From positions 543 through 64,542 of the forward strand of contig CAMAXP010000008.1 of assembly GCA_945862265.1 (NCBI GenBank): a stretch of 64,000 bases of DNA. Reading direction: 5' to 3'. The position numbers and the translations under genes are program-made. The notes beneath the pieces were generated by a model, which made no database searches, was not told where the DNA came from, and saw nothing but the letters and a program-made list of their open reading frames with translations. Positions within the stretch are counted from its first letter, which is position 1, and every line of letters begins with the position of its first letter. Source of the stretch: Bordetella parapertussis. GTDB taxonomy: Bacteria; Pseudomonadota; Gammaproteobacteria; Burkholderiales; SG8-39. This document shows, one piece after another, positions 1 to 64,000 of this stretch.

Positions 1-763
1 CAGCCGCGAGGAAAGCGCTGAGCTTGTCTGCGAGTACGGCCTCGGCCGGCGGACCGTCGTAGCGCGGGAAGCCCGCCAGGACGGTCTGTGCCGGCCAGTC
101 GGGCTGTGGTTCGGCCACGAGACGCGGAAAGAGGGCCAGGTTGAGGCGTGGCGAAAACTGTCCCTGAAAGAGCGCCCGCTGCCGGGCGAGAGGCAAGCCC
201 AGATCGGCGCGCAAGGCATCGAGCGGCCTTTCCCAGCCGTGGGCGACCCACTCAGCCGCGCCGCGAAGGATCTGATAGGCGCCCGGGCCGAGTTTGCGGA
301 CCGTGTGCGCCCAACCAGCCGAGGTGATCAGCGGCCGGTCGAGTGCCGACATCAGGCTGGCCGGCGCCAGGATCGAAGAGGCCCAAGGGAGCCCCAGTTT
401 TGCCGCGACGAGAGGGCCTGCAAGGGTCAGGGGATGAGTGACCAGCAGGTCGGCGCCAGCGCAGGCCGCTTCGATGTCTGCGTACTGTTCGCGAATGTGC
501 GGCATCACCATCTCGCGGATGAGGTAACGCGGCCCGCTGTAGGGGTGGAAGAGCCTGGCGGCAACGGCCTCGAGTCCGCCGAACTGGCTTTCGTCGGGGC
601 GGAGCTTGGCGTACTCGATGCCCTCGGATTCCACGAGGCGGCGGTAGCGGTCCGTGGTCGCAAGGACCGGAAGATGGCCGCGCGCCAGCAGCGCTTTGGA
701 TACCGCGATGTACGGGTGCACGTCGCCGAGCGATCCGACGGTGGAGAATACGATGCGCTTCAT
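1..763 (-). CDS. GT1/MGT-family (GT-B) glycosyltransferase, N-terminal part; 3' end runs off the window
   Basis: Absent from the ORF track because it is open at the window edge. Reverse complement from the ATG at 763-761 reads MKRIVFSTVGSLGDVHPYIAVSKALLARGH..., the N-terminal signature of UDP-glycosyltransferase/MGT enzymes. I checked that the frame stays open to position 1. Confidence 0.65.
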   Translation of the reverse strand, partial: MKRIVFSTVGSLGDVHPYIAVSKALLARGHLPVLATTDRYRRLVESEGIEYAKLRPDESQFGGLEAVAARLFHPYSGPRYLIREMVMPHIREQYADIEAACAGADLLVTHPLTLAGPLVAAKLGLPWASSILAPASLMSALDRPLITSAGWAHTVRKLGPGAYQILRGAAEWVAHGWERPLDALRADLGLPLARQRALFQGQFSPRLNLALFPRLVAEPQPDWPAQTVLAGFPRYDGPPAEAVLADKLSAFLAA

Positions 764-828
764 CCGGGCCAGTGTAGCCGCGCTGCAGCGACCACGCGAT
801 AATGTGAGACTGACCCGGGAGAAGCTCG

Positions 829-2289
829 ATGCCGAACGAACATTACGACCTCATCATCCGCAACGCCGTCATTATCGACGGCACGCGCGCACCGCGATAC
901 GAAGGGGAGATCGGCGTGCGCGCCGGGAGGATTGCCCGGGTCGGGAGGCTGGAGGGCGCGAAGGCGGACCGCGAGATCGATGCGGGCGGGAAGATCGCTG
1001 CGCCCGGGTTCATCGACGCGCACACCCATGACGACCGGTTGCTGCTGTCCTCGCCGGACATGTCGGCCAAGGTCAGCCAGGGCGTGACGACCGTCGTCAC
1101 CGGAAACTGCGGCGTGAGCCTGGCGCCCATGGTTCACCGCTCGGGGCCGGTCACGCCACCGCTCGATTTGCTCGACGCGGCCGGCACGTGGTTTCGGTTT
1201 CCGACCTTTGCCGCCTACTTCGAGGAACTGGCGTCGAACCCCGCTGCCACCAACTTCGCGCCGATGGTCGGGCACACCACGCTTCGGGTGATGAGCATGG
1301 ACGACGTCGGGCGTCCTGCGAACGCGCAGGAGATCGGGCGTATGCAGTCCCTCGCGCGCGAGGCGCTGGCGTCTGGCGCCATCGGCGTATCCACCGGGAC
1401 GTTCTACGAGCCCTCCGTGGCGGCGCCAACTGCAGAGATCGTCGAGGTCTGCCGCCCGCTGGGTGAGTTCAACGGCTTGTATGTCACGCACATGCGCAAC
1501 GAGGCCGAAAAGGTCATCGATGCCCTGGATGAGACCTTCCAGATCGGCCGGGAACTCGGCGTACGGGTCGTGATTTCCCACCACAAGGTGGCGGGACTGC
1601 CCAACCATGGCCGCTCAGTCGAAACGCTGGCGCATATTTCCAAGCACATGGCCACGCAGTCGATCGGCATGGACTGCTACCCGTATTGCGCGTCCTCGAC
1701 GATCCTCACCTGGAGCCGCGTCGGCACGGCATCCAAGGTCCTCGTCACGTGGTCCACGCCGCACCCTGAATTCAGTGGCATGGAGCTGTCCGCTGTGGCG
1801 GAAAAACTCGGCCTGTCGCAGGCGGCGGCGGTAGCGAAGCTGCTTCCCGCCGGGGCGATCTACTTTGCGATGGATGAGGGCGACGTGCAGCGCATCCTAA
1901 AATTTGAGCACACGATGGTCGGGTCGGACGGGCTGCCGCACGATGCCGCCCCTCACCCCCGCCTGTGGGGAACTTTCCCGCGCGTGCTCGGCCATTACAG
2001 CCGGGACCTCGGGCTGTTCCCGCTCGAGACCGCGGTCCACAAAATGACCGGGCTGACTGCGGCCACTTTCGGCCTCGCGGACCGCGGGGTGATTCGCGAG
2101 GGCGCCTGGGCTGACATCACGTTGTTCGACGCGGAGATGGTGGCCGAGGGGGCGACCTTTGCCAGGCCGATCCAGGCCGCCAAGGGCATCGATACGGTGA
2201 TCGTCAATGGCGAGGCGGTGTGGCGTGACGGCGGACCGACCGGCGCCCGCCCCGGACGTCACTTGCGCCGGACGGCTACTCCAGCCTGA
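829..2289 (+). CDS. D-aminoacylase (N-acyl-D-amino-acid deacylase) family amidohydrolase
   Basis: 486-aa ORF. N-terminus YDLIIRNAVIIDGT...GFIDAHTHDD...VTTVVTGNCGVS is typical of D-aminoacylases. Confidence 0.85.
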   Translation: MPNEHYDLIIRNAVIIDGTRAPRYEGEIGVRAGRIARVGRLEGAKADREIDAGGKIAAPGFIDAHTHDDRLLLSSPDMSAKVSQGVTTVVTGNCGVSLAPMVHRSGPVTPPLDLLDAAGTWFRFPTFAAYFEELASNPAATNFAPMVGHTTLRVMSMDDVGRPANAQEIGRMQSLAREALASGAIGVSTGTFYEPSVAAPTAEIVEVCRPLGEFNGLYVTHMRNEAEKVIDALDETFQIGRELGVRVVISHHKVAGLPNHGRSVETLAHISKHMATQSIGMDCYPYCASSTILTWSRVGTASKVLVTWSTPHPEFSGMELSAVAEKLGLSQAAAVAKLLPAGAIYFAMDEGDVQRILKFEHTMVGSDGLPHDAAPHPRLWGTFPRVLGHYSRDLGLFPLETAVHKMTGLTAATFGLADRGVIREGAWADITLFDAEMVAEGATFARPIQAAKGIDTVIVNGEAVWRDGGPTGARPGRHLRRTATPA

Positions 2290-2740
2290 TATTGGCGTCC
2301 TTCACCACGCGGGCCGCCAGCGCGCGTGCGAGTGCCGAATGCGTCTTCGCGATGACGTCTGCAGGTGTGCCGGCAGGCGCGAACACGGCGTTCCATTCGT
2401 AAACCTCGTAGCCCGGCACGCCGGCCTCGGCAATCGTCGGCAGGTCCGGTGCGCTGGGGGAGCGCTTCGATCCGGTCACAGCAAGCGCCCGCACTTTTCC
2501 TGTTTTGACATGTTTCAAGACCAGCACATTGGGAAACACCACGAGCAGCGAGACCGGCGCGAAGCCCTTGACCGGCTCATAGGAAAGCTTTGGGTAGAGG
2601 CTCGGGTTCACCGCCCACGACGAGGCGTCGAGCATCAGCGTGTAGCCGTCGGGAGCGGACTTCGCGACCAGGTCGGCGCCGATGGTGCCGCCGCCGCCGG
2701 GCGCGTAAGTCACGATCATGCGGATCGGCTTGGCGGGCCA
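2276..2740 (-). pseudogene. Bug/TctC-family periplasmic binding protein remnant (no signal peptide, internally shortened)
   Basis: The last 154 aa of minus ORF 2276..3415 read WPAKPIRMIVTYAPGGGG...PDGYTLML...GKVRALAVTGSKRS...AGVPGYEVYEWNAVFAPAGTP. These are Bug-family motifs but about half the normal length. The sequence upstream in the same ORF is not Bug-like and has no signal peptide. Confidence 0.55.
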
Positions 2741-2749
2741 TTGCGCGGC

Positions 2750-3223
2750 ACCGTGGTCGCGGATCCCTCGCTCACCGCACAGCAGGTCGCGCAATGGGCG
2801 GCCCGCGGCGTGCGCGGAATCCGGCTCAATGTGCTGCACCGCGAGGACATGCCCGATTTTTCGGCGCTGGCCGCTTGCCCGGCGCCCCTGGTGTTCGATC
2901 ATTTTGGTTGTCCGGATCCGAAACAAGGCGCCGCCTGCCCGAATGTGGAGTCGCTGCTTCGCCTTTTCGAGCGCCGGGTGGTGTACGTGAAGCTGTCCGC
3001 GCCGTATCGCCTGGGCAGGGGTGATGCACTGCAGTATGCGCAATTCTGGCTTGCTCGACTGGGTGCCGGACGCCTGCTGTGGGGCAGCGATTGGCCGTGG
3101 ACGAATCATGAGCGTGCAACCAGCTATGCGGACTGCGTTGCGGCCCTGCATCGATGGGTGCCCGAATCCGCAGACCGCACGAAGATCCTGTGGGATACTC
3201 CAAACGGCTTGTTTCGCTTCTAA
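2750..3223 (+). pseudogene. Amidohydrolase_2 (LigI/2-pyrone-4,6-dicarboxylate hydrolase-like) C-terminal fragment
   Basis: Only the last 157 aa of ORF 2207..3223 look like the family (VRGIRLNV...LVFDHFG...LLWGSDWPW). The N-terminal HxH metal motif is absent. It is a paralogue of the gene at 49977..50855. Confidence 0.5.
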
Positions 3224-3235
3224 GGAGAACGGATC

Positions 3236-3670
3236 ATGCAAATCAAGGAAATCCTGCGGGTGAAGGGCACGCGTCTCCTGTCGATCGCCGTCGACGGGCG
3301 CGCGGCGGACGCGATAAAGATCATGGCCGAGGAGAATCTCGGCTCGCTGGTCGTGATGGAGGGTAGCCGGATGCTCGGCATGCTCACCTTCCACGAGATC
3401 CTGCAAGCGCTCCACAAAGGCAACGGCTCCCTAGGTGATGCCAGGGTCGGCGACATCATGGTGAAGGAACCGGTGACGGCCACGCCCGACATGGAAGTCA
3501 ACGACCTCCGGCGCACGATGCTCGAGAGCGGGGCACGCTACCTTCCCGTGCTGGAAGGCCGCGACCTCATCGGCGTGATTTCCTTTCGCGACGTGGCCAA
3601 GGCGGTGCTCGAGGAACAGGATTTCGAAAACCGCATGCTCAAGGGCTACATCAAGAATTGGCCTGCCTGA
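3236..3670 (+). CDS. CBS-domain pair protein
   Basis: 144-aa ORF with two CBS-like repeats (GSLVVMEGSRMLGMLTFHEIL and ARYLPVLEGRDLIGVISFRDV). AGGAGA lies upstream. Confidence 0.85.
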   Translation: MQIKEILRVKGTRLLSIAVDGRAADAIKIMAEENLGSLVVMEGSRMLGMLTFHEILQALHKGNGSLGDARVGDIMVKEPVTATPDMEVNDLRRTMLESGARYLPVLEGRDLIGVISFRDVAKAVLEEQDFENRMLKGYIKNWPA

Positions 3671-3686
3671 AGGCGCCGTCCCGTAG

Positions 3687-4958
3687 TTGAACCGGCGCGG
3701 CTTCTTCCTGTCGGGTGGCGCCGTGGCGGCTGGTGCGGCTGCGCTGGCCGCATGGCGCTTCTGGCCCGAGCAGGGATTGTGGAACCCATGCCTCGCACAC
3801 TTGCCGCGGCGGCTTGCGGACCATGAACTCGTCAAGGCGGCGTGGGAAGGCATCGATCCCTCGCGCGTGTGGGATTCGCACGCGCACCTCGTGGGCACCG
3901 GGGATTCGGCGAGCGGCATCCGGATCAACCCGCGCATGGAGAGCCTGCTCAACCCGGCCGAGTACGCGCGCCGGGTCTTCTTCCTCAATGCCGGATGCGC
4001 CCATCAGGCGCCCGGCGTAGACCAGGCCTACATCGAGCGCCTGGAAAACCTGATGGCGGGACTCGCCCCAGGCGCAAAGATCCTGCTGTTCGCGTTCGAG
4101 CGCACTTTCGACTCGCAGGGCGAGGTGCGGTGGGACCACACCGGGTTCTACGTGCCGGACGCGTATGTGCGCGATACGGCCGCGCGCTATCCGCGGATTT
4201 TCGAGTGGGTGGCCTCGGTGCATCCCTACCGGCGCGATTGCGTTGAAGCGCTGGAGGCCGCGAAGCGCGACGGCGCGCGCGGGGTCAAATGGCTTCCTTC
4301 GGCGATGGGGATCGATCCCGGCTCGCCCCTGTGCGACCGGTTCTATTCGGCGGCTGCGCGGCTCGACCTGCCGGTCATTTCGCACGCAGGACTCGAGCGC
4401 GCAGTAACAGGCTCCGACGTGCAGGACTACGGCAATCCGCTGAAACTGCGCCGTGCGCTGGACGCCAGCGTACGCGTTGTCGTTGCGCATTGCGCGTCGA
4501 TGGGGCAGGACCGCGACCTCGATCGCGGCGCAGACGGACCGCTCACGGACAGCTTCGAACTTTTCGCGCGGATGATGGGGGAGTCGCGTTATGTCGGCCG
4601 GCTCTTCGGCGACATTTCGGCGATGACGCAGACCAATCGCGCGGGGACTGCGCTTGCCCGGGTCATTCGCGCCGAAGAGTGGCAGGCGCGCCTGCTGAAC
4701 GGCTCGGACTATCCGCTGCCGGGCCTGATGCCGATCTTCTCGGTCGACTACCTGGTGTCGCTGGGATTGCTGGAGGCCTCGGCCGCATCCGTGCTGTCGG
4801 AGATCCGCCGCCACAACCCGCTGCTTTTCGATTTCGTCACGAAGCGGTCGCTGCGCGCCGGTGGCCGGGGCTTTGCCAAGGCGGTGTTCGAGACCCGCGG
4901 GTTCTTCGACAAGACAGCGCCCGCGACCGCATCTGCGACCGCATCCGCGAGCAGCTGA
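3687..4958 (+). CDS. Amidohydrolase-family metal-dependent hydrolase with twin-arginine signal
   Basis: TTG start. N-terminus (M)NRRGFFLSGGAVAAGAAALAA is Tat-like. WDSHAHLVG and later HAG/HCAS motifs fit TIM-barrel hydrolases. Confidence 0.7.
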   Translation: MNRRGFFLSGGAVAAGAAALAAWRFWPEQGLWNPCLAHLPRRLADHELVKAAWEGIDPSRVWDSHAHLVGTGDSASGIRINPRMESLLNPAEYARRVFFLNAGCAHQAPGVDQAYIERLENLMAGLAPGAKILLFAFERTFDSQGEVRWDHTGFYVPDAYVRDTAARYPRIFEWVASVHPYRRDCVEALEAAKRDGARGVKWLPSAMGIDPGSPLCDRFYSAAARLDLPVISHAGLERAVTGSDVQDYGNPLKLRRALDASVRVVVAHCASMGQDRDLDRGADGPLTDSFELFARMMGESRYVGRLFGDISAMTQTNRAGTALARVIRAEEWQARLLNGSDYPLPGLMPIFSVDYLVSLGLLEASAASVLSEIRRHNPLLFDFVTKRSLRAGGRGFAKAVFETRGFFDKTAPATASATASASS

Positions 4959-5042
4959 AGCGCGCGCTGCTGGAGCGTCTCACCCCTATGCTAAACTCGA
5001 CCGCGTTTTGCGCTAAGTCCTTAACATTTTGGAACTAATTCG

Positions 5043-6143
5043 ATGTCCGGCAACACATTCGGCACGCTTTTCTGCGTCACGTCCTTTGGCGAATCGCACG
5101 GCCCGGCGCTGGGTGGGGTGGTAGACGGCTGTCCGCCGGGTATGGAACTTTCCGCCGCGGACCTGCAGGCCGAACTGGATCGCAGGAAGCCTGGGACTTC
5201 GCGCCACGTCACGCAGCGGCGCGAGCCGGACACGGTCGAAATCCTGTCGGGGGTCTACGAAGGCAGGACGACCGGCACCTCGATCGGCTTCCTGATCCGC
5301 AACGAGGACCAGCGCTCCAAGGACTACTCGGCGATCGCGGAAAAATTCCGCCCCGGGCATGCCGACTACACCTACTGGATGAAATACGGCCTGCGCGACC
5401 CGCGCGGCGGCGGGCGCGCCTCCGCGCGCGAGACTGCAGTGCGTGTCGCGGCAGGGGCCATCGCCAAGAAATGGCTGAAGGAGCGCTACGGTGTCGTGGT
5501 TCGCGGCTACCTCGCGCAGATCGGGACCAAGCCGATCCCGTTCCAAAGCTGGGACGACGTCGGCACCAACCCTTTCTTTGCGGCGAACGCCGCTATCGTG
5601 CCGGAGCTCGACGCATTCATGGATGCGCTGCGCGAATCCGGCGACTCCTGCGGGGCGCGCGTAAACGTGGTGGCCGGGAATGTCCCGCTCGGGTGGGGCG
5701 AGCCGGTGTACGGCAGGCTCGACGCCGACATCGCCGCGGCGATGATGTCGATCAATGCAGTGAAGGGCGTCGAGATCGGCGCGGGCTTCTCCGCAATTGC
5801 CCAGAGGGGCAGCGAGCACGGCGACGAGATGACGCCGGACGGGTTCCTGTCCAACAACAACGGCGGCGTGCTCGGCGGGATTTCCACGGGGCAGGACGTG
5901 ACGGTTTCGATCGCGTTGAAACCGACCTCCAGCATCCGTATCCAGAGGCGCACCATCGATGCGAGCGGAGCGCCGGCGATGGTTGAGACCAAGGGGCGCC
6001 ACGATCCTTGCGTGGGGATCCGCGCCACGCCGATCGCCGAGGCGATGCTCGCATGCGTCCTGATGGACCAGGCGTTGCGTCACCGGGCGCAAAACGGCGA
6101 TGTAGTGCCGTCCACGCGCGCCATTCCCGGTAAGGTGCGCTGA
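5043..6143 (+). CDS. aroC: Chorismate synthase
   Basis: [33 protein letters not shown]...[10 protein letters not shown], a full-length AroC signature. Confidence 0.95.
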
Positions 6144-6217
6144 GCGCCGATGCCTGTGGAAAACCCGACCGAAATCAATTACAGTTATAGTTCTATCTAC
6201 TCGCTTGAGGCACCGAC

Positions 6218-6460
6218 ATGAACACAAACAAAGGGCAGCTACTACAAGACCCGTTCCTGAACACGCTTCGCAAGGAGCATGTTCCGGTTTCGATCTACCT
6301 CGTCAACGGCATCAAGCTGCAGGGCCAGATCGAATCCTTCGACCAATATGTGGTGCTCCTGCGCAATTCGGTCACCCAGATGGTTTACAAGCACGCGATC
6401 TCCACCATCGTCCCTGCGCGTGCGATCACGCTGCCGACCGACGGCGCTCCCGAGGCCTGA
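6218..6460 (+). CDS. hfq: RNA chaperone Hfq
   Basis: [44 protein letters not shown] is a near-canonical Sm-like Hfq core. Confidence 0.97.
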
Positions 6461-6499
6461 CCGCGGGGACACCGTCACGGTGTCGCTGACACCGTCCTG

Positions 6500-7681
6500 A
6501 TGTTCGACCGACCCGCCGCCGCATCCAGTCGTTCCCAGACCGCCGTCCTCGTTTGCCTGGATTTCGGCAAGGACCCCGGGTTTGCCGAGTCCGCTGAAGA
6601 AATCGTGCGCCTGGCGGAAAGCGCCGGCGTGATCACCCACCGCATGGTCCAAGGCCGGCGCCAGCATGCCGACGCTGCCTTGTTCGCGGGCTCCGGCAAG
6701 GTGGACGAAATTCACGGGGTGGTGGACGAACTGGGTGCCGGCAGCGTCATCTTCAACCACCACCTGTCGCCGGTGCAGGAGCGCAACCTGGAGAAGAAGC
6801 TGGGCTGCCGCGTGATGGACCGTACGCGCCTGATCCTCGAGATCTTCGCCCAGCGGGCCAAGACCCACGAGGGCAAGCTCCAGGTCGAGCTGGCCCAGAT
6901 GGAGTACCTCTCGACGCGCCTGATCCGCGGATGGACCCACCTCGAACGCCAGCGCGGCGGCATCGGCCTGCGCGGCGGTCCGGGCGAGACCCAGCTGGAG
7001 CTCGACCGCCGGTTGCTCTCGCAGAAGATCAAGACCCTCAAGGTCGATCTCGAGAAAATGCGCCAGCGGCGTGGCGTGCAGCGGCGCGCGCGCTCGAGGA
7101 AGGACGTGTTCTCGGTGTCCCTGGTCGGGTATACCAACGCGGGAAAATCCACCCTGTTCAATGCCCTCACGCGCGCCAAGGGCTTTGCGGCCGACCAGTT
7201 GTTCGCCACGCTGGACACCACTACGCGGCGCATCTTCCTGCCTGAGATGGGCCCGCGCGGTGGCCAGGTCGTGGTGTCTGACACGGTCGGCTTCATCCGC
7301 GACCTGCCGACCAGCCTGATCGCGGCTTTTCGCGCCACGCTGGAGGAAACCGTGCAGGCCGACCTGCTGCTGCACGTGGTCGACAGTGCCTCCGCCGTGC
7401 GGGACATGCAGATCGCCGAGGTGAACAAGGTGCTGGCCGAGATCGGCGCCGACAAGGTGCCCCAGGCCCTGGCCATGAACAAGATTGACCTCGCCAACGG
7501 CGGGGCAGGTATCCCGCCCGGCGTGGAGCGCGATGAATATGGTAAGATTTTCCGGATTCGCGTAAGTGCAGGCACAGGTGCCGGGTTGGACGGCCTGCGC
7601 AGCGCCATCGCCGAACTGGCCCCGGGCCACCTGCGCATGAGCGGGACCGCGGCCGATTCCATCCACCCTGAACTGGCCTAA
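6500..7681 (+). CDS. hflX: GTPase HflX
   Basis: Carries the HflX N-domain plus G-motifs (GYTNAGKST, DTVGF, NKID). Sits in the conserved hfq-hflX-hflK-hflC order. Confidence 0.93.
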   Translation: MFDRPAAASSRSQTAVLVCLDFGKDPGFAESAEEIVRLAESAGVITHRMVQGRRQHADAALFAGSGKVDEIHGVVDELGAGSVIFNHHLSPVQERNLEKKLGCRVMDRTRLILEIFAQRAKTHEGKLQVELAQMEYLSTRLIRGWTHLERQRGGIGLRGGPGETQLELDRRLLSQKIKTLKVDLEKMRQRRGVQRRARSRKDVFSVSLVGYTNAGKSTLFNALTRAKGFAADQLFATLDTTTRRIFLPEMGPRGGQVVVSDTVGFIRDLPTSLIAAFRATLEETVQADLLLHVVDSASAVRDMQIAEVNKVLAEIGADKVPQALAMNKIDLANGGAGIPPGVERDEYGKIFRIRVSAGTGAGLDGLRSAIAELAPGHLRMSGTAADSIHPELA

Positions 7682-7691
7682 ACATATCCGT

Positions 7692-8942
7692 ATGTCACTT
7701 AACGACCCAAACTGGGGACGCGGGGGATCTCGCGGCCCGCAAGGCCCTGGCGGCGGCAAGCAAGGACCACCCGACCTCGACGAACTCTGGCGCAGCTTCA
7801 ACCGTAAGCTGAACGACCTGTTCGGCAAACGCGGTGGCGGCAGCGAGCCGCCCTCTGAAGGACGGGGAGGCCCGAACCCGGCGCAGATCGGCGGCGGCGC
7901 GCTCATCCTCGCCGGCCTCGTGCTGGTGGTGTGGCTGGCGAGCGGCTTCTACATCGTGGTCGAGGGCACGCGCGGCGTGGTGCTCACGTTCGGCAAGTTC
8001 GCCGAGGAAACCCAGTCCGGCCTGCGCTGGCGCATGCCGTGGCCGATCCAGACCCATGAGATCGTCAACCTCTCGCAGGTGCGCACGCTGGAAATCGGCT
8101 ATCGAAACAGCGTGAAGACCAAGGTCCTCAAGGAGTCGCTGATGCTCACGGACGACGAGAACATCGTCGACCTGCAGTTCGCCGTGCAGTACACGGTCAA
8201 GGACGTGCGCGACTACGTCTTCAGCAACAAGCGTCCCGACGAAGCGGTCATGCAGGCGGCGGAAACCGCCGCGCGCGAAATCATCGGCAAGAGCCGCATG
8301 GACCAGATCCTTTACGAATCGCGCGAGGAGATTGCTATCAAGACCCGCCAGCTCATGCAGGTGGTCCTGGACCGCTACAAGACCGGCGTGTCGATCTCCA
8401 ACGTCACGATCCAGAACGCGCAGCCGCCGGAACAGGTGCAGGCTGCGTTCGACGACGCGGTCAAGGCTGGCCAGGATCGCGAGCGCCAGAAGAACGAGGG
8501 ACAGAGCTACGCCAACGACGTGATCCCCAAGGCGAGCGGCACCGCGGCGCGCCTGATGCAGGAGGCGGAAGGCTACAAGCAGCGCGTGATCGCCAACGCG
8601 GAAGGCGAGGCCTCGCGCTTCAAGCAGGTGCTGGCCGAGTACTCCAAGGCGCCTGCGGTCACGCGCGAGCGGATCTACCTGGACACCATGCAGCAGATCC
8701 TGTCGTCGACCTCCAAGGTCCTGTCGGACACCAAGGGCAGCAGCAACCTGCTGTACCTGCCGCTCGACAAGCTGCTCCAGAAGAGCGGCCAGGGCGCGGA
8801 GCCGGCGGCGAGCGCTGCCGTGCTGCCGGAAGGCGCCACGCCGATGAAACCGGGCGCCGTGCCCGAAGTGCAGTTGCCGACCGAGGGCGGCCCCCGGGCG
8901 CGCGACGGCGCTCTGCGCAACCGCGAGAGGGGTGAACGATGA
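7692..8942 (+). CDS. hflK: FtsH protease modulator HflK
   Basis: Gly-rich N-terminus, one TM segment and an SPFH/band-7 domain. Synteny supports the call. Confidence 0.92.
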   Translation: MSLNDPNWGRGGSRGPQGPGGGKQGPPDLDELWRSFNRKLNDLFGKRGGGSEPPSEGRGGPNPAQIGGGALILAGLVLVVWLASGFYIVVEGTRGVVLTFGKFAEETQSGLRWRMPWPIQTHEIVNLSQVRTLEIGYRNSVKTKVLKESLMLTDDENIVDLQFAVQYTVKDVRDYVFSNKRPDEAVMQAAETAAREIIGKSRMDQILYESREEIAIKTRQLMQVVLDRYKTGVSISNVTIQNAQPPEQVQAAFDDAVKAGQDRERQKNEGQSYANDVIPKASGTAARLMQEAEGYKQRVIANAEGEASRFKQVLAEYSKAPAVTRERIYLDTMQQILSSTSKVLSDTKGSSNLLYLPLDKLLQKSGQGAEPAASAAVLPEGATPMKPGAVPEVQLPTEGGPRARDGALRNRERGER

Positions 8943-9826
8943 CTCGCCTGATGGGACCGATTGCCGCCGCGCTGATGGCGCTGGTGCTGCTCGCCAGCGC
9001 ATCGCTGTACACCGTGGACCAGCGCCAGAACGCGATGGTCTTCCAGTTGGGCGAGGTGAAGGACGTAGTGACCGCGCCCGGCCTGCACTTCAAGTGGCCG
9101 CTGATCCAGAACATCCGCTACTTCGACACGCGCATCCTCACGCTGGACGACCCCGAGCCGCTGCGCTTCATCACCTCGGAGAAGAAGCCCGTGCTGGTGG
9201 ACTCCTTCGTCAAGTGGCGCATCATCGACGTGAAGCAGTTCTACATCAGCGTGCAGGGTGACGAGATCCGCGCGCAGAAGCGACTGCAGCAGACGATCTC
9301 CGACGGCCTGCAGGCCGAGTTCGGCAAGCGTACGGTGCATGATGTCGTCTCCGGCGAGCGCGAGCAGATCATGCAGGTGGTTCGCGAGAAAGCCGACCTC
9401 GACGCCCGCAAGATCGGCGTAGAGCTGATCGACGTCCGCCTGAAGCGCGTCGACCTGCCGCAGGAAGTCAGCGACTCGGTCTACCGCCGCATGGAAGCCG
9501 AGAGGAAGCGTGTCGCCAACGAACTGCGCTCCACGGGTTCGGCGGATGCCGAGCGCATCCGCGCCGACGCCGACAAGCAGCGCGAGGTGATCCTCGCCGA
9601 GGCCTACCGCGATGCACAGCGCATCAAGGGCGAGGGCGATGCCAAGGCCTCGGCCACGTACGCGCAGGCCTTCCAGCAGAATCCCGAGTTCTACTCTTTC
9701 TACCGCAGCATGGAAGCGTACCGTTCGAGCTTCCGCGGCAAGAGTGACGTGATGGTGATGGATCCGAGTTCGGACTTCTTCCGCTACTTCAAGGATTCGG
9801 CTGGCGGAAAGTCCGGCAAGAAGTAA
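8939..9826 (+). CDS. hflC: FtsH protease modulator HflC
   Basis: SPFH domain. The ATGA overlap with hflK indicates translational coupling. Confidence 0.92.
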   Translation: MTRLMGPIAAALMALVLLASASLYTVDQRQNAMVFQLGEVKDVVTAPGLHFKWPLIQNIRYFDTRILTLDDPEPLRFITSEKKPVLVDSFVKWRIIDVKQFYISVQGDEIRAQKRLQQTISDGLQAEFGKRTVHDVVSGEREQIMQVVREKADLDARKIGVELIDVRLKRVDLPQEVSDSVYRRMEAERKRVANELRSTGSADAERIRADADKQREVILAEAYRDAQRIKGEGDAKASATYAQAFQQNPEFYSFYRSMEAYRSSFRGKSDVMVMDPSSDFFRYFKDSAGGKSGKK

Positions 9827-9832
9827 TGGGGC

Positions 9833-10027
9833 ATGAGGGACATGGGCACCACTTTCCTGATGGCGTTCGCCCTCATGCTGGTCATCGAAGGTACGCTGCC
9901 CTTCCTTGCGCCCACCCTGTGGCGTGAGACCTTTCGCAGGATCACCGAAATGTCGGACGGGCAGATCCGCTTCTTCGGCCTGAGTTCGATGCTGGCAGGC
10001 CTCCTGCTCCTTTACTTCTTCAACTGA
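9833..10027 (+). CDS. Small membrane protein, DUF2065 family
   Basis: 64 aa with two hydrophobic segments. It occupies the conserved position between hflC and hisZ. Confidence 0.7.
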   Translation: MRDMGTTFLMAFALMLVIEGTLPFLAPTLWRETFRRITEMSDGQIRFFGLSSMLAGLLLLYFFN

Positions 10028-10034
10028 TCCCGCC

Positions 10035-12511
<2,477 letters not shown>

Positions 12512-12768
12512 GGGCCTGCATTTCAGCAGTCAGCGGCCCGTTTCCAGCCGCCAGGCAAGCGACTCGGGCAGGCCCGCCGCGCGGTCCTTCACGCACAGCG
12601 GCAATGGGGCGAGAAAGGCCTTGCCCCGGTCCGAGAGCGCGCCACGCGTGCGGAGGAGGGAAATCATAGCGGGTAAAATGCTTGTCTGTCTCGAGCTCGC
12701 CCGGGCGGCCCCGATCCTGCACCACCACTCTCATTTCCGGATTTGAAAATAACAATAGCGGAGTAGAC

Positions 12769-13731
12769 ATGAACAGACTCAGAACAGGCGTATTTGCCGC
12801 GCTCATCCTCGTTGCCACCTGCGTTTCTGCGCAGTGGCCGGCGAAGCCCGTGGCGCTGGTGGTGGGCAGCGAGCCGGGGAGTGCCCCGGACGTCTACGCG
12901 CGCGCGGTGTCCGGGCCGCTCACCCGGCTGCTCGGCCAGTCCGTGATCGTGGAAAACCGCACCGGGGCCAACGGCAACATTGCCGCCGAACACGTCGCCC
13001 GGGTGCCGGCCGACGGCTACGCGCTGTGGGTGCCAGCCCAGTCGCAGCTCGAGATCAATCCGAGCGCCTACGCCGACCTGCGCTGGAAGTCGGCCGATTT
13101 CGTCGGCGTCATCAAGGGCACGGAAGCGCCGGTGATGCTGGTGGCCCATCCGGGCGTGCCCGCGAAGGCCCTCCCGGAGCTTGTCGCATGGATCAAGGCG
13201 AACCCGGGCAAGGTGTCTTATGCCTCGTTCAGTCCCGGCACCATTTCCCATTTCCTCGCGCACCAGTTCAACGAGAAGTTCGGCCTCGACATGACCCACA
13301 TCACCTACAAGGGGTCGGGGCCCCAGGTGCAGGCGCTGCTGGGCGGCCACGTGCCGCTCGGCTTTTCCCAGATCCAGACCGGCCTGCCTCACGTGCTCGG
13401 CGGGAAGCTGAACGGCATTGCCGTCACCGGCGCAAAGCGCTGGCGGCAGCTGCCGGCCGTGCCCACGTTTGCCGAGCTGGGCTACCCGGAGTTCACTGCG
13501 GGCACGTGGTTCGGGATCGTGGCGCGGTCGGGGACGCCGGCCGACGTGCTCACGAAACTCGTGGAGGCCGCAAAGGCGGCCCATGCCGACCCGGAACTGC
13601 GCGACAAGCTGGAGAAGATGGGCTTCGACGTGGTGGCGCAGACCGGGGCGGACTTCGCCGCGAGCACCAAGGCCGGCCAGGAGCGGTGGGCGGCAGTCGT
13701 GAAGTCCACGGGCTTTCGCGCCGCGAACTAG
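12769..13731 (+). CDS. Bug/TctC-family tripartite tricarboxylate transporter substrate-binding protein
   Basis: Signal peptide MNRLRTGVFAALILVATCVSAQ followed by WPAKPV, the characteristic Bug N-terminus. GGAG lies upstream of the ATG at 12769. Confidence 0.85.
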   Translation: MNRLRTGVFAALILVATCVSAQWPAKPVALVVGSEPGSAPDVYARAVSGPLTRLLGQSVIVENRTGANGNIAAEHVARVPADGYALWVPAQSQLEINPSAYADLRWKSADFVGVIKGTEAPVMLVAHPGVPAKALPELVAWIKANPGKVSYASFSPGTISHFLAHQFNEKFGLDMTHITYKGSGPQVQALLGGHVPLGFSQIQTGLPHVLGGKLNGIAVTGAKRWRQLPAVPTFAELGYPEFTAGTWFGIVARSGTPADVLTKLVEAAKAAHADPELRDKLEKMGFDVVAQTGADFAASTKAGQERWAAVVKSTGFRAAN

Positions 13732-14487
13732 TTATTTCCCGAAACTGAAGGCGAGGCCCAGCCCGCGGTGCAGCGAGGCCTCCAGGAAAGGCGCCATCAG
13801 CGGCATGACCAGCACGAATGCGGCCATGCCGATGATGATGGTGGCGGGAAATCCGACAGCGAAGATGTTCAGCTGCGGCGCGGCGCGCGCAAGCACCCCC
13901 AGTGCGAGGTTCAGGATCAGCATGCTGGCGAGCACCGGCAGGGCGAGGTGCAGTCCCACCCTGAATATCTCGGCGCCAAGGAGCGCGAGGCCGTGCAGGC
14001 TGGCGGCCGATACCCCAGCCCCGCCGACCGGGATCACGCGGAAGCTCTCCGCGATCCCGGCGACCATCATCAGGTGGCCGTTGATGGCGAGGAACACCAG
14101 CATGGCCATCAGGTTCAGGAAACTCGCGATCAGCGGGGTCTCATGCGAGTTCTGCGGGTCGATGAACGAGGCGAACGACAGGCCCATCTGGAGACCTAGC
14201 AGGCTCCCTGCGATTTCGAAGGCCGCGAAGACGAGCTGCAATGCGAGGCCGATGGCGAGTCCCACCAGCAACTGCTGCACCAGCAGCCAGCCGGGCTCGC
14301 CGCTGACCGCAGGCAGCGAGGGTGCGACGATGAAGGTGACGAACGCGGCGAGCCCGATCTTCAGGCGGTGCGGGATGGCCTTGTGGTAGAGCAGCGGCGC
14401 CGAGGAGAACAGCGCGAGGACGCGTACGAACGGCCAGAAGTAAGCCGCAAACCAGACATCCAGCTGGGCGCTGGTGAACGAGATCAT
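13732..14487 (-). CDS. fliR: Flagellar export apparatus protein FliR
   Basis: Polytopic membrane protein starting MISFTSAQLDVWFAAYFWPFVRV. Last gene of the fliMNOPQR order. Confidence 0.9.
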   Translation of the reverse strand: MISFTSAQLDVWFAAYFWPFVRVLALFSSAPLLYHKAIPHRLKIGLAAFVTFIVAPSLPAVSGEPGWLLVQQLLVGLAIGLALQLVFAAFEIAGSLLGLQMGLSFASFIDPQNSHETPLIASFLNLMAMLVFLAINGHLMMVAGIAESFRVIPVGGAGVSAASLHGLALLGAEIFRVGLHLALPVLASMLILNLALGVLARAAPQLNIFAVGFPATIIIGMAAFVLVMPLMAPFLEASLHRGLGLAFSFGK

Positions 14488-14489
14488 CG

Positions 14490-14762
14490 CTAGCCGATGA
14501 CGTTGGGAATGGACGTCAGCGTGCGCTGGATGTAGTCGGTCAGCGTGGCGAGCATCCACGGCCCGGCCACGACCAGCGCGGCGACCATGGCGAGGAGCTT
14601 GGGGATGAACGACAGGGTCATCTCGTTGATCTGGGTGGCCGCCTGCAGCACGCTGACCGCGAGGCCCACCACCAGCGCGGTGACAAGCAGCGGCGCCGAG
14701 ACCATCAGCATCACCTCCAGCGCCTGCTGGCCGATGGTGAGCACGCTTTGCGAGGTCATCAT
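14490..14762 (-). CDS. fliQ: Flagellar export apparatus protein FliQ
   Basis: 90 aa, [26 protein letters not shown]... The ATGATGA overlaps the fliP stop. Confidence 0.93.
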
Positions 14763-15508
14763 CGCGCGAAACTCGCCACGAGCGAACCCACCAGCAGCGT
14801 CCAGCCGTCGGCGAGAACGAAGAGCATCAGCTTGAACGGCAGCGAGATCAGCACCGGCGAGAGCATCATCATGCCCATCGACATCAGCACGCTCGCGACC
14901 ACCATGTCGATGATCAGGAACGGGATGAACACCATGAACCCGATCTGGAACGCGGTCTTCAATTCGCTGGTGACAAAGGCCGGCACGACGATGTGGATCG
15001 GGGTGGAAGCCGCATCCTTGGGCATGGGCTCGTTGGCGAGCTTCAGGAACAGCGCCAGGTCCGGCTCGCGGGTCTGCTTCAGCATGAAGCCCTTGACCGG
15101 CGGTTCGGCGCGCACCAGCGCGTCGTTGAAGGTGATCTTGTTCTGGCTCCAAGGCAGGTAGGCGTCGACGTAGACTTTTTCCAGCACCGGGCTCATCACG
15201 TACATCGTGAGGAACAGCGCGAGCCCGACCAGCACCTGGTTGGGCGGCGTCGATTGCGTGCCGAGCGCGCTGCGCAGCAGCGACAGCACGATGATGATCC
15301 GCGTAAAGCCGGTCATCATCAGCAGCACCGCCGGCAGGAAGGTCAACGCGGTCAGCGCAACCAGTGTCTGGATCGACAGCGTGTACGACTGCCCGCCGCC
15401 CGGCGCGGGCGAGCTGCTGAATGCGGGCAGGCCCTGCGCCAGCGCTTCGGGCGCGAACGACGCCAGCGCGAGCAGGATGAACAGCAGGAGGGCCTTCGCC
15501 TTACGCAC
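14759..15508 (-). CDS. fliP: Flagellar export apparatus protein FliP
   Basis: Signal peptide plus the conserved [23 protein letters not shown]...PPNQVL motifs. Confidence 0.95.
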
Positions 15509-15836
15509 GGTTTATCGCCTTCTTCAGGAGAGCGGAAAAATCGATTCCCATGGGAGATGCAGCAACGCCTGCCGGTGCCTCGGGCAGTTCACCCTTGGGC
15601 AGGGTCGCGAGCGCGCTGACGCGGCCGGGGGCCACGCCGAGCACCATCCACTGGGTGCCCACCTCGACAATCACCACGCGTTCCTTGGCGCCGACGGAGA
15701 GCGCCGAAACGACCTTGAGCAGCCGCGCGCTGCCTCCCGCGCTCGCGCCCATGCGGCGCGCGAACCACGCCGAAGCCGCGATCGCGCCGAGCACGACCGC
15801 AAGGCCGGCCATCATCTGCAGGAGGCTGCCGCTCAT
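15501..15836 (-). CDS. fliO: Flagellar biosynthesis protein FliO
   Basis: 111 aa with a single N-terminal TM segment. Positioned between fliN and fliP. Confidence 0.75.
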
Positions 15837-15842
15837 CTTGGA

Positions 15843-16262
15843 TCAGCGGTTGAGTTTGCGGATGCGCTCGGACGGCGTGATGATGTCCGTGAGGCGGATG
15901 CCGAACTTCTCGTTGACCACGACCACCTCGCCCTGGGCGATCAGGCAGCCGTTGACCAGCACGTCCATCGGTTCGCCGGCGAGGCCGTCCAGCTCGACCA
16001 CGCTGCCCTGCGCCAGCTGCAGGATGTGCTTGATGGGAATCTTCGTGCGCCCCAGCTCCACGGTGAGCTGCACCGGGATGTCGAGGATCATGTCGATGTC
16101 GTGGTTCGCGTTGGCGCTGCCCGTCGGCGAGAGCTTCTCGAAGATCGGTGCGGCGTCGCCCGCGGGTGCGCCGCCGGCCTGGGCCTGCTCGGCGAGCGCC
16201 GCGCCCCAGTCGTCGGCCGCGTCGTCCTGGTGCGCCGGTTGTTCCTGGACTGCGTTTTCCAT
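15843..16262 (-). CDS. fliN: Flagellar motor switch protein FliN
   Basis: C-terminal SpoA/FliN domain (DIPVQLTVELGRTKIPIKHILQL...VNGCLIAQGEVVVV). The start was taken at MENAVQ, just after the fliM stop. Confidence 0.9.
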   Translation of the reverse strand: MENAVQEQPAHQDDAADDWGAALAEQAQAGGAPAGDAAPIFEKLSPTGSANANHDIDMILDIPVQLTVELGRTKIPIKHILQLAQGSVVELDGLAGEPMDVLVNGCLIAQGEVVVVNEKFGIRLTDIITPSERIRKLNR

Positions 16263-16264
16263 CA

Positions 16265-17275
16265 CTAATCTCCCAGCAGGTTGTCTTGCTGGCGGACCGC
16301 AAGGATGCGATCCACCTTGATTGCGTACTGCGCGTTCTGCGTTCCGTAGGTGCACTCGAACACCGGCACGCCGTCGACTTCCGCGACCACGGTCTTAGGG
16401 ATGTCGGTGCCGATCACGTCGCCGACCTTCATCGACAGGAGCTGCTCCACCGTCGACGGGATGCGCGCGAACTGCGCCACCAGCTCCACGTCGGCCAGCT
16501 GCACCTGCTTGGAGAGCATCCTCACCCAGCGCTTGTCGGGTTCGTAGCTGTCACCTTGCAGGGATGAATACAGCATGTCGCGGATCGGCTCGATCATCGA
16601 GTACGGCAGCACGATGTGCAGCTGGCCACCCGACTGGCCGATCTCGATGTTGAACGTCGCCGTGACCACGATCTCGGAGGGGGTGGCGATATTGGCGAAC
16701 TGGGTGTGCATCTCCGAGCGCACGTGCTCGAATTTCACCGGGTAGATCGTTTCCCAGGACTTCTCGTAGTACTCGAACACGACGCCGAGCATGCGCTGGA
16801 TGATGCGCTGCTCGGTGAGCGTGAAGTCGCGACCCTCGACGCGGCTGTGGAAGCGCCCGTCGCCGCCGAACATGTTGTCCACCACCGCGAACACCAGGCT
16901 CGGGTCGAAGATGAACAGGCACGAGCCGCGCAGTGGCTTCATGTGCACAACGTTCAGGTTGGTCGGCACCACCAGGTTGCGGATGAACTCGGAGTACTTG
17001 ACCACCTTCACCGGGCTCACCGAGATTTCCGGGCTGCGCCGCATGAAGTTGAACATCCCGATCCTCAGGAGTCGCGCAAACCGGTCGTTGATGATCTCGA
17101 GCGTCGGCATGCGGCCGCGCACGATGCGCTCCTGCTTGCCGAGGTTGCCCCACAGCCAGGAGCCCACGACCAGGGCGACCAGCAGCGCGGCGCCGAGCAT
17201 GAAGCCCAGCTTGTTGCGGCCGGGCATCTGGCCGAAGCCTTGGGCAAGGGAGGCAACGTCGACTGCATTGGCCAT
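16265..17275 (-). CDS. fliM: FliM-like switch protein carrying a FliF-like N-terminus (apparent fliF'-'fliM in-frame deletion hybrid)
   Basis: From about aa 47 (QERIVRGRMPTLEIINDRFARLLR...) it is collinear with FliM. The first ~42 aa (MPGRNKLGFMLGAALLVALVVGSWLW) look like the FliF N-terminal TM region. The CheY-P binding LSQxEIDALL motif is absent. Confidence 0.85.
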   Translation of the reverse strand: MANAVDVASLAQGFGQMPGRNKLGFMLGAALLVALVVGSWLWGNLGKQERIVRGRMPTLEIINDRFARLLRIGMFNFMRRSPEISVSPVKVVKYSEFIRNLVVPTNLNVVHMKPLRGSCLFIFDPSLVFAVVDNMFGGDGRFHSRVEGRDFTLTEQRIIQRMLGVVFEYYEKSWETIYPVKFEHVRSEMHTQFANIATPSEIVVTATFNIEIGQSGGQLHIVLPYSMIEPIRDMLYSSLQGDSYEPDKRWVRMLSKQVQLADVELVAQFARIPSTVEQLLSMKVGDVIGTDIPKTVVAEVDGVPVFECTYGTQNAQYAIKVDRILAVRQQDNLLGD

Positions 17276-17452
17276 GCACTTTCTCCGGAAACAATGCGGG
17301 TCCCGCTCTGTGCGGAACCTACGGAGAGAAGTATGCGGAGGGCTTGAGCGTCGCCATGCGCGAATAAGCCCTGCTTTTCCCGCCTATTTCAGGGGTGGCC
17401 GGGCGGGGGCGGCTGCTAAGCTGGGCACCAGTTCACATCCCAGGACGGTGCC

Positions 17453-17749
17453 ATGGACCCGATCTCGTTCAACCCCAATGTGCTCATGCCCGGCAAGGTC
17501 GCGGCAGCGGGCGTGGCGCCCGCGGGCGACGGGTTTTCCTCCGTGCTCAAGCAGGCCCTCGACGGGGTGAATTCGCAGCAGAAGGCGGCGGCAGGGCTGG
17601 CACGCGAATTCCAGCTCGACAACACCAACGTGAGCCTCGAAGAAACCATGGTGGCGATGCAGAAGGCCAACATCTCGTTCCAGGCCGTGGTGCAGGTCAG
17701 GAACAAGCTCGTGTCGGCCTACCAGGACATCATGAACATGCCGGTCTAG
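17453..17749 (+). CDS. fliE: Flagellar hook-basal body complex protein FliE
   Basis: 98 aa ending in the conserved FQAVVQVRNKLVSAYQDIMNMPV. Divergent from the fliF-derived start at 17275. Confidence 0.9.
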   Translation: MDPISFNPNVLMPGKVAAAGVAPAGDGFSSVLKQALDGVNSQQKAAAGLAREFQLDNTNVSLEETMVAMQKANISFQAVVQVRNKLVSAYQDIMNMPV

Positions 17750-18489
17750 GTCCTCAGGCGCCGGTCGCGCTCCTTCTGGGCGATGTAGCGCGAGATCAGG
17801 GATTCCATGTCGCGCTCGAGCCCCGCGAACCTGCACCCGATCCTCACCTGGCGGGCGCCATTGCGGGCGCGCACTTCGCAGACGTTCTTGACCTCGATGT
17901 CGAGCGCGAGGACGCCGAGCGTACCGAGCCCCATCCGGCAGTTCTGCAGGATTTCGCCGGGCGCGAATTTCACGTAGGTCTTGTCGGTGATCAGCGCCAC
18001 GCCGCCGAGCGACAGGTCGGACACCCGCATTTCCAGCACGCGCACCTTGCCTTCGCATTCCACTGCCGCCTCGCAGGTGAGGCTGGCCGGCACCCGGTAA
18101 TAGTCCCTGCGCTGCAGGCGCAGCACGAGGTCGGGCAGGCGCATGCGCAGGGCCGGGTGTCCTTCGAACACGGTCGGGTCCGCGCCGCGCGAACTGAACT
18201 GGACCTTGATGCCGTCGATGTTCGCCGCCAGGGTCACCCGTTCGGCCTGCATCACCCTGCGGTTGCTCTCCGCCTCCCGGCCGCAATCGAATACGATCTC
18301 CTCGTAGTCCGGGTTTACCGCGAGGAGCACGGTCAGCGCATGGGTCTCGCCATCGACGCTCAGTGTGACCTGCTCGCGCTTCGCCTCCAGCCGGCGCAGG
18401 ATGGAGATGATCTCGAATCGGTCGTGGACGAGGAATCGCTCGAAATCCTCCTCGGCGAGTTCCGGGCCACGCAGGGTGCTGGTTGTCAT
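17746..18489 (-). CDS. ycgR: Flagellar brake protein YcgR (PilZN + PilZ c-di-GMP receptor)
   Basis: RLQRRDYYRV...DLSLGGVAL matches the PilZ RxxxR / D-x-S-x-x-G motifs. The start was taken at MTTSTLRG. Confidence 0.8.
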   Translation of the reverse strand: MTTSTLRGPELAEEDFERFLVHDRFEIISILRRLEAKREQVTLSVDGETHALTVLLAVNPDYEEIVFDCGREAESNRRVMQAERVTLAANIDGIKVQFSSRGADPTVFEGHPALRMRLPDLVLRLQRRDYYRVPASLTCEAAVECEGKVRVLEMRVSDLSLGGVALITDKTYVKFAPGEILQNCRMGLGTLGVLALDIEVKNVCEVRARNGARQVRIGCRFAGLERDMESLISRYIAQKERDRRLRT

Positions 18490-18779
18490 TCGGCTTCCTC
18501 CTTCATTCCGGACTCGATGCGATGCAGCCACGCGAGCAGCTCGGCCACCGCCACATACAGTTCGGGCGGGATGTGGCGGTCGAGGTCGACCTGCATCAGC
18601 AACCCGACGAGTTCGCGGGATTCGTGCACGTACACCCCGGCGTCGCGGGCGCGCCGGATGATTTCATCCGCGATCAGCCCGCGCCCCTTGGCGGACACGC
18701 GCGGGGCGCCCTTCCCGCCGGGGTAGGCGAGCGCGACCGCGGAGCGGGCCGGGTCAGCGGTGCTTTGGAAGTGCGCCAT
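18486..18779 (-). CDS. Stand-alone FlhB C-terminal-domain-like protein (EscU/YscU/HrcU family)
   Basis: About 97 aa, AVALAYPGGKGAPRVSAKGRGLIADEIIRRARDAGVYVHESRELVGLL...IPPELYVAVAELLAWL, typical of the small FlhB-domain proteins found downstream of fliK-like genes. Confidence 0.75.
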   Translation of the reverse strand: MAHFQSTADPARSAVALAYPGGKGAPRVSAKGRGLIADEIIRRARDAGVYVHESRELVGLLMQVDLDRHIPPELYVAVAELLAWLHRIESGMKEEAE

Positions 18780-19521
18780 GATCGACCCTGGCTTCCGCCA
18801 GCGTGAGTCCCTGCTGGCCCAGCGAGTGGGCGAGATCGCCGCGTGCGTCGAGAATCCTGCCTGCACTGGCCTGGTCGGCGGCGTGGATCGCGAGCCGCGC
18901 CTGTCGCCCACTGAGCGCCACGCGGGCCTCGATTTCGCCCAGCCCGGGCATGGTCAGGCGCAGCGACGCCTGCCAGGCCGGGGCTGCGTCAAGGGTCGTG
19001 CCATCGCTGTGCGGCTCTTCCTCTGCAATGCGTACTTCCACCGGCTGTCCGGGCCAGGCCTGGCCCTGCCACAGCGCCGCGCGGTTCTCCAGCACGTCGA
19101 GCTGGCGCTGTACCAGGGTTTCCGCCTGTGGCGCGAGCGGCGAATGCGGCGCGGCCGGCCGCGCCAGCGCAGCCTGGGGTTCGCGCAGCAGGCTTTCCTT
19201 TGCGCCCGCACCGTCCACCCAGTCGGCGAGGTGCGATTCGTAGAAGAGCCCGCTCGTGCCGATCGCGACCCTGAGCCCGGCCGCGACCCGGGCTGCATTG
19301 CCGGGCTGGTCCGACAGCGGCACCGGCGTGGTGATGGCTGCGAACTCCCCGCCATCAGCTGCGGCCGATGTGGCGAGGCGCGAGAGCATCTGCGCGGTGG
19401 AGCCCAGCTCCAGGTCCACAGCGGGCTCGCTCGAGAGGAGCAGCGCCGTGGCCTCCCGCCGCTCGGGAACCCACTGCGCCATGGCCTGGGCGCGCAAAAG
19501 TGAGATGGCCTCGCCGTTCAC
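18754..19521 (-). CDS. Flagellar hook-length control (FliK-like) protein, short form
   Basis: 255 aa with a C-terminal Flg_hook-like segment (LRLTMPGLGEIEARVALSGRQARLAIHA...LGQQGLTLAE). GTG start overlapping the fliT stop. Confidence 0.6.
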   Translation of the reverse strand: MNGEAISLLRAQAMAQWVPERREATALLLSSEPAVDLELGSTAQMLSRLATSAAADGGEFAAITTPVPLSDQPGNAARVAAGLRVAIGTSGLFYESHLADWVDGAGAKESLLREPQAALARPAAPHSPLAPQAETLVQRQLDVLENRAALWQGQAWPGQPVEVRIAEEEPHSDGTTLDAAPAWQASLRLTMPGLGEIEARVALSGRQARLAIHAADQASAGRILDARGDLAHSLGQQGLTLAEARVDHGALPKHR

Positions 19522-19853
19522 GGCTGGCTACCGTAACTCTCGCCGAGCCTGCGATGGTTTTCCGAGGTCGCCAGCGTGTCCTGCAGACGCATCATCCACG
19601 GTTCGGCGAGATCGCGGATCTGCGCGTCGTCCGACAGCATCTTGCGCAGCAGGACGAGCTTGCGGGCGCGCTCGGCCGCAGAGAGGTTGGCCTGCGCGCG
19701 GGTCTGCAGGTCCGCGACCAGGTCGCGGCAGCGCTTCTCTTCCGCAATGAAGCGGTCCCAGTCGCTCTCCCTGGCAGCGCCGAGCATCTGGCCGGAGATC
19801 TCGGCCATGGCCTCGTAACCGGCAAGCGGATCACGTTCGATGCCTGCGGTCAC
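19518..19853 (-). CDS. fliT: Flagellar chaperone FliT-like protein
   Basis: 111 aa and predicted helical. Sits after fliS, and its GTG start at 19853 overlaps the fliS stop (GTGA). Confidence 0.55.
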   Translation of the reverse strand: MTAGIERDPLAGYEAMAEISGQMLGAARESDWDRFIAEEKRCRDLVADLQTRAQANLSAAERARKLVLLRKMLSDDAQIRDLAEPWMMRLQDTLATSENHRRLGESYGSQP

Positions 19854-20269
19854 GCCGCGCGCTCCTTGGCGATCTCCGCCCAGGCCTGGCGCAGTTCGCG
19901 CAGCAGGCCGGAAACCTCGTCGAGGACGGCGGGATCGTTCTTCAGGTTGGCCAGCACGATGCGCCGGCACATGTAGGCATAGAGTTCCCTGAGTTGCGCG
20001 GCCACGCCGCCGCCGTCCGCCTCGTTGAGGCTGGCCATCAGCCCCTCGTCGAGGATCTGCAGCGCATGCGAGAGCGCCGCGCCCTTGGCGGCGATTTCGC
20101 GCCGCTCCATGTGCCCGCGGGCATTGGTCAGGCACTTGAGCACGCCGTCGTACAGCATCAGCACGAGTCCGAGCGCGTCCGCCGAGGCGACGCCCGTCTC
20201 TAGGCCGACCCGGGCGTAGGCCTGGGCGGCATTCTGGGCGGAGGTGAACGGATTGGCATACCAGGTCAT
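19850..20269 (-). CDS. fliS: Flagellin-specific chaperone FliS
   Basis: AYARVGLETGVASADALGLVLMLYDG...I fits the FliS four-helix family. Synteny supports the call. Confidence 0.9.
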   Translation of the reverse strand: MTWYANPFTSAQNAAQAYARVGLETGVASADALGLVLMLYDGVLKCLTNARGHMERREIAAKGAALSHALQILDEGLMASLNEADGGGVAAQLRELYAYMCRRIVLANLKNDPAVLDEVSGLLRELRQAWAEIAKERAA

Positions 20270-20311
20270 GACGGGGTTTCCTGTTGTCTGCAGCGCTTGC
20301 GCCTGCGGTGC

Positions 20312-22291
20312 TTACTTCTGTGAATTCAGCTTGCTCAGTGCATCCAGTTGCTGGCTCAGGAAGCTGCTCGTGTTCTGCATCGAGGTCATGGTCTTGTCGA
20401 GCGCGATGAATTGGGCGCGCATCGCCGCTTCCACGCCTGTCATGCGTTGCGCGAAGGCTGCGCGCCGGTGGGCAAGGTCCGAGATGGAGGACTGGATGCC
20501 AGAGGTCCGCGCGGCCAGCGGGCCGGTAAGCATGCTGTTGACCAGCGTGTTTAGACTATCGGCCACGCCACGGGAAAAGTTGAGCGTGCCGCGCGCGCCG
20601 GTCACGCCTCCGGTGATCCCCACGGTGAGGCCCTTGGCGGTCAGGGTCTGGCCGGCCCCGGTCGCGGCGACGCCGCCGAGGGTGCCGGCGGCGTCCTGGC
20701 CCGCGCTGCTTGCCGGCGTGCCGAGGACGTCCGCCACGGCCGTCCCGCCCGTGACCGATACCGTGGCGTTGGAACCCCAGCGCCTGGACGTGAGCGTGAG
20801 CACGCCCCCGGAGGCGGATGCTTCGATGCCGTTGCCTGCCGCGACGAGGGCGGCGCTGCCATTGACGCGTGACTGGACCATCGCCGCAAGCGAAGTCGCC
20901 GTGTAGGTGCCGGCGGTGAGCGTTACGCTGGCGGTGATGCCGTCTACCGACAGGTCCAGGGTGTCATTGGCGCCGGCGGTGATCGTGAGCGCTGCGGGCG
21001 CCGATCCGACGGCGGCCCCGTGGGTGGCGAGCTGGCTGACGGTCAGGGCGTAGCTGCCGGCCACGGCGCTGGTGCCGGCCGAACCGAAGGTCACGAGGCT
21101 GTCGCTGGGAGTGCCGACCGCTGCAAATACGCTGGCCGCATCCTTGGCGGGGTCGGCCAGGGCGGCATTCAGCTTGGTGGAGTTGATCACCAGCGAACCG
21201 TCCTTCTGGAAGGCGATGCCGATTTCGGACAACGAGCCGTATCCCGTCGAGTTCGCCACGGTGGTGCCAATCGTGGCGCGCAGGCGCGCCTGCAGGCTGC
21301 GTACGGTCGAGTCTCCCTGCAGCACGGCGCCGGTCTTGGTCTCGGCGTTGTAGGCCGAGAGCGAACTGAGCATCGAATTCGCCGTGTTGTAGGCGGACAC
21401 GAAGGATTGCACGGCCGCAGCGGCGGACGCGGTGTTGCGCGCCACGGTTACGGTGGTCGACGTGCCGGGCGATGCCTTGGCGAGATTCAGCGTGACGCCT
21501 TCGATCGCGCCGCTGAGGGAATTGGTCGCGCTGGTGACGGTGATGCCGTTGACCACCGCCTTCGCATCCTGGGCGACCGTCGCCTGGGTGAGGTTCGCCG
21601 TGCCCCCGGTGCTCGCGTCGTAGGCGAGCGCCGACAGCCCGGCGGTGTCGGTGTTGTCGAGGTCTGCGTCCACGACGCTGATGCGCATTGCGCCGGAGGC
21701 TCCGGTGTATTGCGAGGCGAGCACCAGGCGTTGGCCGCTGCCGTCATTGACGATGCTTGCTGTTACTCCCGCCTTGGCGGCATTGATCGCGTCACGCACG
21801 CCGGACAGCGAATCCTGGCCCGCGCCGATGGTGATGGTCGCGGACGGTTTCGAGGCGTCCGCGCTGAACGCGCCACCAGAATAGGCGCCGAAGTCGATGG
21901 TCAAAGTTCCGCTGCCCACGGTCGTGAGCGTCGAGGCATAGGGGGAGGAGGCGAGGGACTGCGCCTGCGCGAGCTTTTGCACTTCGAGGGCATAGGTCCC
22001 CGCGGCCGTGCCGGCGGAGGCTGAGGCGCTGGCGAGGCTCGAGTCGGCCACGGTGGCGCTCACTCCACGCAGCACTTGTAAGCCGGAGAGCGAGCCGGCT
22101 GCGGACTGCAGCGTCGCGAGCGCGCTGCTCACCTGCCCGTAGGCCGAAAGCTTGGCCTTGAAATCCGCCGTCTTGTTGTCCATCAGCGTCTCGGGCTGGC
22201 GCTCGATGCTCATCAGCTTGGTGACCAGGGAGCTGACGTCCAGTCCCGAGCCGATGCCGGTCGAGGAGATCGCCGTGGAGGAGGTCGCCAT
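20312..22291 (-). CDS. fliD: Flagellar filament cap protein FliD
   Basis: 659 aa. N-terminus ISSTGIGSGLDVSSLVTKLMSIERQP and C-terminus AMRAQFIALDKTMTSMQNTSSFLSQQL. Confidence 0.9.
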   Translation of the reverse strand: MATSSTAISSTGIGSGLDVSSLVTKLMSIERQPETLMDNKTADFKAKLSAYGQVSSALATLQSAAGSLSGLQVLRGVSATVADSSLASASASAGTAAGTYALEVQKLAQAQSLASSPYASTLTTVGSGTLTIDFGAYSGGAFSADASKPSATITIGAGQDSLSGVRDAINAAKAGVTASIVNDGSGQRLVLASQYTGASGAMRISVVDADLDNTDTAGLSALAYDASTGGTANLTQATVAQDAKAVVNGITVTSATNSLSGAIEGVTLNLAKASPGTSTTVTVARNTASAAAAVQSFVSAYNTANSMLSSLSAYNAETKTGAVLQGDSTVRSLQARLRATIGTTVANSTGYGSLSEIGIAFQKDGSLVINSTKLNAALADPAKDAASVFAAVGTPSDSLVTFGSAGTSAVAGSYALTVSQLATHGAAVGSAPAALTITAGANDTLDLSVDGITASVTLTAGTYTATSLAAMVQSRVNGSAALVAAGNGIEASASGGVLTLTSRRWGSNATVSVTGGTAVADVLGTPASSAGQDAAGTLGGVAATGAGQTLTAKGLTVGITGGVTGARGTLNFSRGVADSLNTLVNSMLTGPLAARTSGIQSSISDLAHRRAAFAQRMTGVEAAMRAQFIALDKTMTSMQNTSSFLSQQLDALSKLNSQK

Positions 22292-22292
22292 C

Positions 22293-22634
22293 TCAGGCCT
22301 TCGCGTTCACGAGCAGGCCCTGCACCCTGTCGAGGGCGCGCGCGATCGAGAGCATCTCCTTGCTCGGGATCTGGCGCAGCACCTCGTTGGTCTCCTTGTC
22401 GACCAACCTGACGATCGTGGAGCCGGTGGATTCCTCCACGCTGAACTGCAGCCCGCGCGCCATGGGATCGAGCATTTCGTTCACCGCGCTGATGGCGCGC
22501 TCGAGGTCCTTGATGCTGACGGCCGGCAAACCGGGCTCGGCCGCATGCGCGGCCGGGGCGGCCGGCGAGTCTGCGCTCCTGCGCTGCGGCACCGGGGCCG
22601 GCGCGCTGGCTTCACCTAGGGTGCGAATCGACAT
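22293..22634 (-). CDS. flaG: FlaG-family flagellar protein
   Basis: 113 aa, LQFSVEESTGSTIVRLVDKETNEVLRQIPSKEML. Confidence 0.8.
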   Translation of the reverse strand: MSIRTLGEASAPAPVPQRRSADSPAAPAAHAAEPGLPAVSIKDLERAISAVNEMLDPMARGLQFSVEESTGSTIVRLVDKETNEVLRQIPSKEMLSIARALDRVQGLLVNAKA

Positions 22635-22685
22635 GGTCTTGGCTCACTCTCCGTTTCAGCTGCCCGCTGGTCCGCAACGGGCAGG

Positions 22686-22733
22686 AAAAACGGCCGTGCG
22701 GCCGATCGGGGTCTTACCCTTTGGGCCGCACGG
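22686..22733 (-). terminator. Rho-independent terminator downstream of fliC
   Basis: On the minus strand: CCGTGCGGCC, a 20-nt loop, GGCCGCACGG, then CCGTTTTT. That is a perfect 10-bp G+C-rich stem followed by a T5 run. Confidence 0.6.
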
Positions 22734-22747
22734 TCACGGGGGGGCGG

Positions 22748-23929
22748 TTAGCCGCGGAGCAGCGCGAGCACCGAGTTCGGCAGCGAGTTCGCCTGGGCGA
22801 GCATCGCGGTACCGGCCTGCTGCAGGATGTTGGCGCGGGTCAGCGAGGCCGAGGCGGCCGCGTAGTCCGTGTCCTGGATCGCCGATTGCGCGGCGGTCAG
22901 GTTTTGCGAGGTGCTCTGCGCGTTCGAGGCTGCAGTCGTCAGGCGGTTCTGCACCGCGCCGATCGTCGCACGCTCGTTGCTGAAGTAGTCCAGCGCGCCG
23001 TCGACCTGCGACATCAGGGCCGTCGCGTTGGTCTGCGAGGAGGTGCCCGTGAAGTTCGTGATTGCGGTGGCAAGTGCGGCGAGCGAGCCGGCGGACGAGA
23101 CACGCATGTCGGCGAACGACAGGCTGACCTGGTCGCTGGCGGTCGTGCCGGCGCCGACCTGCAGCGTGACGGCGCCCGAGCCTGCGGTGGTCTTGATGGT
23201 GTTGGTGTCGATTGCGGCACCGATCAGGTCGGAGGTGTCGCCGGCCACCGAGGAGAGCGAGAACTTCACGCCGAGTTGGTCGAAGTTGAGCGTCCTCGTG
23301 CTGTTGGCGGCCACACCGCCCACGAACGCGACCGTCTGGCTCACGGTGCCGTCGCTCAGGGTCAGCGCGTTGTCGCCGGCGGTGTACGCGGCGATCGTGA
23401 ACGTCTTGCCACCCTTGGCCGCCGAGACGTCGATCGAGGTCACCGAAGCGGCGCCGGCGGCGAAGCCCGTGCCGATCGTGCCGGTGACGTCGAGGGTCGT
23501 GGACAGCGCGCCGGTGAGCAGGCTCTGGCCGTTGAACTTGGTGCTGTTGCCGATCGCGTCCATCTCGGTCTTGAGCTGGCCGACTTCCGTTGCGATGTAG
23601 CCGCGGTCGGTGTCGGAGATCGTGCCGTTGGCGGCCTGCGTGCCCAGTTCCTTCATGCGCTGGAGCATGTTCTGGATCTGGCTCATCCCGCCTTCAGCGG
23701 TCTGCAGCATCGAGATGCCGTCGTTGGCGTTGCGCACGGCCTGGTTCAGGCTCGAGACCTGGGCGGACATCCGCTGGGACACCGCTAGGCCGGCCGCGTC
23801 GTCTTTGGCCGAGTTGATGCGCAGGCCGGAGGACAGCTGGGCCATCGCGTTGGTCTGCGCGCCCTGGGATTTCGTGAGGTTGAACTGCGCCATCAGCGAG
23901 TTCATGTTGGTGTTGATGGACATTGTCAT
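22748..23929 (-). CDS. fliC: Flagellin
   Basis: MTMSINTNMNSLMAQFNLTKSQ...LSSGLRINSAKDDAAGLA and C-terminal ILQQAGTAMLAQANSLPNSVLALLRG. Confidence 0.95.
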   Translation of the reverse strand: MTMSINTNMNSLMAQFNLTKSQGAQTNAMAQLSSGLRINSAKDDAAGLAVSQRMSAQVSSLNQAVRNANDGISMLQTAEGGMSQIQNMLQRMKELGTQAANGTISDTDRGYIATEVGQLKTEMDAIGNSTKFNGQSLLTGALSTTLDVTGTIGTGFAAGAASVTSIDVSAAKGGKTFTIAAYTAGDNALTLSDGTVSQTVAFVGGVAANSTRTLNFDQLGVKFSLSSVAGDTSDLIGAAIDTNTIKTTAGSGAVTLQVGAGTTASDQVSLSFADMRVSSAGSLAALATAITNFTGTSSQTNATALMSQVDGALDYFSNERATIGAVQNRLTTAASNAQSTSQNLTAAQSAIQDTDYAAASASLTRANILQQAGTAMLAQANSLPNSVLALLRG

Positions 23930-24045
23930 TTTGAAATCTCCTGAAGCGTTGGTTGGCTGATTCCGGCCCGGGGGAGGGTTCCGGTGACTTTGGTTCTCCC
24001 CGTCTGATCCGTTTGAGGACGAGATTTGAACCGCCGTTGAGGGCC

Positions 24046-24073
24046 TTATCGGGCTCCCCTCCGGAAAACTTTA
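24046..24073 (-). promoter_or_regulatory. Putative sigma-28 (FliA) class III promoter of fliC
   Basis: The minus strand reads CTAAAGTTTTCCGGAGGGGAGCCCGATAAG, compared with the consensus TAAAGTTT-N11-GCCGATAA. It lies about 120 nt upstream of the fliC ATG. Confidence 0.55.
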
Positions 24074-24316
24074 GCCCCCTGTGACTTTCCCAGCGCTGTG
24101 CACGAGAGGCAGGTTAGCAACGCGCAGCCCTCGCCCAGTGGCTGATAAGAGGGAGGAACGGGCGCCTATTCCGCACGGTAGTCCGGCTGACGTAAGAAGA
24201 CTTCCTACAAAATTTTCAGCGTTTTCCTGATTGTCGGACCCGCCCGGCGGGCAGAAGATTCGGGCGTACCAAGAAACAACCAGTCAACGCTGATTCTTTT
24301 ACTTCGGGGGAAGAAA

Positions 24317-24631
24317 ATGAATACGGAAACGATGCTCGACGAAATCCGCGACGCCAACCTCACCTACCTGATGCTGGCCCAGGCCCTGATCCGCAAGGAC
24401 CGCGCGCAGGCCCTGTTCCGCCTCGGACTGTCCGAGGAAGTCGCCGACGTGGTGGCCGGCCTTTCCGCCGCGCAGATCCTCAAGATTGCCGCGTCCAATA
24501 TGGTGATGTGCCGGTTCCGGTTCGACGACCAGGTGGTCTGGAACCTGCTGACCAGCCATGGCCGCGACAAGGAAGTGTCGGGTGTGCACGCGGCGATCCT
24601 CATGGCCGGCCGACTCGCGCAAGCCGCCTAA
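24317..24631 (+). CDS. flhD: Flagellar master regulator FlhD
   Basis: LDEIRDANLTYLMLAQALIRKD...AASNMVMCRFRFDD is the FlhD signature. Confidence 0.93.
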   Translation: MNTETMLDEIRDANLTYLMLAQALIRKDRAQALFRLGLSEEVADVVAGLSAAQILKIAASNMVMCRFRFDDQVVWNLLTSHGRDKEVSGVHAAILMAGRLAQAA

Positions 24632-25170
24632 TGGCAAAGGGAAAGAGCATCGTCGGCGAAAGCCGCGACATCGGCAGGGCGGTCGAGCTGATCAAGCTGG
24701 GCGCCCGCCTGCAGGTCCTCGAGTCGGAGACCAGGCTTTCGCGCGAGCGATTGCTGCGCCTCTATAAGGAAGTGCAGGGCAAGTCGCCACCCAAGGGCAT
24801 GCTGCCGTTCTCGACCGACTGGTTCATGACCTGGCAGCCGAACGTCCACAGCTCGCTTTTCATGAACATCTACAGCTTTCTCGACAAGACTACCGAACTC
24901 GATGAAATCGACGCGATCATCAAGGCCTACCAGTTGTACCTGGAGCAGGCCGGTTCGCATGGCCTGGAGACCGTGTTGTCGGTGACCCGGGCCTGGCGCC
25001 TGGTGAAGTTCTTCGATGCGGGCATGCTGACGACCGTGCCGTGTACCAAGTGCGGTGGCCACTTCGTGGCCCACACGATGGACCTGCACGACCATTTCGT
25101 CTGCGGCCTGTGCAACATGCCTTCCCGCGCCGGCAAGACCCGCGCGGCGGCGGAAAGACGGGCTGCTTAG
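24631..25170 (+). CDS. flhC: Flagellar master regulator FlhC
   Basis: KSIVGESRDIGRAVELIKLGARLQVLESET... plus a C-terminal Cys4 zinc site (CTKCGGHFV...VCGLC). TAATG overlap with flhD. Confidence 0.93.
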   Translation: MAKGKSIVGESRDIGRAVELIKLGARLQVLESETRLSRERLLRLYKEVQGKSPPKGMLPFSTDWFMTWQPNVHSSLFMNIYSFLDKTTELDEIDAIIKAYQLYLEQAGSHGLETVLSVTRAWRLVKFFDAGMLTTVPCTKCGGHFVAHTMDLHDHFVCGLCNMPSRAGKTRAAAERRAA

Positions 25171-25376
25171 CCAGACAGGATCTCCCCTCAAGCTTTTCAA
25201 GTAGTTGCGGTGCAAGCTGTTTGCAGTAGCGGTAGTTCTTCAATAGGCACCCGGTCCAGCCGGCAGACAGCCGGCGGGCGGGGGCCCGGTTTTTTCCCGG
25301 CCGTCCCGCCTTCCGCCTCAAGAGTTCCGGATTCGTGCCGTCAATCAAGGCACAAGCACTCGCGGGACCAAAAGCC

Positions 25377-26339
25377 ATGCTGATCATCATTGGATACCTC
25401 ATCGTCATCGGGTCCGTCTTCGGGGGGTATGCGCTGGCGGGCGGGCACCTGGCTGCGCTGATGCAGCCGCTCGAGCTGCTCATGATCGGCGGCGCCGCGG
25501 TGGGCGCGTTCCTGGTCGGCAATCCCGTGAAGACGCTCAAGGCGACCTTCAAGGCACTGCCGTCGATGCTGAAGGGCTCCAAGTACACCAAGGCGCTGTA
25601 CATGGAGCTGATGGCACTGCTCTACGAAATCCTCACCAAGGTGAGGAAGGAAGGGCTGATGTCGATCGAGGGGGACATCGAGGCGGTGCATGAGAGCCCC
25701 CTGTTCAACAAGTACCCGGACATCGTTGCCGACCACCACCTCGTCGAGTTCCTGACCGACTACCTGCGCCTGATCGTCTCGGGGAACCTGAACCCGATGG
25801 AGATCGAGAACCTGATGGACAACGAGATCGACACGCACCACCACGAAGGCAACATCCCGGCCCAGGCGATCCAGAAGGTCGGCGACGGCCTGCCCGCGTT
25901 CGGCATCGTCGCGGCGGTGATGGGTGTGGTGCACACCATGGGCTCGGTGGGCCTGGACACGACCAACATCCGCTTTCTCGTGGTGGACGATTTCTCCACC
26001 ATGCGCCGCATCGTGAGGAACCTCCTCAAGGAGATCGGCCACGCCAACGTAGACGAGGCCGAGGACGGCCAGGTTGCGCTGAACAAGCTGAAGGCGAATG
26101 CCTTCGACTTCGTCGTGTCGGACATCAACATGCCGAACATGAACGGCTTCGAGCTGCTGCGCAACATCCGCGAGGACGTGGCCCTGAAGAAGCTGCCGGT
26201 GCTGCTGGTGACGGCCGAAGCCAAGAAGGAGGACATCATCCTTGCCGCGCAGATCGGCGCGTCCGGCTATATCGTCAAACCCTTCACCAAGGCGACCCTC
26301 GAAGAGAAACTCGCCAAGATCCTCGCAAAGGCAGCCTGA
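25377..26339 (+). CDS. Hybrid ORF: MotA N-terminal ~190 aa fused in frame to an essentially complete CheY receiver domain
   Basis: aa 1-192 match MotA ([25 protein letters not shown]...[17 protein letters not shown]). From [22 protein letters not shown]...[11 protein letters not shown]...[10 protein letters not shown]...[19 protein letters not shown] the sequence is CheY. MotA TM3/TM4 are missing. Confidence 0.85.
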
Positions 26340-26340
26340 C

Positions 26341-26811
26341 ATGGGCAATGCAGCCGAATTGGATGACCTCGAGGCCCTGTTCGACCAGGTGGCCGCCGAG
26401 ACCCGCGCAGCGCAGGCCGTCCCTGCGCCCGTGACCGAATCCGTCCCTGCCACCGGCGCCGCGCCAGCCAACGAATCCGCTCATGATATTTGCGCAGTCC
26501 CCACCGTTGCACCGGGCGAGGATCAAATCTTCCACCGGGTCGGCCACCTCACTCGCACGCTGCACGATGCGCTGCGGGAACTGGGCTACGACCGCAATCT
26601 CGAGAGCGCCGTGCAGGGCCTGCCTGACGCGCGTGACCGGCTCAATTACATTGCCACCCTGACCGGCCAGGCCGCTGACCGTGCCCTGTCGGCGGTCGAG
26701 TATGGGCAGGAAATCCAGAAGGCCCAGCTGGGCGTGACCGAATCGCGCATCTGCCAGTTGCATACCCAGGCGGTGGCGCGCCTGCGCACCAGGATGAAGG
26801 AGTGGTCGTGA
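26341..26811 (+). CDS. Hybrid ORF: CheZ N-terminal ~120 aa fused in frame to the last ~30 aa of sigma-28 FliA
   Basis: IFHRVGHLTRTLHDALRELGYD...LPDARDRLNYIATLTGQAADRALSAVE matches CheZ. The C-terminal LGVTESRICQLHTQAVARLRTRMKEW matches the FliA region 4.2 HTH end. Confidence 0.72.
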   Translation: MGNAAELDDLEALFDQVAAETRAAQAVPAPVTESVPATGAAPANESAHDICAVPTVAPGEDQIFHRVGHLTRTLHDALRELGYDRNLESAVQGLPDARDRLNYIATLTGQAADRALSAVEYGQEIQKAQLGVTESRICQLHTQAVARLRTRMKEWS

Positions 26812-26812
26812 G

Positions 26813-27988
26813 ATGGCACTGATCGGGTTGGCGTCGCTCGCGCGCATGGCCTTTTCCGGCGCGGACCTCGCGCCGATCGGGGCGCAGCTGCTTGCTCGCG
26901 CGGCCGAGGATCCGGAGGATGCCGATGCGCTGATGGACATGTCCGCCGTGCTGCACCTGCGCGGCAATCGAGACCTGGGGCTCGCGCTTCAGGCGCAGGC
27001 GCTGGACCTGCGGCAGGTGTACCGCGTCGGCACAGGCGAGGGGCTGAAGGTCCTGGTGCTGGTCAGCCCGGGCGACCTGGCCGAGAACAACGTGCTGGAG
27101 TTCCTGCTCGAAGAATCGAGCGTTACGCTCGAGATGCTGTATGTGTCGATCGACCTCCCGCTGCCTTCGCCGTTGCCGGAACATGACCTCGCCTTCGTCG
27201 CCGTGTGCGAGACGGACCTCAACCGGCCGCTGCTCAGGCACCTGGAAGGCGTGCTGGCGCACTGGCCGCACCCGGTGCTCAACCGCCCGGGGCGGATTGC
27301 GCGGCTCTCGCGCGATGGCGCTTGCGCCGTACTGGGGGCGGTGCCTGGGGCGTACATCCCGACCACCGTGCGGGTCGATCGCACCGCGCTGGCGCGGATA
27401 GGCGAAGGCGCGTCGATCAAGGCCTTCTTCGGAGGCGGTTACCCGGTCATCGCCCGGCCCGTCGATTCGCACAAGGGGCAGGGGCTCGCCAGGCTGGAAG
27501 ATCCAGCGTCGGTGCTCGACTACCTGGTCGATCGTCCAGAAACCTTCTTCTACCTGTCGCCCTTCGTTGACTACCAGTGCGCCGACGGGCAGTACCGGAA
27601 ATACCGAATCGTCTTCATCGAAGGGCGCCCTTACGCCTGCCACATGGCGATCTCGTCCAACTGGATGGTGCACTACATGAGCGCGGGCATGGCCGCGAGC
27701 GCCACCAAGCGCGCCGAGGAACAGCGCTTCATGGAGGACTTCGATATCCATTTCGCGTTGCGGCACCGCGAGGCCCTGGCCGCGCTGAGCGACCGGCTCG
27801 GACTGGAGTATGTCGGGATCGACTGCGGGGAGACGCCGGAAGGCAAGCTGCTGATCTTCGAAGTCGACAGCGGCATGACGGTGCACGCGATGGACGGGGT
27901 GGATGTGTTCCCGTACAAGCAGGTGCAGATGAAGAAGGTGTTCCGGGCGTTCCGGGAGATGCTCGAAGCCCGCCTCAGTCGCCCTTGA
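26813..27988 (+). CDS. ATP-grasp (RimK/glutathione-synthetase-like) domain protein with helical N-terminal region
   Basis: The C-terminal half (PVIARPVDSHKGQGL...YRKYRIVFIEGRPYACHMAIS...EYVGIDCGE..GKLLIFEVDSGM) resembles ATP-grasp ligases. Confidence 0.65.
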   Translation: MALIGLASLARMAFSGADLAPIGAQLLARAAEDPEDADALMDMSAVLHLRGNRDLGLALQAQALDLRQVYRVGTGEGLKVLVLVSPGDLAENNVLEFLLEESSVTLEMLYVSIDLPLPSPLPEHDLAFVAVCETDLNRPLLRHLEGVLAHWPHPVLNRPGRIARLSRDGACAVLGAVPGAYIPTTVRVDRTALARIGEGASIKAFFGGGYPVIARPVDSHKGQGLARLEDPASVLDYLVDRPETFFYLSPFVDYQCADGQYRKYRIVFIEGRPYACHMAISSNWMVHYMSAGMAASATKRAEEQRFMEDFDIHFALRHREALAALSDRLGLEYVGIDCGETPEGKLLIFEVDSGMTVHAMDGVDVFPYKQVQMKKVFRAFREMLEARLSRP

Positions 27989-28016
27989 CCGAGGCGGCCC
28001 ACCGGCGTTGACCGGG

Positions 28017-30602
28017 TTAAGCCAGTGCCTTGCCGACGATCTCGGCCACGTCGCGCGACAGCCCGTCCGTGCCCAGCACCCGCTCCAGCGCCGCCTTGGC
28101 GTGGGCCTGGCGGCCCGCATCGAATTTCCTCCAGCGGTCAAAGCACCGGGCGACGCGCGCGGCGACCTGCGGATTCAGGGTGTCGATGGCGATGACCTGG
28201 TCGGCGGCAAAGGCATAGCCGCCGCCGTCGGCCGCGTGGAAGCGCACATGGTTGGCGGCGACGAACGCGCGGATCAGCGAATAAATCTTGTTCGGGTTCT
28301 TGATGTCGAACGCCGGGTGCGCGGTGAGCCGCTTCACTTCGGCCAGCGTCCCGGGCAGGCGCGCGGTGGCCTGCACGGCGAGCCACTTGTCCACCACCAG
28401 CGGCTCGTCCTTCCAGCGCGCATGGAAGGACTCCAGCGCCGGTGCGCGCTCCGCACAGTCGGTGTTGGCCAGCAGCGTCAATGCCGCCATCGCATCGGTC
28501 ATGTTGTCGGCGGTTTCGAACTGCTTCACGCACAGCGCGCGGACTTCGGCGTCGTCGAGTTCCATCAACACGCCGAGGCATAGGTTCTTCAGCGAGCGCT
28601 TGCCTGCGGAGGTCGAGTCGGGCGAGTAGGGGGCGTCGATCGTCATCGAGCGGTAGGTGGCGAGCAATTCCACGCGCAGCGCGCCGGCCAGCTGGCGGCG
28701 CAGGCCGTTCCTCGCAGCGTGCAGCGCGTCGGGATCCACCACATCCATCTGCTCGGCAAGCGTGGTTTCCGAAGGCAGGCCAAGGGCTTCGCTCGCGAAC
28801 GCGGGGTCCTGCGCCGCATCCTTCAGCACGCGCGCCCATGCATCGATGAACGAGCGCGGGGCGGCCTTGGTGCCGCCGAGCAAGAGGCCGGTAGCGAGGC
28901 GCTGTCCTGCTTCCCAGCGGTTGAAGGCGTCCGAATCGTGCGCCATCAGGTGCGCAAGTTCCGCCTCCGTGTACGGGTACTTCGCAATCACTGGCGCGGA
29001 AAAGCCGCGCAGGATCGAGGGAACGGGTTTCGCCGGGATATCCTCGAAGACGATCTTTTCTTCGGCGGTCTTGAGCGACACCAGTCGCGAGGCGAAGTCC
29101 GTTCCGTCCGGCCCGACAAGGCCGACGGCGAACGGGATGTGGAAGGGAAGCTTCTCGGGTTGCCCCGGCGTGGGCGGGCAGGACTGCTTGACCGTGAGTG
29201 TGTAGCGCTTGGCGGTCTCGTCGTACTCGCCGGAGATGTCGAGCATCGGCGTGCCGGCCTGGTCGTACCAGCGCTTGAACTGGGTGAGGTCGATGCCCGA
29301 GGCGTCCTGCATGGCGGCGACGAAATCGTCCGTGGTCACCGCCTGGCCGTCGTGGCGTTCGAAGTAAAGGTCCATCCCCTTGCGAAAGAGGTCCGGCCCG
29401 AGCAGCGTGTGCTGCATGCGCACGACTTCGGCGCCTTTCTCGTACACGGTCATCGTGTAGAAGTTGCGGATCTCCATGTACGACTGCGGCCGCACCGGGT
29501 GGGCCATCGGGCCCGCGTCCTCGGGGAACTGCGCGCTGCGCAGGCCACGCACCTCCTGGATGCGCTGCACCGGGCGCGAGTACATGTCCGCGCCGTACTC
29601 CTGGTCGCGGAACACCGTGAGGCCTTCCTTGAGCGAGAGCTGGAACCAGTCGCGGCAGGTCACGCGGTCGCCGGTCCAGTTGTGGAAGTACTCGTGCGCG
29701 ACCACGCGGTCGATGTTCTGGTAGTCGATGTCGGTCGCCACGTCGGGGCGCGCCAGCACGTACTTGGTGTTGAAGATGTTGAGGCCCTTGTTCTCCATCG
29801 CGCCGGAGTTGAAGTCGCCTACCGCCACGATCATGTACTGGTCGAGATCGAGTTCGAGGCCGTACACCTCCTCGTCCCACTTCATCGAGCTCTTGAGGCA
29901 CTGCATCGCGAAGCCGCTCTGGTCGAGCTTGCCGGGTTCCACGTAGATCGCGAGCCGCGCCTGCCGGCCGGACTTGGTGACGAAAGCGTCCTCGAGCATC
30001 TCGAGCTTGGCCGCGACCATCGCAAACAGGTACGAGGGCTTGGGGTGCGGGTCGACGAATTTCGCCCAGTGACGCCCGCCGCGCTGCTCGCCCGAGCCGA
30101 CCAGGTTGCCGTTGGACAGCAGCACCGGGTACTTCTCCTTGTTGGCGCGCACGGTGACGGTGTACTTCGCCATCACGTCCGGGCGGTCGAGGAACCAGGT
30201 GATGCGGCGAAAGCCCTGGGCCTCGCATTGCGTCACGAAGCCCGCCTTGGTGGCGTAGAGGCCTTCGAGGTTCGTGTTCTTCTGCGGGACGATGACAACG
30301 ACCGTCTCGAGCTTGAAAGTGTCGGGCACCGCAGGGATCGTCAGCCGCTCGGCTTCAACCATGTAGCTTTCCGGCGCGAGCTTCTTCCCGTCGATCGCGA
30401 TCGACTGCAGCTCGAGTTCGTCACCGTTCAGCACCAGCGGGGCCGAGGAATCGGCGGCATCCGGGTTGCGGTTCAACATCAGTCGCGCGCGCACGATGGC
30501 ATCTTCCTCGCGGATCTCGATTTCGAGTTCGACGGTCGAGACCAGGAACGCGGGCGGCGTGTAGTCCTTGAGATGGATGGTCTTGGGCGTGGGTTCGCGC
30601 AT
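28017..30602 (-). CDS. pepN: Aminopeptidase N
   Basis: 861 aa with GAMENKGLNIF and the HEYFHNWTGDRVTCRDWFQLSLKEG zinc motif (HExxH-18-E). Confidence 0.95.
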   Translation of the reverse strand: MREPTPKTIHLKDYTPPAFLVSTVELEIEIREEDAIVRARLMLNRNPDAADSSAPLVLNGDELELQSIAIDGKKLAPESYMVEAERLTIPAVPDTFKLETVVVIVPQKNTNLEGLYATKAGFVTQCEAQGFRRITWFLDRPDVMAKYTVTVRANKEKYPVLLSNGNLVGSGEQRGGRHWAKFVDPHPKPSYLFAMVAAKLEMLEDAFVTKSGRQARLAIYVEPGKLDQSGFAMQCLKSSMKWDEEVYGLELDLDQYMIVAVGDFNSGAMENKGLNIFNTKYVLARPDVATDIDYQNIDRVVAHEYFHNWTGDRVTCRDWFQLSLKEGLTVFRDQEYGADMYSRPVQRIQEVRGLRSAQFPEDAGPMAHPVRPQSYMEIRNFYTMTVYEKGAEVVRMQHTLLGPDLFRKGMDLYFERHDGQAVTTDDFVAAMQDASGIDLTQFKRWYDQAGTPMLDISGEYDETAKRYTLTVKQSCPPTPGQPEKLPFHIPFAVGLVGPDGTDFASRLVSLKTAEEKIVFEDIPAKPVPSILRGFSAPVIAKYPYTEAELAHLMAHDSDAFNRWEAGQRLATGLLLGGTKAAPRSFIDAWARVLKDAAQDPAFASEALGLPSETTLAEQMDVVDPDALHAARNGLRRQLAGALRVELLATYRSMTIDAPYSPDSTSAGKRSLKNLCLGVLMELDDAEVRALCVKQFETADNMTDAMAALTLLANTDCAERAPALESFHARWKDEPLVVDKWLAVQATARLPGTLAEVKRLTAHPAFDIKNPNKIYSLIRAFVAANHVRFHAADGGGYAFAADQVIAIDTLNPQVAARVARCFDRWRKFDAGRQAHAKAALERVLGTDGLSRDVAEIVGKALA

Positions 30603-30759
30603 GGGGGATGCCTTTCGGGGGTCTTGCCGGGAGAGGGCGGATTCTACCGGTTATGGGGGGAAACCATTGTCCGGATGCATTGTGCCGGCCCTCCGCCATT
30701 GCAAGTCCCGCCGTGGCAAGGCTAAGATGCCTTCGCTGCACACCAAGGAGACCAAAACC

Positions 30760-31710
30760 ATGAAAAAAATCGCCGTTTCCGTACTCGCCGCTTTCGGCTG
30801 CGCCCTTTTCGCTGCGCCCGCATCCGCCGCCTTCCCCGACCGCCCCATCAAGTTGATCGTTCCGTGGGCCGCGGGCGGGGACACCGACAACATCTTCCGG
30901 CCTTTCGCACCGCTGCTGCAGAAGCACGTCGGCCAGACCGTGGTCATCGCCAACGTCGGCGGCGCTTCGGGCACCAAGGGCGCCAAGGACGCGAAAGATT
31001 CGCCCGCCGACGGCTACACGGTCTTCGCCGTACACGATTACATCCATTCCACCTACTACGCAGGCGTGGCCGATGTCGCCTACACCGATTTCGAGCCGAT
31101 CTGCCTGATCGCCACGACGCCGTCGGTGCTGACCGCGAGCCCGAAGACGTCCTGGACCGACTGGAAGGGCCTGCTGGCCGACGCCAAGGCGCGGCCGGGG
31201 CAGATCACGGTAGGCGCGACGCTCGCCTCGACCAGCCATTTCTTTCCCGCGCTGGTGGAGAAGGCCGCGGGCATCAAGTTCAAGTACGTGTCCTACGAGG
31301 GCCTCGCGCCGCGCATGAACGCCATTCTCGGCGGCCACACCGACCTGACCGACTCCAACCTGACCCAGAAGGGCAAGGTCGACGCGGGGCAGCTGCGCTT
31401 CATCGCCATCGCTTCCGAGAAGCGCAACGCCGAGATTCCCAACGTGCCCACGCTCAAGGAACTCGGCGTGAACGTGGTCTACGACGTGAACCGCGGGTTG
31501 CTGGTGCCCAAGGGCACGCCGGCCGACGTGCAGGCCAAGCTCGAGTCCTCGTGCATGGCCGCGGCGAAGGAGCCGGCGTTCGCCGAAGCCATGAAGAAGC
31601 AGGGCACCGAAGCCCGCTTCCTCGGGCGCAAGGAATACGGCGCCTGGCTGAAGAAGAACGACGACCTGAACCGGGACATCACGAAGGACCTCGGCCTGAT
31701 GAAGCGCTGA
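30760..31710 (+). CDS. tctC: Tripartite tricarboxylate transporter substrate-binding protein
   Basis: AAGGAG RBS and signal peptide MKKIAVSVLAAFGCALFAAPASA, then FPDRPIKLIVPWAAGG. Adjacent to tctB and tctA. Confidence 0.85.
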   Translation: MKKIAVSVLAAFGCALFAAPASAAFPDRPIKLIVPWAAGGDTDNIFRPFAPLLQKHVGQTVVIANVGGASGTKGAKDAKDSPADGYTVFAVHDYIHSTYYAGVADVAYTDFEPICLIATTPSVLTASPKTSWTDWKGLLADAKARPGQITVGATLASTSHFFPALVEKAAGIKFKYVSYEGLAPRMNAILGGHTDLTDSNLTQKGKVDAGQLRFIAIASEKRNAEIPNVPTLKELGVNVVYDVNRGLLVPKGTPADVQAKLESSCMAAAKEPAFAEAMKKQGTEARFLGRKEYGAWLKKNDDLNRDITKDLGLMKR

Positions 31711-31720
31711 GGGACCCCAG

Positions 31721-32209
31721 GTGCGCCTGAGCAGGGACGGCATCGGCGGGCTCGTCGTATTCGCGGGAAGCCTCGTCCTCATGGTCATGACGCTCGGGCT
31801 GAAGGACAGCCCGCTGGTGCCGATCGGGCCGGGGTTCTACCCGCGCATCGTGCTCGGCATCTGCGCGGTGCTGGGTTTTGCGATGTTCGTGAACGATTTC
31901 CTCGACATGCGCAAGGCGGGCGCCCCTGCGCCCGCTGCGGCCCCCGCGGCATCGCAACTGAACTACACGCTGGTCGGGTTGATGTTCGCGGTGTTCGCCG
32001 CCTTTGCGATAGCGCTGCCGTTCGCAGGGTTTCGCATTTCGACTTTCGCGTATGTCGCCGTGACCAACGCCCTGCTGGCGCCGCCCAAAGGGGGCAGGCA
32101 GTGGGCGCGCGTCGTCATCCTCGCGCTGGCGACGGCGTTCCTCACGCACCTGATCTTCGAGCGCTACCTGTCGGTGCTGTTGCCGCGCGGCCGCTGGACG
32201 GGGTTCTAG
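31721..32209 (+). CDS. tctB: Tripartite tricarboxylate transporter small membrane subunit
   Basis: 162-aa protein with four hydrophobic segments, located between tctC and tctA. GTG start. Confidence 0.75.
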   Translation: MRLSRDGIGGLVVFAGSLVLMVMTLGLKDSPLVPIGPGFYPRIVLGICAVLGFAMFVNDFLDMRKAGAPAPAAAPAASQLNYTLVGLMFAVFAAFAIALPFAGFRISTFAYVAVTNALLAPPKGGRQWARVVILALATAFLTHLIFERYLSVLLPRGRWTGF

Positions 32210-32212
32210 GCC

Positions 32213-33742
32213 ATGTTCGAGCTCCTCGGCGACGGCATCGTCAACATCCTGCAGTGGAAATACCTGATCCCCCTCTTCATCGGGTCGCTGGTCGGCGTGG
32301 TGGGCGGGTCGCTGCCCGGGATCACGATCACCATGACCGTGATCGTGGTGCTGCCTTTCACGTTCGGGCTGGAGCCGTTGCAGGGCCTGGCGGCGATGAT
32401 CGGCGTGTACGTGGGCGGCGAGACCGGCGGGCTCATTACCTCGTGCCTGCTCGGCATCCCGGGTAAACCTTCCGCGGTGGCCACCACCTTCGACGGGTTC
32501 CCGATGGCGAAGAAAGGCGAGCCTGGCCGCGCGCTGTGGCTGGGAATCTGGGCGTCGATCTTCGGCGGGCTGCTCGGGGCGGTGGTGCTGGTCGCGGCGA
32601 CGGGACCGCTGGCGAAGATGGCGCTCGAGTTCGGGCCGTGGGAGTACTTCTCGCTGTTCGTGCTGGCCCTGTCCATGGTGGCGGGCCTGGTGGAGTCCTC
32701 GCTCGTAAAAGGCCTCGTGGCCGGCGCGATCGGCCTCGTGATCACGGTGCTCGGCAACGATCCCGTGATGGGCAAGCCGAGGCTGACCCTCGGGATCGAG
32801 TTCCTCGAGGGCGGCGTGCCCTTCCTGCCGGTGCTGATCGGCGTGTTCGCGTTTGCGCAGATCATGTCGGAGGTGGAGCGCATGGGCGGGGGGCGCAAAG
32901 TCGTCGATGCTGTGGACGCCGGCGTCAGCCTCGCGGTCTCGCACGTCAAGGTCATCGGCGAAATATTTTCGCGCCCCGTGCTGCTGCTGTGGTCGTCTTT
33001 CATCGGCCTCGTGATCGGGGTGCTGCCGGCGATCGGCGGCAGCGCGGCCAACATGCTGGCCTACGACCAGGCGAAGAAGTTTTCGAAGCACCCGGAGAAA
33101 TTCGGCACCGGGATTCCCGAGGGCATCATTTCCTCCGAGGCTTCCAACAACGCCAACGTGGCCGGATCGCTGGTCACCATCATGGCCTTCGGCATCCCCG
33201 GCGATGCGGTGACCGCGGTGATGCTCGGGGCGCTGACCATCCACGGCATCCAGTCGGGGCCCCTGTTCATCCTGCAGAACGCGACGCTCGCCTACGGCAT
33301 GTTCGCCGCGTACATCGTCGCGCACGCGCTGGTGCTGGTGATTCTCTGGGTCGGGGTGCGCTGGATGCTGCGCATCGTGGCCGTGCCCAAGGCGGCGCTC
33401 TTTCCGGTGGTGCTGGTGCTGTGCGTGATCGGCGCCTATGCGCTCAACAACACGGTGGACAACATCTACGTGCTGCTCGTGGCGGGCGTGTTCGGGTACG
33501 GCATGGTGAAGTTCGGCTTCCCGCTCGCGCCCTTCATCCTGGGGGTGATCCTCGGCGACCAGATCGAGATCAACCTGGTGCGCGCGATCATGACCGATGA
33601 CAATCCGTGGCTGTTCCTCACGCGACCGATCTCGGGCGGGCTGCTGCTGGCTTCGGTGCTGTCGGTGGCGATCGCGGTCTGGCAACATCGGCGCCAGCAC
33701 AGGAAGGCCGGCGCGGCGGCGGAGGACGACGTCGATTTCTAG
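32213..33742 (+). CDS. tctA: Tripartite tricarboxylate transporter large permease
   Basis: 509-aa polytopic membrane protein (GSLPGITITMTVIVVLPFTF...). Confidence 0.9.
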   Translation: MFELLGDGIVNILQWKYLIPLFIGSLVGVVGGSLPGITITMTVIVVLPFTFGLEPLQGLAAMIGVYVGGETGGLITSCLLGIPGKPSAVATTFDGFPMAKKGEPGRALWLGIWASIFGGLLGAVVLVAATGPLAKMALEFGPWEYFSLFVLALSMVAGLVESSLVKGLVAGAIGLVITVLGNDPVMGKPRLTLGIEFLEGGVPFLPVLIGVFAFAQIMSEVERMGGGRKVVDAVDAGVSLAVSHVKVIGEIFSRPVLLLWSSFIGLVIGVLPAIGGSAANMLAYDQAKKFSKHPEKFGTGIPEGIISSEASNNANVAGSLVTIMAFGIPGDAVTAVMLGALTIHGIQSGPLFILQNATLAYGMFAAYIVAHALVLVILWVGVRWMLRIVAVPKAALFPVVLVLCVIGAYALNNTVDNIYVLLVAGVFGYGMVKFGFPLAPFILGVILGDQIEINLVRAIMTDDNPWLFLTRPISGGLLLASVLSVAIAVWQHRRQHRKAGAAAEDDVDF

Positions 33743-33770
33743 CCACATTGTCCGCGACCTAGCGGGTTGC

Positions 33771-35054
33771 GTGCTGTTCACGCTTGCCGGCGCCGCGTTT
33801 TCGCAGGGCGGCGGTTCACAAAGCAACCTGTCGCTCGTCGGCGCGCACGACCTCGCCGGCCGCAGCGCCTACCAGCCGGTGATCGAACGGCAGGGCGCGC
33901 GATGGATCGCTTATGTGGGGCATCACGGCGGCTCGGCGGTCAACCGCGTGACCGGTGCCAGCGAGCCCAACGGCACCTCGATCCTCGACGTCACCGACCC
34001 GAAGCAGCCGCGGCTCCTCGCGCATATCCCGGGGCAGGGCGGCGGGGCGCAGATGGTGCGGGCCTGCAGCACGCTGCCCAAAGCGCCGGGACGCACTTTC
34101 ATCCTGCGAACCCTAGGCCACTCGGCGCACGAGGTCTGGGAAACCACGGATCCCGCGAAGCCGGTGCGCACGTCCGTCGTCGTGGACGGCCTTTCGGATA
34201 CGCACAAGAACTGGTGGGAGTGCTCCACCGGCATCGCGTACCTCGTGTCCGGCGCGCCGGGCTGGCGCAGCTCGCGGATGATGCAGGTCTACGATTTGTC
34301 GAATCCGGCGAAGCCCGCATTCATCCGCAATTTCGGCTTGCCGGGCATGCAGCCCGGCGCTAGCGGCCCTGTGCCCACGGGGCTGCACGGCCCGATCGTC
34401 GCGGGCAACCGGGTCTACATGGGCTACGGCGTGAACAGCTACGGCGTAATGCAGATACTCGACCGTGAGAAGCTGCTCAACGGCCCCAAGGACCCCACGG
34501 AAAAGAACCTGCTGTACCCGCAGGTGGGACGCCTGGACCTGCCGCGCACCCTCGGCGCACACACCGCATTCCCGGTCCTCGGCCTAGACGTGGCCGAGTT
34601 CGCAAAAGACGCCGAAGGCGCAAGGCGCGACTTCGTGCTGGTCGTGAACGAGGCCGTCACGCACGGCTGCCGCGAAGCGCGCCAGATGGCGTGGATGGTG
34701 GACGTCAGCGACGAGGCGCGGCCCTTCCCGGTGTCGGGCTATACGGCGGCGGAGGCGAGCGGCGGGTATTGCGGGCGGGGGCGATTCGGCGCGCATTCGT
34801 CCAACGAAAGTTTTGCGCCGGTGTATTACCGCAGGGTGGTGTTCATCGCCTTCTTCAATGCCGGAGTGCGCGCAGTGGACATCCGCGACCCGCTGCGTCC
34901 GGTCGAGGTCGGGCATTTCGTGCCGACCGGCGCGAACACGAACAACGTCGAGGTCGATGAGCGCGGCTACATCTACATGGCCGACCGCGGCAGCCTCGGA
35001 TTGCATATCCTTGAGCCCACCGGAGCGCTGCGCGCCATCGCGAAATTGCCCTGA
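33771..35054 (+). CDS. Secreted beta-propeller (LVIVD-repeat-like) protein; start codon uncertain
   Basis: Frame of ORF 33597..35054. The convincing protein begins after the tctA stop with ...LAGCVLFTLAGAAFSQGGG. The only candidate starts are GTG 33771, ATT 33747, or ATG 33597, which lies 146 nt inside tctA. Confidence 0.55.
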   Translation: MLFTLAGAAFSQGGGSQSNLSLVGAHDLAGRSAYQPVIERQGARWIAYVGHHGGSAVNRVTGASEPNGTSILDVTDPKQPRLLAHIPGQGGGAQMVRACSTLPKAPGRTFILRTLGHSAHEVWETTDPAKPVRTSVVVDGLSDTHKNWWECSTGIAYLVSGAPGWRSSRMMQVYDLSNPAKPAFIRNFGLPGMQPGASGPVPTGLHGPIVAGNRVYMGYGVNSYGVMQILDREKLLNGPKDPTEKNLLYPQVGRLDLPRTLGAHTAFPVLGLDVAEFAKDAEGARRDFVLVVNEAVTHGCREARQMAWMVDVSDEARPFPVSGYTAAEASGGYCGRGRFGAHSSNESFAPVYYRRVVFIAFFNAGVRAVDIRDPLRPVEVGHFVPTGANTNNVEVDERGYIYMADRGSLGLHILEPTGALRAIAKLP

Positions 35055-35154
35055 CCGTTCGCTTTGCGTTTAAAGAAAAACAGGGTCAGAAATCGCCACG
35101 CGCGAAGGTGGGGCGAAGATCGAGCGCGAGGTCGGGTTCGCCCGCTAGCCGCGG

Positions 35155-36591
35155 TTACTTGCGCGCGCGGGGTTCCATGAACCACGCGGCGACGATGGCC
35201 GGCAGGCAGATACCCGCCAGCAGCAGGAACGATTCGTCGAAGGCGGCCACGCGGGCCGCGTCCCCGCCGGTGCCCAGCAGCGTGACCCCATGCACGGCGA
35301 GGCGCCATTCGAGCAGGATGCCGACGAGGCTCACGCCGATCGCACCGCCCAGTTGCCGGAGGAAGTTGCTCACGCTCGCCGCCTGCGGGATTTCGGCGGA
35401 AGTGAGGCCGCGCATCGCCCCGAGGCTTAGTGCCGGCATGATAGTGCCGATGCCGATCCGCCCGATGATGACCCACAGCATGAGGACAAGAATCGATGTG
35501 GTGGTCGAGACGGTGGCCATCAGCACGAGGGATGCAGCCATGCCGGCCACGCCCGCCGCGACGAGGCGCGAGGCGCGCAGCTTGTCCGCGAGGCGCCCGG
35601 CGACGGGCATCGTCATCGCGAGGGCCAGGCCCGCCGGCAGCATGATGAATCCCGCCTTCGAGGGCGAGAAGTCGAGCGCCGCCTGCAGGTAGATCGGCAG
35701 CAGGTAGGTCGAGCCGAACAGGCCCACGCCGTATACGAAGGCCACTATTGCGCCCATCGTGAAAGGCTGGTGCTGGAAGAGGCGCATGTTCAGGAGCGGA
35801 TGCGCCGCGTGCAGCTGGTGGAAGGCAAACCCCGCGAACCCTGCGAGGCCGCCGATCGTCAGCAGCGTGCCGCGCAGCGCGTGCTCTCCCTGCATCTCGA
35901 CCAGGCCGTTCAGCACCGCGAGCGTGGAGATCGTCGCGAGGAAGAGGCCCGTCCAGTCGAAGGGCTTGGGCGGCGCGAGGAAGGTGGACACCATCGGCAG
36001 GTACCGCCGCGCGAGCTCCAGCGCCACGAGGCAGAAGGGAACGACGACGAAGAAGATCGAACGCCAGCCGAACTGCTCCACCAGGACGCCGCCGACGGCC
36101 GGCCCGATGGCCGGCGCAAGCACCACGCCGAAGCCGAAGATGCCGATCGCGCGCCCCTGCCGGTCGGCCGGGAACTCGCGCATGATCACCACGTTGGGGA
36201 TCGGGGTGAGAATCCCCGCCGCAATGCCCTCCAGCACCCGCATGCTGATCATCACAGGGTAGTTGCCCGACAGGCCGCCGATGATGCCGCCCACCATCAG
36301 CAAGAGGGTCGCGCCGATGTAGGTCTTGCGCAGGCCGTAGCGCTGCAGGAGCCAGGGCGTGAGGAGCAGCGCGAGGGTCGTCGAGGCCATGAAGGCCGCG
36401 GAGATCCACTGTGCGCGGTCCTGCCCGATATTGAAATGCCGGCTCATGTCCGGCACGGCCACGTTGACGATGGTCGAGGACATGATCGAGGCCATCATTC
36501 CCACCATGACCGTGAGCAGCACCAGCCACCGGAAGCGGGGCCCGTGGCGCTCTCGAAGCTGCTCTATCGTGGTCGGGGCGGAGGCGTGCAT
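35155..36591 (-). CDS. MFS transporter, DHA2 (EmrB/QacA-like, 14-TM) drug:H+ antiporter
   Basis: 478 aa with motif LLQRYGLRKTYIGATLL and 14 hydrophobic segments. Confidence 0.85.
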   Translation of the reverse strand: MHASAPTTIEQLRERHGPRFRWLVLLTVMVGMMASIMSSTIVNVAVPDMSRHFNIGQDRAQWISAAFMASTTLALLLTPWLLQRYGLRKTYIGATLLLMVGGIIGGLSGNYPVMISMRVLEGIAAGILTPIPNVVIMREFPADRQGRAIGIFGFGVVLAPAIGPAVGGVLVEQFGWRSIFFVVVPFCLVALELARRYLPMVSTFLAPPKPFDWTGLFLATISTLAVLNGLVEMQGEHALRGTLLTIGGLAGFAGFAFHQLHAAHPLLNMRLFQHQPFTMGAIVAFVYGVGLFGSTYLLPIYLQAALDFSPSKAGFIMLPAGLALAMTMPVAGRLADKLRASRLVAAGVAGMAASLVLMATVSTTTSILVLMLWVIIGRIGIGTIMPALSLGAMRGLTSAEIPQAASVSNFLRQLGGAIGVSLVGILLEWRLAVHGVTLLGTGGDAARVAAFDESFLLLAGICLPAIVAAWFMEPRARK

Positions 36592-36686
36592 GCAGGCTCA
36601 AGTATGGGCCCGGCGCCAGGCGATTTGGGGGCGGACCCGCGAACCAAGCGCATAATGTCGCCCTTTCGCGAACTGCCGGCCAGGCG

Positions 36687-37322
36687 ATGACTTACTCGGT
36701 CAAGGAAATCTTCTACACGCTGCAGGGCGAGGGCGCCAATGCCGGGCGGCCGGCGGTGTTCTGCCGCTTTTCCGGATGCAACCTGTGGACCGGCCGCGAG
36801 CAGGACCGCGCCACCGCGGTGTGCCGCTTCTGCGACACCGAATTCGTCGGCACGGACGGCGACGGCGGAGGCAAGTTCGAGACGGCGGAGGCGTTAGCCG
36901 CAGCCGTGGCGGCGCGCTGGCCGGCGGGAGGTCAAGGCACGCCACTGGTGGTCTGCACCGGCGGCGAGCCCCTGCTGCAGCTCGATGCCGCGCTGGTCGA
37001 GGCATTACGTGCGAAAGGATTCTCAATTGCAGTCGAAACCAACGGCACCCTCGAGCCGCCGGCCGGCGACCTGTGGCTGACGGTGAGTCCCAAGGCCGGC
37101 GCGCCTTTCGTATTGAAGCGCGGCAGCGAGCTGAAGCTCGTCTATCCCCAGTCCGGCGCCGATCCCGAAAAATTCGCGGGCCTCGCGTTTGACCACTTCT
37201 TCCTGCAGCCCATGGACAGCCCGGAGCGCGCGAAGAACACCGCGCTGGCGATCGACTACTGCCTCGCCCATCCGCAATGGCGGCTCTCGCTGCAGACCCA
37301 CAAGATCACCGGCATCCGCTGA
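36687..37322 (+). CDS. queE: 7-carboxy-7-deazaguanine synthase (radical SAM)
   Basis: [28 protein letters not shown]... Adjacent to queD. Confidence 0.9.
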
Positions 37323-37336
37323 AAGCACACCGACCC

Positions 37337-37696
37337 ATGGACATCTTCAAGGCCTTCACCCTCGAATCCGCGCACCGGCTGCCCAACGTGCCCGCCGGCC
37401 ACAAGTGCGCGCGCCTGCACGGGCATTCGTTCCGGGTCGAGATCCACGTCTCGGGCGAGGTCGACGCGCAGGTGGGCTGGGTGCAGGATTTCGCCGACAT
37501 CAAGTCGGCCTTCCAGCCGCTCTTCGAGCAGCTGGACCACAACTACCTCAACGACATCAAGGGCCTCGAGAACCCGACCAGCGAGAACCTTGCGCGCTGG
37601 GTGTGGGAGCGCCTGAAGCCCGTGCTGCCGCTGCTCTCGAAGGTCGTGGTGCACGAAACGTGCACCTGCGGTGCGATCTACACCGGCCCGGGCTGA
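37337..37696 (+). CDS. queD: 6-carboxy-5,6,7,8-tetrahydropterin synthase
   Basis: [26 protein letters not shown]...HNYLND...[13 protein letters not shown]. Confidence 0.9.
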
Positions 37697-37717
37697 GCCG
37701 GCGGTGAGCCGGCGGGG

Positions 37718-40700
37718 TCAGTTCCCGCGTTCGGCGAGAAACTCCGCCAGCACCCGCGCCGTGTGGGATTGCGCCGGGGTCGCGGCCAGCGCCTCGGGTG
37801 AGGCCTGCGCCACCACCTTGCCCCCGGCATCGCCGCCTTCGGGGCCGAGGTCGATGATCCAGTCGGCTTCGGCCATGATGTCGAGGTTGTGCTCGATCAC
37901 CACGACGCTGTTGCCTGAATCGACAAGGCGATGCAGCACGTGGATCAGTTTTTCCACGTCGGCCATGTGCAGGCCGACCGTGGGCTCGTCGAGCACGTAG
38001 AGCGTGTGCGCGAGTTCACCCGCGCGGCCCGGGCGGGCGAGGGCGTTGCCGTTGGCGTCGATGCGCACCTTCGAAAGTTCGGTCACCAGCTTGATGCGCT
38101 GGGCCTCACCGCCGGAGAGCGTCGGGCTCTGCTGGCCGAGCGTGAGGTAGCCGAGGCCCACGTCCTGCATCAGGCGCAGCGCATGGTGGATCGAGGTGTG
38201 CGCCGCGAAGAACTCCACGCCCTCGTCGATGTTCATCGCAAGGATGTCGCCGATGGATTTGTCGCGCCACTTGACCGACAGCGTCTCGGCGTTGAAGCGC
38301 TGGCCGTTGCAGACGTCGCAAAGCACGCGCACATCCGGCAGGAACGACATCTCGATGCGTTGCACCCCCTGGCCTTCGCAGGCCTCGCAGCGGCCGCCTT
38401 TGGTGTTGAACGAGAAGCGGCTGGCGGTCCAGCCGCGCATGCGGGACTCGTTCGCCTCGGCAAAGATGCGGCGGATCGAGTCCCAGAAACCCACATAGGT
38501 CGCAGGGCACGAGCGCGGCGTCTTGCCGATCGGGGTCTGGTCGACCTCGAGCACGCGGCCCACGCCCTCGGCCCCCTTGAGGGTCTTGCAGCCCTTGAGC
38601 GGGACGTCGGATTTCGCCCGCCGCTCCGCCACCAGCTTGGCGAGGTTCGTGTGCAGCACGTCGCGCGCGAGCGTGGACTTGCCCGAGCCGGACACGCCCG
38701 TGACGACAGTCAGGCGGCCCAGCGGCACGCGCGCACTGACGTTCCTGAGGTTGTGCAGGGTGGCGCCGCCGATTTCGATCGACGGCGTGGACTTGGCGAC
38801 CGCGCGGCGCGGGTGGATCGGGTGGCGCAGCGGCGACTTGAGGAACCGTCCGGTGAGCGACTCGGGGTTGGCCATCAGGTCGTCAGCTGAGCCTTCGGCA
38901 ATCACGCGGCCGCCGAGGCGTCCGGCGCCGGGGCCGAGATCCAGGACATGGTGTGCGCGGCGGATCGTGTCCTCGTCGTGCTCCACCACCACCAGCGTGT
39001 TGCCCTTGGCCTCGAGCTTCTCCAGCACGTCGAGCAGGATCCTGTTGTCGCGCGGGTGCAGGCCGATGGTCGGTTCGTCGAGGATGTAGCACACGCCGCG
39101 CAGGTTTGAACCCAACTGCGCCGCAAGGCGAATGCGTTGCGCCTCGCCGCCCGAAAGCGTCGGCGCGGAGCGGTCGAGCGACAGGTAGCCGAGGCCGACC
39201 TCTTCGAGGAAGCCGAGGCGCGAGCGCAACTCGGCGAGCAGGTCGCGCGCGATCTCCTCGTCGCGGCCCGCGAGCTTCATGTCCTTCACGATTGCGCGGA
39301 TCTTGCCTACCGACAGCGCGGTGAAGTCGGCAATCGAACGGTCGTGGTAACGCACGGCGAGGGCCTCGGTGTTCAGGCGCTTGCCGTCGCAGGTGGGGCA
39401 GGCTTCCTCCACCTCCAGCCATTCGAGCCAGGAGTCGAGCACGTGGTCTTCGGTGCCGCTCTTCTCGCGCTCGGCGTCCCAGTCGATGCCGGTGAGCTTC
39501 AAGCCGGTGCCGTAGCAGGTGGCGCACCAGCCGTGCTTGGAGTTGAACGAGAAGAGGCGCGGGTCGAGCTCCGCGAAGCTGCGCGCGCACGAAGGGCAGG
39601 CGCGCTTGGTGGAGAAGACCTGCTGGTGCAGTTGCATCTCGACGAGCGGGGCCTTGGACTTGGACGCAGCCTTCACCAGCGCGTCGAGGTCCGACAGCAC
39701 GTGCACTACGCCCTTGCCGAACTCGAGCGCCTTGGCGAGTTCGCGCCTCAGCATCGCTTCGTTCTCGGCTGTGACCCGCAGGTCGGACACTGGCAGTTCC
39801 AGCGTGTGTTCCTTGAAGCGGTCGAGGCGCGGCCAGGCGGCGGTGGACATGAACTCGCCGTCGACGCGCAGGTGCGTGTAGCCCTTGCCGCGCGCCCACT
39901 TGGCGAGGTCGGTGTAGAAGCCTTTGCGGTTCATCACCAGCGGCGCGAGCAGGCCGATGCGCTGGCCCTTGTAGTCGCGCATTAGGCGGGCCACGATCGC
40001 GTCCTCGGTCTGCGGCTCGATCGGCACGTCGCAGTCGGGGCAGTACTGCGTGCCGAGCTTCACGTACATCAGCCGCAGGAAATGGTAGATCTCGGTGAGC
40101 GTGGCCACCGTGGACTTGCGCCCGCCGCGGCTGGTGCGCTGCTCGATCGCCACCGTGGGCGGGATGCCGAAGATCGCGTCCACGTCCGGCCGGGCCGCGG
40201 GCTGCACGAACTGGCGGGCGTAGGCGTTCAGCGATTCGAGATAGCGGCGCTGGCCCTCGGCAAAGATGATGTCGAACGCGAGCGTCGACTTGCCCGAGCC
40301 CGACACGCCGGTGACCACGGTGAACCGGCCGCGCGGGATCTCGACGTCGATGTTCTTGAGGTTGTGTTCACGGGCATTGTGAATGCTGATGTTGTTCGAC
40401 AGCAGCCGGGTCTGCAGCGGCATTTCGCGCAGGATCCCGGAGGTGGCCGGGTTGGTCAGCGCCTCTTCGTAAGCCTTGAGGGCCACGCCCGTGTGCGAGG
40501 CGGGGTTGGTCGCGATGTCGAGCGGCGTGCCGACCGCGACGATCATGCCGCCGGCTTCGCCGCCTTCGGGCCCGAGGTCGATGATCCAGTCGGAAGCCGA
40601 GATGACGTCTAGGTTGTGTTCGATCACCACCAGCGAGTGGCCGGCGCCGAGCAGCTGGCGGAACGCGCGCAGGAGCTTGGCCACGTCGTCGAAATGCAGG

Positions 40701-43387
40701 CCCGTGGTCGGTTCGTCGAACAGGAACAGCTTGCTCGAATGCGGCGTGTAGAGCGCACGCTGCGGCGGGTAGCGCTTGTCGCTGGTCTTGGCCGTCTCGG
40801 CCAAATGCCCGGCCAACTTGAGGCGCTGGGCTTCGCCGCCCGAGAGCGTGGGTACCGGCTGCCCGAGCCGCAGGTATTCGAGGCCGACATCGGCCAGCGG
40901 CTTCAGCACGCGCTGCACTTCGGCGTAGTCGCGGAAGAACTTGATCGCTTCCGACACCGTGAGTTCGAGCACGTCGGCGATCGACTTGTCGCGCACGATG
41001 ACTTCCAGCACCTCGCCGCGGAAGCGCTTGCCGTCGCAGTCCGGGCAGCGGAGGTAGACGTCGGAGAGGAACTGCATCTCCACGTGCTCGAAGCCGTTGC
41101 CGCCGCAGGTGGGGCAGCGGCCGTTGCCGGCGTTGAAGCTGAACGTGCCTGCCGTGTAGCCACGTTCCTTGGCGGTGTCCGATTTTGCGTAGATGTCGCG
41201 GATCGCGTCCCAGGCGCCGACGTAGCTGGCGGGGTTGGAGCGCGTGGTCTTGCCGATGGGCGACTGGTCGACCATGACCACCTCGGCCACGTGCTTGGCG
41301 CCACGCAATTCGCGGTGCTTGCCGGCCATTTCGGAAGGCTTGCCCTTGGACTTCAGCAGCGCTGCGTACAGGACGTCGTGGACGAGCGTGGACTTGCCCG
41401 ATCCCGAGACGCCGGTTACGCACACCAGCCGCTGCAGCGGGATCGTGACGTCGATGTTCTTGAGGTTGTGCTCTTCGGCGCCGAGGATCTCGAGGCTCGG
41501 CGCAGAGGGCAGCATGCGCGCGCGGCCTTCGGCCCAGGCCGCTTCGCCGGCGCGCTTGCGCCCGGAGAGGTACTCGGCGGTCAGCGTCTTGGATTGCCGC
41601 AGTTCGGTGGGCGGGCCGAAGAACACGATCTCGCCGCCGCGCTCGCCGGGGCCCGGGCCCATGTCCATGATCCGGTCGGCCTCGAACATGATCTGCGGGT
41701 CGTGCTCGACGACGACGAGCGAGTTGCCCGCGTCGCGCAGGCGCTTCATCACGTCGATGACGCGGCCCATGTCGCGCGGGTGCAGGCCGATGGAGGGCTC
41801 GTCCAGCACGAAGAGCGTATTGACGAGCGAGGTGCCCAGCGCCGTGGTCAGGTTGATGCGCTGGACCTCGCCCCCCGACAGCGTGCGCGACTGGCGATCC
41901 AGCGTCAGGTAGCCGAGGCCCACGGCATTGAGGAAGCGCAGCCGCGAGCGGATCTCGGTGACGAGCAGGTCTGTGGCCTCATCGAGCGGCGCGGGCAGCT
42001 GCAGCGTCTCCACAAAATCGCGGAGCGCGTCGATGGGCATCAGCATCAGGTCGTGGATCGACCTCTTGCCGGGCTCGAGCTTGTAGAGCAGGGCGTCGGG
42101 CTTGAGGCGCGTGCCGTTGCAGGCCGGGCAGGGCGTGTACGCGCGGTACTTCGAGAGCAGCACGCGGATGTGCATCTTGTACGCCTTGCTCTCCAGCCAG
42201 TGGAAGAAGCGCCGCACCCCGTACCAGATGCCGGGCCAGGAGGTCTTCCAGTCCACCCACTCAGGCTCGCCTTCGAGCACCCAGTGGCGGTGCTCGTCCT
42301 TCATCTCGCGCCAGGGGGTGTCGAGAGGGATGCCGCGCTTCTTCGCGTACTTCTCGATGTCGGTCTGGCATTCCTTGAAGCTCGGCGTCTGCCACGGGCG
42401 GATCGCGCCGTCGCGCAGGCTCTTGGTCTCGTCCGGGACGATCAGGCCGAAGTCGATGCCGATCACGCGGCCAAAGCCGCGGCAGGTGTCGCAGGCGCCG
42501 AGCGGCGAGTTGAAGGAGAACAGGCTCGGCACCGGCTCGCTGTAGTGGAAGTCGCAGTCCGGGCAGTGCAGGTCCGAGGAGTAGCGCCAGACTAAATCGG
42601 GGTCAGAGTCGATTTTCGTTGCGGTGGCGGCGCTTTCTGCAGTCGAGTCCGAAATCCGACTCTGCCCCCGATTTAGTTCGTCGTCCAATACAACGTATAC
42701 GCTGACCTTGCCTTGGCCCACGCGCAGCGCGGATTCCAGCGCCTCGCTGACGCGGGCCTTCTCGGCGTTGCCCATGCGCAGGCGGTCCTGCACTACTTCC
42801 AGCACGGTGCTGGAGCGCGCGTGGATGCGGGTGTAGCCCTGGTGCTCCAGCATCTGCATGACTTCGGCTTCGCTGAAGTTCTTGGGCACGGTGATCGGGA
42901 AGGTGATCACGAGGCGCGGGTCGTTCGCCGCGGCGGCGCGCTTGCACAGGTCCGCGTAGATCGCCTCGGGCGAGTCGCGCTTCACCGGCCGGCCGCAGCC
43001 GCGGCAGTAGAGCTGCGAGGCCCGTGCGAAGAGCAGCTTGATGTGGTCGTTCAGCTCCGTCATCGTGCCTACGGTGGAGCGCGAGGTGCGGACCTGGTTG
43101 GTCTGGTCGATCGCAATCGCGGGCGGGATGCCGTCGATGCGGTCCACCTGCGGCTTGTCCATGCGGTCGAGGAACTGCCGCGCGTACGGCGAGAAGGTCT
43201 CGACGTAGCGGCGCTGCCCCTCGGCGTAGAGGGTATCGAAGACGAGGGAGGACTTGCCCGAGCCCGAGACGCCGGTGACGACGACCAGTTCCCCGGTCGG
43301 GATCGTGACAGTCAGGTTCTTGAGGTTGTTCTGCCGGGCGCCGTGGATGACGATGGCGTTGGCGGGAGGCGATTGCGGCATTGCCAC
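37718..43387 (-). CDS. uvrA: Tandem-duplicated excinuclease ABC subunit A (UvrA-UvrA fusion, 1889 aa)
   Basis: Two complete UvrA-like units (aa ~1-950 and ~960-1889). Each has two ABC modules (four GVSGSGKS Walker A motifs, four LSGGE signatures) and Cys4 zinc modules. Confidence 0.9.
42592..42676. repeat. Palindromic MITE/REP-like element inserted in frame in uvrA
   Basis: The termini CTAAATCGGGGTCAGAGTCGATTT and AAATCCGACTCTGCCCCCGATTTAG are inverted repeats with 2 differences. The element is translated as [28 protein letters not shown]. Its termini recur at 58982..59073. Confidence 0.6.
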
Positions 43388-43481
43388 ATTCTAGCCGGGG
43401 GCGGGCCCATGCGCCCGAAACCGGCCGTGGACCGAGGGCAATGGTGAAAGAGTGTCAGGATTGCGTCCGGAGTGTGACTTA

Positions 43482-43497
43482 CTGCACATCCGGACAG
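43482..43497. promoter_or_regulatory. Candidate LexA (SOS) box in the uvrA / peptide-operon divergent intergenic region
   Basis: TACTGCACATCCGGACAGGA contains CTGC-N8-ACAG, one mismatch from the CTGT-N8-ACAG consensus. On the uvrA strand it reads CTGT-N8-GCAG. Confidence 0.35.
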
Positions 43498-43505
43498 GAA
43501 TCAGG

Positions 43506-43535
43506 TTGACCCACGATACCTCTTGTTCATACAAT
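43506..43535 (+). promoter_or_regulatory. Strong sigma-70-type promoter of the peptide operon
   Basis: TTGACC (43506-43511), an 18-bp spacer, then TACAAT (43530-43535). It sits in a locally A+T-rich stretch about 50 nt upstream of the ATG at 43588. Confidence 0.55.
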
Positions 43536-43587
43536 TAGATAAGAGATTTCAAACGGTACTGCCACTAACCCCGGGGGGGGGCAACAA

Positions 43588-43827
43588 ATGCGCAATTTGA
43601 CGCCAGAAGAGATGCTGCAGGTAAGTGGTGGCCGCGGCCGCCACCGCGGGCGCGGTTCGTACGGCAGCGGTCATGGAAGCAACCACGGCAGCAGCCACGG
43701 CAGCAGTCATGGAAGCAGCCACGGCAGCGGATGCGGCGGTACCACCGTCACGCCGCCGCCCCCGCCGCCGCCGCCCACGGGCGGTGGAACCGGTGGTGGC
43801 ACCGGTTACGGCACGTCGACGCCCTGA
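43588..43827 (+). CDS. Double-glycine-leader precursor peptide (79 aa) with His/Gly/Ser-repeat, Pro8 and Gly/Thr-rich core
   Basis: MRNLTPEEMLQVSGG fits the GG-leader pattern (V-4, M-7, E-8, L-12). A promoter and a G-rich SD lie upstream. A C39-peptidase ABC exporter, an MFP and an OMF are encoded immediately downstream. Confidence 0.75.
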   Translation: MRNLTPEEMLQVSGGRGRHRGRGSYGSGHGSNHGSSHGSSHGSSHGSGCGGTTVTPPPPPPPPTGGGTGGGTGYGTSTP

Positions 43828-43901
43828 ACCGCGTCCCGGACCTCCGGCCCCTGGCAGCGCAGGGTATGCTCCACTCCTAGCGCTGCCGGCCGAGATCCCA
43901 G

Positions 43902-43928
43902 AAAAGCCGCAGAAATGCGGCTTTTTTT
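43902..43928 (+). terminator. Intra-operon rho-independent terminator/attenuator between the precursor gene and the export genes
   Basis: AAAAGCCGCA-GAAA-TGCGGCTTTTTTT: a 7-bp GC stem extendable by A:U pairs, a GAAA tetraloop and a T7 run that ends at the ATG of the next gene (43929). Confidence 0.65.
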
Positions 43929-45293
43929 ATGCCCGAACCCTCCCGCTTCCCCGCCCTGATTGCCGCCGGCCTGTGCATGGCCATGATGGGGGCTGCCGGC
44001 TCCGGGCGCGCACAGTCCCCGGCGCTGGCCTTGAAGCCCGCGCCAGCCTTGCCGTCGGGTCCTACCCGACTGTCCGAGCTGGCGGCTCGCGCCCTGGAGG
44101 TACAGCCGGTCATCCGCGGCGCTGAAGCCCGCGAGCGCGCCGACGATGAACGGCTCGAGCAGGCGAGGGGCGCCTTGCGACTCAACGTTGCCGGCGCGCT
44201 GGGGTATCGCCGCGAATTCGCCAATTCCGGCTTCACCGTGCCCTACAGCTCCTCCTATTCGGCCGTGCAGTTCGCCCTCCCACTGTACCGCCCGCAATCC
44301 GACGCAGGGGTCGTGCAGGCCCAGTCGCAGCGCGAAACCTCGCGGTTTGCGCGATTCGAAACCCAGCGTGACGTGCTGTCCAAGCTCGCCGAGACCTTCC
44401 TCGCGGCCGCCCAGTCCGATGCCGAAGCGGGCCTGCTCGAGCAGGAGCGGGCATTGCTGCTGCAACAGCGCACGCTGAACGAACGCCGCATGGCGGGCGG
44501 CGTCGGCACCAGCGTCGAAGTCATGGAGACCGCGGCTCGCGCCGATTCGCTGCTGGCCCAGGTCCAGGGCGCGCAAGGCAGCTACCTGATGCAACTGGCC
44601 GACATCGGGCGCCTTGCCGGCGTCCCGGTGGTGCGCGTCGAGCGCGTTCGCGAGGCCGAGCCGCCCTATGTCGTGCCCGGTAACGTTGCGGCGGCGCTGG
44701 CACTGGCACGTGAGCGCAGCGCCTCGCTGGCGCGCCTCAACGCGACGGTTGCGCTGGCGCGCGCCACTGCAGAGTTCCAGCGTGCCGGCGTCAGCCCGAC
44801 GATCGACCTCGTCGGGAACTACGACCTCGGCCGCTCCCTGGTGAGCGGCGTCCCCCAGTCCCTGCCGTCCACGTCCCTCGGCGTCCAGCTTGCGGTACCC
44901 TTGTGGACGGGGGGCATCGCAGGCGCGCGGGTACGCGAGGCGCTGGCGCTGGCCGAAAAGGCGGAGGCGGACCTGAAAGACGCGGAGTGGGTGCTCGAGG
45001 CGGAATTGCGCAAGGCGTACTTCGACCTTGAGCGCAACCAGAAACAGTGGCGGACGCAGGCCGGCGCCCTGGAGATCGCGATGCAGGCCTACACGGCGAC
45101 ACGCAAGGCGTTCGAAGCCGGCGTGCGCAGCAACATCGACCTCCTCAATTCGCAGCAGCTGACTTTCTCGGCGCGACGGGAGGCGCTGCGCGCGCGAGTC
45201 GCCATCCTGCTCGCCCAGGTGCGCATCCTCGCGCTGAGCGAGACCCTGAACGTGGAATTCCTGGCGCGGCTCGACCCCGCGTTCGGCGACTGA
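43929..45293 (+). CDS. TolC-family outer membrane efflux protein (type I secretion OMF)
   Basis: 454 aa with a signal peptide and two OEP-type repeats (L.A...A..YRPQ... and VPLWTGG...). First export gene after the precursor. Confidence 0.85.
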   Translation: MPEPSRFPALIAAGLCMAMMGAAGSGRAQSPALALKPAPALPSGPTRLSELAARALEVQPVIRGAEARERADDERLEQARGALRLNVAGALGYRREFANSGFTVPYSSSYSAVQFALPLYRPQSDAGVVQAQSQRETSRFARFETQRDVLSKLAETFLAAAQSDAEAGLLEQERALLLQQRTLNERRMAGGVGTSVEVMETAARADSLLAQVQGAQGSYLMQLADIGRLAGVPVVRVERVREAEPPYVVPGNVAAALALARERSASLARLNATVALARATAEFQRAGVSPTIDLVGNYDLGRSLVSGVPQSLPSTSLGVQLAVPLWTGGIAGARVREALALAEKAEADLKDAEWVLEAELRKAYFDLERNQKQWRTQAGALEIAMQAYTATRKAFEAGVRSNIDLLNSQQLTFSARREALRARVAILLAQVRILALSETLNVEFLARLDPAFGD

Positions 45294-45309
45294 CCGGGAT
45301 GGGCGGCGC

Positions 45310-46557
45310 ATGAGCGACCTGTTCCGCCCCGAGGCCATCCAGGCCAGGCAGAACCGCTGGGCGGGCGACGCGGCGACCATCCGGCCGGTTTCGGCATGGA
45401 AGACAGTGGCGTTCCTCTCGCTGCTGTCGATCGGCGCCATTGCGTTCCTGTTCGTCGGGTCGTACACGAAGAAAGAAAGGGTGTCCGGCGTGGTCATGGC
45501 GGCCGACGGCGTGGTCCGCCTGCGCGCACCGGAGCTTTCCGTGATTTCCGCGGTGCTGGTCAAGGACGGGCAGGAAGTGAAGGCGGGGGACCCCATCGCC
45601 GAGCTGTCGCGCGAGCGCTTCAGCGACGCCGGCGCGACGGTTGCGCTGGTGGACCAGAGCCTCGGCCGGCAGCGCGCGCAGATCGAGCAGCAGGTGCGCG
45701 AGCAGAAGGGGGCGGCGGTGGCCGGCATCGCGGCGATTCGCGACCGTATCGCGCGAGCGCAGAAGGACATGCTCACGGTCGACGAGGAGATCCGCCTGCA
45801 GGGGGAGCTGATCTCCTCCGCGCAACGCATGGTCGCCAACCTCAAGCCGCTGGCCGAGGAGAAGATCATCTCCGACCTGCAATACCAGCAGCAGCTGAAC
45901 CAGTTGATCGACCAGCGCGCCCGCCTCGAGACGCTGAAGCGCACCCGCCAGGGTCTGGTTTCCGAAGTCGCCACCTCGCAAAGCGACCTCGTCGCGCTGC
46001 AGGCAAAGGCGGCGGCCGAGGTGGCCGGCGTAGAGCGCACGGCGCTCGCGCTCGACCAGGACCGCCTGCAGCGGCGCACCGACAGCGTGACCCAGCTCCG
46101 CGCGCCAGTGTCCGGCACCGTGACGTCGCTGGTCGGCGCGGTCGGGCACCGGGTCGATCCCGCCACGCCGATTGCGACGATCGTGCCGGCCGGGGCGAAG
46201 CTGCAGGCCCTGCTGTTCGTGCCGAGCAGCGCGGTCGGGTTCATCAAGATCGGGCAGCGCGTGGCGGTGCGCTACGACGCGTTCCCGTTCGAGAAGTTCG
46301 GCCAGTACGCCGGCACCATCGTCAAGGTGTCCGAGGTCGACGTGCCGGCCGCCGAACTCGAGCTGCCCATCGTCGTGAAGGAAAAGAGCACGCTGTACCG
46401 CGTGCGGGTGGAGCTCGACCGGGACTCGGTCGATGCCTACGGCGCGCCGGTGCGGCTGCGGCCGGGGCTCAGCCTCGCTGCGGACATCGAGCTGGACCGC
46501 CGCACCCTCATCCACTGGGTCTTCGACCCGCTGTTCGCGCTCGGCAAGCGCTTGTAG
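45310..46557 (+). CDS. HlyD/CvaA-family membrane fusion protein of a bacteriocin type I secretion system
   Basis: LFRPEAIQARQNRWAGDA... parallels colicin V CvaA (FRQDALENRKMKWQGRA). One N-terminal TM segment, a coiled-coil middle, and C-terminal RYDAFPFEKFGQYAGTI (CvaA has RYEAFPAEKFGQF). Confidence 0.9.
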   Translation: MSDLFRPEAIQARQNRWAGDAATIRPVSAWKTVAFLSLLSIGAIAFLFVGSYTKKERVSGVVMAADGVVRLRAPELSVISAVLVKDGQEVKAGDPIAELSRERFSDAGATVALVDQSLGRQRAQIEQQVREQKGAAVAGIAAIRDRIARAQKDMLTVDEEIRLQGELISSAQRMVANLKPLAEEKIISDLQYQQQLNQLIDQRARLETLKRTRQGLVSEVATSQSDLVALQAKAAAEVAGVERTALALDQDRLQRRTDSVTQLRAPVSGTVTSLVGAVGHRVDPATPIATIVPAGAKLQALLFVPSSAVGFIKIGQRVAVRYDAFPFEKFGQYAGTIVKVSEVDVPAAELELPIVVKEKSTLYRVRVELDRDSVDAYGAPVRLRPGLSLAADIELDRRTLIHWVFDPLFALGKRL

Positions 46558-46566
46558 GCGACCACG

Positions 46567-49976
<3,410 letters not shown>

Positions 49977-49980
<4 letters not shown>

Positions 49981-50855
49981 GCGAAGCCCCCCTTTGTGCC
50001 GCCCACGACCCGAACCCGCGCAAGCCCAAGCTCGCGCTCCCGCCGCTCGCCTGCGACACGCACGCGCACGTGTGCGGGCCGGAGTCGCGATACCCCTATT
50101 GGTCCGGGCGCATCTACACGCCGCCCGACGCGCTGCCCGCGCAGTACCGGTACATGCTGCGTACCCTGGGTGTCGAGCGCTCGGTCTTGGTGCAGCCGAG
50201 CGTCTACGGGTCGGATAACCGGGCGATGCTGGACGCGCTGGCCGCCGACCCGGTGAGCCAGCGCGCGGTGGCGGTGGTCGAGCCGGACATTGCCTACGCC
50301 GAACTCGAGCGCATGCACGCGCTGGGCGTGCGCGGGGTCCGCTGCAACATCGTCGACATCAAGGAGGGCAAGGGACGCTTGCCGATCGAGATGTTGAAGG
50401 CCCTCGCCGACAAAGTGCGGCCGCTGGGCTGGCACCTCGAGTTCCTGATGCACGTTGACGAGTTCCCCGACCTCGACCGCGTGCTGGACGGTTTCCCGGT
50501 CGACGTGGTGTTCGGGCACCTGGGTTACATGAAGACGTCGCTGGGGATCTCCGCGCCGGGGTACCAGGCTTTCCTGCGTCTCATGAAGTCGGGGCGCGCC
50601 TGGGCCAAGCTCACCGGGCCGTACCGGATCTCGGCCCATCCCATGCCGTATGCCGACGTCGCTTCTTTTGCCCACGCGCTGGTCGAGGCCGCGCCCGACC
50701 GCATCGTGTGGGGCACCGACTGGCCGCACGTGGCCGTCAAGGGCGCGATGCCCAACGACGGCGACATCTGCGACCTGCTGTTGGACTGGGTGCCGGACGA
50801 GGCTGCCCGTCGCAAGGTGCTCGTGGACAACCCGGCGAAGCTCTACGGGTTCTAA
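49977..50855 (+). CDS. Amidohydrolase_2-family (LigI-like TIM-barrel) metal-dependent hydrolase
   Basis: MSEAPLCAAH...ACDTHAHV (HxH motif)...VFGHLGY...VWGTDWPH. Its ATG overlaps the ABC::GT stop (ATGA at 49977-49980). Confidence 0.8.
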
Positions 50856-50862
50856 CCGCTTC

Positions 50863-51933
50863 ATGCGCAGGATCCTGCACCTCGACATGGACGCCTTTTA
50901 TGCGTCCGTCGAACTGCTGAAGCGCCCCGACCTGCGCGGCAAGCCCGTGGTGATCGGCGGCCGCGGCGATCCCGAGAGCCGCGGGGTCGTCTCCACCTGC
51001 ACCTACGAGGCGCGCGCTTTCGGCATCCGTTCCGCGATGCCCATGCGTACGGCTAAAAAACTCTGTCCCGACGCGATCTTCCTTCCGACCGACTTCGCGG
51101 CCTATCGCCACTGGTCCCATGTCTTCAAGTCAGAGATGCGAGCTTTGTCCCCTTTGTTCGAGGACCGCGGCATCGACGAGGCCTACCTCGACGTGACCGA
51201 CGTGCCGGGCGATTCGGAAGCCATCGGGCGCGACCTGAAGGAGCGCGTGCACTCTGCTACCGGCATGACGTGCTCGCTCGCAATCGCGCCGAACAAGCTG
51301 CTCGCCAAGCTCGGCTCGGAACTCGACAAGCCCGACGGGCTCACGATCCTTGGCTTGGAAGACATCCTCACGCGCATCTGGCCGCTGGACGTTCGCAAGC
51401 TCCAGGGCGTGGGACCCAAGGCCGAGGAGAAGCTGAAGGCGCTTGGCTACCTCACCATCGGCGACATTGCCGCCGTGCCGCGCGAAAAGCTGCGCGAGTC
51501 TTTCGGCGAGTCTTACTCGCGGCATTTGCATGAGACTTCCAACGGCCGCGACGAACGTCCGGTCGTCACCTACCGCGAGCCCAAGTCCATCAGCGCCGAG
51601 ACCACCTTCGAGGAGGACACGCGCGAGTGGCAGGTCATCGCCAAGGTGCTCGCGCGGTATGCCAAGCGCGTCGCGGACGAGCTGAAGGAGAAGGGGTATC
51701 TGTGCTGGACCGTGGGGATCAAGCTGCGGTTTACCGGGTTCGAGCTCGTGACTCGGGACAAGACGCTGCCGGTGGCGACGGATGACCCGCTGGTGATCCG
51801 GAATGCCGTGTTCGAGTGCTTGGAGCGGGTGGAGCTGAAGAAGAAGGTGCGGTTGCTGGGGGTAAGGCTGACGGAGTTGAGGCGGGCGGGGGAGGAGGAG
51901 AAGGTGGGCGGGGAGCAGCTGGAGTTGTTGTGA
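50863..51933 (+). CDS. dinB: DNA polymerase IV
   Basis: MRRILHLDMDAFYASVELLKRPDLRGKPVVIGG... is the Y-family polymerase signature. It starts 7 nt after the amidohydrolase stop. Confidence 0.93.
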   Translation: MRRILHLDMDAFYASVELLKRPDLRGKPVVIGGRGDPESRGVVSTCTYEARAFGIRSAMPMRTAKKLCPDAIFLPTDFAAYRHWSHVFKSEMRALSPLFEDRGIDEAYLDVTDVPGDSEAIGRDLKERVHSATGMTCSLAIAPNKLLAKLGSELDKPDGLTILGLEDILTRIWPLDVRKLQGVGPKAEEKLKALGYLTIGDIAAVPREKLRESFGESYSRHLHETSNGRDERPVVTYREPKSISAETTFEEDTREWQVIAKVLARYAKRVADELKEKGYLCWTVGIKLRFTGFELVTRDKTLPVATDDPLVIRNAVFECLERVELKKKVRLLGVRLTELRRAGEEEKVGGEQLELL

Positions 51934-52185
51934 ATTTGGAAGAATGTTTTGGAAAGTCCGCTCTGGGAGGGGGTTTCCGAGGTATTTTTTGTCGGTACCA
52001 GTACATTTACTCCTAAATTCTGATTGACATCCTGCCGTCTTTCTGTCGGAGGCGGTGATCGGGGGAAGTGCATGCCTGCGCGGGGATTGTGGTTTCCGGC
52101 AAGCAGGCATAAGGTGCTGAATGCATGGACAGTTGAAGTTGAGGGTGCGAATCTAAAAGTGAGATGCGAGCGGGGTTCAGGGAGC

Positions 52186-52218
52186 GTCAACTAAAAAATG
52201 TCATCTAAAAATGTCAAC
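52186..52218 (+). repeat. A-tract direct repeats upstream of the orphan nuclease-like gene
   Basis: GTCAACTAAAAAATGTCATCTAAAAATGTCAAC: two CTAAAAA(A)TGTCA units flanked by GTCAAC, 30-60 nt upstream of the ATG at 52248. Confidence 0.35.
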
Positions 52219-52247
52219 CAAATCTAGTTAGCAAGCAGAAGAATCCG

Positions 52248-52730
52248 ATGCTGAAAGGCGCTGTCGACATTCAAGTCAAGCTCGATGAACTGCACAAGAC
52301 CGCAGACGATCCGCTTTGGTTGAATGCAAGAAACGCATGGATTCGGGCACTAGCGCCGACCACGGTAGGCAGAATCGGCGAAGAACTAGCGCTCAAGGTG
52401 CTTGGCGGAAACCAAACAAAGAACAATACGGTCGGCTATGACATTGAACTGGAGGATCAGCGCATTGAAGTAAAACTGTCAACCGTCATAAACAACGATG
52501 GCCGACCAATTTTTATCTGGAGACAGATTCGGCCGGCCGATCCGTACACCGATATCTGCTTTGTCGCCGTGTATCCGAACAAGACCCGTATGTTTCTTGT
52601 CCCCAGGGAGAGAATTCCGATAGAGGTACTAAAACCTGGGCACGGCCGGAATGGGTCGCTGGACATCTTTCAGATACACACACGGAGGATCGATGACCTT
52701 TTCCCTTGGATGGTCGATCATGAGCTTTGA
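52248..52730 (+). CDS. Hypothetical protein with PD-(D/E)xK nuclease-like motif, on a low-G+C islet
   Basis: 160 aa. GRIGEELALKVLGG...GYDIELEDQRIEVKLST fits the E...D...E-x-K core of restriction-endonuclease-fold proteins. Codon usage is visibly A+T-richer than the flanks. Confidence 0.45.
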   Translation: MLKGAVDIQVKLDELHKTADDPLWLNARNAWIRALAPTTVGRIGEELALKVLGGNQTKNNTVGYDIELEDQRIEVKLSTVINNDGRPIFIWRQIRPADPYTDICFVAVYPNKTRMFLVPRERIPIEVLKPGHGRNGSLDIFQIHTRRIDDLFPWMVDHEL

Positions 52731-53374
52731 GTCGGGGCCAGAGATGCTTGCTTGTGATCAAGCACGGCGACGACTACATGGTCTGGGACACGGGCTTCCA
52801 GCCGGGCTCGAACCCGAACGCGCCCAAGATCTCGCTTGCCGAGCAGCTCGCGCAGATGAAGGTGAAGCCCGAGCAGGTGAAGTACGTAGGCATCAGCCAC
52901 TACCACGCCGACCACACGGGCCAGCTCAACGCGGTGCCGGGCGCGACGCTCCTCATCGGCGCGAAGGAGTGGGCCGAGATCACGGCGGCCAAGCCCATGG
53001 CGGGCGTGAACGTGGCCGGGTTCACCCACTGGATCAGCGGCGGCGGCGAGGTGGAGCCACAGCCCGCGGACAAGGACGTCTTCGGCGACGGCACGGTGAT
53101 GATCCTGCGCACGCCGGGCCACACGCCCGGCCACATTTCGCTGCTCGTGCGCCTCAAGGACAAGGGCCCGGTGGTCCTGGTCGGCGACCTCGCGCACTTC
53201 CACGAGAACTACCAGAACAACGGCGTGCCGGGCTTCAACTTCGATCGCGCCGATACGCTGGCCTCGCTCGACCGCGTGAAGCAGATCGAGAAGAACCTCA
53301 AGGCCACGGTCATCATCCAGCACGACCCGCGCGACATCGGCAAGCTGCCGGCGTTCCCGGCTTCGGCGAAGTAG
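52727..53374 (+). CDS. Metallo-beta-lactamase-fold hydrolase (AHL-lactonase-like), apparently 5'-truncated
   Basis: ISHYHADHTG (HxHxDH), RTPGHTPGH and GDLAHF motifs. The ORF opens with TTG, and the first ~8 codons are islet-derived sequence ahead of LLVIKHGDDYMVWDTG. Confidence 0.65.
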   Translation: MSRGQRCLLVIKHGDDYMVWDTGFQPGSNPNAPKISLAEQLAQMKVKPEQVKYVGISHYHADHTGQLNAVPGATLLIGAKEWAEITAAKPMAGVNVAGFTHWISGGGEVEPQPADKDVFGDGTVMILRTPGHTPGHISLLVRLKDKGPVVLVGDLAHFHENYQNNGVPGFNFDRADTLASLDRVKQIEKNLKATVIIQHDPRDIGKLPAFPASAK

Positions 53375-53475
53375 GGCAGGGATGGGCGGCCCGGCGAGGG
53401 CCGCCCCGCGGCCTCGGATAAACGGCCTGTCGCCGGTCGCTGGACAGCTATACTCCTTAGGCGTACAGTACCCGG

Positions 53476-53787
53476 ATGTTCACGGTCATCGAAACCCAGG
53501 TGTTTCAGAAGCAATGGCCCAACTACTGGAGTGAAGAGGAACGGGGAGAGTTTGCCGCCTATATCGCGGAGTTTCCAAACGCGGGCGATGTCGTGCCGCA
53601 ATCCGGAGGCGTTCGAAAGGTTCGTTGGCGACGAATGGGCAAAGGGAAATCCGGAGGGGTTCGCGTGATCTACTTCACGCGAATGGTCGAGGAAGAAATC
53701 GTGCTCCTGCTTATTTACTCCAAGGGCAAGACGGACACGATTCCAGGATCCAAATTGAAGGAGGTACGCCGTGTCATCGAAAGCTAA
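53476..53787 (+). CDS. Type II toxin, RelE/HigB-2-like
   Basis: 103 aa, GGVRKVRWRRMGKGKSGGVRVIYFTRMVEEEIVLLLIYSKGKTDTI. Overlaps the downstream HTH antitoxin by 17 nt. Confidence 0.8.
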   Translation: MFTVIETQVFQKQWPNYWSEEERGEFAAYIAEFPNAGDVVPQSGGVRKVRWRRMGKGKSGGVRVIYFTRMVEEEIVLLLIYSKGKTDTIPGSKLKEVRRVIES

Positions 53788-54088
53788 ACCGCTCACCGAG
53801 GCTAAGCTGCGGGCCTACGAGGCCAAGCGCGACCTCGGCGCTGAACTGCTCGAGTCCGTGAAGCAGATGAAAGCAGGAAAGACGCAGGTGGTGCTGTCGC
53901 CCGCCATCGAGGCGCGAGAGCGCACGGGGTTGTCGCAATCGCAATTCGCGAAGCTGCTGGGCGTGTCGGTTCGCACGCTTCAAGGCTGGGAGCAGGGCCG
54001 CAAGCAACCCAGCGGTGCCGCGCGCACTTTGCTTACCATTGCGCAGACCAACCCCAAGGCCTTGCTCGCCGTGGCCGGCAAACAGTAA
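53771..54088 (+). CDS. XRE-family HTH antitoxin (HigA-2/COG2944-like)
   Basis: RERTGLSQSQFAKLLGVSVRTLQGWEQGRKQPSGAARTLL HTH. Positioned downstream of and overlapping the toxin. Confidence 0.8.
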   Translation: MSSKAKPLTEAKLRAYEAKRDLGAELLESVKQMKAGKTQVVLSPAIEARERTGLSQSQFAKLLGVSVRTLQGWEQGRKQPSGAARTLLTIAQTNPKALLAVAGKQ

Positions 54089-54104
54089 AAGTGGGGGATT
54101 AAAC

Positions 54105-54392
54105 GTGCAAACGCATGACCAACTGGTAAAGAAGCTGCTGCGTCGTCCTGGCGTACGGGCCGAAGTCGAACGGATCGAGCGCGAGGAAGGCGCGTTGCTG
54201 GATGCCCTGCTCAAGGCGCGCCAGGACGCGGGCCTTAGGCAGGCGCAGGTCGCTGAGCGAATGGGAACTCATGCCCCGGCAGTGGCGCGCCTAGAGCGGT
54301 CGTTGGCAACGGGAAAGCACTGCCCGTCAATTGCGACAGTGCGAAGGTACGTCAAGGCGTGCGGCAAGAAGCTGGTTCTCCGGGTGACTTGA
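54105..54392 (+). CDS. XRE-family HTH antitoxin-like protein without adjacent toxin
   Basis: GTG start. LRQAQVAERMGTHAPAVARLERSLATGKHCPSIATVRRYVKACGKKLVLRV resembles TA antidote proteins. Confidence 0.55.
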   Translation: MQTHDQLVKKLLRRPGVRAEVERIEREEGALLDALLKARQDAGLRQAQVAERMGTHAPAVARLERSLATGKHCPSIATVRRYVKACGKKLVLRVT

Positions 54393-54442
54393 GGAAACCG
54401 AAGACGAAATTCACATCATCTCCATGCGAAAAGCGGAACTCC

Positions 54443-54724
54443 ATGAAATCGAAACGCTTGCCCGCTACCTCTAAGCAGCCACGCCTGCGCGTTGGCCTTA
54501 AGGGTGTCAGCCGGGAACAATTCTCCGCTGCAGTCAGTGAACGCCTGGGCAAGCAGCGCGTTTCAATCATGCTGGATGGCGCGATCATCGCTTTCTTCAA
54601 GGCCAAGGCCGGGGAGCGCGGCTACCAGACGCTCATCAATCAGGCGCTGCACCAGGCGATGACTGGCGAGCAGATTGAATCCACCCTTCGCCGGGTGATC
54701 CGCGAAGAACTTCATACGACGTGA
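54443..54724 (+). CDS. BrnA/DUF4415-like antitoxin-type protein without adjacent BrnT
   Basis: VSIMLDGAIIAFFKAKAGERGYQTLINQALHQAM matches the characteristic BrnA C-terminus (GYQTxIN). Confidence 0.55.
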   Translation: MKSKRLPATSKQPRLRVGLKGVSREQFSAAVSERLGKQRVSIMLDGAIIAFFKAKAGERGYQTLINQALHQAMTGEQIESTLRRVIREELHTT

Positions 54725-54772
54725 GGTATTCGCGATCGGTAACTCGACGATGACGAGTTCAGGAAGAGGCCA

Positions 54773-55090
54773 TTGACGATGCGAAAGATGACTGAAAAGC
54801 AACTCAAGAAGTGGGAGCAATCCCGCGATATCGGCGCGGAAATCCTCCAGGGAGTTCGTGACATCAAAGCCGGTCGAATCGGCCGCCGCTACACGATAGA
54901 GTCCTATCCAATAATCCGGGCCAGGGAGAAGTCAGGACTGTCTCAGGCGGAGTTTGCTCAATTGCTGGGTGTCTCGGTTCGGACCATCCAGGACTGGGAG
55001 CAAGGGCGTCGCGAGCCCAATGCCGCCGCAAAGACTCTGATTAAGGTTGCGGAACTTCACCCATCGGTGCTGCGCAAGATTGCAGCGTGA
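54773..55090 (+). CDS. XRE-family HTH antitoxin, paralogue of 53771..54088, without toxin
   Basis: REKSGLSQAEFAQLLGVSVRTIQDWEQGRREPNAAAKTLI is collinear with the antitoxin at 53771. Confidence 0.7.
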   Translation: MTMRKMTEKQLKKWEQSRDIGAEILQGVRDIKAGRIGRRYTIESYPIIRAREKSGLSQAEFAQLLGVSVRTIQDWEQGRREPNAAAKTLIKVAELHPSVLRKIAA

Positions 55091-55102
55091 AGAGGTGGGG
55101 CT

Positions 55103-55522
55103 TTAAGGCCGGATGTAGGCCCAGCCCTCGCGCTGCTTCTGCATGATCTCCACCACGCCGGCATTGACGTAGCCGATTCCGCCCAGCATTTCGCCGCGAG
55201 CGATCTTCTGGTTGCGCATGGTGTTCTCGCACGCCACTACTTTCACGCCTTCCTTCATTGCCTGGGAAACGCCTCCGCTGGCTTCCGAATCCAGCTTCAG
55301 CATGCCGATCCCCGGGCCGTAGGCGACGACCTCGACCTCCACGTTGGCGGCGCCGAGGTCCTGCTGGACGTTGCGGGCGTTGTTGAGCGCCAGCCTCCAT
55401 TTCCCCGGTTCCGCGTCGCTGACCTGGATGACGAGGCGCGCCTTGCCCGGTGCGGTCTGGGCATGAGCGAAGTGGGCGGAGAAGAAAGCTAAGGCGAGTG
55501 CAAGGGCCGCGAGGGCTTTCAT
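55103..55522 (-). CDS. Secreted DsrE/DsrF-like (COG1416-type) protein
   Basis: Signal peptide, then RLVIQVSD...VEVVAYGPGIGML...VACENTM...AGVVEIMQKQREGWAYIRP. Confidence 0.65.
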   Translation of the reverse strand: MKALAALALALAFFSAHFAHAQTAPGKARLVIQVSDAEPGKWRLALNNARNVQQDLGAANVEVEVVAYGPGIGMLKLDSEASGGVSQAMKEGVKVVACENTMRNQKIARGEMLGGIGYVNAGVVEIMQKQREGWAYIRP

Positions 55523-55534
55523 CGGGAGACTCCG

Positions 55535-56092
55535 TTATCGGGCGCCTGCGCGCTCAAGGGTGGACGCAATAGTGGCATACCCGCGTCGCTTCGCGTGCTG
55601 CAGCGGCGTGACGCCGTCGCGGTCGGGCAGGGACGGGTTCGCGCCGTGTGACACCAGCAACCGCACGATCTCGGCATGCTTCGCGCCGCCGTCCCCGAGG
55701 ATCACGGCCTCCAGCAGCGCGGTCCAGCCGAGGTTGTTGACGTGGTTGACGTCGACCTTCGTCTTCAGCATCTCGCGCACGGTATCGACGTGCCCGTAGT
55801 GGCAGGCGGGGATCAGCGCGGTCCCCCCATAACGATTGGTGCTCTTCAGGTCAGCGCCCGCGGCCAGGGTCAGTTTGAGAACCTCGGTGCGGCCACGCGC
55901 GCCGGCGATGAGGTAGGCGCTGTTCCGGTTCTCGTCCTGCGCGTTGACGTTGCCGCCTTCGCCGATCAGGCGCTGCACCGTGGCGGCGTCCCCGCGCTCG
56001 GCGGCGGCTATGAGCGCCCGGTCGAGGTCACGCAGCTGGGCCTGGGCAGGCATGGCGAGCGCGAGCAGCAGGGCCGGTAGCAGCAGCCGCAT
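55535..56092 (-). CDS. Secreted ankyrin-repeat protein
   Basis: Signal peptide MRLLLPALLLALAMPAQA followed by about four ANK repeats (GADLKSTNRYGGTALIPACHYGHVDTV...). Confidence 0.8.
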   Translation of the reverse strand: MRLLLPALLLALAMPAQAQLRDLDRALIAAAERGDAATVQRLIGEGGNVNAQDENRNSAYLIAGARGRTEVLKLTLAAGADLKSTNRYGGTALIPACHYGHVDTVREMLKTKVDVNHVNNLGWTALLEAVILGDGGAKHAEIVRLLVSHGANPSLPDRDGVTPLQHAKRRGYATIASTLERAGAR

Positions 56093-56123
56093 CCTGTAGA
56101 GTGCGTGTCGTGTCGCAACTAAC

Positions 56124-57119
56124 ATGGCGGGAATGATTATGGCGCAAACCACAAACCGGGTGACCCGGCTGGCGTTGGGGTTGATCCTGGCCCTCGTGAC
56201 GACGGTGTCCCTCGCGCAGGGCTATCCGAACAAGCCGATCCGCATGATCGTGCCCTGGCCGCCCACCGGCACGGTCGACATCCTCGGCCGCACGCTCGGC
56301 CAGAAGCTGGGCGACCTCTTGGGCCAATCCATCGTCATCGACAACCGCGGCGGCGCGAACGGGATGATCGGCACCGACATGGCCGCCAAGGCCGCGCCCG
56401 ACGGCTACACGATCCTCGTCGAGAACATCACCGGCCAGACCATCAACGCCGCGCTGCACGAAAAGAAGGCCTTCGACCTCTACAAAGACCTGACCCCGGT
56501 GAGCCTGCTCGCGTGGGTGCCTAACGGCGTGGTCAGCCTGCCGACGCTGCCCGCAAAAAACATCCAGGAGCTCATCGCGCTAGCCAAGGCTCAGCCGGGC
56601 AAGCTCACCTACGCGTCGTTCGGCATCGGCAGCAGCGCGCACCTGACCTTCGAAATGTTCAAGGGCATGACCAGCGTGGACATGCTGCACGTGCCGTACA
56701 AGGGCGGCGGCCCGGCGATCGCCGACCTGCTGGCCGGGCAGGTGTCGATCTACATCCCGGTGCTGCCGTCGGTGGTGGCGCTCTCCAAGTCCGGCAAGCT
56801 GCGGCTGCTGGCCGTGACCGGGGCCAAGCGTTCCTCGGCGCTGCCCGACACGCCCACGGTGGCCGAATCCGGCGTGCCGGGATTCGAGGCGAGCAACTGG
56901 TTCGGCCTGATGGTGCCGGTCGGCACGCCCGCCGATATCATTGCGCGCCTCAATGCCGAGGCCGGCCGCGCGATGCTGTCGCCGGACGTGAAGGAGAAGC
57001 TCGGCGGGCTGGGGTTCGAAGTCCAGTCCAGCACCCCGCCGGAATTCGGCGCATTCCTGCGCAAGGAAGGCGACAAGTGGGCCAAGGTGGTCAAGTCGTC
57101 CGGCGCGAAGGCGGAATAG
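56124..57119 (+). CDS. Bug/TctC-family substrate-binding protein
   Basis: Signal peptide plus YPNKPIRMIVPWPPTG. Full length (331 aa). The exact start is ambiguous (56124, 56133 or 56139). Confidence 0.85.
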   Translation: MAGMIMAQTTNRVTRLALGLILALVTTVSLAQGYPNKPIRMIVPWPPTGTVDILGRTLGQKLGDLLGQSIVIDNRGGANGMIGTDMAAKAAPDGYTILVENITGQTINAALHEKKAFDLYKDLTPVSLLAWVPNGVVSLPTLPAKNIQELIALAKAQPGKLTYASFGIGSSAHLTFEMFKGMTSVDMLHVPYKGGGPAIADLLAGQVSIYIPVLPSVVALSKSGKLRLLAVTGAKRSSALPDTPTVAESGVPGFEASNWFGLMVPVGTPADIIARLNAEAGRAMLSPDVKEKLGGLGFEVQSSTPPEFGAFLRKEGDKWAKVVKSSGAKAE

Positions 57120-57166
57120 GGGCGCCAACCTGAGATAATCGGGTTTTACCTCCGCAGGGGCAGTCC

Positions 57167-58834
<1,668 letters not shown>

Positions 58835-58920
58835 AATGGAAAGACAACTGCCGTGAAAGCGGCTCCAGGCGGCGACTTCTGAACGTTAAAGTGTAACTTT
58901 ATAGTCGTTCTTGGCCAGAA

Positions 58921-58947
58921 CTTGAGGTCGCAATTTGCGACCTCAAG
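58921..58947 (+). terminator. Perfect hairpin downstream of ettA (possible terminator; no T-run)
   Basis: CTTGAGGTCGCAA-T-TTGCGACCTCAAG, with 13-nt complementary arms. Confidence 0.35.
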
Positions 58948-58981
58948 ATTGCAAGCCCTTGATTGGTAAGCTGGGATTAAT

Positions 58982-59073
58982 GGGGTCAGAGTCGACTTAT
59001 TCGACCCCGACCCCCGAGTACCGCTCAGCCGCGCTTCTTGCCTTCCAGTGCAAGGAAAGTCGACTCTGACCCC
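58982..59073. repeat. Second copy of the MITE/REP-like element (intergenic)
   Basis: Perfect 17-bp terminal inverted repeats GGGGTCAGAGTCGACTT and AAGTCGACTCTGACCCC. The same terminal motif (AATCGGGGTCAGAGTCGA) occurs in the uvrA insertion. The internal sequence differs. Confidence 0.55.
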
Positions 59074-59144
59074 GATTTTCAGAATCCAACTCAACGACCA
59101 GTCGGTGTTAGATTGCGGGCAAAGAAGACCCAGGGGAGACAAGG

Positions 59145-60020
59145 ATGCAGCAGGCCGTCCTGATGATGGTGCTCGCGACCATGGTGTACACCGTGTCGCT
59201 CGACCTGCGCGTCGCCGACTTCCGCTACGTCGCCACGCACCCGGTCGCGGTGTGCGTCGGGCTGGTGTCGCAGTTCGTGCTGCTGCCGGGGGCGACGCTG
59301 CTCGCCACGCTGGTGCTCGAGCTGCCGCCCGCCACAGAGGCGGCCATGATGCTGGTGGCGGCCTGCCCGGGCGGGGCGCTGTCCAACGTGATCACGCACC
59401 TCGGGCGCGGCAACCTCGCTCTGTCGCTGTCCATCTCCGCCGTGAGCAACGTCCTCGCGTTGCTCCTGACGCCGCTGAACTTCACGCTGATGATCGCTGC
59501 CAACCCGGAGACGGCCGCATGGGCGCGTTCGATCTCGGTGGACCCGGCCGGCCTCGTGCAGAGCCTGGTTCTTCTGCTCGCGTTGCCGATGACGGCTGCG
59601 ATGCTGACCACGCGCAACATCCCGGGCTTCGCGCTTCGCATCCGGGTGCCTCTGGCCCGCTTTGCCGGCTTCGCCCTGATCGCCTTCATCGTGCTCGCCG
59701 TCGCGGCCCAGTGGAAAGTGTTCCTGGTCGAAGTCACGCGCACGCTGCCGCTGGTGGTGGTCCAGAACGCCCTGGGCCTCGGGCTAGGCTACGGGGCTTC
59801 GGTCCTCGCGAAGATCGCCGTGGCCGACCGGCGCGCGGTGATCGTCGAGAGCGGCATGCAGAACTCCGGCCTCGCTCTGGGTATCATTGCTTCGCAGTTC
59901 AGCTCGGACCTCGCCATGGTGGCGGTGGCGGGCCTGTGGGGCATCTGGCACATCGTGTCTGGCGGGGCGCTGGCCATGCTGTGGCGGCGCCTCGACAAGG
60001 GGGAGCCTGCAAATGCTTGA
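59145..60020 (+). CDS. Bile acid:sodium symporter (BASS/SBF) family transporter
   Basis: 291-aa polytopic protein with CPGGALSNVITHL and ESGMQNSGLALGI motifs. Confidence 0.8.
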   Translation: MQQAVLMMVLATMVYTVSLDLRVADFRYVATHPVAVCVGLVSQFVLLPGATLLATLVLELPPATEAAMMLVAACPGGALSNVITHLGRGNLALSLSISAVSNVLALLLTPLNFTLMIAANPETAAWARSISVDPAGLVQSLVLLLALPMTAAMLTTRNIPGFALRIRVPLARFAGFALIAFIVLAVAAQWKVFLVEVTRTLPLVVVQNALGLGLGYGASVLAKIAVADRRAVIVESGMQNSGLALGIIASQFSSDLAMVAVAGLWGIWHIVSGGALAMLWRRLDKGEPANA

Positions 60021-61791
60021 CCTGGTGATTCGCGGCGGGACGGTTTACGACGGCTCGGGCGCGCCGGGGCAGACGGCCGACATCGGCATTCGGGACGGCA
60101 AGGTCGAGGAGATCGGCAAGGTCACCTCCGTTGCGCAGAAAACCATCGACGCGACCGGCGCCATCGTCACGCCGGGGTTCGTCGACATCCACACCCACTA
60201 CGACGGGCAGGCCTCGTGGGACGAGACCTTCAGCCCGAGCATCTACCACGGCGTCACCACGGTGGTGATGGGCAACTGCGGCGTGGGGTTTGCGCCGGTG
60301 CAGAAAGGCGAGGAATCGCGGCTGGTGCAGTTGATGGAAGGCGTGGAGGAGATTCCCGGCGCCGTGCTGGCCGAAGGCGTGCGCTGGGGCTGGAAGAGCT
60401 TCACCGACTACGCGAATGTGCTCGACGCCATGGGGCATAGCCTCGATTTCATGACGTTGGTGCCGCACGACTGCCTGCGCCTTTTCGTGATGGGCGACCG
60501 TGCCGCGAACCTCGAGGCCGCCACGCCGGACGACCTGAAGCGCATGCGCGAACTGCTGCGCGAGGCCCTGCAGGCGGGCGCGGCGGGGTTTTCCACCGGG
60601 CGCTCGGACAACCACCGCACCTCCAAGGGCCAGGACACGCCGGCTGCCGTCGCCGCGAAGGAAGAACTGGTCGAACTGGCGGGCGCCTACGACGGATTGC
60701 CCTACCGCGTGATGCACGCGGTAAGCGACTTCGACTGCATGCGCGGCGATCCTGCAGGCCAGCGGGCGAGGTTCGATGCCGAGTACGACCTGCTCGAAGC
60801 CGTGGCCCGCCGGACCGGCCGGCCGCTGGCGTTGACCTGGCTCGAGCGCGTCAATGCGCCGCCGCAATGGCAATGGCTGGCGGAGCGGGCGCAGGCCTCG
60901 AAGGCCAACGGCCTGGACATCCGCCTGCAGACCGGTTGCCGCGCGATCGGCGTGATGAACGGGCTCGACACCAGCTTCAACATCTTTATGGCGATGCCGA
61001 CCTACCAGGAGTTCGCCGCGCTGCCACTGCCCGAGCGGGCCGCGCGCCTGCGCGATCCGGCCGTCAAGGCACGGATCCTCGCCGAGAAGCCGGTGCGGCT
61101 CGCGCGCGACGGCTCACCCATCCCGCCGCTCGTGGACCAGATCCTCGCGCAGCTCGACCAGATGGCGGCGCTGATGTTCCCGCTCAAGGTCGGCGCGAGC
61201 GGCCCGGACTACGAACCGCTGCCGACGGAGTCGTTTGCCGCGCGCGCGGCTGCACGCGGGGTCAAGGCTTTCGAGGTGCTCTACGACTACCTCGCCGAAG
61301 GCGACGGCACGAACCTCATCTACTTCCCGATCTTCAATTACCTGCGCGGGTCGCTGGAGACCGTGCGCACGATGCTCGAGCACCCGCAGGCGCTGCATGC
61401 GCTCTCGGACGCGGGGGCGCATGTGGGTACCGTGTGCGACGCGAGCTTCCCGACCAGCCTGCTGGCGCACTGGACGCGCGACCGCTCACGTGGGCCGAAG
61501 CTCGCGCTGGAGAAGGCGATTGCGATGCTGACCTCGCGCAACGCACAGCACATGGGGCTGAAGGACCGCGGCGTGCTGCAGGTGGGCATGCGCGCGGACA
61601 TCAACGTCATCGACTACGCGAAGGTCGGGCCGCTAATGCCTGAGATCGTGCGCGACCTGCCGGCGGGGGGGAGGAGGTTTGTGCAGCGGGCTACTGGATA
61701 CATTGCTACCGTTGTTAATGGTGAGGTGGTGTGTGCCGAAGGAAAAATTACCGAGGCGAGGCCCGGTAGGTGGCTGAAGGCTGGCGGCTGA
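60013..61791 (+). CDS. D-aminoacylase-family amidohydrolase (N-acyl-D-amino-acid deacylase-like)
   Basis: [16 protein letters not shown]...[12 protein letters not shown]...[15 protein letters not shown]. The start overlaps the BASS gene by 8 nt. Confidence 0.85.
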
Positions 61792-61810
61792 GCGGGTTTG
61801 GTTTCCCCGC

Positions 61811-61878
61811 TCTCCTTGATTTGAGAGTTTTTGCGTTTGCGCGAATGCGCAAACACGTAAACTCTCAAATCAAGGAGA
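61811..61878. repeat. 68-bp nested perfect palindrome (20-bp outer arms plus 8-bp inner stem)
   Basis: TCTCCTTGATTTGAGAGTTT (61811-30) pairs with AAACTCTCAAATCAAGGAGA (61859-78). The inner stem is GTTTGCGC-GAAT-GCGCAAAC. Intergenic and A+T-rich. Confidence 0.6.
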
Positions 61879-61923
61879 TTCATTAACGTCAAACCCTGGA
61901 AGGCCTTAACTACGGAGCTGACA

Positions 61924-62412
61924 GTGCCCGAACACCTGCACCCCATTCACTCAAGCCTTTCCCTCGCGGCGGCCGAGCGCATCATCGACGCGGCCCTTGC
62001 GGCACGCCGCGCGGAGGGCCTGCTTCCCCTCGTGGTAGCGGTGCTCGACGCGGGCGGCAACCTCGTCGCCTTCAAGCGCGAAGACGGCTCCGGCGTGCTT
62101 CGCTTCGACATCGCCTTCGGCAAGGCCTGGGCCGCGCTCGGCATGGGCATGTCCACGCGCCTGATCCGCGACCGCCTCGCGCAACGCCCGGCCTTCCAGG
62201 GCGCGCTGGCAACGGCTTCGGACGGGCGGTTCATCCCGGTGCCGGGCGGCGTGCTGGTCCTCGACTCGGCGGGTACGGCGGTGGGCTCAGTCGGTATCAG
62301 TGGCGACGCCTCGGACAAAGACGAGTACTGCGCGATCGTGGGCATCCACGCGGCAGGCTACGGAAGCGAACCCGCGGCGCCGAATCCCGACTGGAAGAAG
62401 GCGGGCCTATGA
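61924..62412 (+). CDS. GlcG/HbpS-like (DUF336) heme-binding protein
   Basis: AVLDAGGNLVAFKREDG...FGKAWAA...GGVLV...GSVGISGDASDKDEYCA. GTG start. Confidence 0.8.
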   Translation: MPEHLHPIHSSLSLAAAERIIDAALAARRAEGLLPLVVAVLDAGGNLVAFKREDGSGVLRFDIAFGKAWAALGMGMSTRLIRDRLAQRPAFQGALATASDGRFIPVPGGVLVLDSAGTAVGSVGISGDASDKDEYCAIVGIHAAGYGSEPAAPNPDWKKAGL

Positions 62413-63233
62413 GCCGTGAATGCTTCGAGGTGTCGGTGGAGGGGAAGGTCGCGCACATTCGCCTGTCGCGCCCGGAGCGGCTGAACGTGATGACACTGGG
62501 GTTCTGGAAGGAAATCCCGGAGATCGCGCGGGAGCTCGATGCGCGCGGTGACGTGCGGGCGGCGGTGATCTCGTCGACGGGCAAGCACTTCACGGCGGGC
62601 ATGGACTTGTCGGTGTTCCAGGGCGCGGAGACCCTCGACACCGATTCCGTCGCGGCGCGCGGGCGGTTCCGACAGAAGTTGATCGAACTGCAGCAGAGCT
62701 TCAATGCGCTGGCGGAAGCGCGCTTCCCGGTGATCGCCGCGGTGCAGGGCGGATGCATAGGCGGCGGCGTGGACCTCGTGACGGCGTGCTGCCTGCGCTA
62801 TGCCACGCGCGATGCGTACTTCGTGATCCAGGAGATCAACATCGGCATGATGGCCGACGTGGGCACCTTCAATCGCATGCCGAAGCAGTTGCCCGAGGCG
62901 ATCGTGCGCGAGCTCGGCTACACGGGCGACAAGCTGGGTGCGGAGCGCGCCGAGCGCCTGGGCTTCGTGAACGGGATCTTCGACACGCACGAGGCGCTGG
63001 TGGGCGGCGCGTTGGGCGTGGCGAAAAAGATCGCGTCGAAAGCGCCTGTGGCGGTGGCCGCGACCAAGCAGATGATTTCGTTCACCCGCGACCATTCGGT
63101 GGGCGAGAGCTTCGAGTACATGAACGTGCTGCAGCCGGGCGTATTCAGCGTAGAGGACATCCGCCGCGCAGTCGGGGCGGCCAAGACCGGGCAACCGGCT
63201 GAGTTCGAAGACCTGCCACCGAAGCAGGCGTAG
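62409..63233 (+). CDS. Enoyl-CoA hydratase/isomerase (crotonase) family protein
   Basis: RPERLNVM...GKHFTAGMDL...AAVQGGCIGGGVDLV. ATGA overlap with the upstream gene. Confidence 0.85.
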   Translation: MSRECFEVSVEGKVAHIRLSRPERLNVMTLGFWKEIPEIARELDARGDVRAAVISSTGKHFTAGMDLSVFQGAETLDTDSVAARGRFRQKLIELQQSFNALAEARFPVIAAVQGGCIGGGVDLVTACCLRYATRDAYFVIQEINIGMMADVGTFNRMPKQLPEAIVRELGYTGDKLGAERAERLGFVNGIFDTHEALVGGALGVAKKIASKAPVAVAATKQMISFTRDHSVGESFEYMNVLQPGVFSVEDIRRAVGAAKTGQPAEFEDLPPKQA

Positions 63234-63261
63234 CAAGGCTTTACTCCCGGAGGAGGATCGC

Positions 63262-64000
63262 ATGCGCAGCACGATGATGCAGGTGCCGCTTTCACTCAAC
63301 CATCTGCTCGAGCGGGCGGGGACGCTGTTTCCGGAGTCCGAGATCGTCTCCCGGCTGCCGGACAAGTCGCTCAGGCGGCACACCTATGCCGAGTACTACG
63401 CCCGGACGCGACGGCTCGCCGCGGCCCTGCAGGCGTTGGGCCTTAAAAAGGGCGATCGCGTGGCGACGCTCTGCTGGAACCACCACGCGCACCTCGAGTG
63501 CTATTTCGGCATCCCCGCCGCGGGCGGGGTGATGCACACGCTGAACCTGCGCCTCGCGCCCGACGAGATCGGCTGGATCGCGGCTGACGGCGAGGATCGC
63601 ATCCTCATCGTCGACGACATCCTGCTGCCGCTGTACAGGCAGTTTGCGGACAAGCACGCCTTCGAGCGCGTGATCGTGTTCCCGTTCTCGGGCGCGCCGG
63701 TCCCTTCAGGGTTTGACGACTACGAGGCGCTGCTCGCCAAGGCGCCGGATACGTTCGAGTACGCCCCGCACGACGAGAACGATCCGGTGGCCATGTGCTA
63801 CACGAGTGGCACGACCGGGCGCCCCAAAGGCGTCGCCTATTCGCACCGGTCTACCGTGCTGCATACGCTGGTGGGCTGCCTGCCTGACCTCTGGTGCCTC
63901 GAGGGGACGGACGTGGTGCTGCCGGTCACGCCCATGTTCCATGCCAACTGCTGGGGCATGCCCTACGGCGCGGTGCTGCTCGGCTGCAAGCTGGTGTTTC
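63262..64000 (+). CDS. AMP-dependent acyl-CoA synthetase/ligase, N-terminal part (runs off the window)
   Basis: GGAGGAGG RBS. ...MCYTSGTTGRPKGVAYSHRS is the AMP-binding motif. Absent from the ORF track because the 3' end is open. Confidence 0.85.
   Translation, partial: MRSTMMQVPLSLNHLLERAGTLFPESEIVSRLPDKSLRRHTYAEYYARTRRLAAALQALGLKKGDRVATLCWNHHAHLECYFGIPAAGGVMHTLNLRLAPDEIGWIAADGEDRILIVDDILLPLYRQFADKHAFERVIVFPFSGAPVPSGFDDYEALLAKAPDTFEYAPHDENDPVAMCYTSGTTGRPKGVAYSHRSTVLHTLVGCLPDLWCLEGTDVVLPVTPMFHANCWGMPYGAVLLGCKLVF

What the first reader, a model, noticed from the sequence alone, without database searches (positions are those of the whole stretch)
13732..26811. All three flagellar deletion junctions are in frame, and every surviving flagellar ORF is intact
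**The pattern.** If deletion end-points were random, each junction would preserve frame with probability of about 1/3, so three of three has a chance of about 1/27.

The retained genes show no frameshifts or premature stops. These are fliN-R, fliE, ycgR, fliK-like, fliT, fliS, fliD, flaG, fliC and flhDC.

The Bug and amidohydrolase remnants at 2276-3223 also look shortened by in-frame internal losses.

**Possible explanations.**
- Very recent deletions, with selection against polar or toxic truncated products.
- Deliberate markerless engineering.
- Recombination between short in-phase repeats.
- An assembly, consensus or synthetic-sequence artefact.

Any of these is worth knowing before the locus is interpreted.
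Basis: inference. Interest (0 to 1): 0.6.

Follow-up and report, generated by a model that had tools for sequence, protein, structure and literature searches.

The report
Recent in-frame flagellar deletions, wild bacterium
A wild, uncultured Burkholderiales bacterium has very recently lost its flagellum through four large natural deletions that all fuse two genes in frame; this is real, but it is largely explained by chance plus a known tendency of deletions in coding DNA to preserve frame.

Summary
**Observation confirmed.**
- The window holds three seamless in-frame fusions: fliF'-'fliM (junction 17146/17147), motA'-'cheY (25954/25955) and cheZ'-'fliA (26727/26728).
- A relative 99% identical and fully intact shows they removed 6.9, 2.2 and 8.5 kb.
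- A fourth in-frame fusion, flgE'-'cheA (23.7 kb lost), lies on contig C50 of the same genome.
- All surviving flagellar genes are full length.

**Artefact and engineering rejected.**
- The fusions recur in separate MEGAHIT and Logan assemblies of several environmental runs.
- The junctions carry only 2-5 nt of microhomology and no scar sequence.

**Why the ORFs are intact.** Since the split from the intact sister lineage, the surviving genes show 22 synonymous and 8 non-synonymous changes. That is the same ratio as in intact lineages, so the deletions are very recent.

**Why in frame.**
- In this GC3-rich DNA, short matches between genes lie in the same codon phase more often than 1/3 of the time: 0.38 for 2 nt, 0.55 for 5 nt.
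- Three of three then has p≈0.06, and four of four p≈0.03.
- Across the genome's 306 Bug (TctC) loci, 5 clean out-of-frame deletion scars stand against 5-7 in-frame ones, so there is no genome-wide rule.
- The excess of deletions in multiples of three is already published (Danneels et al. 2018).

**Limits.** Selection against polarity remains possible only for the two junctions upstream of a coupled rimK-like gene.

The parts
13732..14487 (-). fliR, intact (251 aa)
   Evidence: Pfam Bac_export_1. Same length as in intact lineages.
14490..14762 (-). fliQ, intact (90 aa)
   Evidence: Pfam Bac_export_3. Gene tables.
14759..15508 (-). fliP, intact (249 aa)
   Evidence: Pfam FliP.
15501..15836 (-). 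fliO, intact (111 aa)
   Evidence: Pfam FliO.
15843..16262 (-). fliN, intact (139 aa)
   Evidence: Pfam FliMN_C. Same length as in lineages B and E.
16265..17275 (-). In-frame fusion FliF(1-43)::FliM(38-330), 336 aa. Junction J1 is at 17147|17146, with 2-nt microhomology CA. The deletion is 6904 nt measured against lineage E and removed fliF, G, H, I, J, K, L.
   Evidence: The same protein occurs on 7 contigs, including Logan assemblies of ERR3719153 and ERR3719154.
17453..17749 (+). fliE, intact (98 aa)
   Evidence: PF02049 in relatives.
17746..18489 (-). ycgR-like PilZ brake protein, intact (247 aa)
   Evidence: Pfam PilZN and PilZ.
18486..18779 (-). Small FlhB C-terminal-domain protein, intact (97 aa)
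   Evidence: Pfam Bac_export_2, C-terminal part. Also 97 aa in relatives.
18754..19482 (-). fliK-like Flg_hook protein, intact (242 aa, as in lineage E). It has a 6-nt in-frame difference from lineage B.
19518..20269 (-). fliT (19518-19853) and fliS (19850-20269), both intact
   Evidence: Pfam FliT and FliS.
20312..22634 (-). fliD (20312-22291) and flaG (22293-22634), both intact
22748..23929 (-). fliC flagellin, intact (393 aa)
24317..25170 (+). flhD (24317-24631) and flhC (24631-25170), the master regulator genes, both intact
25377..26339 (+). In-frame fusion MotA(1-193)::CheY(2-128), 320 aa. Junction J2 is at 25955|25954, with microhomology TG. The deletion is 2243 nt and removed the motA 3' end, motB, cheV and the cheY ATG.
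   Evidence: Found on 5 contigs, including ERZ27280263 and Logan ERR3719154.
26341..26811 (+). In-frame fusion CheZ(1-~130)::FliA(last ~26 aa), 156 aa. Junction J3 is at 26728|26727, with microhomology GC. The deletion is 8541 nt measured against lineage E and removed the cheZ 3' end, cheA, flhB, flhA, flhF, fleN and most of fliA.
26813..27988 (+). RimK-family ATP-grasp ligase gene. Its Shine-Dalgarno sequence (AAGGAG) lies inside the retained fliA tail, and its ATG is 1 nt after the stop of the fusion.
   Evidence: Source names. Sequence. The arrangement is conserved in lineages B, D and E.
2276..2748 (-). TctC (Bug) remnant. Internal deletions of 102, 240 and 87 nt are all multiples of 3. 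The 5' end was removed by a 347-nt deletion.
   Evidence: The remnant is shared with lineage E.
2742..3223 (+). Amidohydro_2 remnant. It lost its 5' end to the same 347-nt deletion and has a 96-nt in-frame internal deletion.
12530..12667 (-). Metallophosphoesterase remnant: 45 codons are left of 259, after deletions of 360 and 282 nt (both multiples of 3). It is shared with lineage D.

Best explanation
**What it is.** This is a natural, very recent loss of flagellar motility in one wild lineage (A) of an uncultured Burkholderiales species.

**How it arose.**
- Four independent illegitimate-recombination deletions removed about 41 kb of the flagellar and chemotaxis regulon. Three are in this window and one is on contig C50.
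- Each used 2-5 nt of microhomology: CA, TG, GC and TTCCT.
- Each happened to join two same-strand genes in the same codon phase.

**Why the surviving genes are intact.** Too little time has passed for point-mutational decay.

**Why the junctions are in frame.**
- No dedicated mechanism is needed. It is chance helped by a known mutational bias.
- In coding DNA with about 90% GC at third codon positions, short identical words are more often in the same codon phase.
- Microhomology-mediated deletions (replication slippage or alternative end-joining) therefore preserve frame more often than one time in three.
- The older, smaller deletions in the neighbouring Bug, amidohydrolase and phosphoesterase remnants used longer in-phase repeats (6-19 nt). 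They show the same bias more strongly.

**Shown:** the junctions, their microhomology, their presence in several assemblies, their recency, the phase bias, and the existence of out-of-frame scars elsewhere in the genome.

**Inferred:** the repair pathway, and that no selection on frame is needed.
For: **Junction anatomy.** The junctions were compared with intact lineages B (94-97% identical) and E (99%). They are seamless with 2, 2, 2 and 5 nt of microhomology.

**Real in nature.** The fusion proteins are found on 3-7 contigs. These come from ENA MEGAHIT assemblies ERZ27280278 and ERZ27280263 and from Logan assemblies of ERR3719153 and ERR3719154.

**Recency.**
- Lineage E is intact and 99.2-99.4% identical.
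- Changes on the branch leading to A in the surviving flagellar genes are 22 synonymous to 8 non-synonymous.
- The intact lineages give 15:4 (E) and 325:122 (B).
- dN/dS between A and B is 0.126 for flagellar genes and 0.084 for neighbouring genes.

**Phase bias.**
- The simulated P(in frame | h nt of microhomology) is 0.30, 0.38, 0.55 and 0.73 for h = 0, 2, 5 and 8. The intragenic version gives similar values.
- This gives p≈0.057 for three of three and p≈0.031 for four of four.

**No genome-wide rule.**
- Of 306 TctC loci, 268 are intact and 38 are remnants.
- Five junctions are cleanly out of frame (C1, C26, C31 twice, C46). Five to seven are in frame.
- There are also plain frameshifts and one in-frame stop.

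**Parallel loss.** Sister lineage D lost the locus through a different single deletion, from fliN to flhF, joining genes on opposite strands.

**Published precedent.** Danneels, Pinto-Carbo & Carlier 2018 (PMC6054270) report the following:
- a pervasive excess of deletions in multiples of three in bacterial pseudogenes;
- microhomology at the deletion sites;
- k-mer spacing biased to multiples of three;
- no role for frame-preserving selection.
Against: - Pooling the ten coding junctions for which a parent sequence is available (four fusions and six small deletions), all ten are in frame.
- My exact-microhomology model predicts about five of ten (joint p≈7.5e-4). The model may therefore under-predict the bias, or some selection may act.
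- This set was chosen because it looked in frame, so the p-value is inflated.
- Non-coding indels in the same alignments are never multiples of 3 (347, 82, 20, 2, 1 nt). This fits codon periodicity, but it also fits selection.
- Four large deletions became fixed before any point mutation disabled a surviving gene. That suggests they were positively selected, although not necessarily for frame.
Confidence: 0.6

Rival explanations
1. **Selection for frame (natural 'non-polar' deletions).** Only deletions that keep ribosomes translating to the native stop were tolerated. Out-of-frame joins would uncouple transcription from translation. That would cause Rho-dependent polarity on downstream genes that are still useful, or produce harmful truncated membrane proteins. 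The clearest case is the chain motA'-'cheY | cheZ'-'fliA | rimK-like, where each stop is 1 nt before the next ATG.
For: - The stop/start pattern TGA-N-ATG links the two fusions and the rimK-like gene. The rimK-like Shine-Dalgarno sequence (AAGGAG) sits inside the retained 84-nt fliA tail.
- The rimK-like gene follows fliA directly in lineages B, D and E. D's independent deletion also spared flhF-fleN-fliA-rimK.
- Ten of ten parent-resolved coding junctions are in frame, against about five expected.
Against: - J1 has only fliN, O, P, Q, R downstream. These are useless without FlhA and FlhB, which are absent from the genome.
- J4 leaves a CheA without its phosphotransfer (Hpt) domain. Polarity should not matter at either junction.
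- If anything, silencing useless genes should be favoured.
- The TctC and phosphoesterase remnants have no downstream gene on their strand.
- Out-of-frame scars are common in other Bug remnants.
- Danneels et al. found no relation between pseudogene age and the excess of deletions in multiples of three.
Confidence: 0.22
2. **One complex event.** The deletions arose together in a single episode. This could be serial template switching during break-induced replication, or uptake and recombination of fragmented DNA, rather than four separate mutations fixed in turn.
For: - All four deletions fall within a branch too short to show any relaxed selection.
- No intermediate haplotype was seen. Every contig that reaches both J2 and J3 carries both.
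- The microhomology at all junctions is similarly short.
Against: - J4 is on another contig and so at another locus.
- A single event does not by itself explain frame preservation.
- Intermediates could simply be unsampled.
- Once motility is lost, rapid sequential deletion of a costly regulon is expected.
Confidence: 0.1
3. **Assembly or binning artefact.** The junctions are false joins made by the assembler, or a consensus of mixed strains.
For: - The genome is a 105-contig MAG.
- Intact sister strains occur in the same study series.
Against: - Identical junctions occur in MEGAHIT assemblies of two ENA analyses and in Logan assemblies of two runs, at 99.97-100% identity over 4-7 kb.
- Overlaps of 2 nt cannot create de Bruijn-graph joins.
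- The flanks are collinear with relatives, and the fused frames are open.
Confidence: 0.03
4. **Deliberate markerless in-frame engineering** of a laboratory strain.
For: Only the resemblance: the deletions are seamless and in frame, and one starts exactly after the cheY ATG.
Against: - The organism is uncultured and is seen in several environmental metagenomes.
- The fusions join internal codons of different genes and remove 2-24 kb. This is unlike designed single-gene deletions.
- There is no scar, restriction site or recombinase site at the junctions.
- A sister lineage lost the locus by a different natural deletion.
Confidence: 0.01

Closest known systems
Deletion bias towards multiples of three in bacterial pseudogenes (Danneels, Pinto-Carbo & Carlier 2018, Genome Biol Evol 10:1792; PMC6054270)
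   Same: - Deletions in dead coding DNA of GC-rich Burkholderiales preserve frame more often than 1/3 of the time.
- The junctions carry short microhomologies.
- Identical k-mers are spaced preferentially at multiples of 3.
- The authors argue for a mechanistic cause (alternative end-joining), not a selective one.
- My simulation reproduces the phase effect in this organism.
   Different: - Judging from the passages I read, which plot indels of 15 nt or less, that study mainly concerns small indels inside single pseudogenes.
- Here the deletions are 87-360 nt within genes and 2.2-23.7 kb between different genes of live operons, creating chimeric ORFs.
- With only 2 nt of microhomology, the predicted bias for the large ones is small (0.38).
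Reductive or adaptive loss of flagellar motility by deletion in free-living and host-associated bacteria (for example Shigella, Yersinia pestis, Burkholderia mallei, Bordetella pertussis; from general knowledge)
   Same: - A complete FlhDC-type regulon is being dismantled.
- Loss is recurrent in sister lineages: A by four deletions, D by one deletion of about 33 kb.
- Most other genomes of the genus lack the locus.
   Different: - No IS elements or point-mutation pseudogenes are involved.
- The state caught here is extremely early. Every surviving gene is intact, and dN/dS shows no relaxation.
Laboratory non-polar (in-frame, markerless) deletions
   Same: The products look alike: seamless in-frame joins that keep translation running to a native stop, next to translationally coupled downstream genes.
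   Different: - These arose naturally in an uncultured organism.
- The end-points are at arbitrary internal codons of different genes.
- There is no design logic and no scar.

Membership tests
[quoted passage not shown] 2018) | Short microhomology at the deletion junctions | tested here: met
   - J1 to J4 have CA, TG, GC and TTCCT.
- The small deletions have about 19 (imperfect), 0-1, 10, 7, 6, 6-8 and 2 nt.
[quoted passage not shown] 2018) | Identical short words in coding DNA lie preferentially in the same codon phase | tested here: met
   P(in phase) rises from 0.30 with no microhomology to 0.73 with 8 nt between genes. Within genes it rises from 0.31 to about 0.7.
[quoted passage not shown] 2018) | The excess applies to deletions in coding sequence, not to non-coding indels or insertions | tested here: inconclusive
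   - Coding deletions of 102, 240, 87, 96, 360 and 282 nt are all multiples of 3.
- Non-coding indels of 347, 82, 20, 2 and 1 nt are not.
- There are too few insertions to test (+27 and +9 nt, in live genes).
[quoted passage not shown] 2018) | The bias is independent of selection for frame | tested here: inconclusive
   - Out-of-frame scars are about as common as in-frame ones in other Bug remnants.
- However, ten of ten parent-resolved junctions are in frame, against about five expected.
- The order of events in the remnants could not be resolved, because lineage E already has all five deletions.
Engineered markerless in-frame deletion | The sequence comes from a constructed laboratory strain | tested here: not met
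   The fusions are found in MEGAHIT and Logan assemblies of several environmental runs. Relatives are labelled as MAGs.
Engineered markerless in-frame deletion | Designed end-points or scar sequence at the junction | tested here: not met
   The joins are seamless, lie at internal codons of different genes, and have 2-5 nt of natural microhomology.
Assembly chimera | The junction is specific to one assembly or assembler | tested here: not met
   The same junctions are present in ERZ27280278, ERZ27280263, Logan ERR3719153 and Logan ERR3719154.
Assembly chimera | No single read or read pair spans the junction | not testable with these tools
FlhDC-type peritrichous flagellar regulon (functional) | Presence of the export gate (FlhA, FlhB), MS-ring and C-ring (FliF, FliG), P-ring (FlgI), stator (MotB) and sigma-28 | tested here: not met
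   - There is no FHIPEP hit and no FlgI hit in the whole 97.5%-complete genome.
- tblastn finds no flhB, motB, flhF or fleN.
- fliF, fliA, motA and flgE survive only as fused stubs.

The most novel reading that the evidence does not exclude
Frame preservation here is selected, not accidental. In highly expressed, tightly coupled operons of GC-rich bacteria, only deletions that keep ribosomes on the message survive in nature. This would avoid Rho-dependent polarity on still-useful downstream genes such as the rimK-like ligase, or damage from untranslated GC-rich transcripts. Early operon decay would then proceed through 'natural non-polar deletions' that leave chimeric ORFs.
Probability: 0.15. 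Interest if true: 0.6.

Novelty: new member of a known kind. Interest (0 to 1): 0.3.

Why it matters
**What is useful here**
- It is a clean natural snapshot of the first moments of flagellar loss. Four large deletions have occurred and there is no other decay.
- An intact sister lineage 99% identical, and a second sister that lost the same locus by a different deletion, occur in the same or related metagenome studies.
- This gives a dated, polarised set of deletion junctions for studying how operons are dismantled.

**For annotators**
- Chimeric ORFs such as MotA-CheY, CheZ-FliA, FliF-FliM and FlgE-CheA are deletion scars, not new domain architectures.
- Three of three junctions in frame is weak evidence in GC3-rich genomes, where the baseline is well above one in three.

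**Limits.** It does not reveal a new mechanism. The excess of deletions in multiples of three is already published.

Tried and rejected
- **Read mapping over the junctions.** I relied on independent assemblies instead.
- **A whole genome of an intact close relative.** G000 is the closest genome of its genus held (18 genomes). The best other matches are only 76-80% identical. A complete A-versus-E census of deletion scars was therefore not possible.
- **Order of the five deletions in the TctC and amidohydrolase remnants.** This could have separated selection from mechanism. Lineage E already has all five and B has none, so there are no intermediates.
- **Relaxed selection in the remnants.** Counts of 14:4, 14:13 and 1:2 (synonymous to non-synonymous) against B are too few and are not polarised.
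- **Census in 23 other paralogous families.**
  - It yielded almost no multi-fragment remnants.
  - There were one clear and two possible in-frame cases.
  - The five in-frame hits of family 13 were a natural shorter subfamily and were discarded.
- **Apparent motA frameshift in relative L050.** It is a scaffold gap of Ns.
- **Variant L041, with an AraC gene after TctC.** Its tail has no counterpart in G000. I did not pursue it.
- **Literature search for the run and sample accessions.** It found nothing, so the habitat is unknown.
- **Long in-phase repeats as the cause of the three large deletions.** Rejected, because they have only 2 nt of exact microhomology even against a 99% identical parent.

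Full report
**Where the window lies.** It is G000:C8:543-64542, part of a 4.63-Mb, 105-contig genome that is 97.5% complete, with about 66% GC. Source names for identical or near-identical proteins call it a MAG of a 'Burkholderiales' or 'Betaproteobacteria' bacterium.

**The observation**

Pfam scans of the ORFs between 13732 and 26811 identify the following genes:
- fliR, Q, P, O, N and a FliM-domain protein;
- fliE, a YcgR-type PilZ protein, a small FlhB-C-terminal protein and a FliK-like protein;
- fliT, fliS, fliD, flaG, fliC, flhD and flhC;
- two odd ORFs, one with MotA_N plus a response-regulator domain, the other with a CheZ N-terminal part plus sigma-70 region 4.

Translation and alignment to relatives show three chimeras:

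| Fusion | Composition | Length |
|---|---|---|
| fliF'-'fliM | FliF(1-43)::FliM(38-330) | 336 aa |
| motA'-'cheY | MotA(1-193)::CheY(2-128) | 320 aa |
| cheZ'-'fliA | CheZ(1-~130)::FliA(last ~26 aa) | 156 aa |

Every other flagellar gene has the same length as in intact relatives and has proper start and stop codons.

**Is it real?**
- An exact look-up shows that the fusion proteins occur on 3-7 contigs from NCBI, ENA and Logan.
- The contigs include MEGAHIT assemblies ERZ27280278 and ERZ27280263 and Logan assemblies of runs ERR3719153 and ERR3719154. They are 99.97-100% identical to the window over 4-7 kb.
- Two assemblers and several runs agree. Overlaps of 2 nt cannot produce de Bruijn-graph mis-joins. 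An assembly artefact is therefore very unlikely.
- An uncultured organism seen in environmental metagenomes is not an engineered strain.

**Relatives and polarity**

Four lineages were recovered piecemeal:

| Lineage | Loci | Identity to A | State of the flagellar locus |
|---|---|---|---|
| B | L019, L025, L040, L037, L042 | 94-97% | fully intact |
| C | L023 | 95-98% over the shared motA-cheZ stretch | intact over the 9.7-kb contig recovered (motA to flhA) |
| E | L048, L051-L054 | 98.6-99.4% | fully intact |
| D | L044, L046, L047 | 98% | one different deletion |

- The intact gene order is fliR..fliL-K-J-I-H-G-F | fliE | ycgR ... fliC | flhDC motAB cheV cheY cheZ cheA flhB flhA flhF fleN fliA rimK-like | pepN.
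- Lineage D's deletion runs from inside fliN (window 16026) to the start of flhF. It joins genes on opposite strands and keeps flhF-fleN-fliA-rimK.
- Flagellar loss is therefore recurrent and independent among sister lineages.
- Of the 17 other held genomes of the genus, only G002 and G012 gave strong matches to this part of the locus.

**Junction anatomy**

Measured against lineage E:
- J1 removes 6904 nt, with microhomology CA.
- J2 removes 2243 nt, with microhomology TG. Its right edge is the cheY ATG.
- J3 removes 8541 nt, with microhomology GC.
- None has filler or scar sequence.

A genome search for rod-protein domains then led to a fourth fusion outside the window:
- G000:C50 encodes a 796-aa FlgE(1-~174)::CheA(102-end) protein.
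- Measured against lineage B, this is a 23,672-nt deletion. It removed flgE' to flgL and a block of sensor kinase, MCP and response-regulator genes.
- Its 5-nt microhomology TTCCT is in phase, encoding Phe-Leu in both parents.

The genome has no FlhA, FlgI, FlhB, MotB, FlhF or FleN anywhere. This flagellar system cannot be functional.

**Why the survivors are intact**
- Pairwise dN/dS between A and B is 0.126 for surviving flagellar genes and 0.084 for neighbouring housekeeping genes.
- Using B to polarise A against E, the branch leading to A carries 22 synonymous and 8 non-synonymous changes in about 4,000 flagellar codons.
- That ratio matches the intact E branch (15:4) and B branch (325:122). 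Neutral decay would give roughly 70-75% non-synonymous changes.
- The same holds for fliO, P, Q, R on the branch leading to A when A, D and B are compared (21:8).
- The deletions therefore occupy only the tip of an already short branch. Intact ORFs are what one expects.

**How surprising is the frame?**
- I enumerated all pairs of positions in different same-strand genes of the intact loci. I then asked how often a deletion between them would be in frame, given the length of exact microhomology.
- The answer is 0.30 for 0 nt, 0.38 for 2 nt, 0.55 for 5 nt and 0.73 for 8 nt.
- The cause is the strong codon periodicity of this GC3-rich DNA.
- Three of three in frame then has p≈0.057, not 1/27. 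Four of four has p≈0.031.

**More deletions next door**

Aligning window 1-28568 to lineage B gives a full indel list:
- The Bug (TctC) remnant at 2276-2748 lost 102, 240 and 87 nt.
- The Amidohydro_2 remnant at 2742-3223 lost 96 nt.
- A metallophosphoesterase remnant at 12530-12667 lost 360 and 282 nt.
- All six are multiples of 3.
- The indels that touch non-coding DNA are 347, 82, 20, 2 and 1 nt. None is a multiple of 3.

Most of the small deletions sit between in-phase direct repeats of 6-19 nt, for example (GCC)n and TCCTTCACCNCGNGGGCC. The intragenic simulation gives in-frame probabilities of 0.57-0.78 for these lengths.

These scars are older than the flagellar deletions:
- Lineage E shares the Bug and amidohydrolase remnant.
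- Lineage D shares the phosphoesterase remnant.

Taken together, the ten parent-resolved coding junctions are all in frame, against about five expected (joint p≈7.5e-4). This set was selected because it looked that way.

- I built an HMM from the genome's own Bug paralogues and scanned all six frames.
- There are 306 loci, of which 268 are intact and 38 are remnants.
- Five clean internal-deletion junctions are out of frame: C1, C26, C31 twice and C46.
- Five to seven are in frame: C105, C14, C7 and C8.
- There are also plain frameshifts (C10, C26, C3, C105) and one in-frame stop (C44).
- The same pipeline on 23 other paralogous families added one clear and two possible in-frame scars and no further out-of-frame ones.
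- Outside this locus, the in-frame share is therefore about one half. That is above one third, as the periodicity model predicts, and far from a rule.

**Comparison with what is known**

Danneels, Pinto-Carbo & Carlier (2018, PMC6054270) reported the following, largely from Ca. Burkholderia genomes:
- a pervasive bias of deletions, but not insertions, towards multiples of 3 nt in bacterial pseudogenes;
- microhomologies at the deletion sites;
- spacing of identical k-mers biased to multiples of three.

They argued for alternative end-joining rather than frame-preserving selection. The present case fits that picture. It extends it to deletions of 87-360 nt and, more weakly, to kilobase-scale joins between different genes.

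**The selection alternative**

Points in favour:
- The two fusions and the rimK-like gene form a chain in which each stop is 1 nt before the next ATG.
- The rimK-like ribosome-binding site lies inside the retained fliA tail.
- Lineage D's independent deletion also spared everything upstream of rimK.
- Keeping translation running could therefore matter at J2 and J3.

Points against:
- At J1 the downstream genes fliN-R are useless without the export gate.
- At J4 the CheA stub lacks its phosphotransfer (Hpt) domain.
- The small remnants have no downstream gene on their strand.
- Selection should, if anything, favour silencing useless genes.

I give this reading about 0.2.

**Verdict**
- The 'very recent' reading is supported. 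Engineering and artefact are rejected.
- The frame pattern is best read as chance on top of a documented mutational bias.
- It is a tidy natural example, not a new mechanism.

Noticed in passing
L044 6948-7149 (lineage D; corresponds to window 16026 joined to flhF): A sister lineage 98% identical to this genome lost the flagellar locus by a different single deletion, roughly 33 kb by my estimate from the intact gene order. It runs from inside fliN to the start of flhF and keeps flhF-fleN-fliA-rimK. This is independent, parallel loss of motility.
   Followed up: partly
G000:C50 (L033 9627-12017, minus strand): A fourth in-frame fusion, FlgE(1-~174)::CheA(102-end), 796 aa. It comes from a 23.7-kb deletion with 5-nt in-phase microhomology TTCCT. 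flgA, B, C, D upstream are intact.
   Followed up: yes
Whole genome G000: The genome has 306 TctC (Bug) solute-receptor loci. Of these, 268 are intact and 38 are remnants with internal deletions, frameshifts or truncations. This is a very large and actively eroding family.
   Followed up: partly
G000:C41 1-9750 (L034): A fragment of a second, divergent flagellar cluster sits at a contig edge. It has a flagellin-like gene, a 462-aa gene I did not scan (possibly a regulator), and fliE, F, G, H, I, J at 34-52% identity to the main set. GC is lower (63.5%) and GC3 is low. It could be a second flagellar system, an acquired island or a mis-binned contig. No matching FlhA or rod genes are in the MAG.
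   Followed up: partly
window 26775-26815: The RimK-family ligase gene is translationally coupled to fliA. Its Shine-Dalgarno sequence (AAGGAG) lies in the last fliA codons, followed by TGA-G-ATG. This linkage is conserved in lineages A, B, D and E. Any role in flagellar biology is unknown.
   Followed up: partly
window 4937-4962 (3' end of amidohydrolase gene 3687-4958): There is a 27-nt in-frame length difference in an Ala/Thr/Ser-rich C-terminal repeat. The protein is 407, 411, 414, 419 or 423 aa in different lineages.
   Followed up: no
The only fliA sequence on this contig is the 26-codon tail fused to cheZ. A weak sigma-factor match (27% identity) on C75 was not examined.
   Followed up: no
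L041 20707-21224 (relative, sample ERZ19568826): In one relative scaffold the TctC gene that abuts fliR here is followed instead by an AraC-type regulator gene that is absent from G000. This may be another structural variant at the edge of the flagellar locus, or a scaffolding error.
   Followed up: partly

Follow-up and report, generated by a model that had tools for sequence, protein, structure and literature searches.

A fliF'-'fliM hybrid gene as the probable scar of a recent deletion in the flagellar cluster of an uncultured Burkholderiales bacterium

The open reading frame (ORF) divergent from fliE in the window (the whole 64-kb stretch of DNA that was analysed) consists of the start of fliF fused in frame to most of fliM. 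We propose, with high confidence, that this ORF is the scar of a recent microhomology-mediated deletion of about 6.9 kb in fliFGHIJKLMNOPQR and a non-functional remnant of motility loss. The strain is an uncultured soil/sludge Burkholderiales (a betaproteobacterium), and strains of the same species found elsewhere keep the cluster intact; the organism stands near the GTDB genus SZAS-79, family SG8-39 (16S 'MND1') (PMC13460031). The fliF'-'fliM ORF is one of three scars in a wider loss and not an isolated event. Beyond the fliF'-'fliM hybrid described in an earlier, sequence-only reading of this DNA, there are two further deletions, motA'-'cheY and cheZ'-'fliA, whose hybrids (hybrids 2 and 3) sit 8-9 kb away in the same strain. 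In total, about 18 kb has been cut from the flagellar cluster in three clean in-frame deletions.

The hybrid ORF and its two parents

The features of the fliF'-'fliM locus are (method in brackets):

13732-14487 (-): fliR, intact (gene call and Pfam)
14490-14762 (-): fliQ, intact (gene call and Pfam)
14759-15508 (-): fliP, intact (gene call and Pfam)
15501-15836 (-): fliO, intact (gene call and Pfam)
15843-16262 (-): fliN, intact (gene call and Pfam)
16265..17275 (-): fliF'-'fliM hybrid ORF, 336 aa (ORF list, Pfam, TIGR01397)
16265..17146 (-): fliM-derived segment, orthologue codons 38-330 (alignment to P0001-P0004; blastn against L093/L095)
17146..17147: junction of deletion 1, with 2-nt microhomology, TG on the + strand and CA on the coding strand
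17147..17275 (-): fliF-derived segment, codons 1-43, cytoplasmic N-terminus and first transmembrane helix, TM1 (identity to intact FliF; hydropathy)
17276..17452: fliE-fliF divergent intergenic (promoter) region, intact (comparison with the undeleted alleles L089-L092)
17453..17749 (+): fliE, intact (Pfam FliE; same protein on deleted and intact contigs)

The hybrid joins residues 1-43 of FliF to residues 38-330 of FliM with the frame kept. Residues 46/47-325 score as FliM (Pfam FliM and FliMN_C): PF02154 matches at 241.5 bits (cut-off 27), PF01052 at 61 bits (cut-off 23.8) and TIGR01397 at 302.3 bits (cut-off 219.6), the last over profile positions 39-317 of 320. Both the middle domain and the FliN-like C-terminal domain are therefore present with scores above the curated cut-offs, while the N-terminal CheY-P binding peptide (LSQxEIDALL type, in about the first 16 residues of a FliM) is absent, as are, within the 64-kb window, fliG and any fliF beyond the 43-codon remnant, the genes that accompany a fliM and provide what its product docks on. 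Over the part that aligns, the nearest FliM orthologues are 98-99% identical to the hybrid; they start with the canonical CheY-P docking N-terminus MGKEFLSQEEVDALLKGVTGE… and carry MGKEFLSQEEVDALLKG where the hybrid has FliF residues 1-43; in close contigs the normal motif reads LSQEEVDALL, and in L093 and L095 fliL is followed by a full 330-aa fliM. The docking role of this motif is described in PMC7355467. According to the sequence-only reading, FliM sets in at about residue 40 and its docking motif is lost; the alignments refine the start to about residue 38 of the orthologue and place FliF residues 1-43 where the motif should be. Since the hybrid clears the FliM equivalog cut-off, it would be given a normal FliM name in annotation, which calls for caution.

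The first 43 residues (MANAVDVASLAQGFGQMPGRNKLGFMLGAALLVALVVGSWLWG) show 100% amino acid identity to the start of the full-length or 5'-partial FliF encoded on three short metagenome contigs (L089, L090 and L092) found by exact-sequence look-up with the FliE of the window. At the DNA level, the fliF remnant differs from conspecific fliF by 1 mismatch in 130 nt. The FliF of these three contigs continues normally past residue 43 (…WLWG followed by TTPEYKVLYSNIADRDGG…). Together with the Pfam and TIGR01397 matches, this identity confirms that the ORF is an in-frame fliF'-'fliM hybrid, and the hydropathy profile (Kyte-Doolittle 19-residue peak of 2.24 at aa 23-41) bears out the earlier description of its beginning as a FliF N-terminus with a charged stretch and a transmembrane helix. 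Only codons 1-43 of fliF are retained, without the periplasmic ring-building domains and the C-terminal FliG-binding tail; Pfam detected no match to PF01514 or PF08345 in the hybrid, and both are present in the intact 526-aa FliF of L177 (from NCBI assembly GCA_046153485.1) and L178. On a further contig, L091 (1-124), fliF gives way beyond residue ~103 to 124 nt without a match among the sequences compared; a further rearrangement or a chimeric end of the scaffold may account for this, and L091 was left out of the evidence.

A relative whose FliM is 86% identical (L002) shows the ancestral order, ycgR-fliE<->fliFGHIJKLMNOPQR. Here the 43 residues match, with 65% identity, the start of a 530-aa ORF divergent from fliE, which is followed by ORFs at the expected positions of fliG, fliH, fliI, fliK and fliL, and then by fliM. 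L177 and L178 stand much closer to the window, with an identical FlhC and 98.3% nucleotide identity overall; the FliF start of both also aligns with residues 1-43, and their 526-aa FliF, with YscJ_FliF domains, is followed by fliG and fliH. Their gene order is fliH-fliG-fliF<->fliE...fliC<->flhDC-motAB-cheV-cheY-cheZ-cheA-flhB-flhA-flhF, and the order flhG-fliA-orf391 is seen in L190.

A complete ORF with a GC3 of 0.91 and a full FliM core might also be read as a genuine FliM variant of this lineage that carries a membrane anchor, fliF-L being encoded elsewhere. We give this hardly any credence: the 43 residues and the region upstream of them are the conspecific fliF start (99% nucleotide identity), relatives carry this N-terminus on a real FliF, and synteny places fliF-L originally at this locus. 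A search of 5.8 billion proteins returned no FliM-type match for residues 1-43 among the best 120 homologues listed, which are ordinary FliM proteins (nearly all of 325-343 aa, with a few fragments of 256-301 aa) and cover 75-90% of the query. Likewise, the N-terminus occurs on FliM in none of the best 80 genome loci, all of which match residues 44-336 only, bar one that matches from residue 47.

The junction and the lost interval

The junction lies between G43 and N44, fliF-side alignments ending at 17146 and fliM-side alignments beginning at 17147, within the range (nt ~17135-17150, aa 43-47) that the sequence-only reading had given. On the coding strand, the fliF parent reads …TGGCTGTGGGGCAccacc…, the fliM parent …cgcccctaCAACCTCGGC… and the window …TGGCTGTGGGGCAACCTCGGC…, and the dinucleotide CA is all that the two parents share at this point; alignment to the FliF and FliM of relatives, proposed earlier as a check, thus both pinned the junction and revealed a 2-nt microhomology. 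The junction peptides of the hybrids include …SWLWGNLGK and …EIQKAQLGVTESR.

When L177, L189 and L095 are chained, the deleted interval comes to about 6.9 kb; it held the rest of fliF, fliG, fliH, fliI, fliJ, fliK, fliL and the first 37 codons of fliM. The absence of these genes from the locus, noted earlier, extends to the 64-kb window, in which tblastn with the proteins of a relative found no FliF, FliG, FliH, FliI, FliK or FliL elsewhere, nor did Pfam detect fliF-L over all plausible ORFs. Consistent with a chimeric ORF, the parents are intact and separate in relatives, there is a single collinear junction, and the intervening genes are gone.

Seven contigs, recovered from several samples by two assembly pipelines, encode exactly this 336-aa hybrid protein. 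MEGAHIT contigs of ERZ27280278, -265 and -263 match the window at 100% identity with the exception of L176, which has 2 mismatches in 20.5 kb (99.99% identity), and Logan contigs of ERR3719153, -154 and -160 are identical to it. A mis-join at 17146/17147, which the sequence-only reading had named as a caveat, appears very unlikely, because an overlap of 2 nt cannot mislead an assembler and the junction recurs on the seven contigs. The more general explanation, that reads of fliF and fliM were combined into a chimeric contig by an artefact of assembly or binning, draws on the metagenomic source and on pseudo-lesions in other contigs of the species that were runs of N. We consider it most improbable: no runs of N were found near the junction in the contigs carrying the hybrid, the 2 shared nucleotides are far below what misleads a k=141 assembler, and the junctions of hybrids 2 and 3 recur across contigs in the same way. 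Scaffold gaps can pass for pseudogenes when metagenome contigs are looked up; a 'split motA' in L180 (4890-4900) and a 'truncated cheZ' in L182 (6392-6491) were rejected as pseudogenes, each being a run of N in the scaffold.

Two further deletions and the state of the retained genes

Compared with intact conspecific contigs, the cluster has exactly three discontinuities. The features that concern the other two, and the genes retained between them and fliE, are:

17746..25170: ycgR, flhB-CTD-like, fliK-like, fliT, fliS, fliD, flaG, fliC, flhD and flhC, retained and intact (Pfam, gene calls)
25377..26339 (+): hybrid 2, MotA 1-193 fused in frame to CheY 2-128 (Pfam MotA_N, partial MotA_ExbB, Response_reg)
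26341..26811 (+): hybrid 3, CheZ 1-129 followed by the last 27 residues of FliA (Pfam CheZ 2-76 of 203, weak Sigma70_r4)

The junction of hybrid 2 is at 25954/25955, where the microhomology is the TG of a motA CTG codon and of the cheY ATG. Relative to L177 the deletion measures 2243 bp; lost with it are the last third of MotA, the whole of MotB, and CheV. Intact motA-motB-cheV-cheY is present in L177-L183. In hybrid 3 the junction is at 26727/26728, the 2 shared nucleotides are GC, and the FliA part, LGVTESRICQLHTQAVARLRTRMKEWS (sigma-28 region 4.2), is fused in frame. About 8.5 kb were lost in this case, with the 3' part of cheZ, cheA, a 56-aa ORF, flhB, flhA, flhF, flhG and most of fliA; cheZ-cheA-flhB-flhA-flhF is intact in L177, and flhG-fliA-orf391 in L190/L189. 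Exact-protein look-ups revealed no intermediates with one or two of the three deletions, and contigs that are long enough carry the deletions together.

One nucleotide lies between hybrids 2 and 3, and one between hybrid 3 and the downstream orf391; because the fusions are in frame, translational coupling is maintained throughout the operon. orf391 (26813-27988, + strand) encodes a 391-aa protein with no Pfam match, whose distant homologues are named RimK-type ATP-grasp ligase in some sources. It starts 1 nt past the fliA stop in intact strains and 1 nt past cheZ'-'fliA here, and homologues at ~60% identity are widespread outside flagellar contexts.

The microhomology is exactly 2 nt at each of the three junctions. 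A random junction is estimated to have at least 2 nt in ~19% of cases (per-base match probability 0.276), and three out of three exceeds the chance expectation. With only 2 nt in common at each junction, homologous recombination between repeats is excluded. The pattern fits microhomology-mediated illegitimate recombination, for instance replication slippage or end joining. In deletion 1, codon 43 of fliF and codon 38 of fliM were brought together on the 2-nt overlap, and the frame happens to be kept.

What remains of the cluster is well preserved. The sequence-only reading had taken fliN, fliO, fliP, fliQ and fliR to be intact, and their lengths are indeed those found in the undeleted L093/L095. 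The segment 17146-18430 is 99.4-99.7% identical to the undeleted alleles L089-L092, and the retained genes as a whole show 98.3-99.7% nucleotide identity to intact alleles. Codon changes private to the window amount to 46 synonymous and 10 non-synonymous ones, against 182 and 52 among intact alleles (Fisher p = 0.59); there is accordingly no signal of relaxed selection in the retained flagellar genes, the substitutions being too few to say more than 'recent'. No private codon changes were found in fliC, flhD and flhC, nor any private frameshifts or stops in the retained genes. The high identity and the lack of decay indicate that the deletions are recent and that the decay of the remaining genes has not yet begun.

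Between ycgR and fliT (18486-19482, - strand), a 97-aa protein consisting only of an FlhB C-terminal domain overlaps a FliK-like (Flg_hook) protein of 242 aa; L002 and L177 share this pair, which is distinct from canonical flhB and fliK. No further flagellar genes were detected elsewhere in the 64-kb window, the flanks of which hold housekeeping and transport genes. An OEP outer-membrane factor, an HlyD-type adaptor and a C39-peptidase ABC exporter (43929-49980, + strand) form a type I secretion/bacteriocin export set; the exporter ORF is listed at 1137 aa, its domain matches end near aa 690, and it overlaps the next ORF, so that the listed end is provisional. A UvrA-like ABC ATPase ORF (37718-43387, - strand) of 1887-1889 aa has about twice the length of canonical UvrA. 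The stretch 52000-56200, with a G+C of 0.59-0.62 compared to ~0.66 elsewhere, may be a small acquired island; its genes encode an Xre-type HTH protein, a DsrE-like protein and an ankyrin-repeat protein of 205 aa.

Two other conspecific contigs provide leads, each lesion having been seen on one contig only. L189 (ENA ERZ18668966 scaffold, 3600-4300, no Ns), which represents a further lineage of the species, carries an in-frame 645-bp fliG deletion with a 7-nt microhomology and a 116-aa product, and in addition a ~20-kb deletion from the 3' part of fliF to mid-flhF that removes fliE through flhA. In L184 (1-2660), the gene of a 386-aa transposase (HTH_38 and rve) directly adjoins a 5'-truncated flhD (43-aa remnant), which may represent an independent knock-out of the master regulator. 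If real, these lesions indicate repeated independent loss of motility in the species.

Consequences of the deletions and comparison with known systems

The combined losses comprise the MS ring, FliG, the FliHIJ ATPase complex, FliK, FliL, MotB, CheV, CheA, FlhA, FlhB, FlhF, FlhG and nearly all of sigma-28. Without FliF and FliG there is no rotor, without FliHIJ and FlhA/B no export, without MotB no stator, and without sigma-28 no late-gene expression. We infer that this cluster no longer allows the strain to assemble or turn a flagellum; the absence of the genes holds for the 64-kb window, and a second set, or a relocated fliF-L, may exist elsewhere in the genome.

The hybrid and fliN-R are probably still transcribed, as FlhDC and the fliE-fliF promoter region are intact; transcription of the hybrid would start from the FlhDC-dependent fliF promoter. 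In the predicted product, TM1 of FliF would tether the FliM core to the membrane or lead to its mis-insertion there. The helix is oriented from cytoplasm to periplasm in FliF itself; the residues that flank it in the hybrid are more basic on the C-terminal than on the N-terminal side (K47, R50, R53 and R55 compared to R20 and K22), and the topology is therefore uncertain. Whichever predicted topology holds, the FliM core would have nothing to assemble on and would not bind CheY-P. With no MS ring or FliG for docking and no CheY-P binding peptide, the hybrid appears to be a by-product rather than a working part.

That three deletions struck one cluster in a short time suggests that the loss was favoured and not neutral. 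Selection probably favoured flagellar loss, which might operate through the cost of flagella, a sessile/floc lifestyle, or flagellum-dependent phage or predators.

The reading frame deserves separate consideration. The frame is kept in each of the window's three deletions (chance 1/27), and with the independent 645-bp fliG deletion of L189 the count is four of four (1/81); a pure 'random scar' model does not predict an all-in-frame pattern, which with four events amounts to a hint. The hybrids might then not be neutral scars, either because frame-preserving deletions were selected or because the hybrid proteins gained a use. In the first case, continuous translation may avoid Rho-dependent polarity or lost coupling on fliN-R and on cheZ'-fliA'-orf391, and the single-nucleotide spacing of hybrid 2, hybrid 3 and orf391, which leads to coupled translation, is in line with this. 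In the second, membrane-tethered FliM or membrane-tethered CheY hybrids may have acquired a use, to which the retention of the whole CheY domain (2-128) and the whole FliM core lends some colour.

Much speaks against selection of the frame or a use for the hybrids, and we regard either as unlikely. The sample is four events; FliG, the FliF ring and CheA, which any known role of FliM or CheY requires, have been lost; FliN-R have no evident purpose without FlhA and FlhB; and the hybrids bear no sign of adaptive change. Moreover, in the flagellar hierarchies of enterobacteria and Burkholderiales, the motA promoter, which would serve hybrids 2 and 3, depends on sigma-28, and with the loss of the latter it is probably silent. 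We likewise doubt that frame-preserving deletion is a selected mode of operon pruning, in which ribosomes are kept on the mRNA and polarity or toxic truncated membrane proteins are avoided; if it were, the combination of 3/3 (4/4) in-frame events with 2-nt microhomologies would be a signature of selection and not of chance. A residual regulatory role of tethered FliM or CheY hybrids is a further reading of low probability. A non-functional scar of a recent deletion remains our preferred explanation of the fliF'-'fliM ORF.

The deleted and intact alleles, more than 98% identical, segregate among environmental samples and offer a snapshot of the first steps of flagellar loss, with breakpoints resolved to the base and secondary decay absent; ERZ27280286 and -328, for example, contain the intact type. 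The junctions may serve as a marker to distinguish motile from non-motile strains of an uncultured, widespread soil/sludge lineage, and as an example of microhomology-mediated deletion in the wild. They leave the knowledge of flagella unchanged and add a new case of a known type of event.

The switch fusions of Salmonella studied by Francis et al. in 1992 and Kihara et al. in 1996 reportedly arose as spontaneous mutants. In-frame fusions of FliF to FliG (full-length and deletion) and of FliM to FliN in this organism have been reviewed (PMC7355467). Similarly to these, the fliF'-'fliM hybrid is in frame, was made by deletion within one operon, and joins an N-terminal part of FliF to a C-ring protein. 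The Salmonella fusions, however, link adjacent genes, retain almost all of both proteins and give working or partly working motors, whereas here 43 FliF residues are left, seven intervening genes are lost, FliG is gone and no motor function seems possible. A functional fusion of the FliF-FliG type is not what is found: the ring domains, FliG, FliH, FliI, FliJ, FlhA, FlhB and MotB are absent.

A closer parallel in the mode of origin is offered by the chimeric ORFs Rv2623/28, Rv0071/74 and ppe38/71, which derive from multigene deletions in M. tuberculosis; there, too, the breakpoints lie inside distal genes, the frame is restored, the promoter is that of the upstream gene, and the chimeras segregate among strains (PMC7671302). 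They concern another organism and other genes, and some of them have been shown to be expressed or functional, whereas the products of the hybrids described here are predicted. Deletions and IS insertions in flagellar regulons are a well-known route to motility loss (PMC7677240, PMC5100188, PMC12888815, PMC2374995). The present case resembles the losses in Shigella, in experimental evolution of Campylobacter, in E. coli flhDC mutants and in Acidovorax (flhC) in that inactivation took place within a motile species, often in parallel; unlike them, it shows the process close to its outset, in an environmental population that is uncultured, with three clean microhomology deletions and no point-mutational decay.

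Follow-up and report, generated by a model that had tools for sequence, protein, structure and literature searches.

A motA'-'cheY hybrid reading frame as a probable relic of gene loss in the flagellar cluster of an uncultured Burkholderiales species

Results

A hybrid of motA and cheY lies in a partial flagellar cluster

The window, by which we mean the whole stretch of 64,000 nucleotides that was analysed, carries flagellar and chemotaxis genes on both strands. Part of this cluster is intact, and part of it consists of reading frames in which the beginning of one gene runs into the end of another. The features of the locus are the following.

14493-16262, minus strand: fliQ, fliP, fliO and fliN, retained
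16265-17275, minus strand: fliF'(1-43)-'fliM(38-330) hybrid, 336 aa, from alignment with intact relatives
17453-23929: fliE, ycgR, a flhB-like gene, a Flg_hook-domain gene, fliT, fliS, fliD, flaG and fliC, retained
24317-25170, plus strand: flhD and flhC, intact master regulator genes directly upstream of motA'
25275-25298, plus strand: terminator-like hairpin with T-run between flhC and the motA promoter motif, found by scan
25318-25344, plus strand: sigma-28 (FliA)-type promoter-like motif TCAA-N15-GCCGTCAA, found by pattern match
25377-26339, plus strand: motA'-'cheY hybrid reading frame (ATG at 25377, TGA at 26337-26339, 320 aa)
25377-25955, plus strand: motA' part, codons 1-193, with 99.2% DNA identity to the intact motA of L201
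25954-25955, plus strand: junction 1, a 2-nt microhomology (TG), from a three-way alignment of left parent, window and right parent
25956-26339, plus strand: 'cheY part, codons 2-128 and stop, a complete receiver domain, 100% identical to the CheY protein P0123
26341-26811, plus strand: cheZ'(1-129)-'fliA(last 27 codons) hybrid, 156 aa, from family matches, tblastn and junction alignments
26813-27988, plus strand: orf391, encoding a weakly RimK-like ATP-grasp protein and beginning 1 nt past the fliA stop

An earlier note on this DNA had described an in-frame motA'-'cheY hybrid made by deletion. The open reading frame, its family matches and the alignment with intact relatives bear this out, and the hybrid is real and lies at 25377-26339, where the note had placed it. 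Residues 1-198 match positions 1-198 of 282 of the MotA equivalog model TIGR03818, and residues 196-318 match positions 4-126 of 129 of the CheY equivalog model NF007901 (both NCBIfam). With 275.3 bits the hybrid stays below the full-length cutoff of the MotA model (303.8) and does not qualify as a MotA equivalog, while its 202.6 bits against NF007901 exceed the cutoff of 189 and identify a CheY receiver. Pfam assigned the domains MotA_N, a truncated MotA_ExbB and Response_reg. Each half is collinear with its own, intact gene in the strains L201 and L204, which marks the hybrid as a deletion-derived chimeric reading frame.

Intact relatives place the junction in motA codon 193

We compared the locus with close references that are 94-96% (L093, L099) or ~99% identical (L201, L204, L103). 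In these 94-99% identical strains the intact order is flhD-flhC-motA(289 aa)-motB-cheV-cheY(128)-cheZ(258)-cheA-small ORF-flhB-flhA, continuing from flhA with flhF-flhG-fliA(238)-orf391-pepN. On the other side it reads from fliR to fliM and on through fliL-fliK-fliJ-fliI-fliH-fliG-fliF, followed by fliE. The lineage of L004-L008 was rejected as ancestral reference, having only ~72% nucleotide identity and a slightly different gene order, and the 94-99% identical strains were used instead. In L004-L008 the genes are arranged as fliG, fliF, followed by fliE, ycgR, flhB-like, fliK-like, fliT, fliS, fliD, flaG and fliC, and after fliC as flhD, flhC, motA, motB, cheV, cheY, cheZ, cheA and, further on, flhB and flhA. 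Among the GTDB species-representative genomes, the relatives recovered were all distant, with 46% identity for orf391, at most 70% for FlhA and at most 83% for PurA, so that the placement stops at an uncultured Burkholderiales or betaproteobacterium.

The three-way alignment resolved junction 1 to the base. The left parent reads ...GTG GGC CTG / CCG CCG (motA codons 191-195 of L201), the right parent reads ...CAGATC ATG / GAC ACG at the cheY start of L201, and the window reads ...GTG GGC CTG GAC ACG. The shared TG thus ends both codons, CTG at position 193 of motA and the ATG with which cheY starts. This puts the junction at 25953-25955, inside the interval of about 25947-25965 that had been proposed before. 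Relative to L201, 2,243 bp are absent from the window. They comprise motA codons 194-289, motB, cheV and the cheV-cheY spacer with the cheY ribosome-binding site; of CheY itself, the deletion in effect took the initiator methionine only. No inserted DNA, mobile element or repeat was found at this point in the alignment with L201, and the junction is a clean one with short microhomology.

The earlier note had listed motB, cheA, cheW, a receptor, cheR and cheB as lost at this junction. For motB this was right. cheA was taken by a separate deletion further downstream, and the intact order of L201 does not support a loss of cheA, cheW, receptor, cheR or cheB at this place. Indeed, the intact strains of 94-99% identity do not carry cheW, cheR, cheB or a receptor gene in this cluster, and a gene for a methyl-accepting chemotaxis protein (MCP) after cheA occurs solely in the lineage of ~72% nucleotide identity.

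The receiver domain is complete and unchanged

The C-terminal part of the hybrid aligns over its full length with the solved CheY proteins of E. coli and Salmonella. The equivalents of D12, D13, D57, T87 and K109, which had already been recognised in the letters, are all present in this alignment as D204, D205, D249, T279 and K301 of the hybrid, and the Y106 equivalent is present as well. CheY does not begin at about its residue 5, as had been supposed, but continues from its own residue 2 onward; residue 5 holds in E. coli numbering only.

Sister strains have a free-standing CheY, P0123, from which the CheY half does not differ at any residue (100% identity), and the 90%-identity protein cluster that holds the hybrid consists of free-standing 128-aa CheY proteins. 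The hybrid itself carries 193 MotA residues ahead of the receiver and is not a free-standing CheY of ~128 aa. Since there is no amino-acid change against P0123, we see no sign of adaptation, and judged by its sequence the CheY half shows neither decay nor adaptation since the deletion.

The MotA half ends after the third transmembrane helix

Native MotA has four transmembrane helices. TM3 passes from the cytoplasm out to the periplasm, and TM3 and TM4 line the ion path together with MotB. The MotA half keeps TM1, TM2 and TM3, the last with P173, and also the cytoplasmic loop that bears R90 and E98. It aligns without gaps to E. coli MotA, with R90, E98 and P173 at the same positions; in the E. 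coli sequence, R90, E98, P173 and P222 fall at their literature positions. The intact MotA of the relative L093 matches solved MotA chains, and hydropathy places its TM4 at residues 198-227. This helix is absent from the hybrid, which does not have the four helices of MotA, whereas hydropathy and alignment show that the hydrophobic segment 175-193 (TM3) is still there. Hence the break lies after TM3 and not before it, as the earlier note had it, and the membrane anchor would consist of three hydrophobic helices (TM1, TM2 and TM3) rather than two.

The receiver domain begins 5 residues past TM3. Because TM3 is kept and TM4 is lost, the receiver would be attached on the side that normally faces the periplasm. 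The next 30 residues include 5 Lys/Arg, which argues against export, so that the topology of such a protein would be frustrated. From the known topology of MotA, either the receiver would need to be exported or the insertion of TM3 would fail, and both outcomes would be aberrant.

Two further in-frame fusions account for the rest of the losses

The motA'-'cheY hybrid is followed by a second one. Of the 258 residues of CheZ the first 129 are left, without the catalytic half, and the frame then passes into fliA, of which the final 27 codons remain. By tblastn, the tail LGVTESRICQLHTQAVARLRTRMKEWS matches the C-terminus of FliA at dozens of loci in betaproteobacteria. The three-way alignment placed this junction at 26727-26728 with GC as microhomology and with 8,541 bp absent, a deletion that took the 3' half of cheZ, cheA, the small ORF, flhB, flhA, flhF, flhG and most of fliA. 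On the other side of the cluster, the fliF'-'fliM junction lies at 17146-17147, with TG as microhomology and 6,904 bp absent. Here fliF, fliG, fliH, fliI, fliJ, fliK and fliL were taken. The FliM N-terminal peptide LSQEEVDALL, the docking site for CheY-P, was lost in the same deletion.

Together the three deletions in the flagellar cluster of this strain amount to 17.7 kb. In the three-way alignments none of the three junctions showed an IS element or repeat, and each showed 2 nt of microhomology. By our own estimate from random sequence, at least 2 nt of microhomology would be expected at ~16% of random junctions. The presence of 2 nt at all junctions fits microhomology-assisted illegitimate recombination.

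Searching the 64-kb window by tblastn, we obtained no match for the MotB of an intact relative, and none for the CheA, FlhA, FlhF, FlhG or FliG to FliL proteins. The FlhB query matched the short flhB-like paralogue alone, at 39%. The earlier observation that no kinase is encoded nearby thus holds, as the window encodes no CheA, and the CheY circuit of CheA, CheZ and the FliM docking peptide is not complete within it. The retained flagellar genes are all full length and have no frameshift or stop when searched with the proteins of intact relatives (tblastn).

The hybrid is probably poorly transcribed

The sigma-28-like motif lies 33 nt upstream of the motA start. It is kept in L093, L004 and L008, across lineages with ~72% nucleotide identity, although the spacer on either side has diverged, and a comparable motif stands upstream of fliC at 24046-24072. 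The terminator-like hairpin is kept in L093 and L004. We infer that motA is a FliA-dependent gene. With a sigma-28-type motA promoter behind a terminator-like hairpin, and with fliA destroyed, the hybrid would hardly or only poorly be transcribed, to judge from these matches to promoter and terminator consensus patterns.

Two spacings in this region are very short. The spacer between cheY and cheZ is 1 nt, and the 1-nt distance between the fliA stop and orf391 is the same in intact strains and in the window.

The junction is found in several assemblies

The sequences stem from metagenome assemblies, and strain mixtures are a known cause of misassembly. The hybrid might accordingly be an artefact of assembly or binning, a chimeric contig or a collapsed repeat, in a genome that in truth runs intact from motA to cheY. 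The contigs do come from samples that also hold close strains with intact loci, and some of the ENA entries may share reads with the Logan contig. However, at least five public contigs carry the gene for exactly this protein of 320 aa, among them ENA ERZ27280278 (113.9 kb) and ERZ27280263, Logan ERR3719154 and the NCBI record, and the contigs that bear it are 99.99-100% identical to the window. The junction was thus recovered in at least two ENA samples, in the NCBI record and in the Logan assembly, which was made by a different assembler. The parents share 2 nt only at each junction, far less than any assembler k-mer, which makes repeat collapse implausible. Moreover, three clean junctions stand on one 113.9-kb contig with continuous flanks that are 99-100% identical to other copies. 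The assembly collapse that would have undone the earlier reading has left no sign, and we regard an artefact as extremely improbable.

No family of MotA-receiver fusions was recovered

A conserved family of proteins with an N-terminal MotA part and a receiver domain would make the hybrid a gene type and not a scar. Among 5.8 billion clustered proteins, we found no MotA-REC fusion in the top 120 of 8,000 scored candidates, all of which were MotA proteins of 273-299 aa. An exhaustive HMMER search of 1.84 billion representatives likewise gave no protein with MotA and REC together in the best 150 matches, each of which covered one half only. MotA_N and Response_reg did not occur together among the matches of odd length that were scanned with Pfam, and the exact junction sequence was not found in the GTDB species-representative genomes. 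Such searches have to be read with the caveat that clustering can hide hybrids under the representative of a parent, as happened to the motA'-'cheY hybrid itself. No family with this architecture in diverged organisms was found in the two very large searches, and this favours the deletion scar.

Near-identical strains lost their flagellar genes in different ways

We collected contigs that encode an identical FliP, FliN or FlhC protein, with DNA 98.9-99.6% identical. The cluster is intact in most of them (L103, L104, L106, L192-L194, L196-L200, L207-L209). The others carry lesions of several kinds. A single deletion in L105 and L195 runs from about codon 58 of flhG to about codon 278 of fliM, with 4-7 nt of microhomology. 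In L107 an unrelated ORF is fused in frame to FliM residue 53, with a GC3 of 0.87 in the fused frame; its N-terminal partner gave no Pfam match and may resemble a TonB-dependent receptor. In L108 the tail of a GGDEF gene is joined to about codon 53 of fliN, and in L213 an IS30-family transposase stands in place of the 5' part of flhD. This species has thus lost its flagellar cluster repeatedly and recently, by independent lesions.

Some apparent breaks were set aside. The 'split' motA, cheA and cheZ genes of L096, L203/L210 and L211 were rejected as mutations, as these scaffolds hold runs of 100-200 N; in L203 the N run is located inside motA itself.

In L215 the motA sequence runs into unknown DNA at a point 123 nt short of the contig end, which may be a further lesion or an artefact of assembly.

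Discussion

The hybrid is very probably a recent deletion relic

We propose that, in one strain of an uncultured Burkholderiales species that is normally flagellated, illegitimate recombination at a 2-nt microhomology caused a spontaneous deletion that brought motA codon 193 up against the start of cheY. Together, the three deletions took away the stator, with MotB and what else there was of MotA, CheV, CheA and the half of CheZ that is catalytic, FlhB and FlhA as the export gate, FlhF, FlhG and the sigma factor FliA, and the rotor and export genes from fliF to fliL along with the CheY-P docking peptide of FliM. If the product is made, its three membrane helices would be followed, directly after TM3, by the receiver. 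Since the kinase, the active half of the phosphatase, the FliM docking peptide and the rotor are deleted, it would be left with no kinase, no phosphatase and no target, unless a second fliA, cheA or flagellar system exists elsewhere in the genome. The hybrid most likely belongs to a familiar class, the fusion pseudogenes that gene loss leaves behind, and its loss of function is deduced from the missing partners and the missing sigma factor. We are confident, short of certainty, that it is a fresh, non-functional relic that is too young to have decayed.

The intact reading frame with its complete active site does count against a relic. The earlier note had left two options, a dead relic and a neo-functional orphan regulator, and in the latter case a membrane-tethered response regulator would receive phosphate from acetyl phosphate or from a non-cognate kinase and act on a new partner. 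The frame is indeed open, all catalytic residues of CheY are there, the score lies above the CheY equivalog cutoff, and all three junctions are in frame. Yet the CheY half has gained no amino-acid change against P0123, the allele occurs in one strain type only, and other MotA_N-REC proteins were not found in the searches. Every known partner is deleted, namely CheA, the half of CheZ that is catalytic, the docking peptide of FliM and FliG, the likely promoter needs the deleted FliA, and the receiver would sit 5 residues past TM3, on the periplasmic side in the native topology of MotA. We found no support for such a regulator and consider it very unlikely, while the missing partners and the unchanged CheY half favour the dead relic.

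The in-frame state of the junctions deserves its own consideration. Each of the three window junctions preserves the reading frame, as does the fusion in L107, a pattern that may point to selection, either on the fusion products or on the expression of what lies downstream. Junction 1 was noticed because it is in frame and is excluded from the statistics for this reason. For the two window junctions that were not pre-selected the chance is 1/9, and with L107 it is 1/27. The scars might be real and their in-frame state selected, in that ribosomes would be kept on the mRNA up to orf391 and Rho-dependent polarity would be avoided. In a variant of this idea, toxic out-of-frame fragments of membrane proteins would be avoided. 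In either case the hybrid would be 'functional' as a translated spacer and in no other way. The 1-nt spacers between cheY and cheZ and between fliA and orf391 are typical of translational coupling, so that coupling to orf391 is possible and in-frame junctions might shield orf391 from polarity. In addition, orf391 is kept in both deletion types, and the unrelated X'-'fliM fusion of L107, with its high GC3, joins the three window junctions in being in frame. Against this stands a tiny sample, with chance values of 1/9 to 1/27. Moreover, fliF'-'fliM has only flagellar genes (fliN to fliR) downstream, and the polarity argument is therefore not applicable there, and a FliA-dependent motA promoter would leave little transcript to protect. 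Chance is the more likely explanation of the in-frame junctions than selection, and we think that selection of this kind on real scars is improbable. It is similarly doubtful that these four, three here and one in L107, which make up all co-oriented deletion junctions seen in this species, are in frame for a reason other than chance, be it through selection on translation or through one multi-break repair event. If so, hybrid ORFs would be informative footprints of how operons come apart in natural populations, and transient expression of a membrane-tethered CheY would be conceivable.

Parallel loss of motility genes in a natural population

Taken alone, the deletion relic is an ordinary by-product of gene loss and should be annotated as a pseudogene and not as a new type of response regulator. 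Its setting is of wider use. Most strains of one uncultured species (~99% identity) keep a complete flagellar and chemotaxis cluster, and several have destroyed it in different ways: by three small deletions, by a single deletion of ~33 kb, by fusion to unrelated genes and by the insertion of an IS30-family element in flhD. This is a natural case of parallel, very recent motility loss with a known ancestral state and with breakpoints that can be placed to the base. Potentially, it could be used to study how deletions form at 2-nt microhomologies and how fast a flagellar cluster is dismantled, and also what selects against flagella in the habitat (cost, phage or grazers).

Comparison with known systems

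Compared with CheY (NF007901; structures 2CHE and 1A0O), the hybrid contains a complete receiver, and in the printed alignment ~70% of its positions are the same as in E. coli CheY. It differs in that the receiver is not free-standing, 193 residues of a membrane protein standing in the place of Met1, and in that cheY has lost its own start codon and ribosome-binding site. Compared with MotA (TIGR03818; the MotA5B2 complexes 6YSL and 6YSF), residues 1-193 are collinear, and with the intact MotA of L099, from a relative of ~94% nucleotide identity, the MotA half has 95% identity. The hybrid lacks TM4 and the C-terminal domain of MotA as well as the second conserved proline, P222 by E. coli numbering. 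No motB adjoins it, and the known MotA5B2 channel cannot form.

Sporadic fusion ORFs with a MotA N-terminus exist in public data, none of them with a receiver domain. One example is P0251 (322 aa), with MotA_N, a truncated MotA_ExbB and MotB_plug, which looks like the product of an in-frame motA'-'motB deletion. It would be the same kind of scar as the motA'-'cheY hybrid, with another partner domain and in another organism.

Motility is known to be lost through deletion of regulatory and structural flagellar genes, both under experimental evolution and in lineages restricted to a host. Such a loss has been described in broth-passaged Campylobacter jejuni, where it was irreversible and a parallel deletion of rpoN arose in all evolved lines (PMC7677240). 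As in C. jejuni, a flagellar sigma factor gene is deleted, fliA here and rpoN there, and the parallel losses of that study have their counterpart in the several independent lesions of near-identical strains. In contrast to the laboratory lines, the losses described here come from uncultured environmental populations, seen via metagenomes, and one strain carries three separate in-frame, microhomology-mediated deletions instead of one.

Further deletions in the flagellar cluster

Besides the motA'-'cheY ORF, the flagellar gene cluster contains the second and third in-frame deletion hybrids of the window:

26341-26811 (+), cheZ'-'fliA in-frame hybrid, CheZ residues 1-129 joined to the last 27 residues of FliA
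16265-17275 (-), fliF'-'fliM in-frame hybrid, FliF residues 1-43 joined to FliM residues 38-330

Formation of the cheZ'-'fliA hybrid removed ~8.5 kb, comprising cheA, flhB, flhA, flhF and flhG as well as most of fliA, and the fliF'-'fliM deletion eliminated ~6.9 kb extending from fliF to fliL. The CheY-P docking peptide of FliM is absent from the fliF'-'fliM hybrid.

The flagellar cluster is hit by different, independent lesions in other strains that are 98.9-99.6% identical to the window. These were located on the following contigs, each with its own coordinates:

L105/L195, 3815-3821, giant flhG-to-fliM deletion
L107, 238-239, unrelated ORF joined in frame to fliM
L108, ~363, tail of a GGDEF gene abutting fliN
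L213, 1476-2784, IS30-family transposase in flhD
L215, ~2371, possible motA junction, at the contig end

Truncated MotA was also found among the proteins matched by the hybrid in a HMMER search. P0251 (322 aa), from another organism, combines MotA_N and a truncated MotA_ExbB with MotB_plug, an arrangement suggestive of an in-frame motA'-'motB deletion. In P0271 (335 aa) and P0375 (447 aa), too, MotA is truncated, and the sequence after it is unassigned.

Genes and motifs retained in the cluster

We observed two sigma-28-like motifs:

20556-20582 (-), internal to fliD (3' part) and upstream of fliS
24046-24072 (-), upstream of fliC

Since the sigma factor gene fliA is deleted, these candidate sigma-28 promoters at fliD/fliS and fliC should be silent in this strain.

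Next to the cheZ'-'fliA hybrid lies a further ORF:

26813-27988 (+), orf391, 391 aa, weak RimK/ATP-grasp match

In intact strains orf391 starts 1 nt past the fliA stop, and it is retained in both deletion types. A Pfam search with orf391 returned zero matches, and its relatives in GTDB genomes, all from unrelated phyla, share only 46-59% identity.

The lineage possesses two Flg_hook (FliK-like) genes, the short one retained in the window and the long one, present in the intact relative L099, gone from the window strain:

18754-19521 (-), short Flg_hook gene, ~255 aa, adjoining fliT
L099 3535-4728, long Flg_hook gene, 397-400 aa, in the fliJ/fliL interval

A 97-aa gene resembling the FlhB C-terminus (Bac_export_2) adjoins ycgR.

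The remainder of the window

Three additional features were recorded:

~43900-50000 (+), outer-membrane factor, membrane-fusion protein and 1,137-aa ABC exporter with C39 peptidase domain
~52500-55100, clustered small toxin-antitoxin-like genes (RelE, HTH_3, BrnA and MqsA families), after the export genes
37718-43387 (-), very long ORF, 1,887-1,889 aa, UvrA-type DNA-binding and ABC domains

Together, the outer-membrane factor, the membrane-fusion protein and the C39 ABC exporter look like a bacteriocin-type export system. The UvrA-type ORF differs from ordinary UvrA in its length, the latter being approximately half as long.

Follow-up and report, generated by a model that had tools for sequence, protein, structure and literature searches.

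Is a reading frame that starts as one flagellar-locus gene and ends as another a gene in its own right, or is it what a deletion leaves behind? This question is raised by the open reading frame (ORF) at 26341-26811 (+) of the DNA analysed here, a stretch of 64,000 nucleotides that we refer to as the window. An earlier note had described this ORF as an in-frame hybrid of cheZ and fliA left by a single deletion that removed flhB, flhA, flhF, flhG and most of fliA, the gene of sigma-28. The hybrid is confirmed by profile matches and by comparing its DNA with intact contigs from the same species, and conspecific gene order together with blastn alignments supports a single deletion. We consider it highly probable that the ORF is the scar of an 8,547-bp deletion produced by one illegitimate-recombination event, rather than an independently functioning gene.

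Composition of the hybrid reading frame

The ORF comprises 156 codons encoding 156 amino acids: CheZ codons 1-129 are joined in frame to FliA codons 212-238, and the frame closes at the native fliA stop. Single nucleotides separate the ORF from its neighbours: one between the stop of the ORF before it and its ATG, and one between its stop and the ATG of the gene that follows. The parts are as follows (L014 and L031 are intact contigs described in the next section).

26341..26727 (+): cheZ', CheZ codons 1-129, the N-terminal region and first bundle helix; 99.4% DNA identity to intact cheZ of L014 (10001-10387), with Pfam and NCBIfam CheZ matches
26727..26728 (+): junction 2, a 2-bp microhomology, GC, shared by cheZ (CAG/C) and fliA (GTG/C), marking the 8,547-bp deletion; placed by three-way alignment of the window, L014 and L031, with blastn segments that overlap by 2 bp
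26728..26811 (+): 'fliA, FliA codons 212-238 and the stop, covering the turn and recognition helix of region 4.2 and the C-terminus; 99.3% DNA identity to L031 from position 990; PRK06986 positions 209-239 of 241

The first part is recognisably CheZ. Homology to the conserved N-terminal helix of the CheZ four-helix bundle was found with Pfam PF04344 (E=6.4e-23, 82.1 bits against a cut-off of 30.7; hybrid residues 62-137, profile positions 2-76 of 203), and the NCBIfam CheZ profile PRK11166 aligned to residues 59-128 over its positions 15-84 of 217, at 90 bits against a cut-off of 257. Over residues 1-129 the hybrid shares 98% identity with the complete 258-aa CheZ of the same species (P0001) and carries one private substitution, H121Y. 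The end of the protein matched the NCBIfam FliA profile PRK06986 (E=2.6e-8; residues 124-155, positions 209-239 of 241) at 34 bits against a cut-off of 201, and Pfam Sigma70_r4 aligned over positions 29-49 of 50 at 19.9 bits, under its gathering score of 24.1. All 27 residues of this part, LGVTESRICQLHTQAVARLRTRMKEWS, are the same as the C-terminus of the conspecific 238-aa FliA, a member of the sigma-28 family (PRK06986, TIGR02479; PDB 6PMI, 9WSF), and they align to the extreme C-terminus, the end of region 4.2, of the solved FliA structures.

What the hybrid lacks is equally clear. Its residues 61-126 align only to residues 15-80 of E. coli CheZ (PDB 1KMI chain Z), whereas the intact conspecific CheZ aligns to residues 15-214; compared with the E. 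coli protein, everything past the equivalent of about residue 83 is gone, including the second bundle helix and the CheY-binding peptide. E. coli Asp143 and Gln147 correspond to D189 and Q193 of intact P0001 in the alignment to 1KMI_Z, past the breakpoint of the hybrid, which therefore has neither of these catalytic residues of the second bundle helix; the catalytic role of Gln147 has been described (PMC3035606). The intact P0001 C-terminus, ...AQVDDLLESLGF, aligns with the C-terminus of 1KMI_Z, and in the hybrid this CheY-binding end is replaced by FliA sequence. On the FliA side, sigma regions 2 and 3 (core binding and -10 recognition) are absent, whereas intact conspecific FliA has Sigma70_r2, r3 and r4; the helix-turn-helix of region 4.2 is also incomplete, since the break at codon 211/212 falls within ...EIAAV/LGVTESR.... 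Relative to sigma-28, the hybrid is thus without regions 2, 3 and 4.1 and the first helix of the 4.2 helix-turn-helix, 211 of 238 residues. Of the CheZ hairpin the hybrid keeps only the first helix, and of sigma region 4.2 only the last. Because the catalytic Asp and Gln, the CheY-binding tail and sigma regions 2-3 are all absent, the hybrid protein, if made at all, is most likely inert, a dead remnant that would act neither as a phosphatase nor as a sigma factor.

These boundaries refine the earlier note, which had named both parts correctly. It gave CheZ as residues 1 to about 120, where the CheZ part extends to residue 129, and it assigned about 30 residues to the region 4.2 helix-turn-helix and C-terminus of FliA, where the extent is the last 27, which align perfectly to conspecific FliA. 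It put the junction at nt ~26700-26725, and the exact position is 26727/26728; the absence of the CheZ catalytic helix and CheY-binding peptide, as it had stated, is borne out by the alignment confined to 1KMI_Z 15-80.

Intact loci of the same species and three deletions

The undeleted allele is carried by L014 (GCA_945878445.1 contig 6), and we used L014 and L031, which belong to the same metagenome-assembled genome (MAG), as the intact reference; the two are bridged by a 149-nt identical overlap, and this join was checked with L029 (1,614 nt, 100%) and L028. The gene order of L014 (lengths in amino acids in brackets) is fliK-like, fliT, fliS, fliD, flaG and fliC, and then flhD, flhC, motA (289), motB (318), cheV (313), cheY (128), cheZ (258), cheA (578), orf56, flhB (383), flhA (688), flhF (442) and flhG. 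The right-hand contigs, which were found by looking up the TctB protein of the window, continue in intact form (L031, L028, L029) with flhF, flhG (274), fliA (238), 1 nt, the same 391-aa gene that follows the hybrid, pepN and tctCBA. Complete 258-aa CheZ (P0001) was located on 8-9 contigs by a search of a large protein collection, and the conspecific intact contigs are 98-99.4% identical to the window in DNA.

Blastn of window positions 24000-28200 against the intact loci returned colinear blocks of 98.6-99.4% identity that overlap by 2 bp at each join. Window 25954-26728 corresponds to L014 9614-10388 (cheY-cheZ, 99.4%), and 26727-28200 corresponds to L031 990-2463 (the 3' end of fliA and the downstream gene, 99.3%); exactly 8,547 bp present in the conspecific contigs are missing between them, L014-coordinate 10388-18934. 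In the three-way alignment at the join, cheZ reads ...AAGGCCCAGC/AGGCT..., fliA reads ...GCGGCGGTGC/TGGGCGTGACC..., and the window reads ...AAGGCCCAGCTGGGCGTGACC.... Both parent genes are therefore intact and colinear in close relatives, and the flanks meet with no inserted bases. No longer repeat or mobile element was seen at the breakpoints in the sequences displayed.

Against this reference, the order that the earlier note had given for related Burkholderiales (cheZ, flhB, flhA, flhF, flhG, fliA) is kept, except that the stretch from cheZ to flhB also contains cheA (578 aa) and a 56-aa ORF, both of which the deletion took as well; its deletion size of 6-7 kb was too small, the measured value being 8,547 bp. 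It had also raised the possibility of intact cheZ and fliA in the exact context of the hybrid in relatives, and what relatives have instead is complete cheZ and fliA 8.5 kb apart. The second fliA, flhA or flhB that it suggested looking for did not turn up in the 64-kb window by tblastn. With all 19 proteins of the intact regions as queries, none of the deleted genes was found a second time in the window; besides the retained fragments, the hits were weak paralogues only, CheV against the cheY region (26% identity) and FlhB against a native 97-aa FlhB-C-terminal-like gene (38%).

The same comparison revealed two more hybrids. The ORF directly upstream of cheZ'-'fliA, at 25377-26339 (+), is a second in-frame hybrid, MotA(1-193)::CheY(2-128), with NCBIfam matches to MotA positions 1-198 of 282 and CheY positions 4-126 of 129. 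A third, of 336 aa, lies at 16265-17275 (-) and joins FliF(1-43) to FliM(38-330). Their parts, together with the genes that anchor the cluster, are listed here.

24317..25170 (+): flhD and flhC, intact flagellar master regulator genes, left anchor; Pfam and NCBIfam matches over their cut-offs and no private substitutions
25377..25955 (+): motA', MotA codons 1-193, through the third membrane helix; TIGR03818 positions 1-198 of 282; 98.6% identity to L014 up to 7372
25954..25955 (+), join 25955/25956: junction 1, a 2-bp microhomology, TG (end of motA codon 193 and the TG of the cheY ATG); three-way alignment and L014 gene content
25956..26339 (+): 'cheY, CheY codons 2-128 and the stop, complete except for Met1; PRK10610 at 202.5 bits (cut-off 189); 99.2% amino acid identity to intact CheY
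26813..27988 (+): 391-aa gene with a weak RimK/ATP-grasp NCBIfam match (E=1.6e-4), right anchor of deletion 2; ATG 1 nt past the fliA stop in deleted and intact strains
17147..17275 (-): fliF', FliF codons 1-43, the N-terminus and first membrane helix; 43 of 43 residues the same as intact FliF, and the intact 526-aa fliF starts at the same distance from fliE
17146..17147 (-): junction 3, a 2-bp microhomology, CA on the coding strand, marking a 6,904-bp deletion; DNA comparison with intact contigs
16265..17146 (-): 'fliM, FliM codons 38-330; 100% identity to L043 20027-20420; Pfam FliM and FliMN_C matches

Deletion 1 removed 2,243 bp, comprising the 3' end of motA, motB, cheV and the ATG of cheY, and the break on its right side hits the start codon of cheY exactly. 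Deletion 3 removed 6,904 bp: fliF from codon 44, fliG, fliH, fliI, fliJ, fliK, fliL and fliM codons 1-37. Seven intact contigs carry fliE followed by fliF, fliG, fliH, fliI, fliJ, fliK (400), fliL and fliM (330), where the window has fliE and then the hybrid, with fliN-R downstream of it. The FliF::FliM hybrid has lost the FliM N-terminal segment LSQEEVDALL, which we take to be the motif that binds phosphorylated CheY. All three joins are in frame, each on a 2-bp microhomology (TG at junction 1, GC at junction 2, CA at junction 3), and 17,694 bp (17.7 kb) are gone in total.

Several neighbouring genes deserve comment. The 391-aa gene at 26813-27988 had no Pfam match; its homologues, at 46-59% identity, come from Gemmatimonadota, Nitrosomonadales and Spirochaetia MAGs, and because these are unrelated phyla the gene is probably not flagellar. 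The nearest genus-level relative (L052) has neither fliA nor an ATP-grasp-like gene beside pepN, so that adjacency is specific to the species of the window. The species encodes two proteins with a FliK hook-length domain: a retained one of 242 aa beside fliT (window 18486-19482, -), accompanied by the 97-aa FlhB-C-terminal-like gene, and the 400-aa FliK of the fliF operon (L043 18090-19292), deleted in the clone. In its right half, the window contains unrelated genes, among them a UvrA-like protein of ~1,887-1,889 aa at 37718-43387 (-), about twice the length of standard UvrA, with UvrA DNA-binding, interaction and ABC domains, and a type I secretion set at 43929-49980 (+), made up of an outer-membrane efflux protein, an HlyD-family adaptor and a C39-peptidase ABC exporter that is unusually long at 1,137 aa.

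We envisage the following course of events. The ancestor would have carried the order flhDC, motA, motB, cheV, cheY, cheZ, cheA, orf56, flhB, flhA, flhF, flhG, fliA, the ATP-grasp-like gene and pepN. One illegitimate-recombination event would then have joined cheZ codon 129/130 to fliA codon 211/212 via the 2-bp GC, and as the two genes would happen to share a frame at these points, a single 156-codon ORF ending at the native fliA stop would have resulted. Two further deletions of the same type would have produced motA::cheY and fliF::fliM in the same clone. Each join shows 2 bp of identity without any inserted base, and the breakpoint sequences displayed contain neither repeats nor mobile elements; from this we infer that illegitimate (microhomology-mediated) recombination lies behind all three.

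Reading frame, transcription and authenticity of the junctions

Three in-frame joins out of three have a chance of 1/27 if frames are random, a calculation that leaves room for selection on the frames. Selection could have acted if ribosomes needed to keep translating through motA'-'cheY and cheZ'-'fliA into the 391-aa gene, whether for translational coupling or for protection from polarity after the upstream promoters were deleted, or if a hybrid had gained a use, for example as a membrane-anchored CheY. The layout of the genes is compatible with this: the TGA stop of cheY is followed after 1 nt by the cheZ ATG, the TGA of fliA is followed after 1 nt by the ATP-grasp ATG, in deleted and intact strains alike, and the gene that would benefit is, as noted above, probably non-flagellar. 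CheY is moreover complete from codon 2, at 99.2% identity, with the break exactly at the start codon.

Nevertheless, a probability of 1/27 is weak, and the fliF'-'fliM hybrid is in frame without any downstream non-flagellar gene to protect, as fliN-R follow it. H121Y, one of the few private substitutions of the clone, sits within the cheZ remnant. In E. coli, the topologies of MotA and FliF are such that CheY placed after the third MotA helix, or FliM placed after the first FliF helix, would face the periplasm. Transcription also bears on this reading, and two promoter-like sites were noted around the cluster.

25318..25344 (+): candidate sigma-28-type promoter TCAA-N15-GCCGTCAA, 33 nt upstream of the motA ATG, with 3 mismatches to TAAA-N15-GCCGATAA; weak evidence
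24046-24072 (-): sigma-28-like motif AAAGTTTT-N11-CCCGATAA upstream of fliC; weak evidence

Both contain CCGGA in the spacer, and the number of sigma-28 motifs over the whole window was not above chance; a sigma-70 promoter scan of 23900-28100 found none. A terminator-like hairpin follows flhC. Since the sole promoter-like site before motA is sigma-28-like and this hairpin lies upstream, the arrangement weakly suggests that the hybrids may not be transcribed in a clone that has lost FliA, which argues against a frame kept open for translation. If the frames were nonetheless selected, the scars would serve as functional elements of an operon rewired in a freshwater lineage that had only just lost motility; we regard this as improbable, and continue to read the three ORFs as deletion scars.

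That these scars exist in cells, and were not created by mis-joining or by the collapse of reads from a mixed population, is indicated by their recurrence. Junction-spanning 40-mers for all three joins were found in the ENA assemblies ERZ27280278, ERZ27280263 and ERZ27280265 and in the Logan assemblies ERR3719153, ERR3719154 and ERR3719160; the cheZ::fliA 40-mer occurs in L001-L005, L021, L026, L036, L037 and L042, from these six assemblies. The ENA and Logan assemblies may derive from the same runs, so that the independent samples number at least three, maybe fewer than six and possibly within one study. The source datasets are presumably freshwater-lake metagenome studies, judging from sample names and general knowledge. 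Contigs that bear the junctions are 99.94-100% identical to the window and thus represent one clone; those that cover more than one junction have those junctions together, and no contig was found with only one or two of the three deletions.

The ENA series that yielded the deleted forms also contains intact alleles (ERZ27280309, ERZ27280286, ERZ27280192), as do other datasets, so mixtures of strains are plausible, a point in favour of faulty assembly. The same three junctions were nevertheless recovered base for base in six assemblies from two pipelines, an assembler working at k=141 cannot be misled by a 2-bp identity, and a single private haplotype, 100% identical between assemblies, extends over both flanks of each junction. 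The window sequence is present, in addition, in an NCBI record with a 113,937-bp contig. An assembly artefact is therefore very unlikely.

The hybrid is rare among its relatives. In the CheZ cluster at 90% identity, which has 41 members, the 15 members listed comprise 13 proteins of 258 aa, one of 109 aa and the 156-aa hybrid, which is the only fusion among them. This distribution, the presence of complete cheZ and fliA in more distant relatives, and above all the truncated profile matches of the hybrid, whose halves are fragments of complete conserved genes (CheZ stopping at position 84 of 217, FliA starting at 209 of 241), refute the idea that the short form is ancestral and that intact strains gained the 8.5-kb block by insertion, which has in its favour the formal symmetry of an insertion/deletion difference alone and which we consider the least credible of all. 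Outside the species, the nearest PepN is 83% identical, and the lake MAGs L011, L053 and L060 have genes only 47-72% identical to those of the Burkholderiales species of the window.

Consequences for motility and the age of the loss

Together, the three deletions removed FlhA and FlhB (export gate), FliF and FliG (MS ring and rotor), FliH, FliI and FliJ (export ATPase complex), FliK, FliL, MotB (stator partner), CheA, CheV, FlhF, FlhG and sigma-28 (FliA). Neither a basal body nor an export apparatus can be made without FlhA, FlhB, FliF, FliG, FliH, FliI and FliJ; there is no stator without MotB, no phosphorylation of CheY without CheA and no class-III transcription without FliA. Judging from the genes lost in the window, the clone would be unable to build or rotate a flagellum.

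The loss of these genes is recent and preceded any general decay of the genes retained. Between fliE and motA, a distance of 8.5 kb, six intact contigs match the window at 98.0-99.4% identity, within the diversity of the species itself, and the retained flagellar genes contain only eight window-private substitutions in ~3,000 codons; it is because of this small number and this level of identity that we regard the deletions as recent. Four of the eight are non-synonymous (FliE E26D, the fliT start ATG>GTG, FliD A453T and CheZ' H121Y) and four are synonymous. The fliT gene (19518-19853, -) starts with GTG in the deletion clone versus ATG in nine intact contigs, and all retained flagellar genes keep full-length ORFs. 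Four non-synonymous against four synonymous private changes, too few to gauge relaxed selection on the retained genes, indicate only that the deletions are recent. In other strains, gene calls had pointed to further decay, with flhC seemingly absent from L015, cheA split in L016 and cheV truncated in L019. All three proved to be runs of N in the scaffolds (L015 6709-6808, L016 around 4540, L019 458-467), that is, assembly gaps and not pseudogenes.

Flagellar pseudogenes and deletions are familiar from Shigella, Yersinia pestis, Burkholderia mallei and Bordetella pertussis. That motility is lost when flagellar genes, the flagellar sigma factor among them, are deleted or inactivated is ordinary and well documented; the present case is unusually well resolved and involves no new family or mechanism. 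A close parallel is experimentally evolved Campylobacter jejuni, in which deletion of rpoN (sigma-54) led to irreversible loss of flagellar motility (PMC7677240). In both cases a flagellar sigma factor and essential flagellar genes were deleted while much of the regulon was left, and a non-motile variant arose inside a motile species. Unlike the Campylobacter case, the clone described here comes from uncultured lake populations, not from a laboratory line or host-restricted pathogen; it lost sigma-28 rather than sigma-54, and it has three deletions resolved to the base, each with a 2-bp microhomology and each an in-frame fusion.

For annotation, 25377-26339, 26341-26811 and 16265-17275 should be recorded as fusion pseudogenes and not as MotA/CheY, CheZ or FliM; for 26341-26811 this label follows from the absence of the defining features of both CheZ and FliA. 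The caution matters most for 16265-17275, which a gene caller or Pfam would call a normal FliM. More broadly, the locus offers a natural snapshot of gene loss under way in one uncultured freshwater Burkholderiales species, most strains of which have a complete flagellar and chemotaxis locus. It could help to show by what steps, and in which order, a costly organelle is given up in nature, and allow a polymorphism of motile and non-motile forms to be followed through lake time series.

Follow-up and report, generated by a model that had tools for sequence, protein, structure and literature searches.

An 84-nt palindromic insertion in the first unit of a tandem-duplicated uvrA gene is probably a REPIN-like head-to-head dimer of a TIRtron/TIRYT-type repeat unit, which a RAYT-like HUH/Y1 transposase of the IS200 type would have moved in trans and which is retained in a permissive loop of UvrA. 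The insertion lies in a 64-kb window, by which we mean the whole stretch of DNA that was analysed, and the following features of this window are referred to below.

37718-43387, minus strand: host gene uvrA, intact, 1889 aa, tandem-duplicated with two complete UvrA units
42593-42676, minus strand: in-frame insertion of 84 nt (28 codons, aa 238-265), made up of two head-to-head repeat units and a spacer
42591-42618, plus strand: arm 1, an exact match to the family consensus AAATCGGGGTCAGAGTCGA
42619-42649: spacer of 31 nt, 64.5% G+C, with a length and sequence that differ among family copies
42650-42677, minus strand: arm 2, departing from the consensus by 2 substitutions in the core, GGGGGCAGAGTCGG
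58977-59078: intergenic family copy, with outer inverted units at 58982-58995 (plus strand) and 59060-59073 (minus strand) and a degenerate inner unit at 59001-59014 (minus strand)
40733-40786, minus strand: site 2, a linker of unusual length (18 residues) in unit 1 that joins the ABC signature to Walker B of the second ATPase domain

The host ORF is free of internal stop codons, and its product was matched to UvrA by NCBIfam (NF001503, the UvrA equivalog, 2057 bits; TIGR00630, 2010 bits), by the Pfam domains ABC_tran, UvrA_inter (twice) and UvrA_DNA-bind, and by UvrA entries in the PDB with E-values down to 1e-164. Tested feature by feature, it shows what is expected of a UvrA, here in two tandem units: a pair of ABC ATPase modules together with zinc modules and UvrA-specific domains. 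The inserted residues directly follow ..VYVVLDDE in the translated product. In the first UvrA unit they occupy the beta-hairpin turn that closes the UvrB-binding-type domain, immediately ahead of the second CxxC in zinc module 1 (site 1). Mapping onto structures, as proposed in an earlier note made from the sequence alone, placed the insert in a surface loop: alignment to the solved UvrA 2R6F leaves query residues 239-270 unmatched, and AlphaFold2 confidence (pLDDT) goes from 93-98 for residues ~120-230 to ~53 across the insert (241-260) and back to 83-93 beyond it, consistent with a 28-residue surface loop that is probably disordered.

The earlier note had described a palindromic element with inverted termini at about 42592-42676, read through in frame in uvrA, and both statements were borne out. 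The arms, 28 nt each and 31 nt apart, are complementary at 25 of 28 positions (89%) and form the sole strong inverted repeat of the whole 5.7-kb gene, with no stop within the 28 codons. As RNA, the coding strand of the element folds at -47.7 kcal/mol (z = -4.2), which none of 200 shuffles matched, and as DNA its plus strand folds at -25.9 kcal/mol (z = -4.95). Because an Rfam scan of 42400-42900 (E <= 10) yielded two chance-level matches only, the element was assigned to no known RNA family. The G+C content of the arms is 46-54%, compared with 67% in the host gene. The A+T-rich flanks noted earlier were found on the higher-coordinate side, with 45-47% G+C over 20-30 nt, whereas the other flank has 65-67%. 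Allowing up to 2 mismatches, the core GGGGTCAGAGTCGA occurs five times in the 64-kb window against a shuffle mean of 0.55, with 0 of 100 shuffles reaching five. A second copy with the same terminal motif, which had been placed at 58982-59073, was recovered with both of its outer units and is located between the end of an upstream plus-strand ORF (58834 or 58896) and an ATG at 59145.

The repeat unit, a conserved stretch of 23 nt (AAATCGGGGTCAGAGTCGAATTT), is scattered over genomes of Burkholderiales and Xanthomonadales, where it occurs alone, in head-to-head dimers or in clusters, including a tandem cluster of units in L016. A 19-mer scan of other genomes detected 78 loci, mostly in Burkholderiales, with further ones in Rhodanobacter, Rudaea and Dokdonella. 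Conservation among 144 compared arms is limited to ~24 nt with random flanks; an inverted partner lies within 150 nt of ~56% of the arms, ~38% are truly single, and strict matching gave 110 elements (38 dimers and 72 single). The copies are mostly intergenic: among 99 whose reading context was determined, 51 are closed in all frames and 39 are open but non-coding-like. A full-text literature search for the core sequence returned one match, unrelated and primer-like. A DNA-uptake sequence, considered on account of the repair-gene bias discussed below, was rejected, the unit being 23 nt long, present in few copies per Mb and linked to a transposase gene.

This gene, the only recurrent neighbour in ORF clustering, encodes a ~230-aa protein that adjoins the units in 8-9 loci, and in 7 related loci inverted units lie 32-130 nt outside it. 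The protein scored 48.5 and 53.2 bits against Pfam Y1_Tnp (cut-off 23), and its sequences visibly contain an HUH motif (HVHLL) as well as a Y..NP motif. Against the NCBIfam REP-associated tyrosine transposase it reached 77.9 bits, just below the cut-off of 80, and no transposase gene of this ~230-aa Y1 type was detected in the 64-kb window (tblastn best E = 0.82); both observations count against our main explanation. By position-by-position counts, the unit carries neither a GTAG nor a CGTC tetranucleotide at its end. The consensus unit alone is not a significant stem-loop (-2.0 kcal/mol, z = -0.97), a TCGATTT variant being the only one to fold significantly (z = -3.8), and its core, GGGGTCAG, conforms to GGGGWSAS. 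Because it is devoid of GTAG, does not fold alone and carries GGGGWSAS, the unit fits TIRtron/TIRYT repeats better than a classical MITE. In TIRtron/TIRYT systems, a RAYT-like HUH/Y1 gene is flanked by inverted GTAG-less repeats, and GGGGWSAS is common to a subset of the TIRYT-flanking repeats (Di Nocera, De Gregorio & Rocco 2013, BMC Genomics 14:522; PMC3733652). The family described here shares with them the Y1 gene flanked by inverted units, the absence of GTAG, this motif, and dispersal as singles, dimers and clusters. The unit sequence was not found in the text and the searched supplements of that study, which lists intragenic GTAG and CGTC repeats and not intragenic TIR repeats.

Target-site duplication was not found in 45 dimers, 40-43 of which lacked a direct repeat of at least 2 nt at each tested end offset. 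Given this result and the IS200-like HUH/Y1 gene flanked by the same units, we regard the element as a REPIN-like dimer of a RAYT/TIRYT-linked repeat. REP/REPIN-RAYT systems were reportedly worked out by Nunvar (2010), Bertels and Rainey (2011) and Ton-Hoang (2012). As in the system described by Bertels et al. 2017 (PMC5581495), inverted doublets form a long hairpin, a single-copy Y1 gene is flanked by the repeats, target duplication is absent and copies are mostly extragenic. By contrast with REP/REPIN sensu stricto, the unit is without GTAG/CGTC and is not a self-complementary 20-40-nt stem-loop. The proposed pathway is that the unit family would be mobilised in trans by the RAYT-like HUH/Y1 (IS200-type) tyrosine transposase, REPIN-like elements being thought to travel as single-stranded hairpins that leave no target-site duplication, and that one dimer copy would have inserted, probably with little or no effect on fitness, into the codons of the beta-hairpin turn described above (site 1). 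It could have persisted there because 84 nt is a multiple of three (3 x 28), the used frame is stop-free, the encoded peptide is hydrophilic and the loop is permissive, so that the uvrA frame is kept open and translation runs through the repeat. To our knowledge, transposition of TIRtron/TIRYT-type repeats has never been demonstrated experimentally, a point that also counts against the main explanation.

Alignment of UvrA orthologues, another check proposed earlier, identified the 28 residues as an insertion: the site-1 loop ranges from 6 to 54 aa across 118 orthologues, some of which have an empty loop (6-8 aa). Combined with the 19-mer loci elsewhere, the empty loops uphold the earlier claim of a mobile repeat rather than native coding sequence. 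Loop DNA is strongly palindromic (z <= -2.5) in 9 of 70 orthologue loci, with different repeat families among the nine; two other loop repeat families were scanned and both are dispersed, one of them also flanking Y1 genes. Because the E-family pattern is short, with ~69 chance matches expected, only genomes with several matches or dimers were counted for it. Neither the B/C families nor the E family was found in the 64-kb window at up to 3 mismatches. The site-1 dimer of L268 (87% amino acid identity to the window gene) belongs to the E family, whereas that of the window belongs to the A family. The two dimers occupy the same position with a near-equal overall length, and their spacers show marginal similarity (p = 0.03); on these sequences, the two may or may not share one ancestral insertion. 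A different family at site 1 of such a relative is not predicted by a single insertion with neutral decay and counts against our main explanation. In L079 (83% amino acid identity), a 12-aa loop includes CGACTCTGGCCCGACTT, whose resemblance to the right arm is suggestive only of a remnant of the repeat. The junctions of site-1 inserts vary by a few nucleotides among lineages. Finally, 4 of 9 sampled coding-like family-A copies fall in the uvrA gene family, far above its genome share; tolerance alone may not account for this excess, which likewise counts against the main explanation.

It is possible, if unlikely, that site 1 is an active landing pad with targeted turnover: incoming hairpin repeats would be drawn by a hairpin already in place or by GAA/AAA-rich sequence nearby, or else the arms would undergo conversion to the currently active family. 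Clustering of REPs, and their use as insertion targets, is known, and the A-type and E-type dimers, with their common position, similar length and marginally alike spacers, agree with such targeting. However, the spacer similarity is weak, the junctions are off by a few nucleotides between lineages, and in Opitutus and Thioalkalivibrio the same loops by residue number are occupied by GTAG REPs, which are unrelated. Because the transposases and the local DNA of these two differ, structural tolerance is favoured, and UvrA loops would recur as hosts through tolerance.

At site 2, perfect repeat dimers are present in close relatives, and the window linker (40733-40786) corresponds to L224 and L268 in position and length. 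Its similarity to the B/C dimer is not significant (p = 0.06-0.08), and no B/C-type core occurs in the window; because of this lack of significance, we do not claim the linker as a decayed B/C dimer relic. In a wider form of the targeting model, which we consider doubtful, specific loops of duplicated UvrA would be recurrent landing pads for Y1-moved hairpin repeats, with families replacing one another at orthologous positions. Four loops are proposed: the one at the UvrB-binding-type domain tip, the linker that precedes Walker B in the second ATPase domain, a loop near aa 437 and the inter-unit linker. If this model were true, insertion would be targeted into resident hairpins, or hairpins would be converted, and it could mean a functional tie of the repeats to nucleotide-excision-repair genes that goes beyond tolerance.

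Retention of the hairpin for a function, whether as an RNA or DNA structure tuning uvrA expression or as an added loop altering UvrA activity, appears improbable to us. It would accommodate the palindromic inserts of many families in the site-1 loop across many lineages, the enrichment of coding-sequence repeats in uvrA, the still 89% complementary hairpin and the repair-gene bias noted in the literature (PMC3733652). However, the loop is empty or short in many orthologues, the sequence, length and peptide of the insert are not conserved between lineages, and the repeat family differs among the closest relatives. In addition, the low-confidence prediction of the peptide suggests disorder, and several short loops resemble decayed remnants, as expected of neutral DNA.

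The element had also been called MITE-like. MITEs originate from DDE-type IS elements, and their insertion duplicates the target. Terminal inverted repeats, small size (84 nt) and multiple copies would suit a classical MITE, that is, a deletion derivative of a DDE-transposase IS spreading by cut-and-paste with target-site duplication, and bacterial MITEs (Correia/NEMIS, RUP, ERIC, Nezha) are similar in size, terminal inverted repeats, hairpin transcripts and occasional in-frame insertions. However, the search for target-site duplications that the earlier note had suggested gave none in the 45 dimers at the tested end offsets, the sole gene recurrently flanked by the units codes for a Y1/HUH transposase, and no DDE-transposase IS termini were matched; the ~38% of single units is also unusual for MITEs. 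With neither a DDE origin nor target duplication seen for the family, the MITE reading is largely refuted and retains a very small probability. Scarcely credible is the reading of the 28 residues as native lineage-specific coding sequence, with the palindromy and second copy coincidental or the intergenic copies gene-derived, which has on its side the intact frame and a synonymous CGA to CGG codon change in one arm and is refuted by the 78 mostly intergenic loci in other genomes, the flanking of transposase genes and the orthologues with empty loops, with the 46-54% G+C arms inside a 67% G+C gene also against it.

The REPIN-like dimer has precedents that are broader than supposed in the earlier note, in which in-frame palindromes were attributed chiefly to Rickettsia. 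Rickettsia palindromic elements (RPEs; Ogata et al. 2000) are likewise palindromic repeats that sit in frame within functional genes and are translated, mostly at permissive positions on the protein surface; RPEs are CGTC-tagged and A+T-rich, with no dedicated transposase known, and belong to reduced intracellular genomes, in which respects the window unit is unlike them. The absence of a CGTC tag and a consensus unrelated in sequence speak against RPE membership of the unit. Intragenic REPs are catalogued in many Proteobacteria, including the betaproteobacterium Thauera (PMC3733652), and in-frame REP dimers coding 20-30 aa in uvrA are already listed (PMC3733652, Fig. 7, Additional file 3), with dimers at 865-887 and 1761-1783 of Tgr7_1444 (a 1889-aa UvrA) and at 224-239 and 440-462 of Oter_3168 (PMC3733652). 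By residue number only, 865-887 of Tgr7_1444 matches window site 2, and the two Oter_3168 dimers, again by residue number only, match window sites 1 and 3 (site 3 being the loop near aa 437). These published uvrA REPs belong to the GTAG super-family in gammaproteobacterial and verrucomicrobial hosts, whereas the window element represents another super-family in another host. REPs inside genes are biased toward repair genes, and it has been speculated that REP-tagged repair genes could produce mutator phenotypes (Di Nocera et al., PMC3733652).

Taken together, the repeat inside uvrA is real and is of an event type already documented. For annotation, the 28 residues are repeat-derived rather than a lineage-specific UvrA feature, and the element is a Y1-transposase-linked hairpin, not a MITE. 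It adds a clear Burkholderiales case to a little-studied concentration of intragenic REP-type repeats in uvrA and other repair genes. What remains of most interest is the repeated occupation of the same UvrA loops by different repeat families. If the recurrence reflects targeting rather than tolerance, UvrA loops would constitute a natural system for RAYT-type insertion-site choice.

The inverted repeat at 42591-42677 (arms ACTAAATCGGGGTCAGAGTCGATTTTCG and CGAAATCCGACTCTGCCCCCGATTTAGT, 28 nt each and 89% complementary, 31 nt apart) is the only strong one in the 5.7-kb duplicated uvrA gene, and agrees with the repeat-bounded element recognized in the earlier note. Folding energies are −47.7 kcal/mol for the coding strand of the element as RNA (z = −4.2) and −25.9 kcal/mol for its plus strand as DNA (z = −4.95). 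In the conceptual translation the 84 nucleotides 42593-42676 are read through in frame as 28 residues (aa 238-265), as had been proposed. The core GGGGTCAGAGTCGA matched five times in the window with up to two mismatches (0.55 expected), and the three remaining matches make up the intergenic element already described as sharing the motif. The local A+T-richness claimed for both flanks was seen in one of them (45-47% G+C in a gene of 67%) and not in the other.

37718-43387, minus strand: host open reading frame, intact, encoding 1889 aa with two complete UvrA units
58977-59078: intergenic copy of the family, with three core matches

Immediately ahead of the intergenic copy and beyond the end of the preceding ORF, 58921-58947 forms a perfectly paired 12-bp stem closed by 3 nt (CTTGAGGTCGCA ATT TGCGACCTCAAG); no T-run follows it.

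We compared the first-unit fragment among 118 orthologues, in which 6 to 54 aa separate GQGKVNV from WR(F/Y)SSDLHC. Many carry a minimal turn of 6-8 aa (such as YVEDQP or HAEEDTV) while the window protein has 36 aa, so the 28 residues are an insertion relative to relatives. In alignment to the solved UvrA structure 2R6F, query residues 239-270 are unmatched, the match ending at ..VIGEGEL and restarting at CxxC. An AlphaFold2 model of residues 1-600 (mean pLDDT only 67) gave pLDDT values of 93-98 at ~120-230 (the UvrB-binding-type domain), ~53 at insert residues 241-260 and 83-93 thereafter. Combined, the 2R6F gap and the pLDDT drop place the insert in the hairpin turn ending the UvrB-binding-type domain, where it probably forms a flexible surface loop.

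Exact matches to AAATCGGGGTCAGAGTCGA were found in species-representative genomes at 78 loci, all outside the source genome and mostly in Burkholderiales MAGs, with some in Rhodanobacter, Rudaea and Dokdonella. Alignment of 144 arms showed ~24 conserved nucleotides (rAAATCGGGGTCAGAGTCGAaTTt) between random flanks. An inverted partner lies within 150 nt of ~56% of the arms (spacers 5-150 nt), and ~38% have none. Folded on its own, one unit gives no significant stem-loop, and it contains no GTAG tag; five of the six frames of its consensus are open. The exact 19-mer also occurs in L001, L019, L064 and L072, MAGs labelled Gemmatimonadaceae, Thermodesulfobacteriota and Nitrospinota, either because the repeat/transposase pair spread horizontally or because the bins are contaminated. 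In locus L016, three tandem variant copies (AAATTGGGGTCAGAGTCGATTT) with a period of ~107 nt and near-identical spacers (4885-5106) represent a clustered form, adjoining a region syntenic with window 57129-58824.

ORF clustering across the 19-mer loci yielded a single recurrent neighbour, a ~230-aa protein scoring 48-53 bits against Pfam Y1_Tnp (cut-off 23) and 77.9 bits against the NCBIfam REP-associated tyrosine transposase (RAYT) model (cut-off 80), with the HUH and catalytic-Tyr motifs present. Inverted unit copies lie 32-130 nt outside this gene in seven loci; the window itself lacks the gene. TIRtrons are RAYT-like genes with GTAG-less inverted repeats on both sides, their transposases being named TIRYTs; some of their repeats share the motif GGGGWSAS, in moderately abundant families of single, dimeric or clustered copies (Di Nocera, De Gregorio & Rocco 2013; PMC3733652). 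The arrangement of our units and Y1 gene is exactly that one, and GGGGTCAG of the unit fits the motif.

In the DNA of 70 orthologue loci, the loop at the window insert position (site 1) is strongly palindromic (z <= −2.5) in nine, and the palindromic loops belong to several repeat types. Repeats also occur at site 2, the linker that joins the ABC signature to Walker B in the second ATPase domain, and between the units.

Repeat inserts in uvrA orthologues
Site 1, L085/L004: family A as in the window, ENRGQSRITEAKSDSDPDF, with a shorter spacer
Site 1, L107: a variant
Site 1, L080 and L268: E type, GGGGCCAGGCTCAAATTT
Site 1, L159 and L160: B/C type, AAATCRGGGACAGACCAC
Site 1, L104, L114, L116, L120 and L123: other types
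Site 2, L268 and L224: perfect B/C dimers
Site 2, L004: lone A unit
Inter-unit linker, L042: repeat insert

Family B/C is dispersed over at least 120 loci and also adjoins Y1 transposase genes. Family E recurs on several contigs each of L080 and of a second betaproteobacterial MAG, CANKMT01, single matches being ignored because ~69 chance matches to its pattern were expected. Four of the nine coding-like family-A copies (ORF and GC3 test) reside in the uvrA family.

Among its relatives, the window gene is closest to uvrA of L268 (CAZREB010000004.1, 1732-7449, minus strand; 87% aa identity), which has three repeat inserts in the one gene.

6676-6746: E-type dimer at site 1
6067-6084: 25-aa insert containing E type, near aa 437 (site 3)
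4743-4794: perfect B/C-type dimer at site 2

Its E-type dimer takes the same position as the A-type dimer of the window at nearly equal overall length, and the spacers are marginally similar (p = 0.03); two insertions or a replacement may be responsible. In L079 (83% identical) the loop is 12 aa; it may be what is left of a half-deleted element, its DNA (CGACTCTGGCCCGACTT) being similar to the right arm in the window. The window linker at 40733-40786 (minus strand), which precedes Walker B in the second ATPase domain, exceeds the canonical UvrA linker by ~12 aa and corresponds to the repeat position of L224, L268 and L004, with no significant similarity to those repeats (p = 0.06-0.08).

In-frame repeats are not peculiar to Rickettsia. 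Di Nocera et al. (PMC3733652, Additional file 3) list three excinuclease A genes with REPs: Tgr7_1444 of Thioalkalivibrio, whose 1889 aa include dimers at 865-887 and 1761-1783, and two genes of Opitutus, Oter_3168 (dimers at 224-239 and 440-462 in 999 aa) and Oter_2709 (a single REP at 638-644 and a dimer at 1601-1623 in 1995 aa). In-frame colonization of uvrA, duplicated uvrA included, is therefore already on record, and the window adds one more such case. By residue number only, the published positions coincide with sites 1, 2 and 3, which favours structural tolerance over sequence targeting. The second Tgr7_1444 site (1761-1783) matches, by residue number, the equivalent second-unit linker of the window (~38002-38062, minus strand), which is much longer than in canonical UvrA and in which no inverted repeat was detected. 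By eye, translated copies of other widespread repeats are recognizable in some loop peptides of orthologues P0081, P0093, P0076, P0030, P0002 and P0007: HPREGGDPADLDSR.. and ..PGMTE are similar to the CGTC-1 peptides that Di Nocera et al. list, and LTPALSPQAGRGS and VRAEPVEAR to other known repeat translations.

The element is thus real and well delimited, REPIN-like and Y1-linked. In the best-supported account, a Y1 transposase of the RAYT/TIRYT type, acting in trans, would have moved a hairpin repeat into a permissive UvrA loop, leaving no duplication, and the repeat would have survived there because its length is 3n, the frame in use is open and the peptide is hydrophilic. The data show the repeat family, its link to the Y1 gene, the missing duplication, the insertion and its position in a loop; we infer Y1 mobilization, neutrality and the reason for recurrence. 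A selected function of the hairpin and an active landing-pad mechanism are possible minority explanations, and mutator effects were a speculation of Di Nocera et al. (PMC3733652). The MITE-like label of the earlier note has to be replaced, a classical MITE being effectively excluded by the lack of target-site duplication (0 of 45 dimers, whatever end was assumed) and by units flanking Y1 transposase genes. Native coding sequence is effectively excluded by the short orthologue turns and the dispersed, Y1 gene-linked unit, in line with the mobile origin first suggested. What is worth following is the recurrent use of the same UvrA loops by multiple repeat families.
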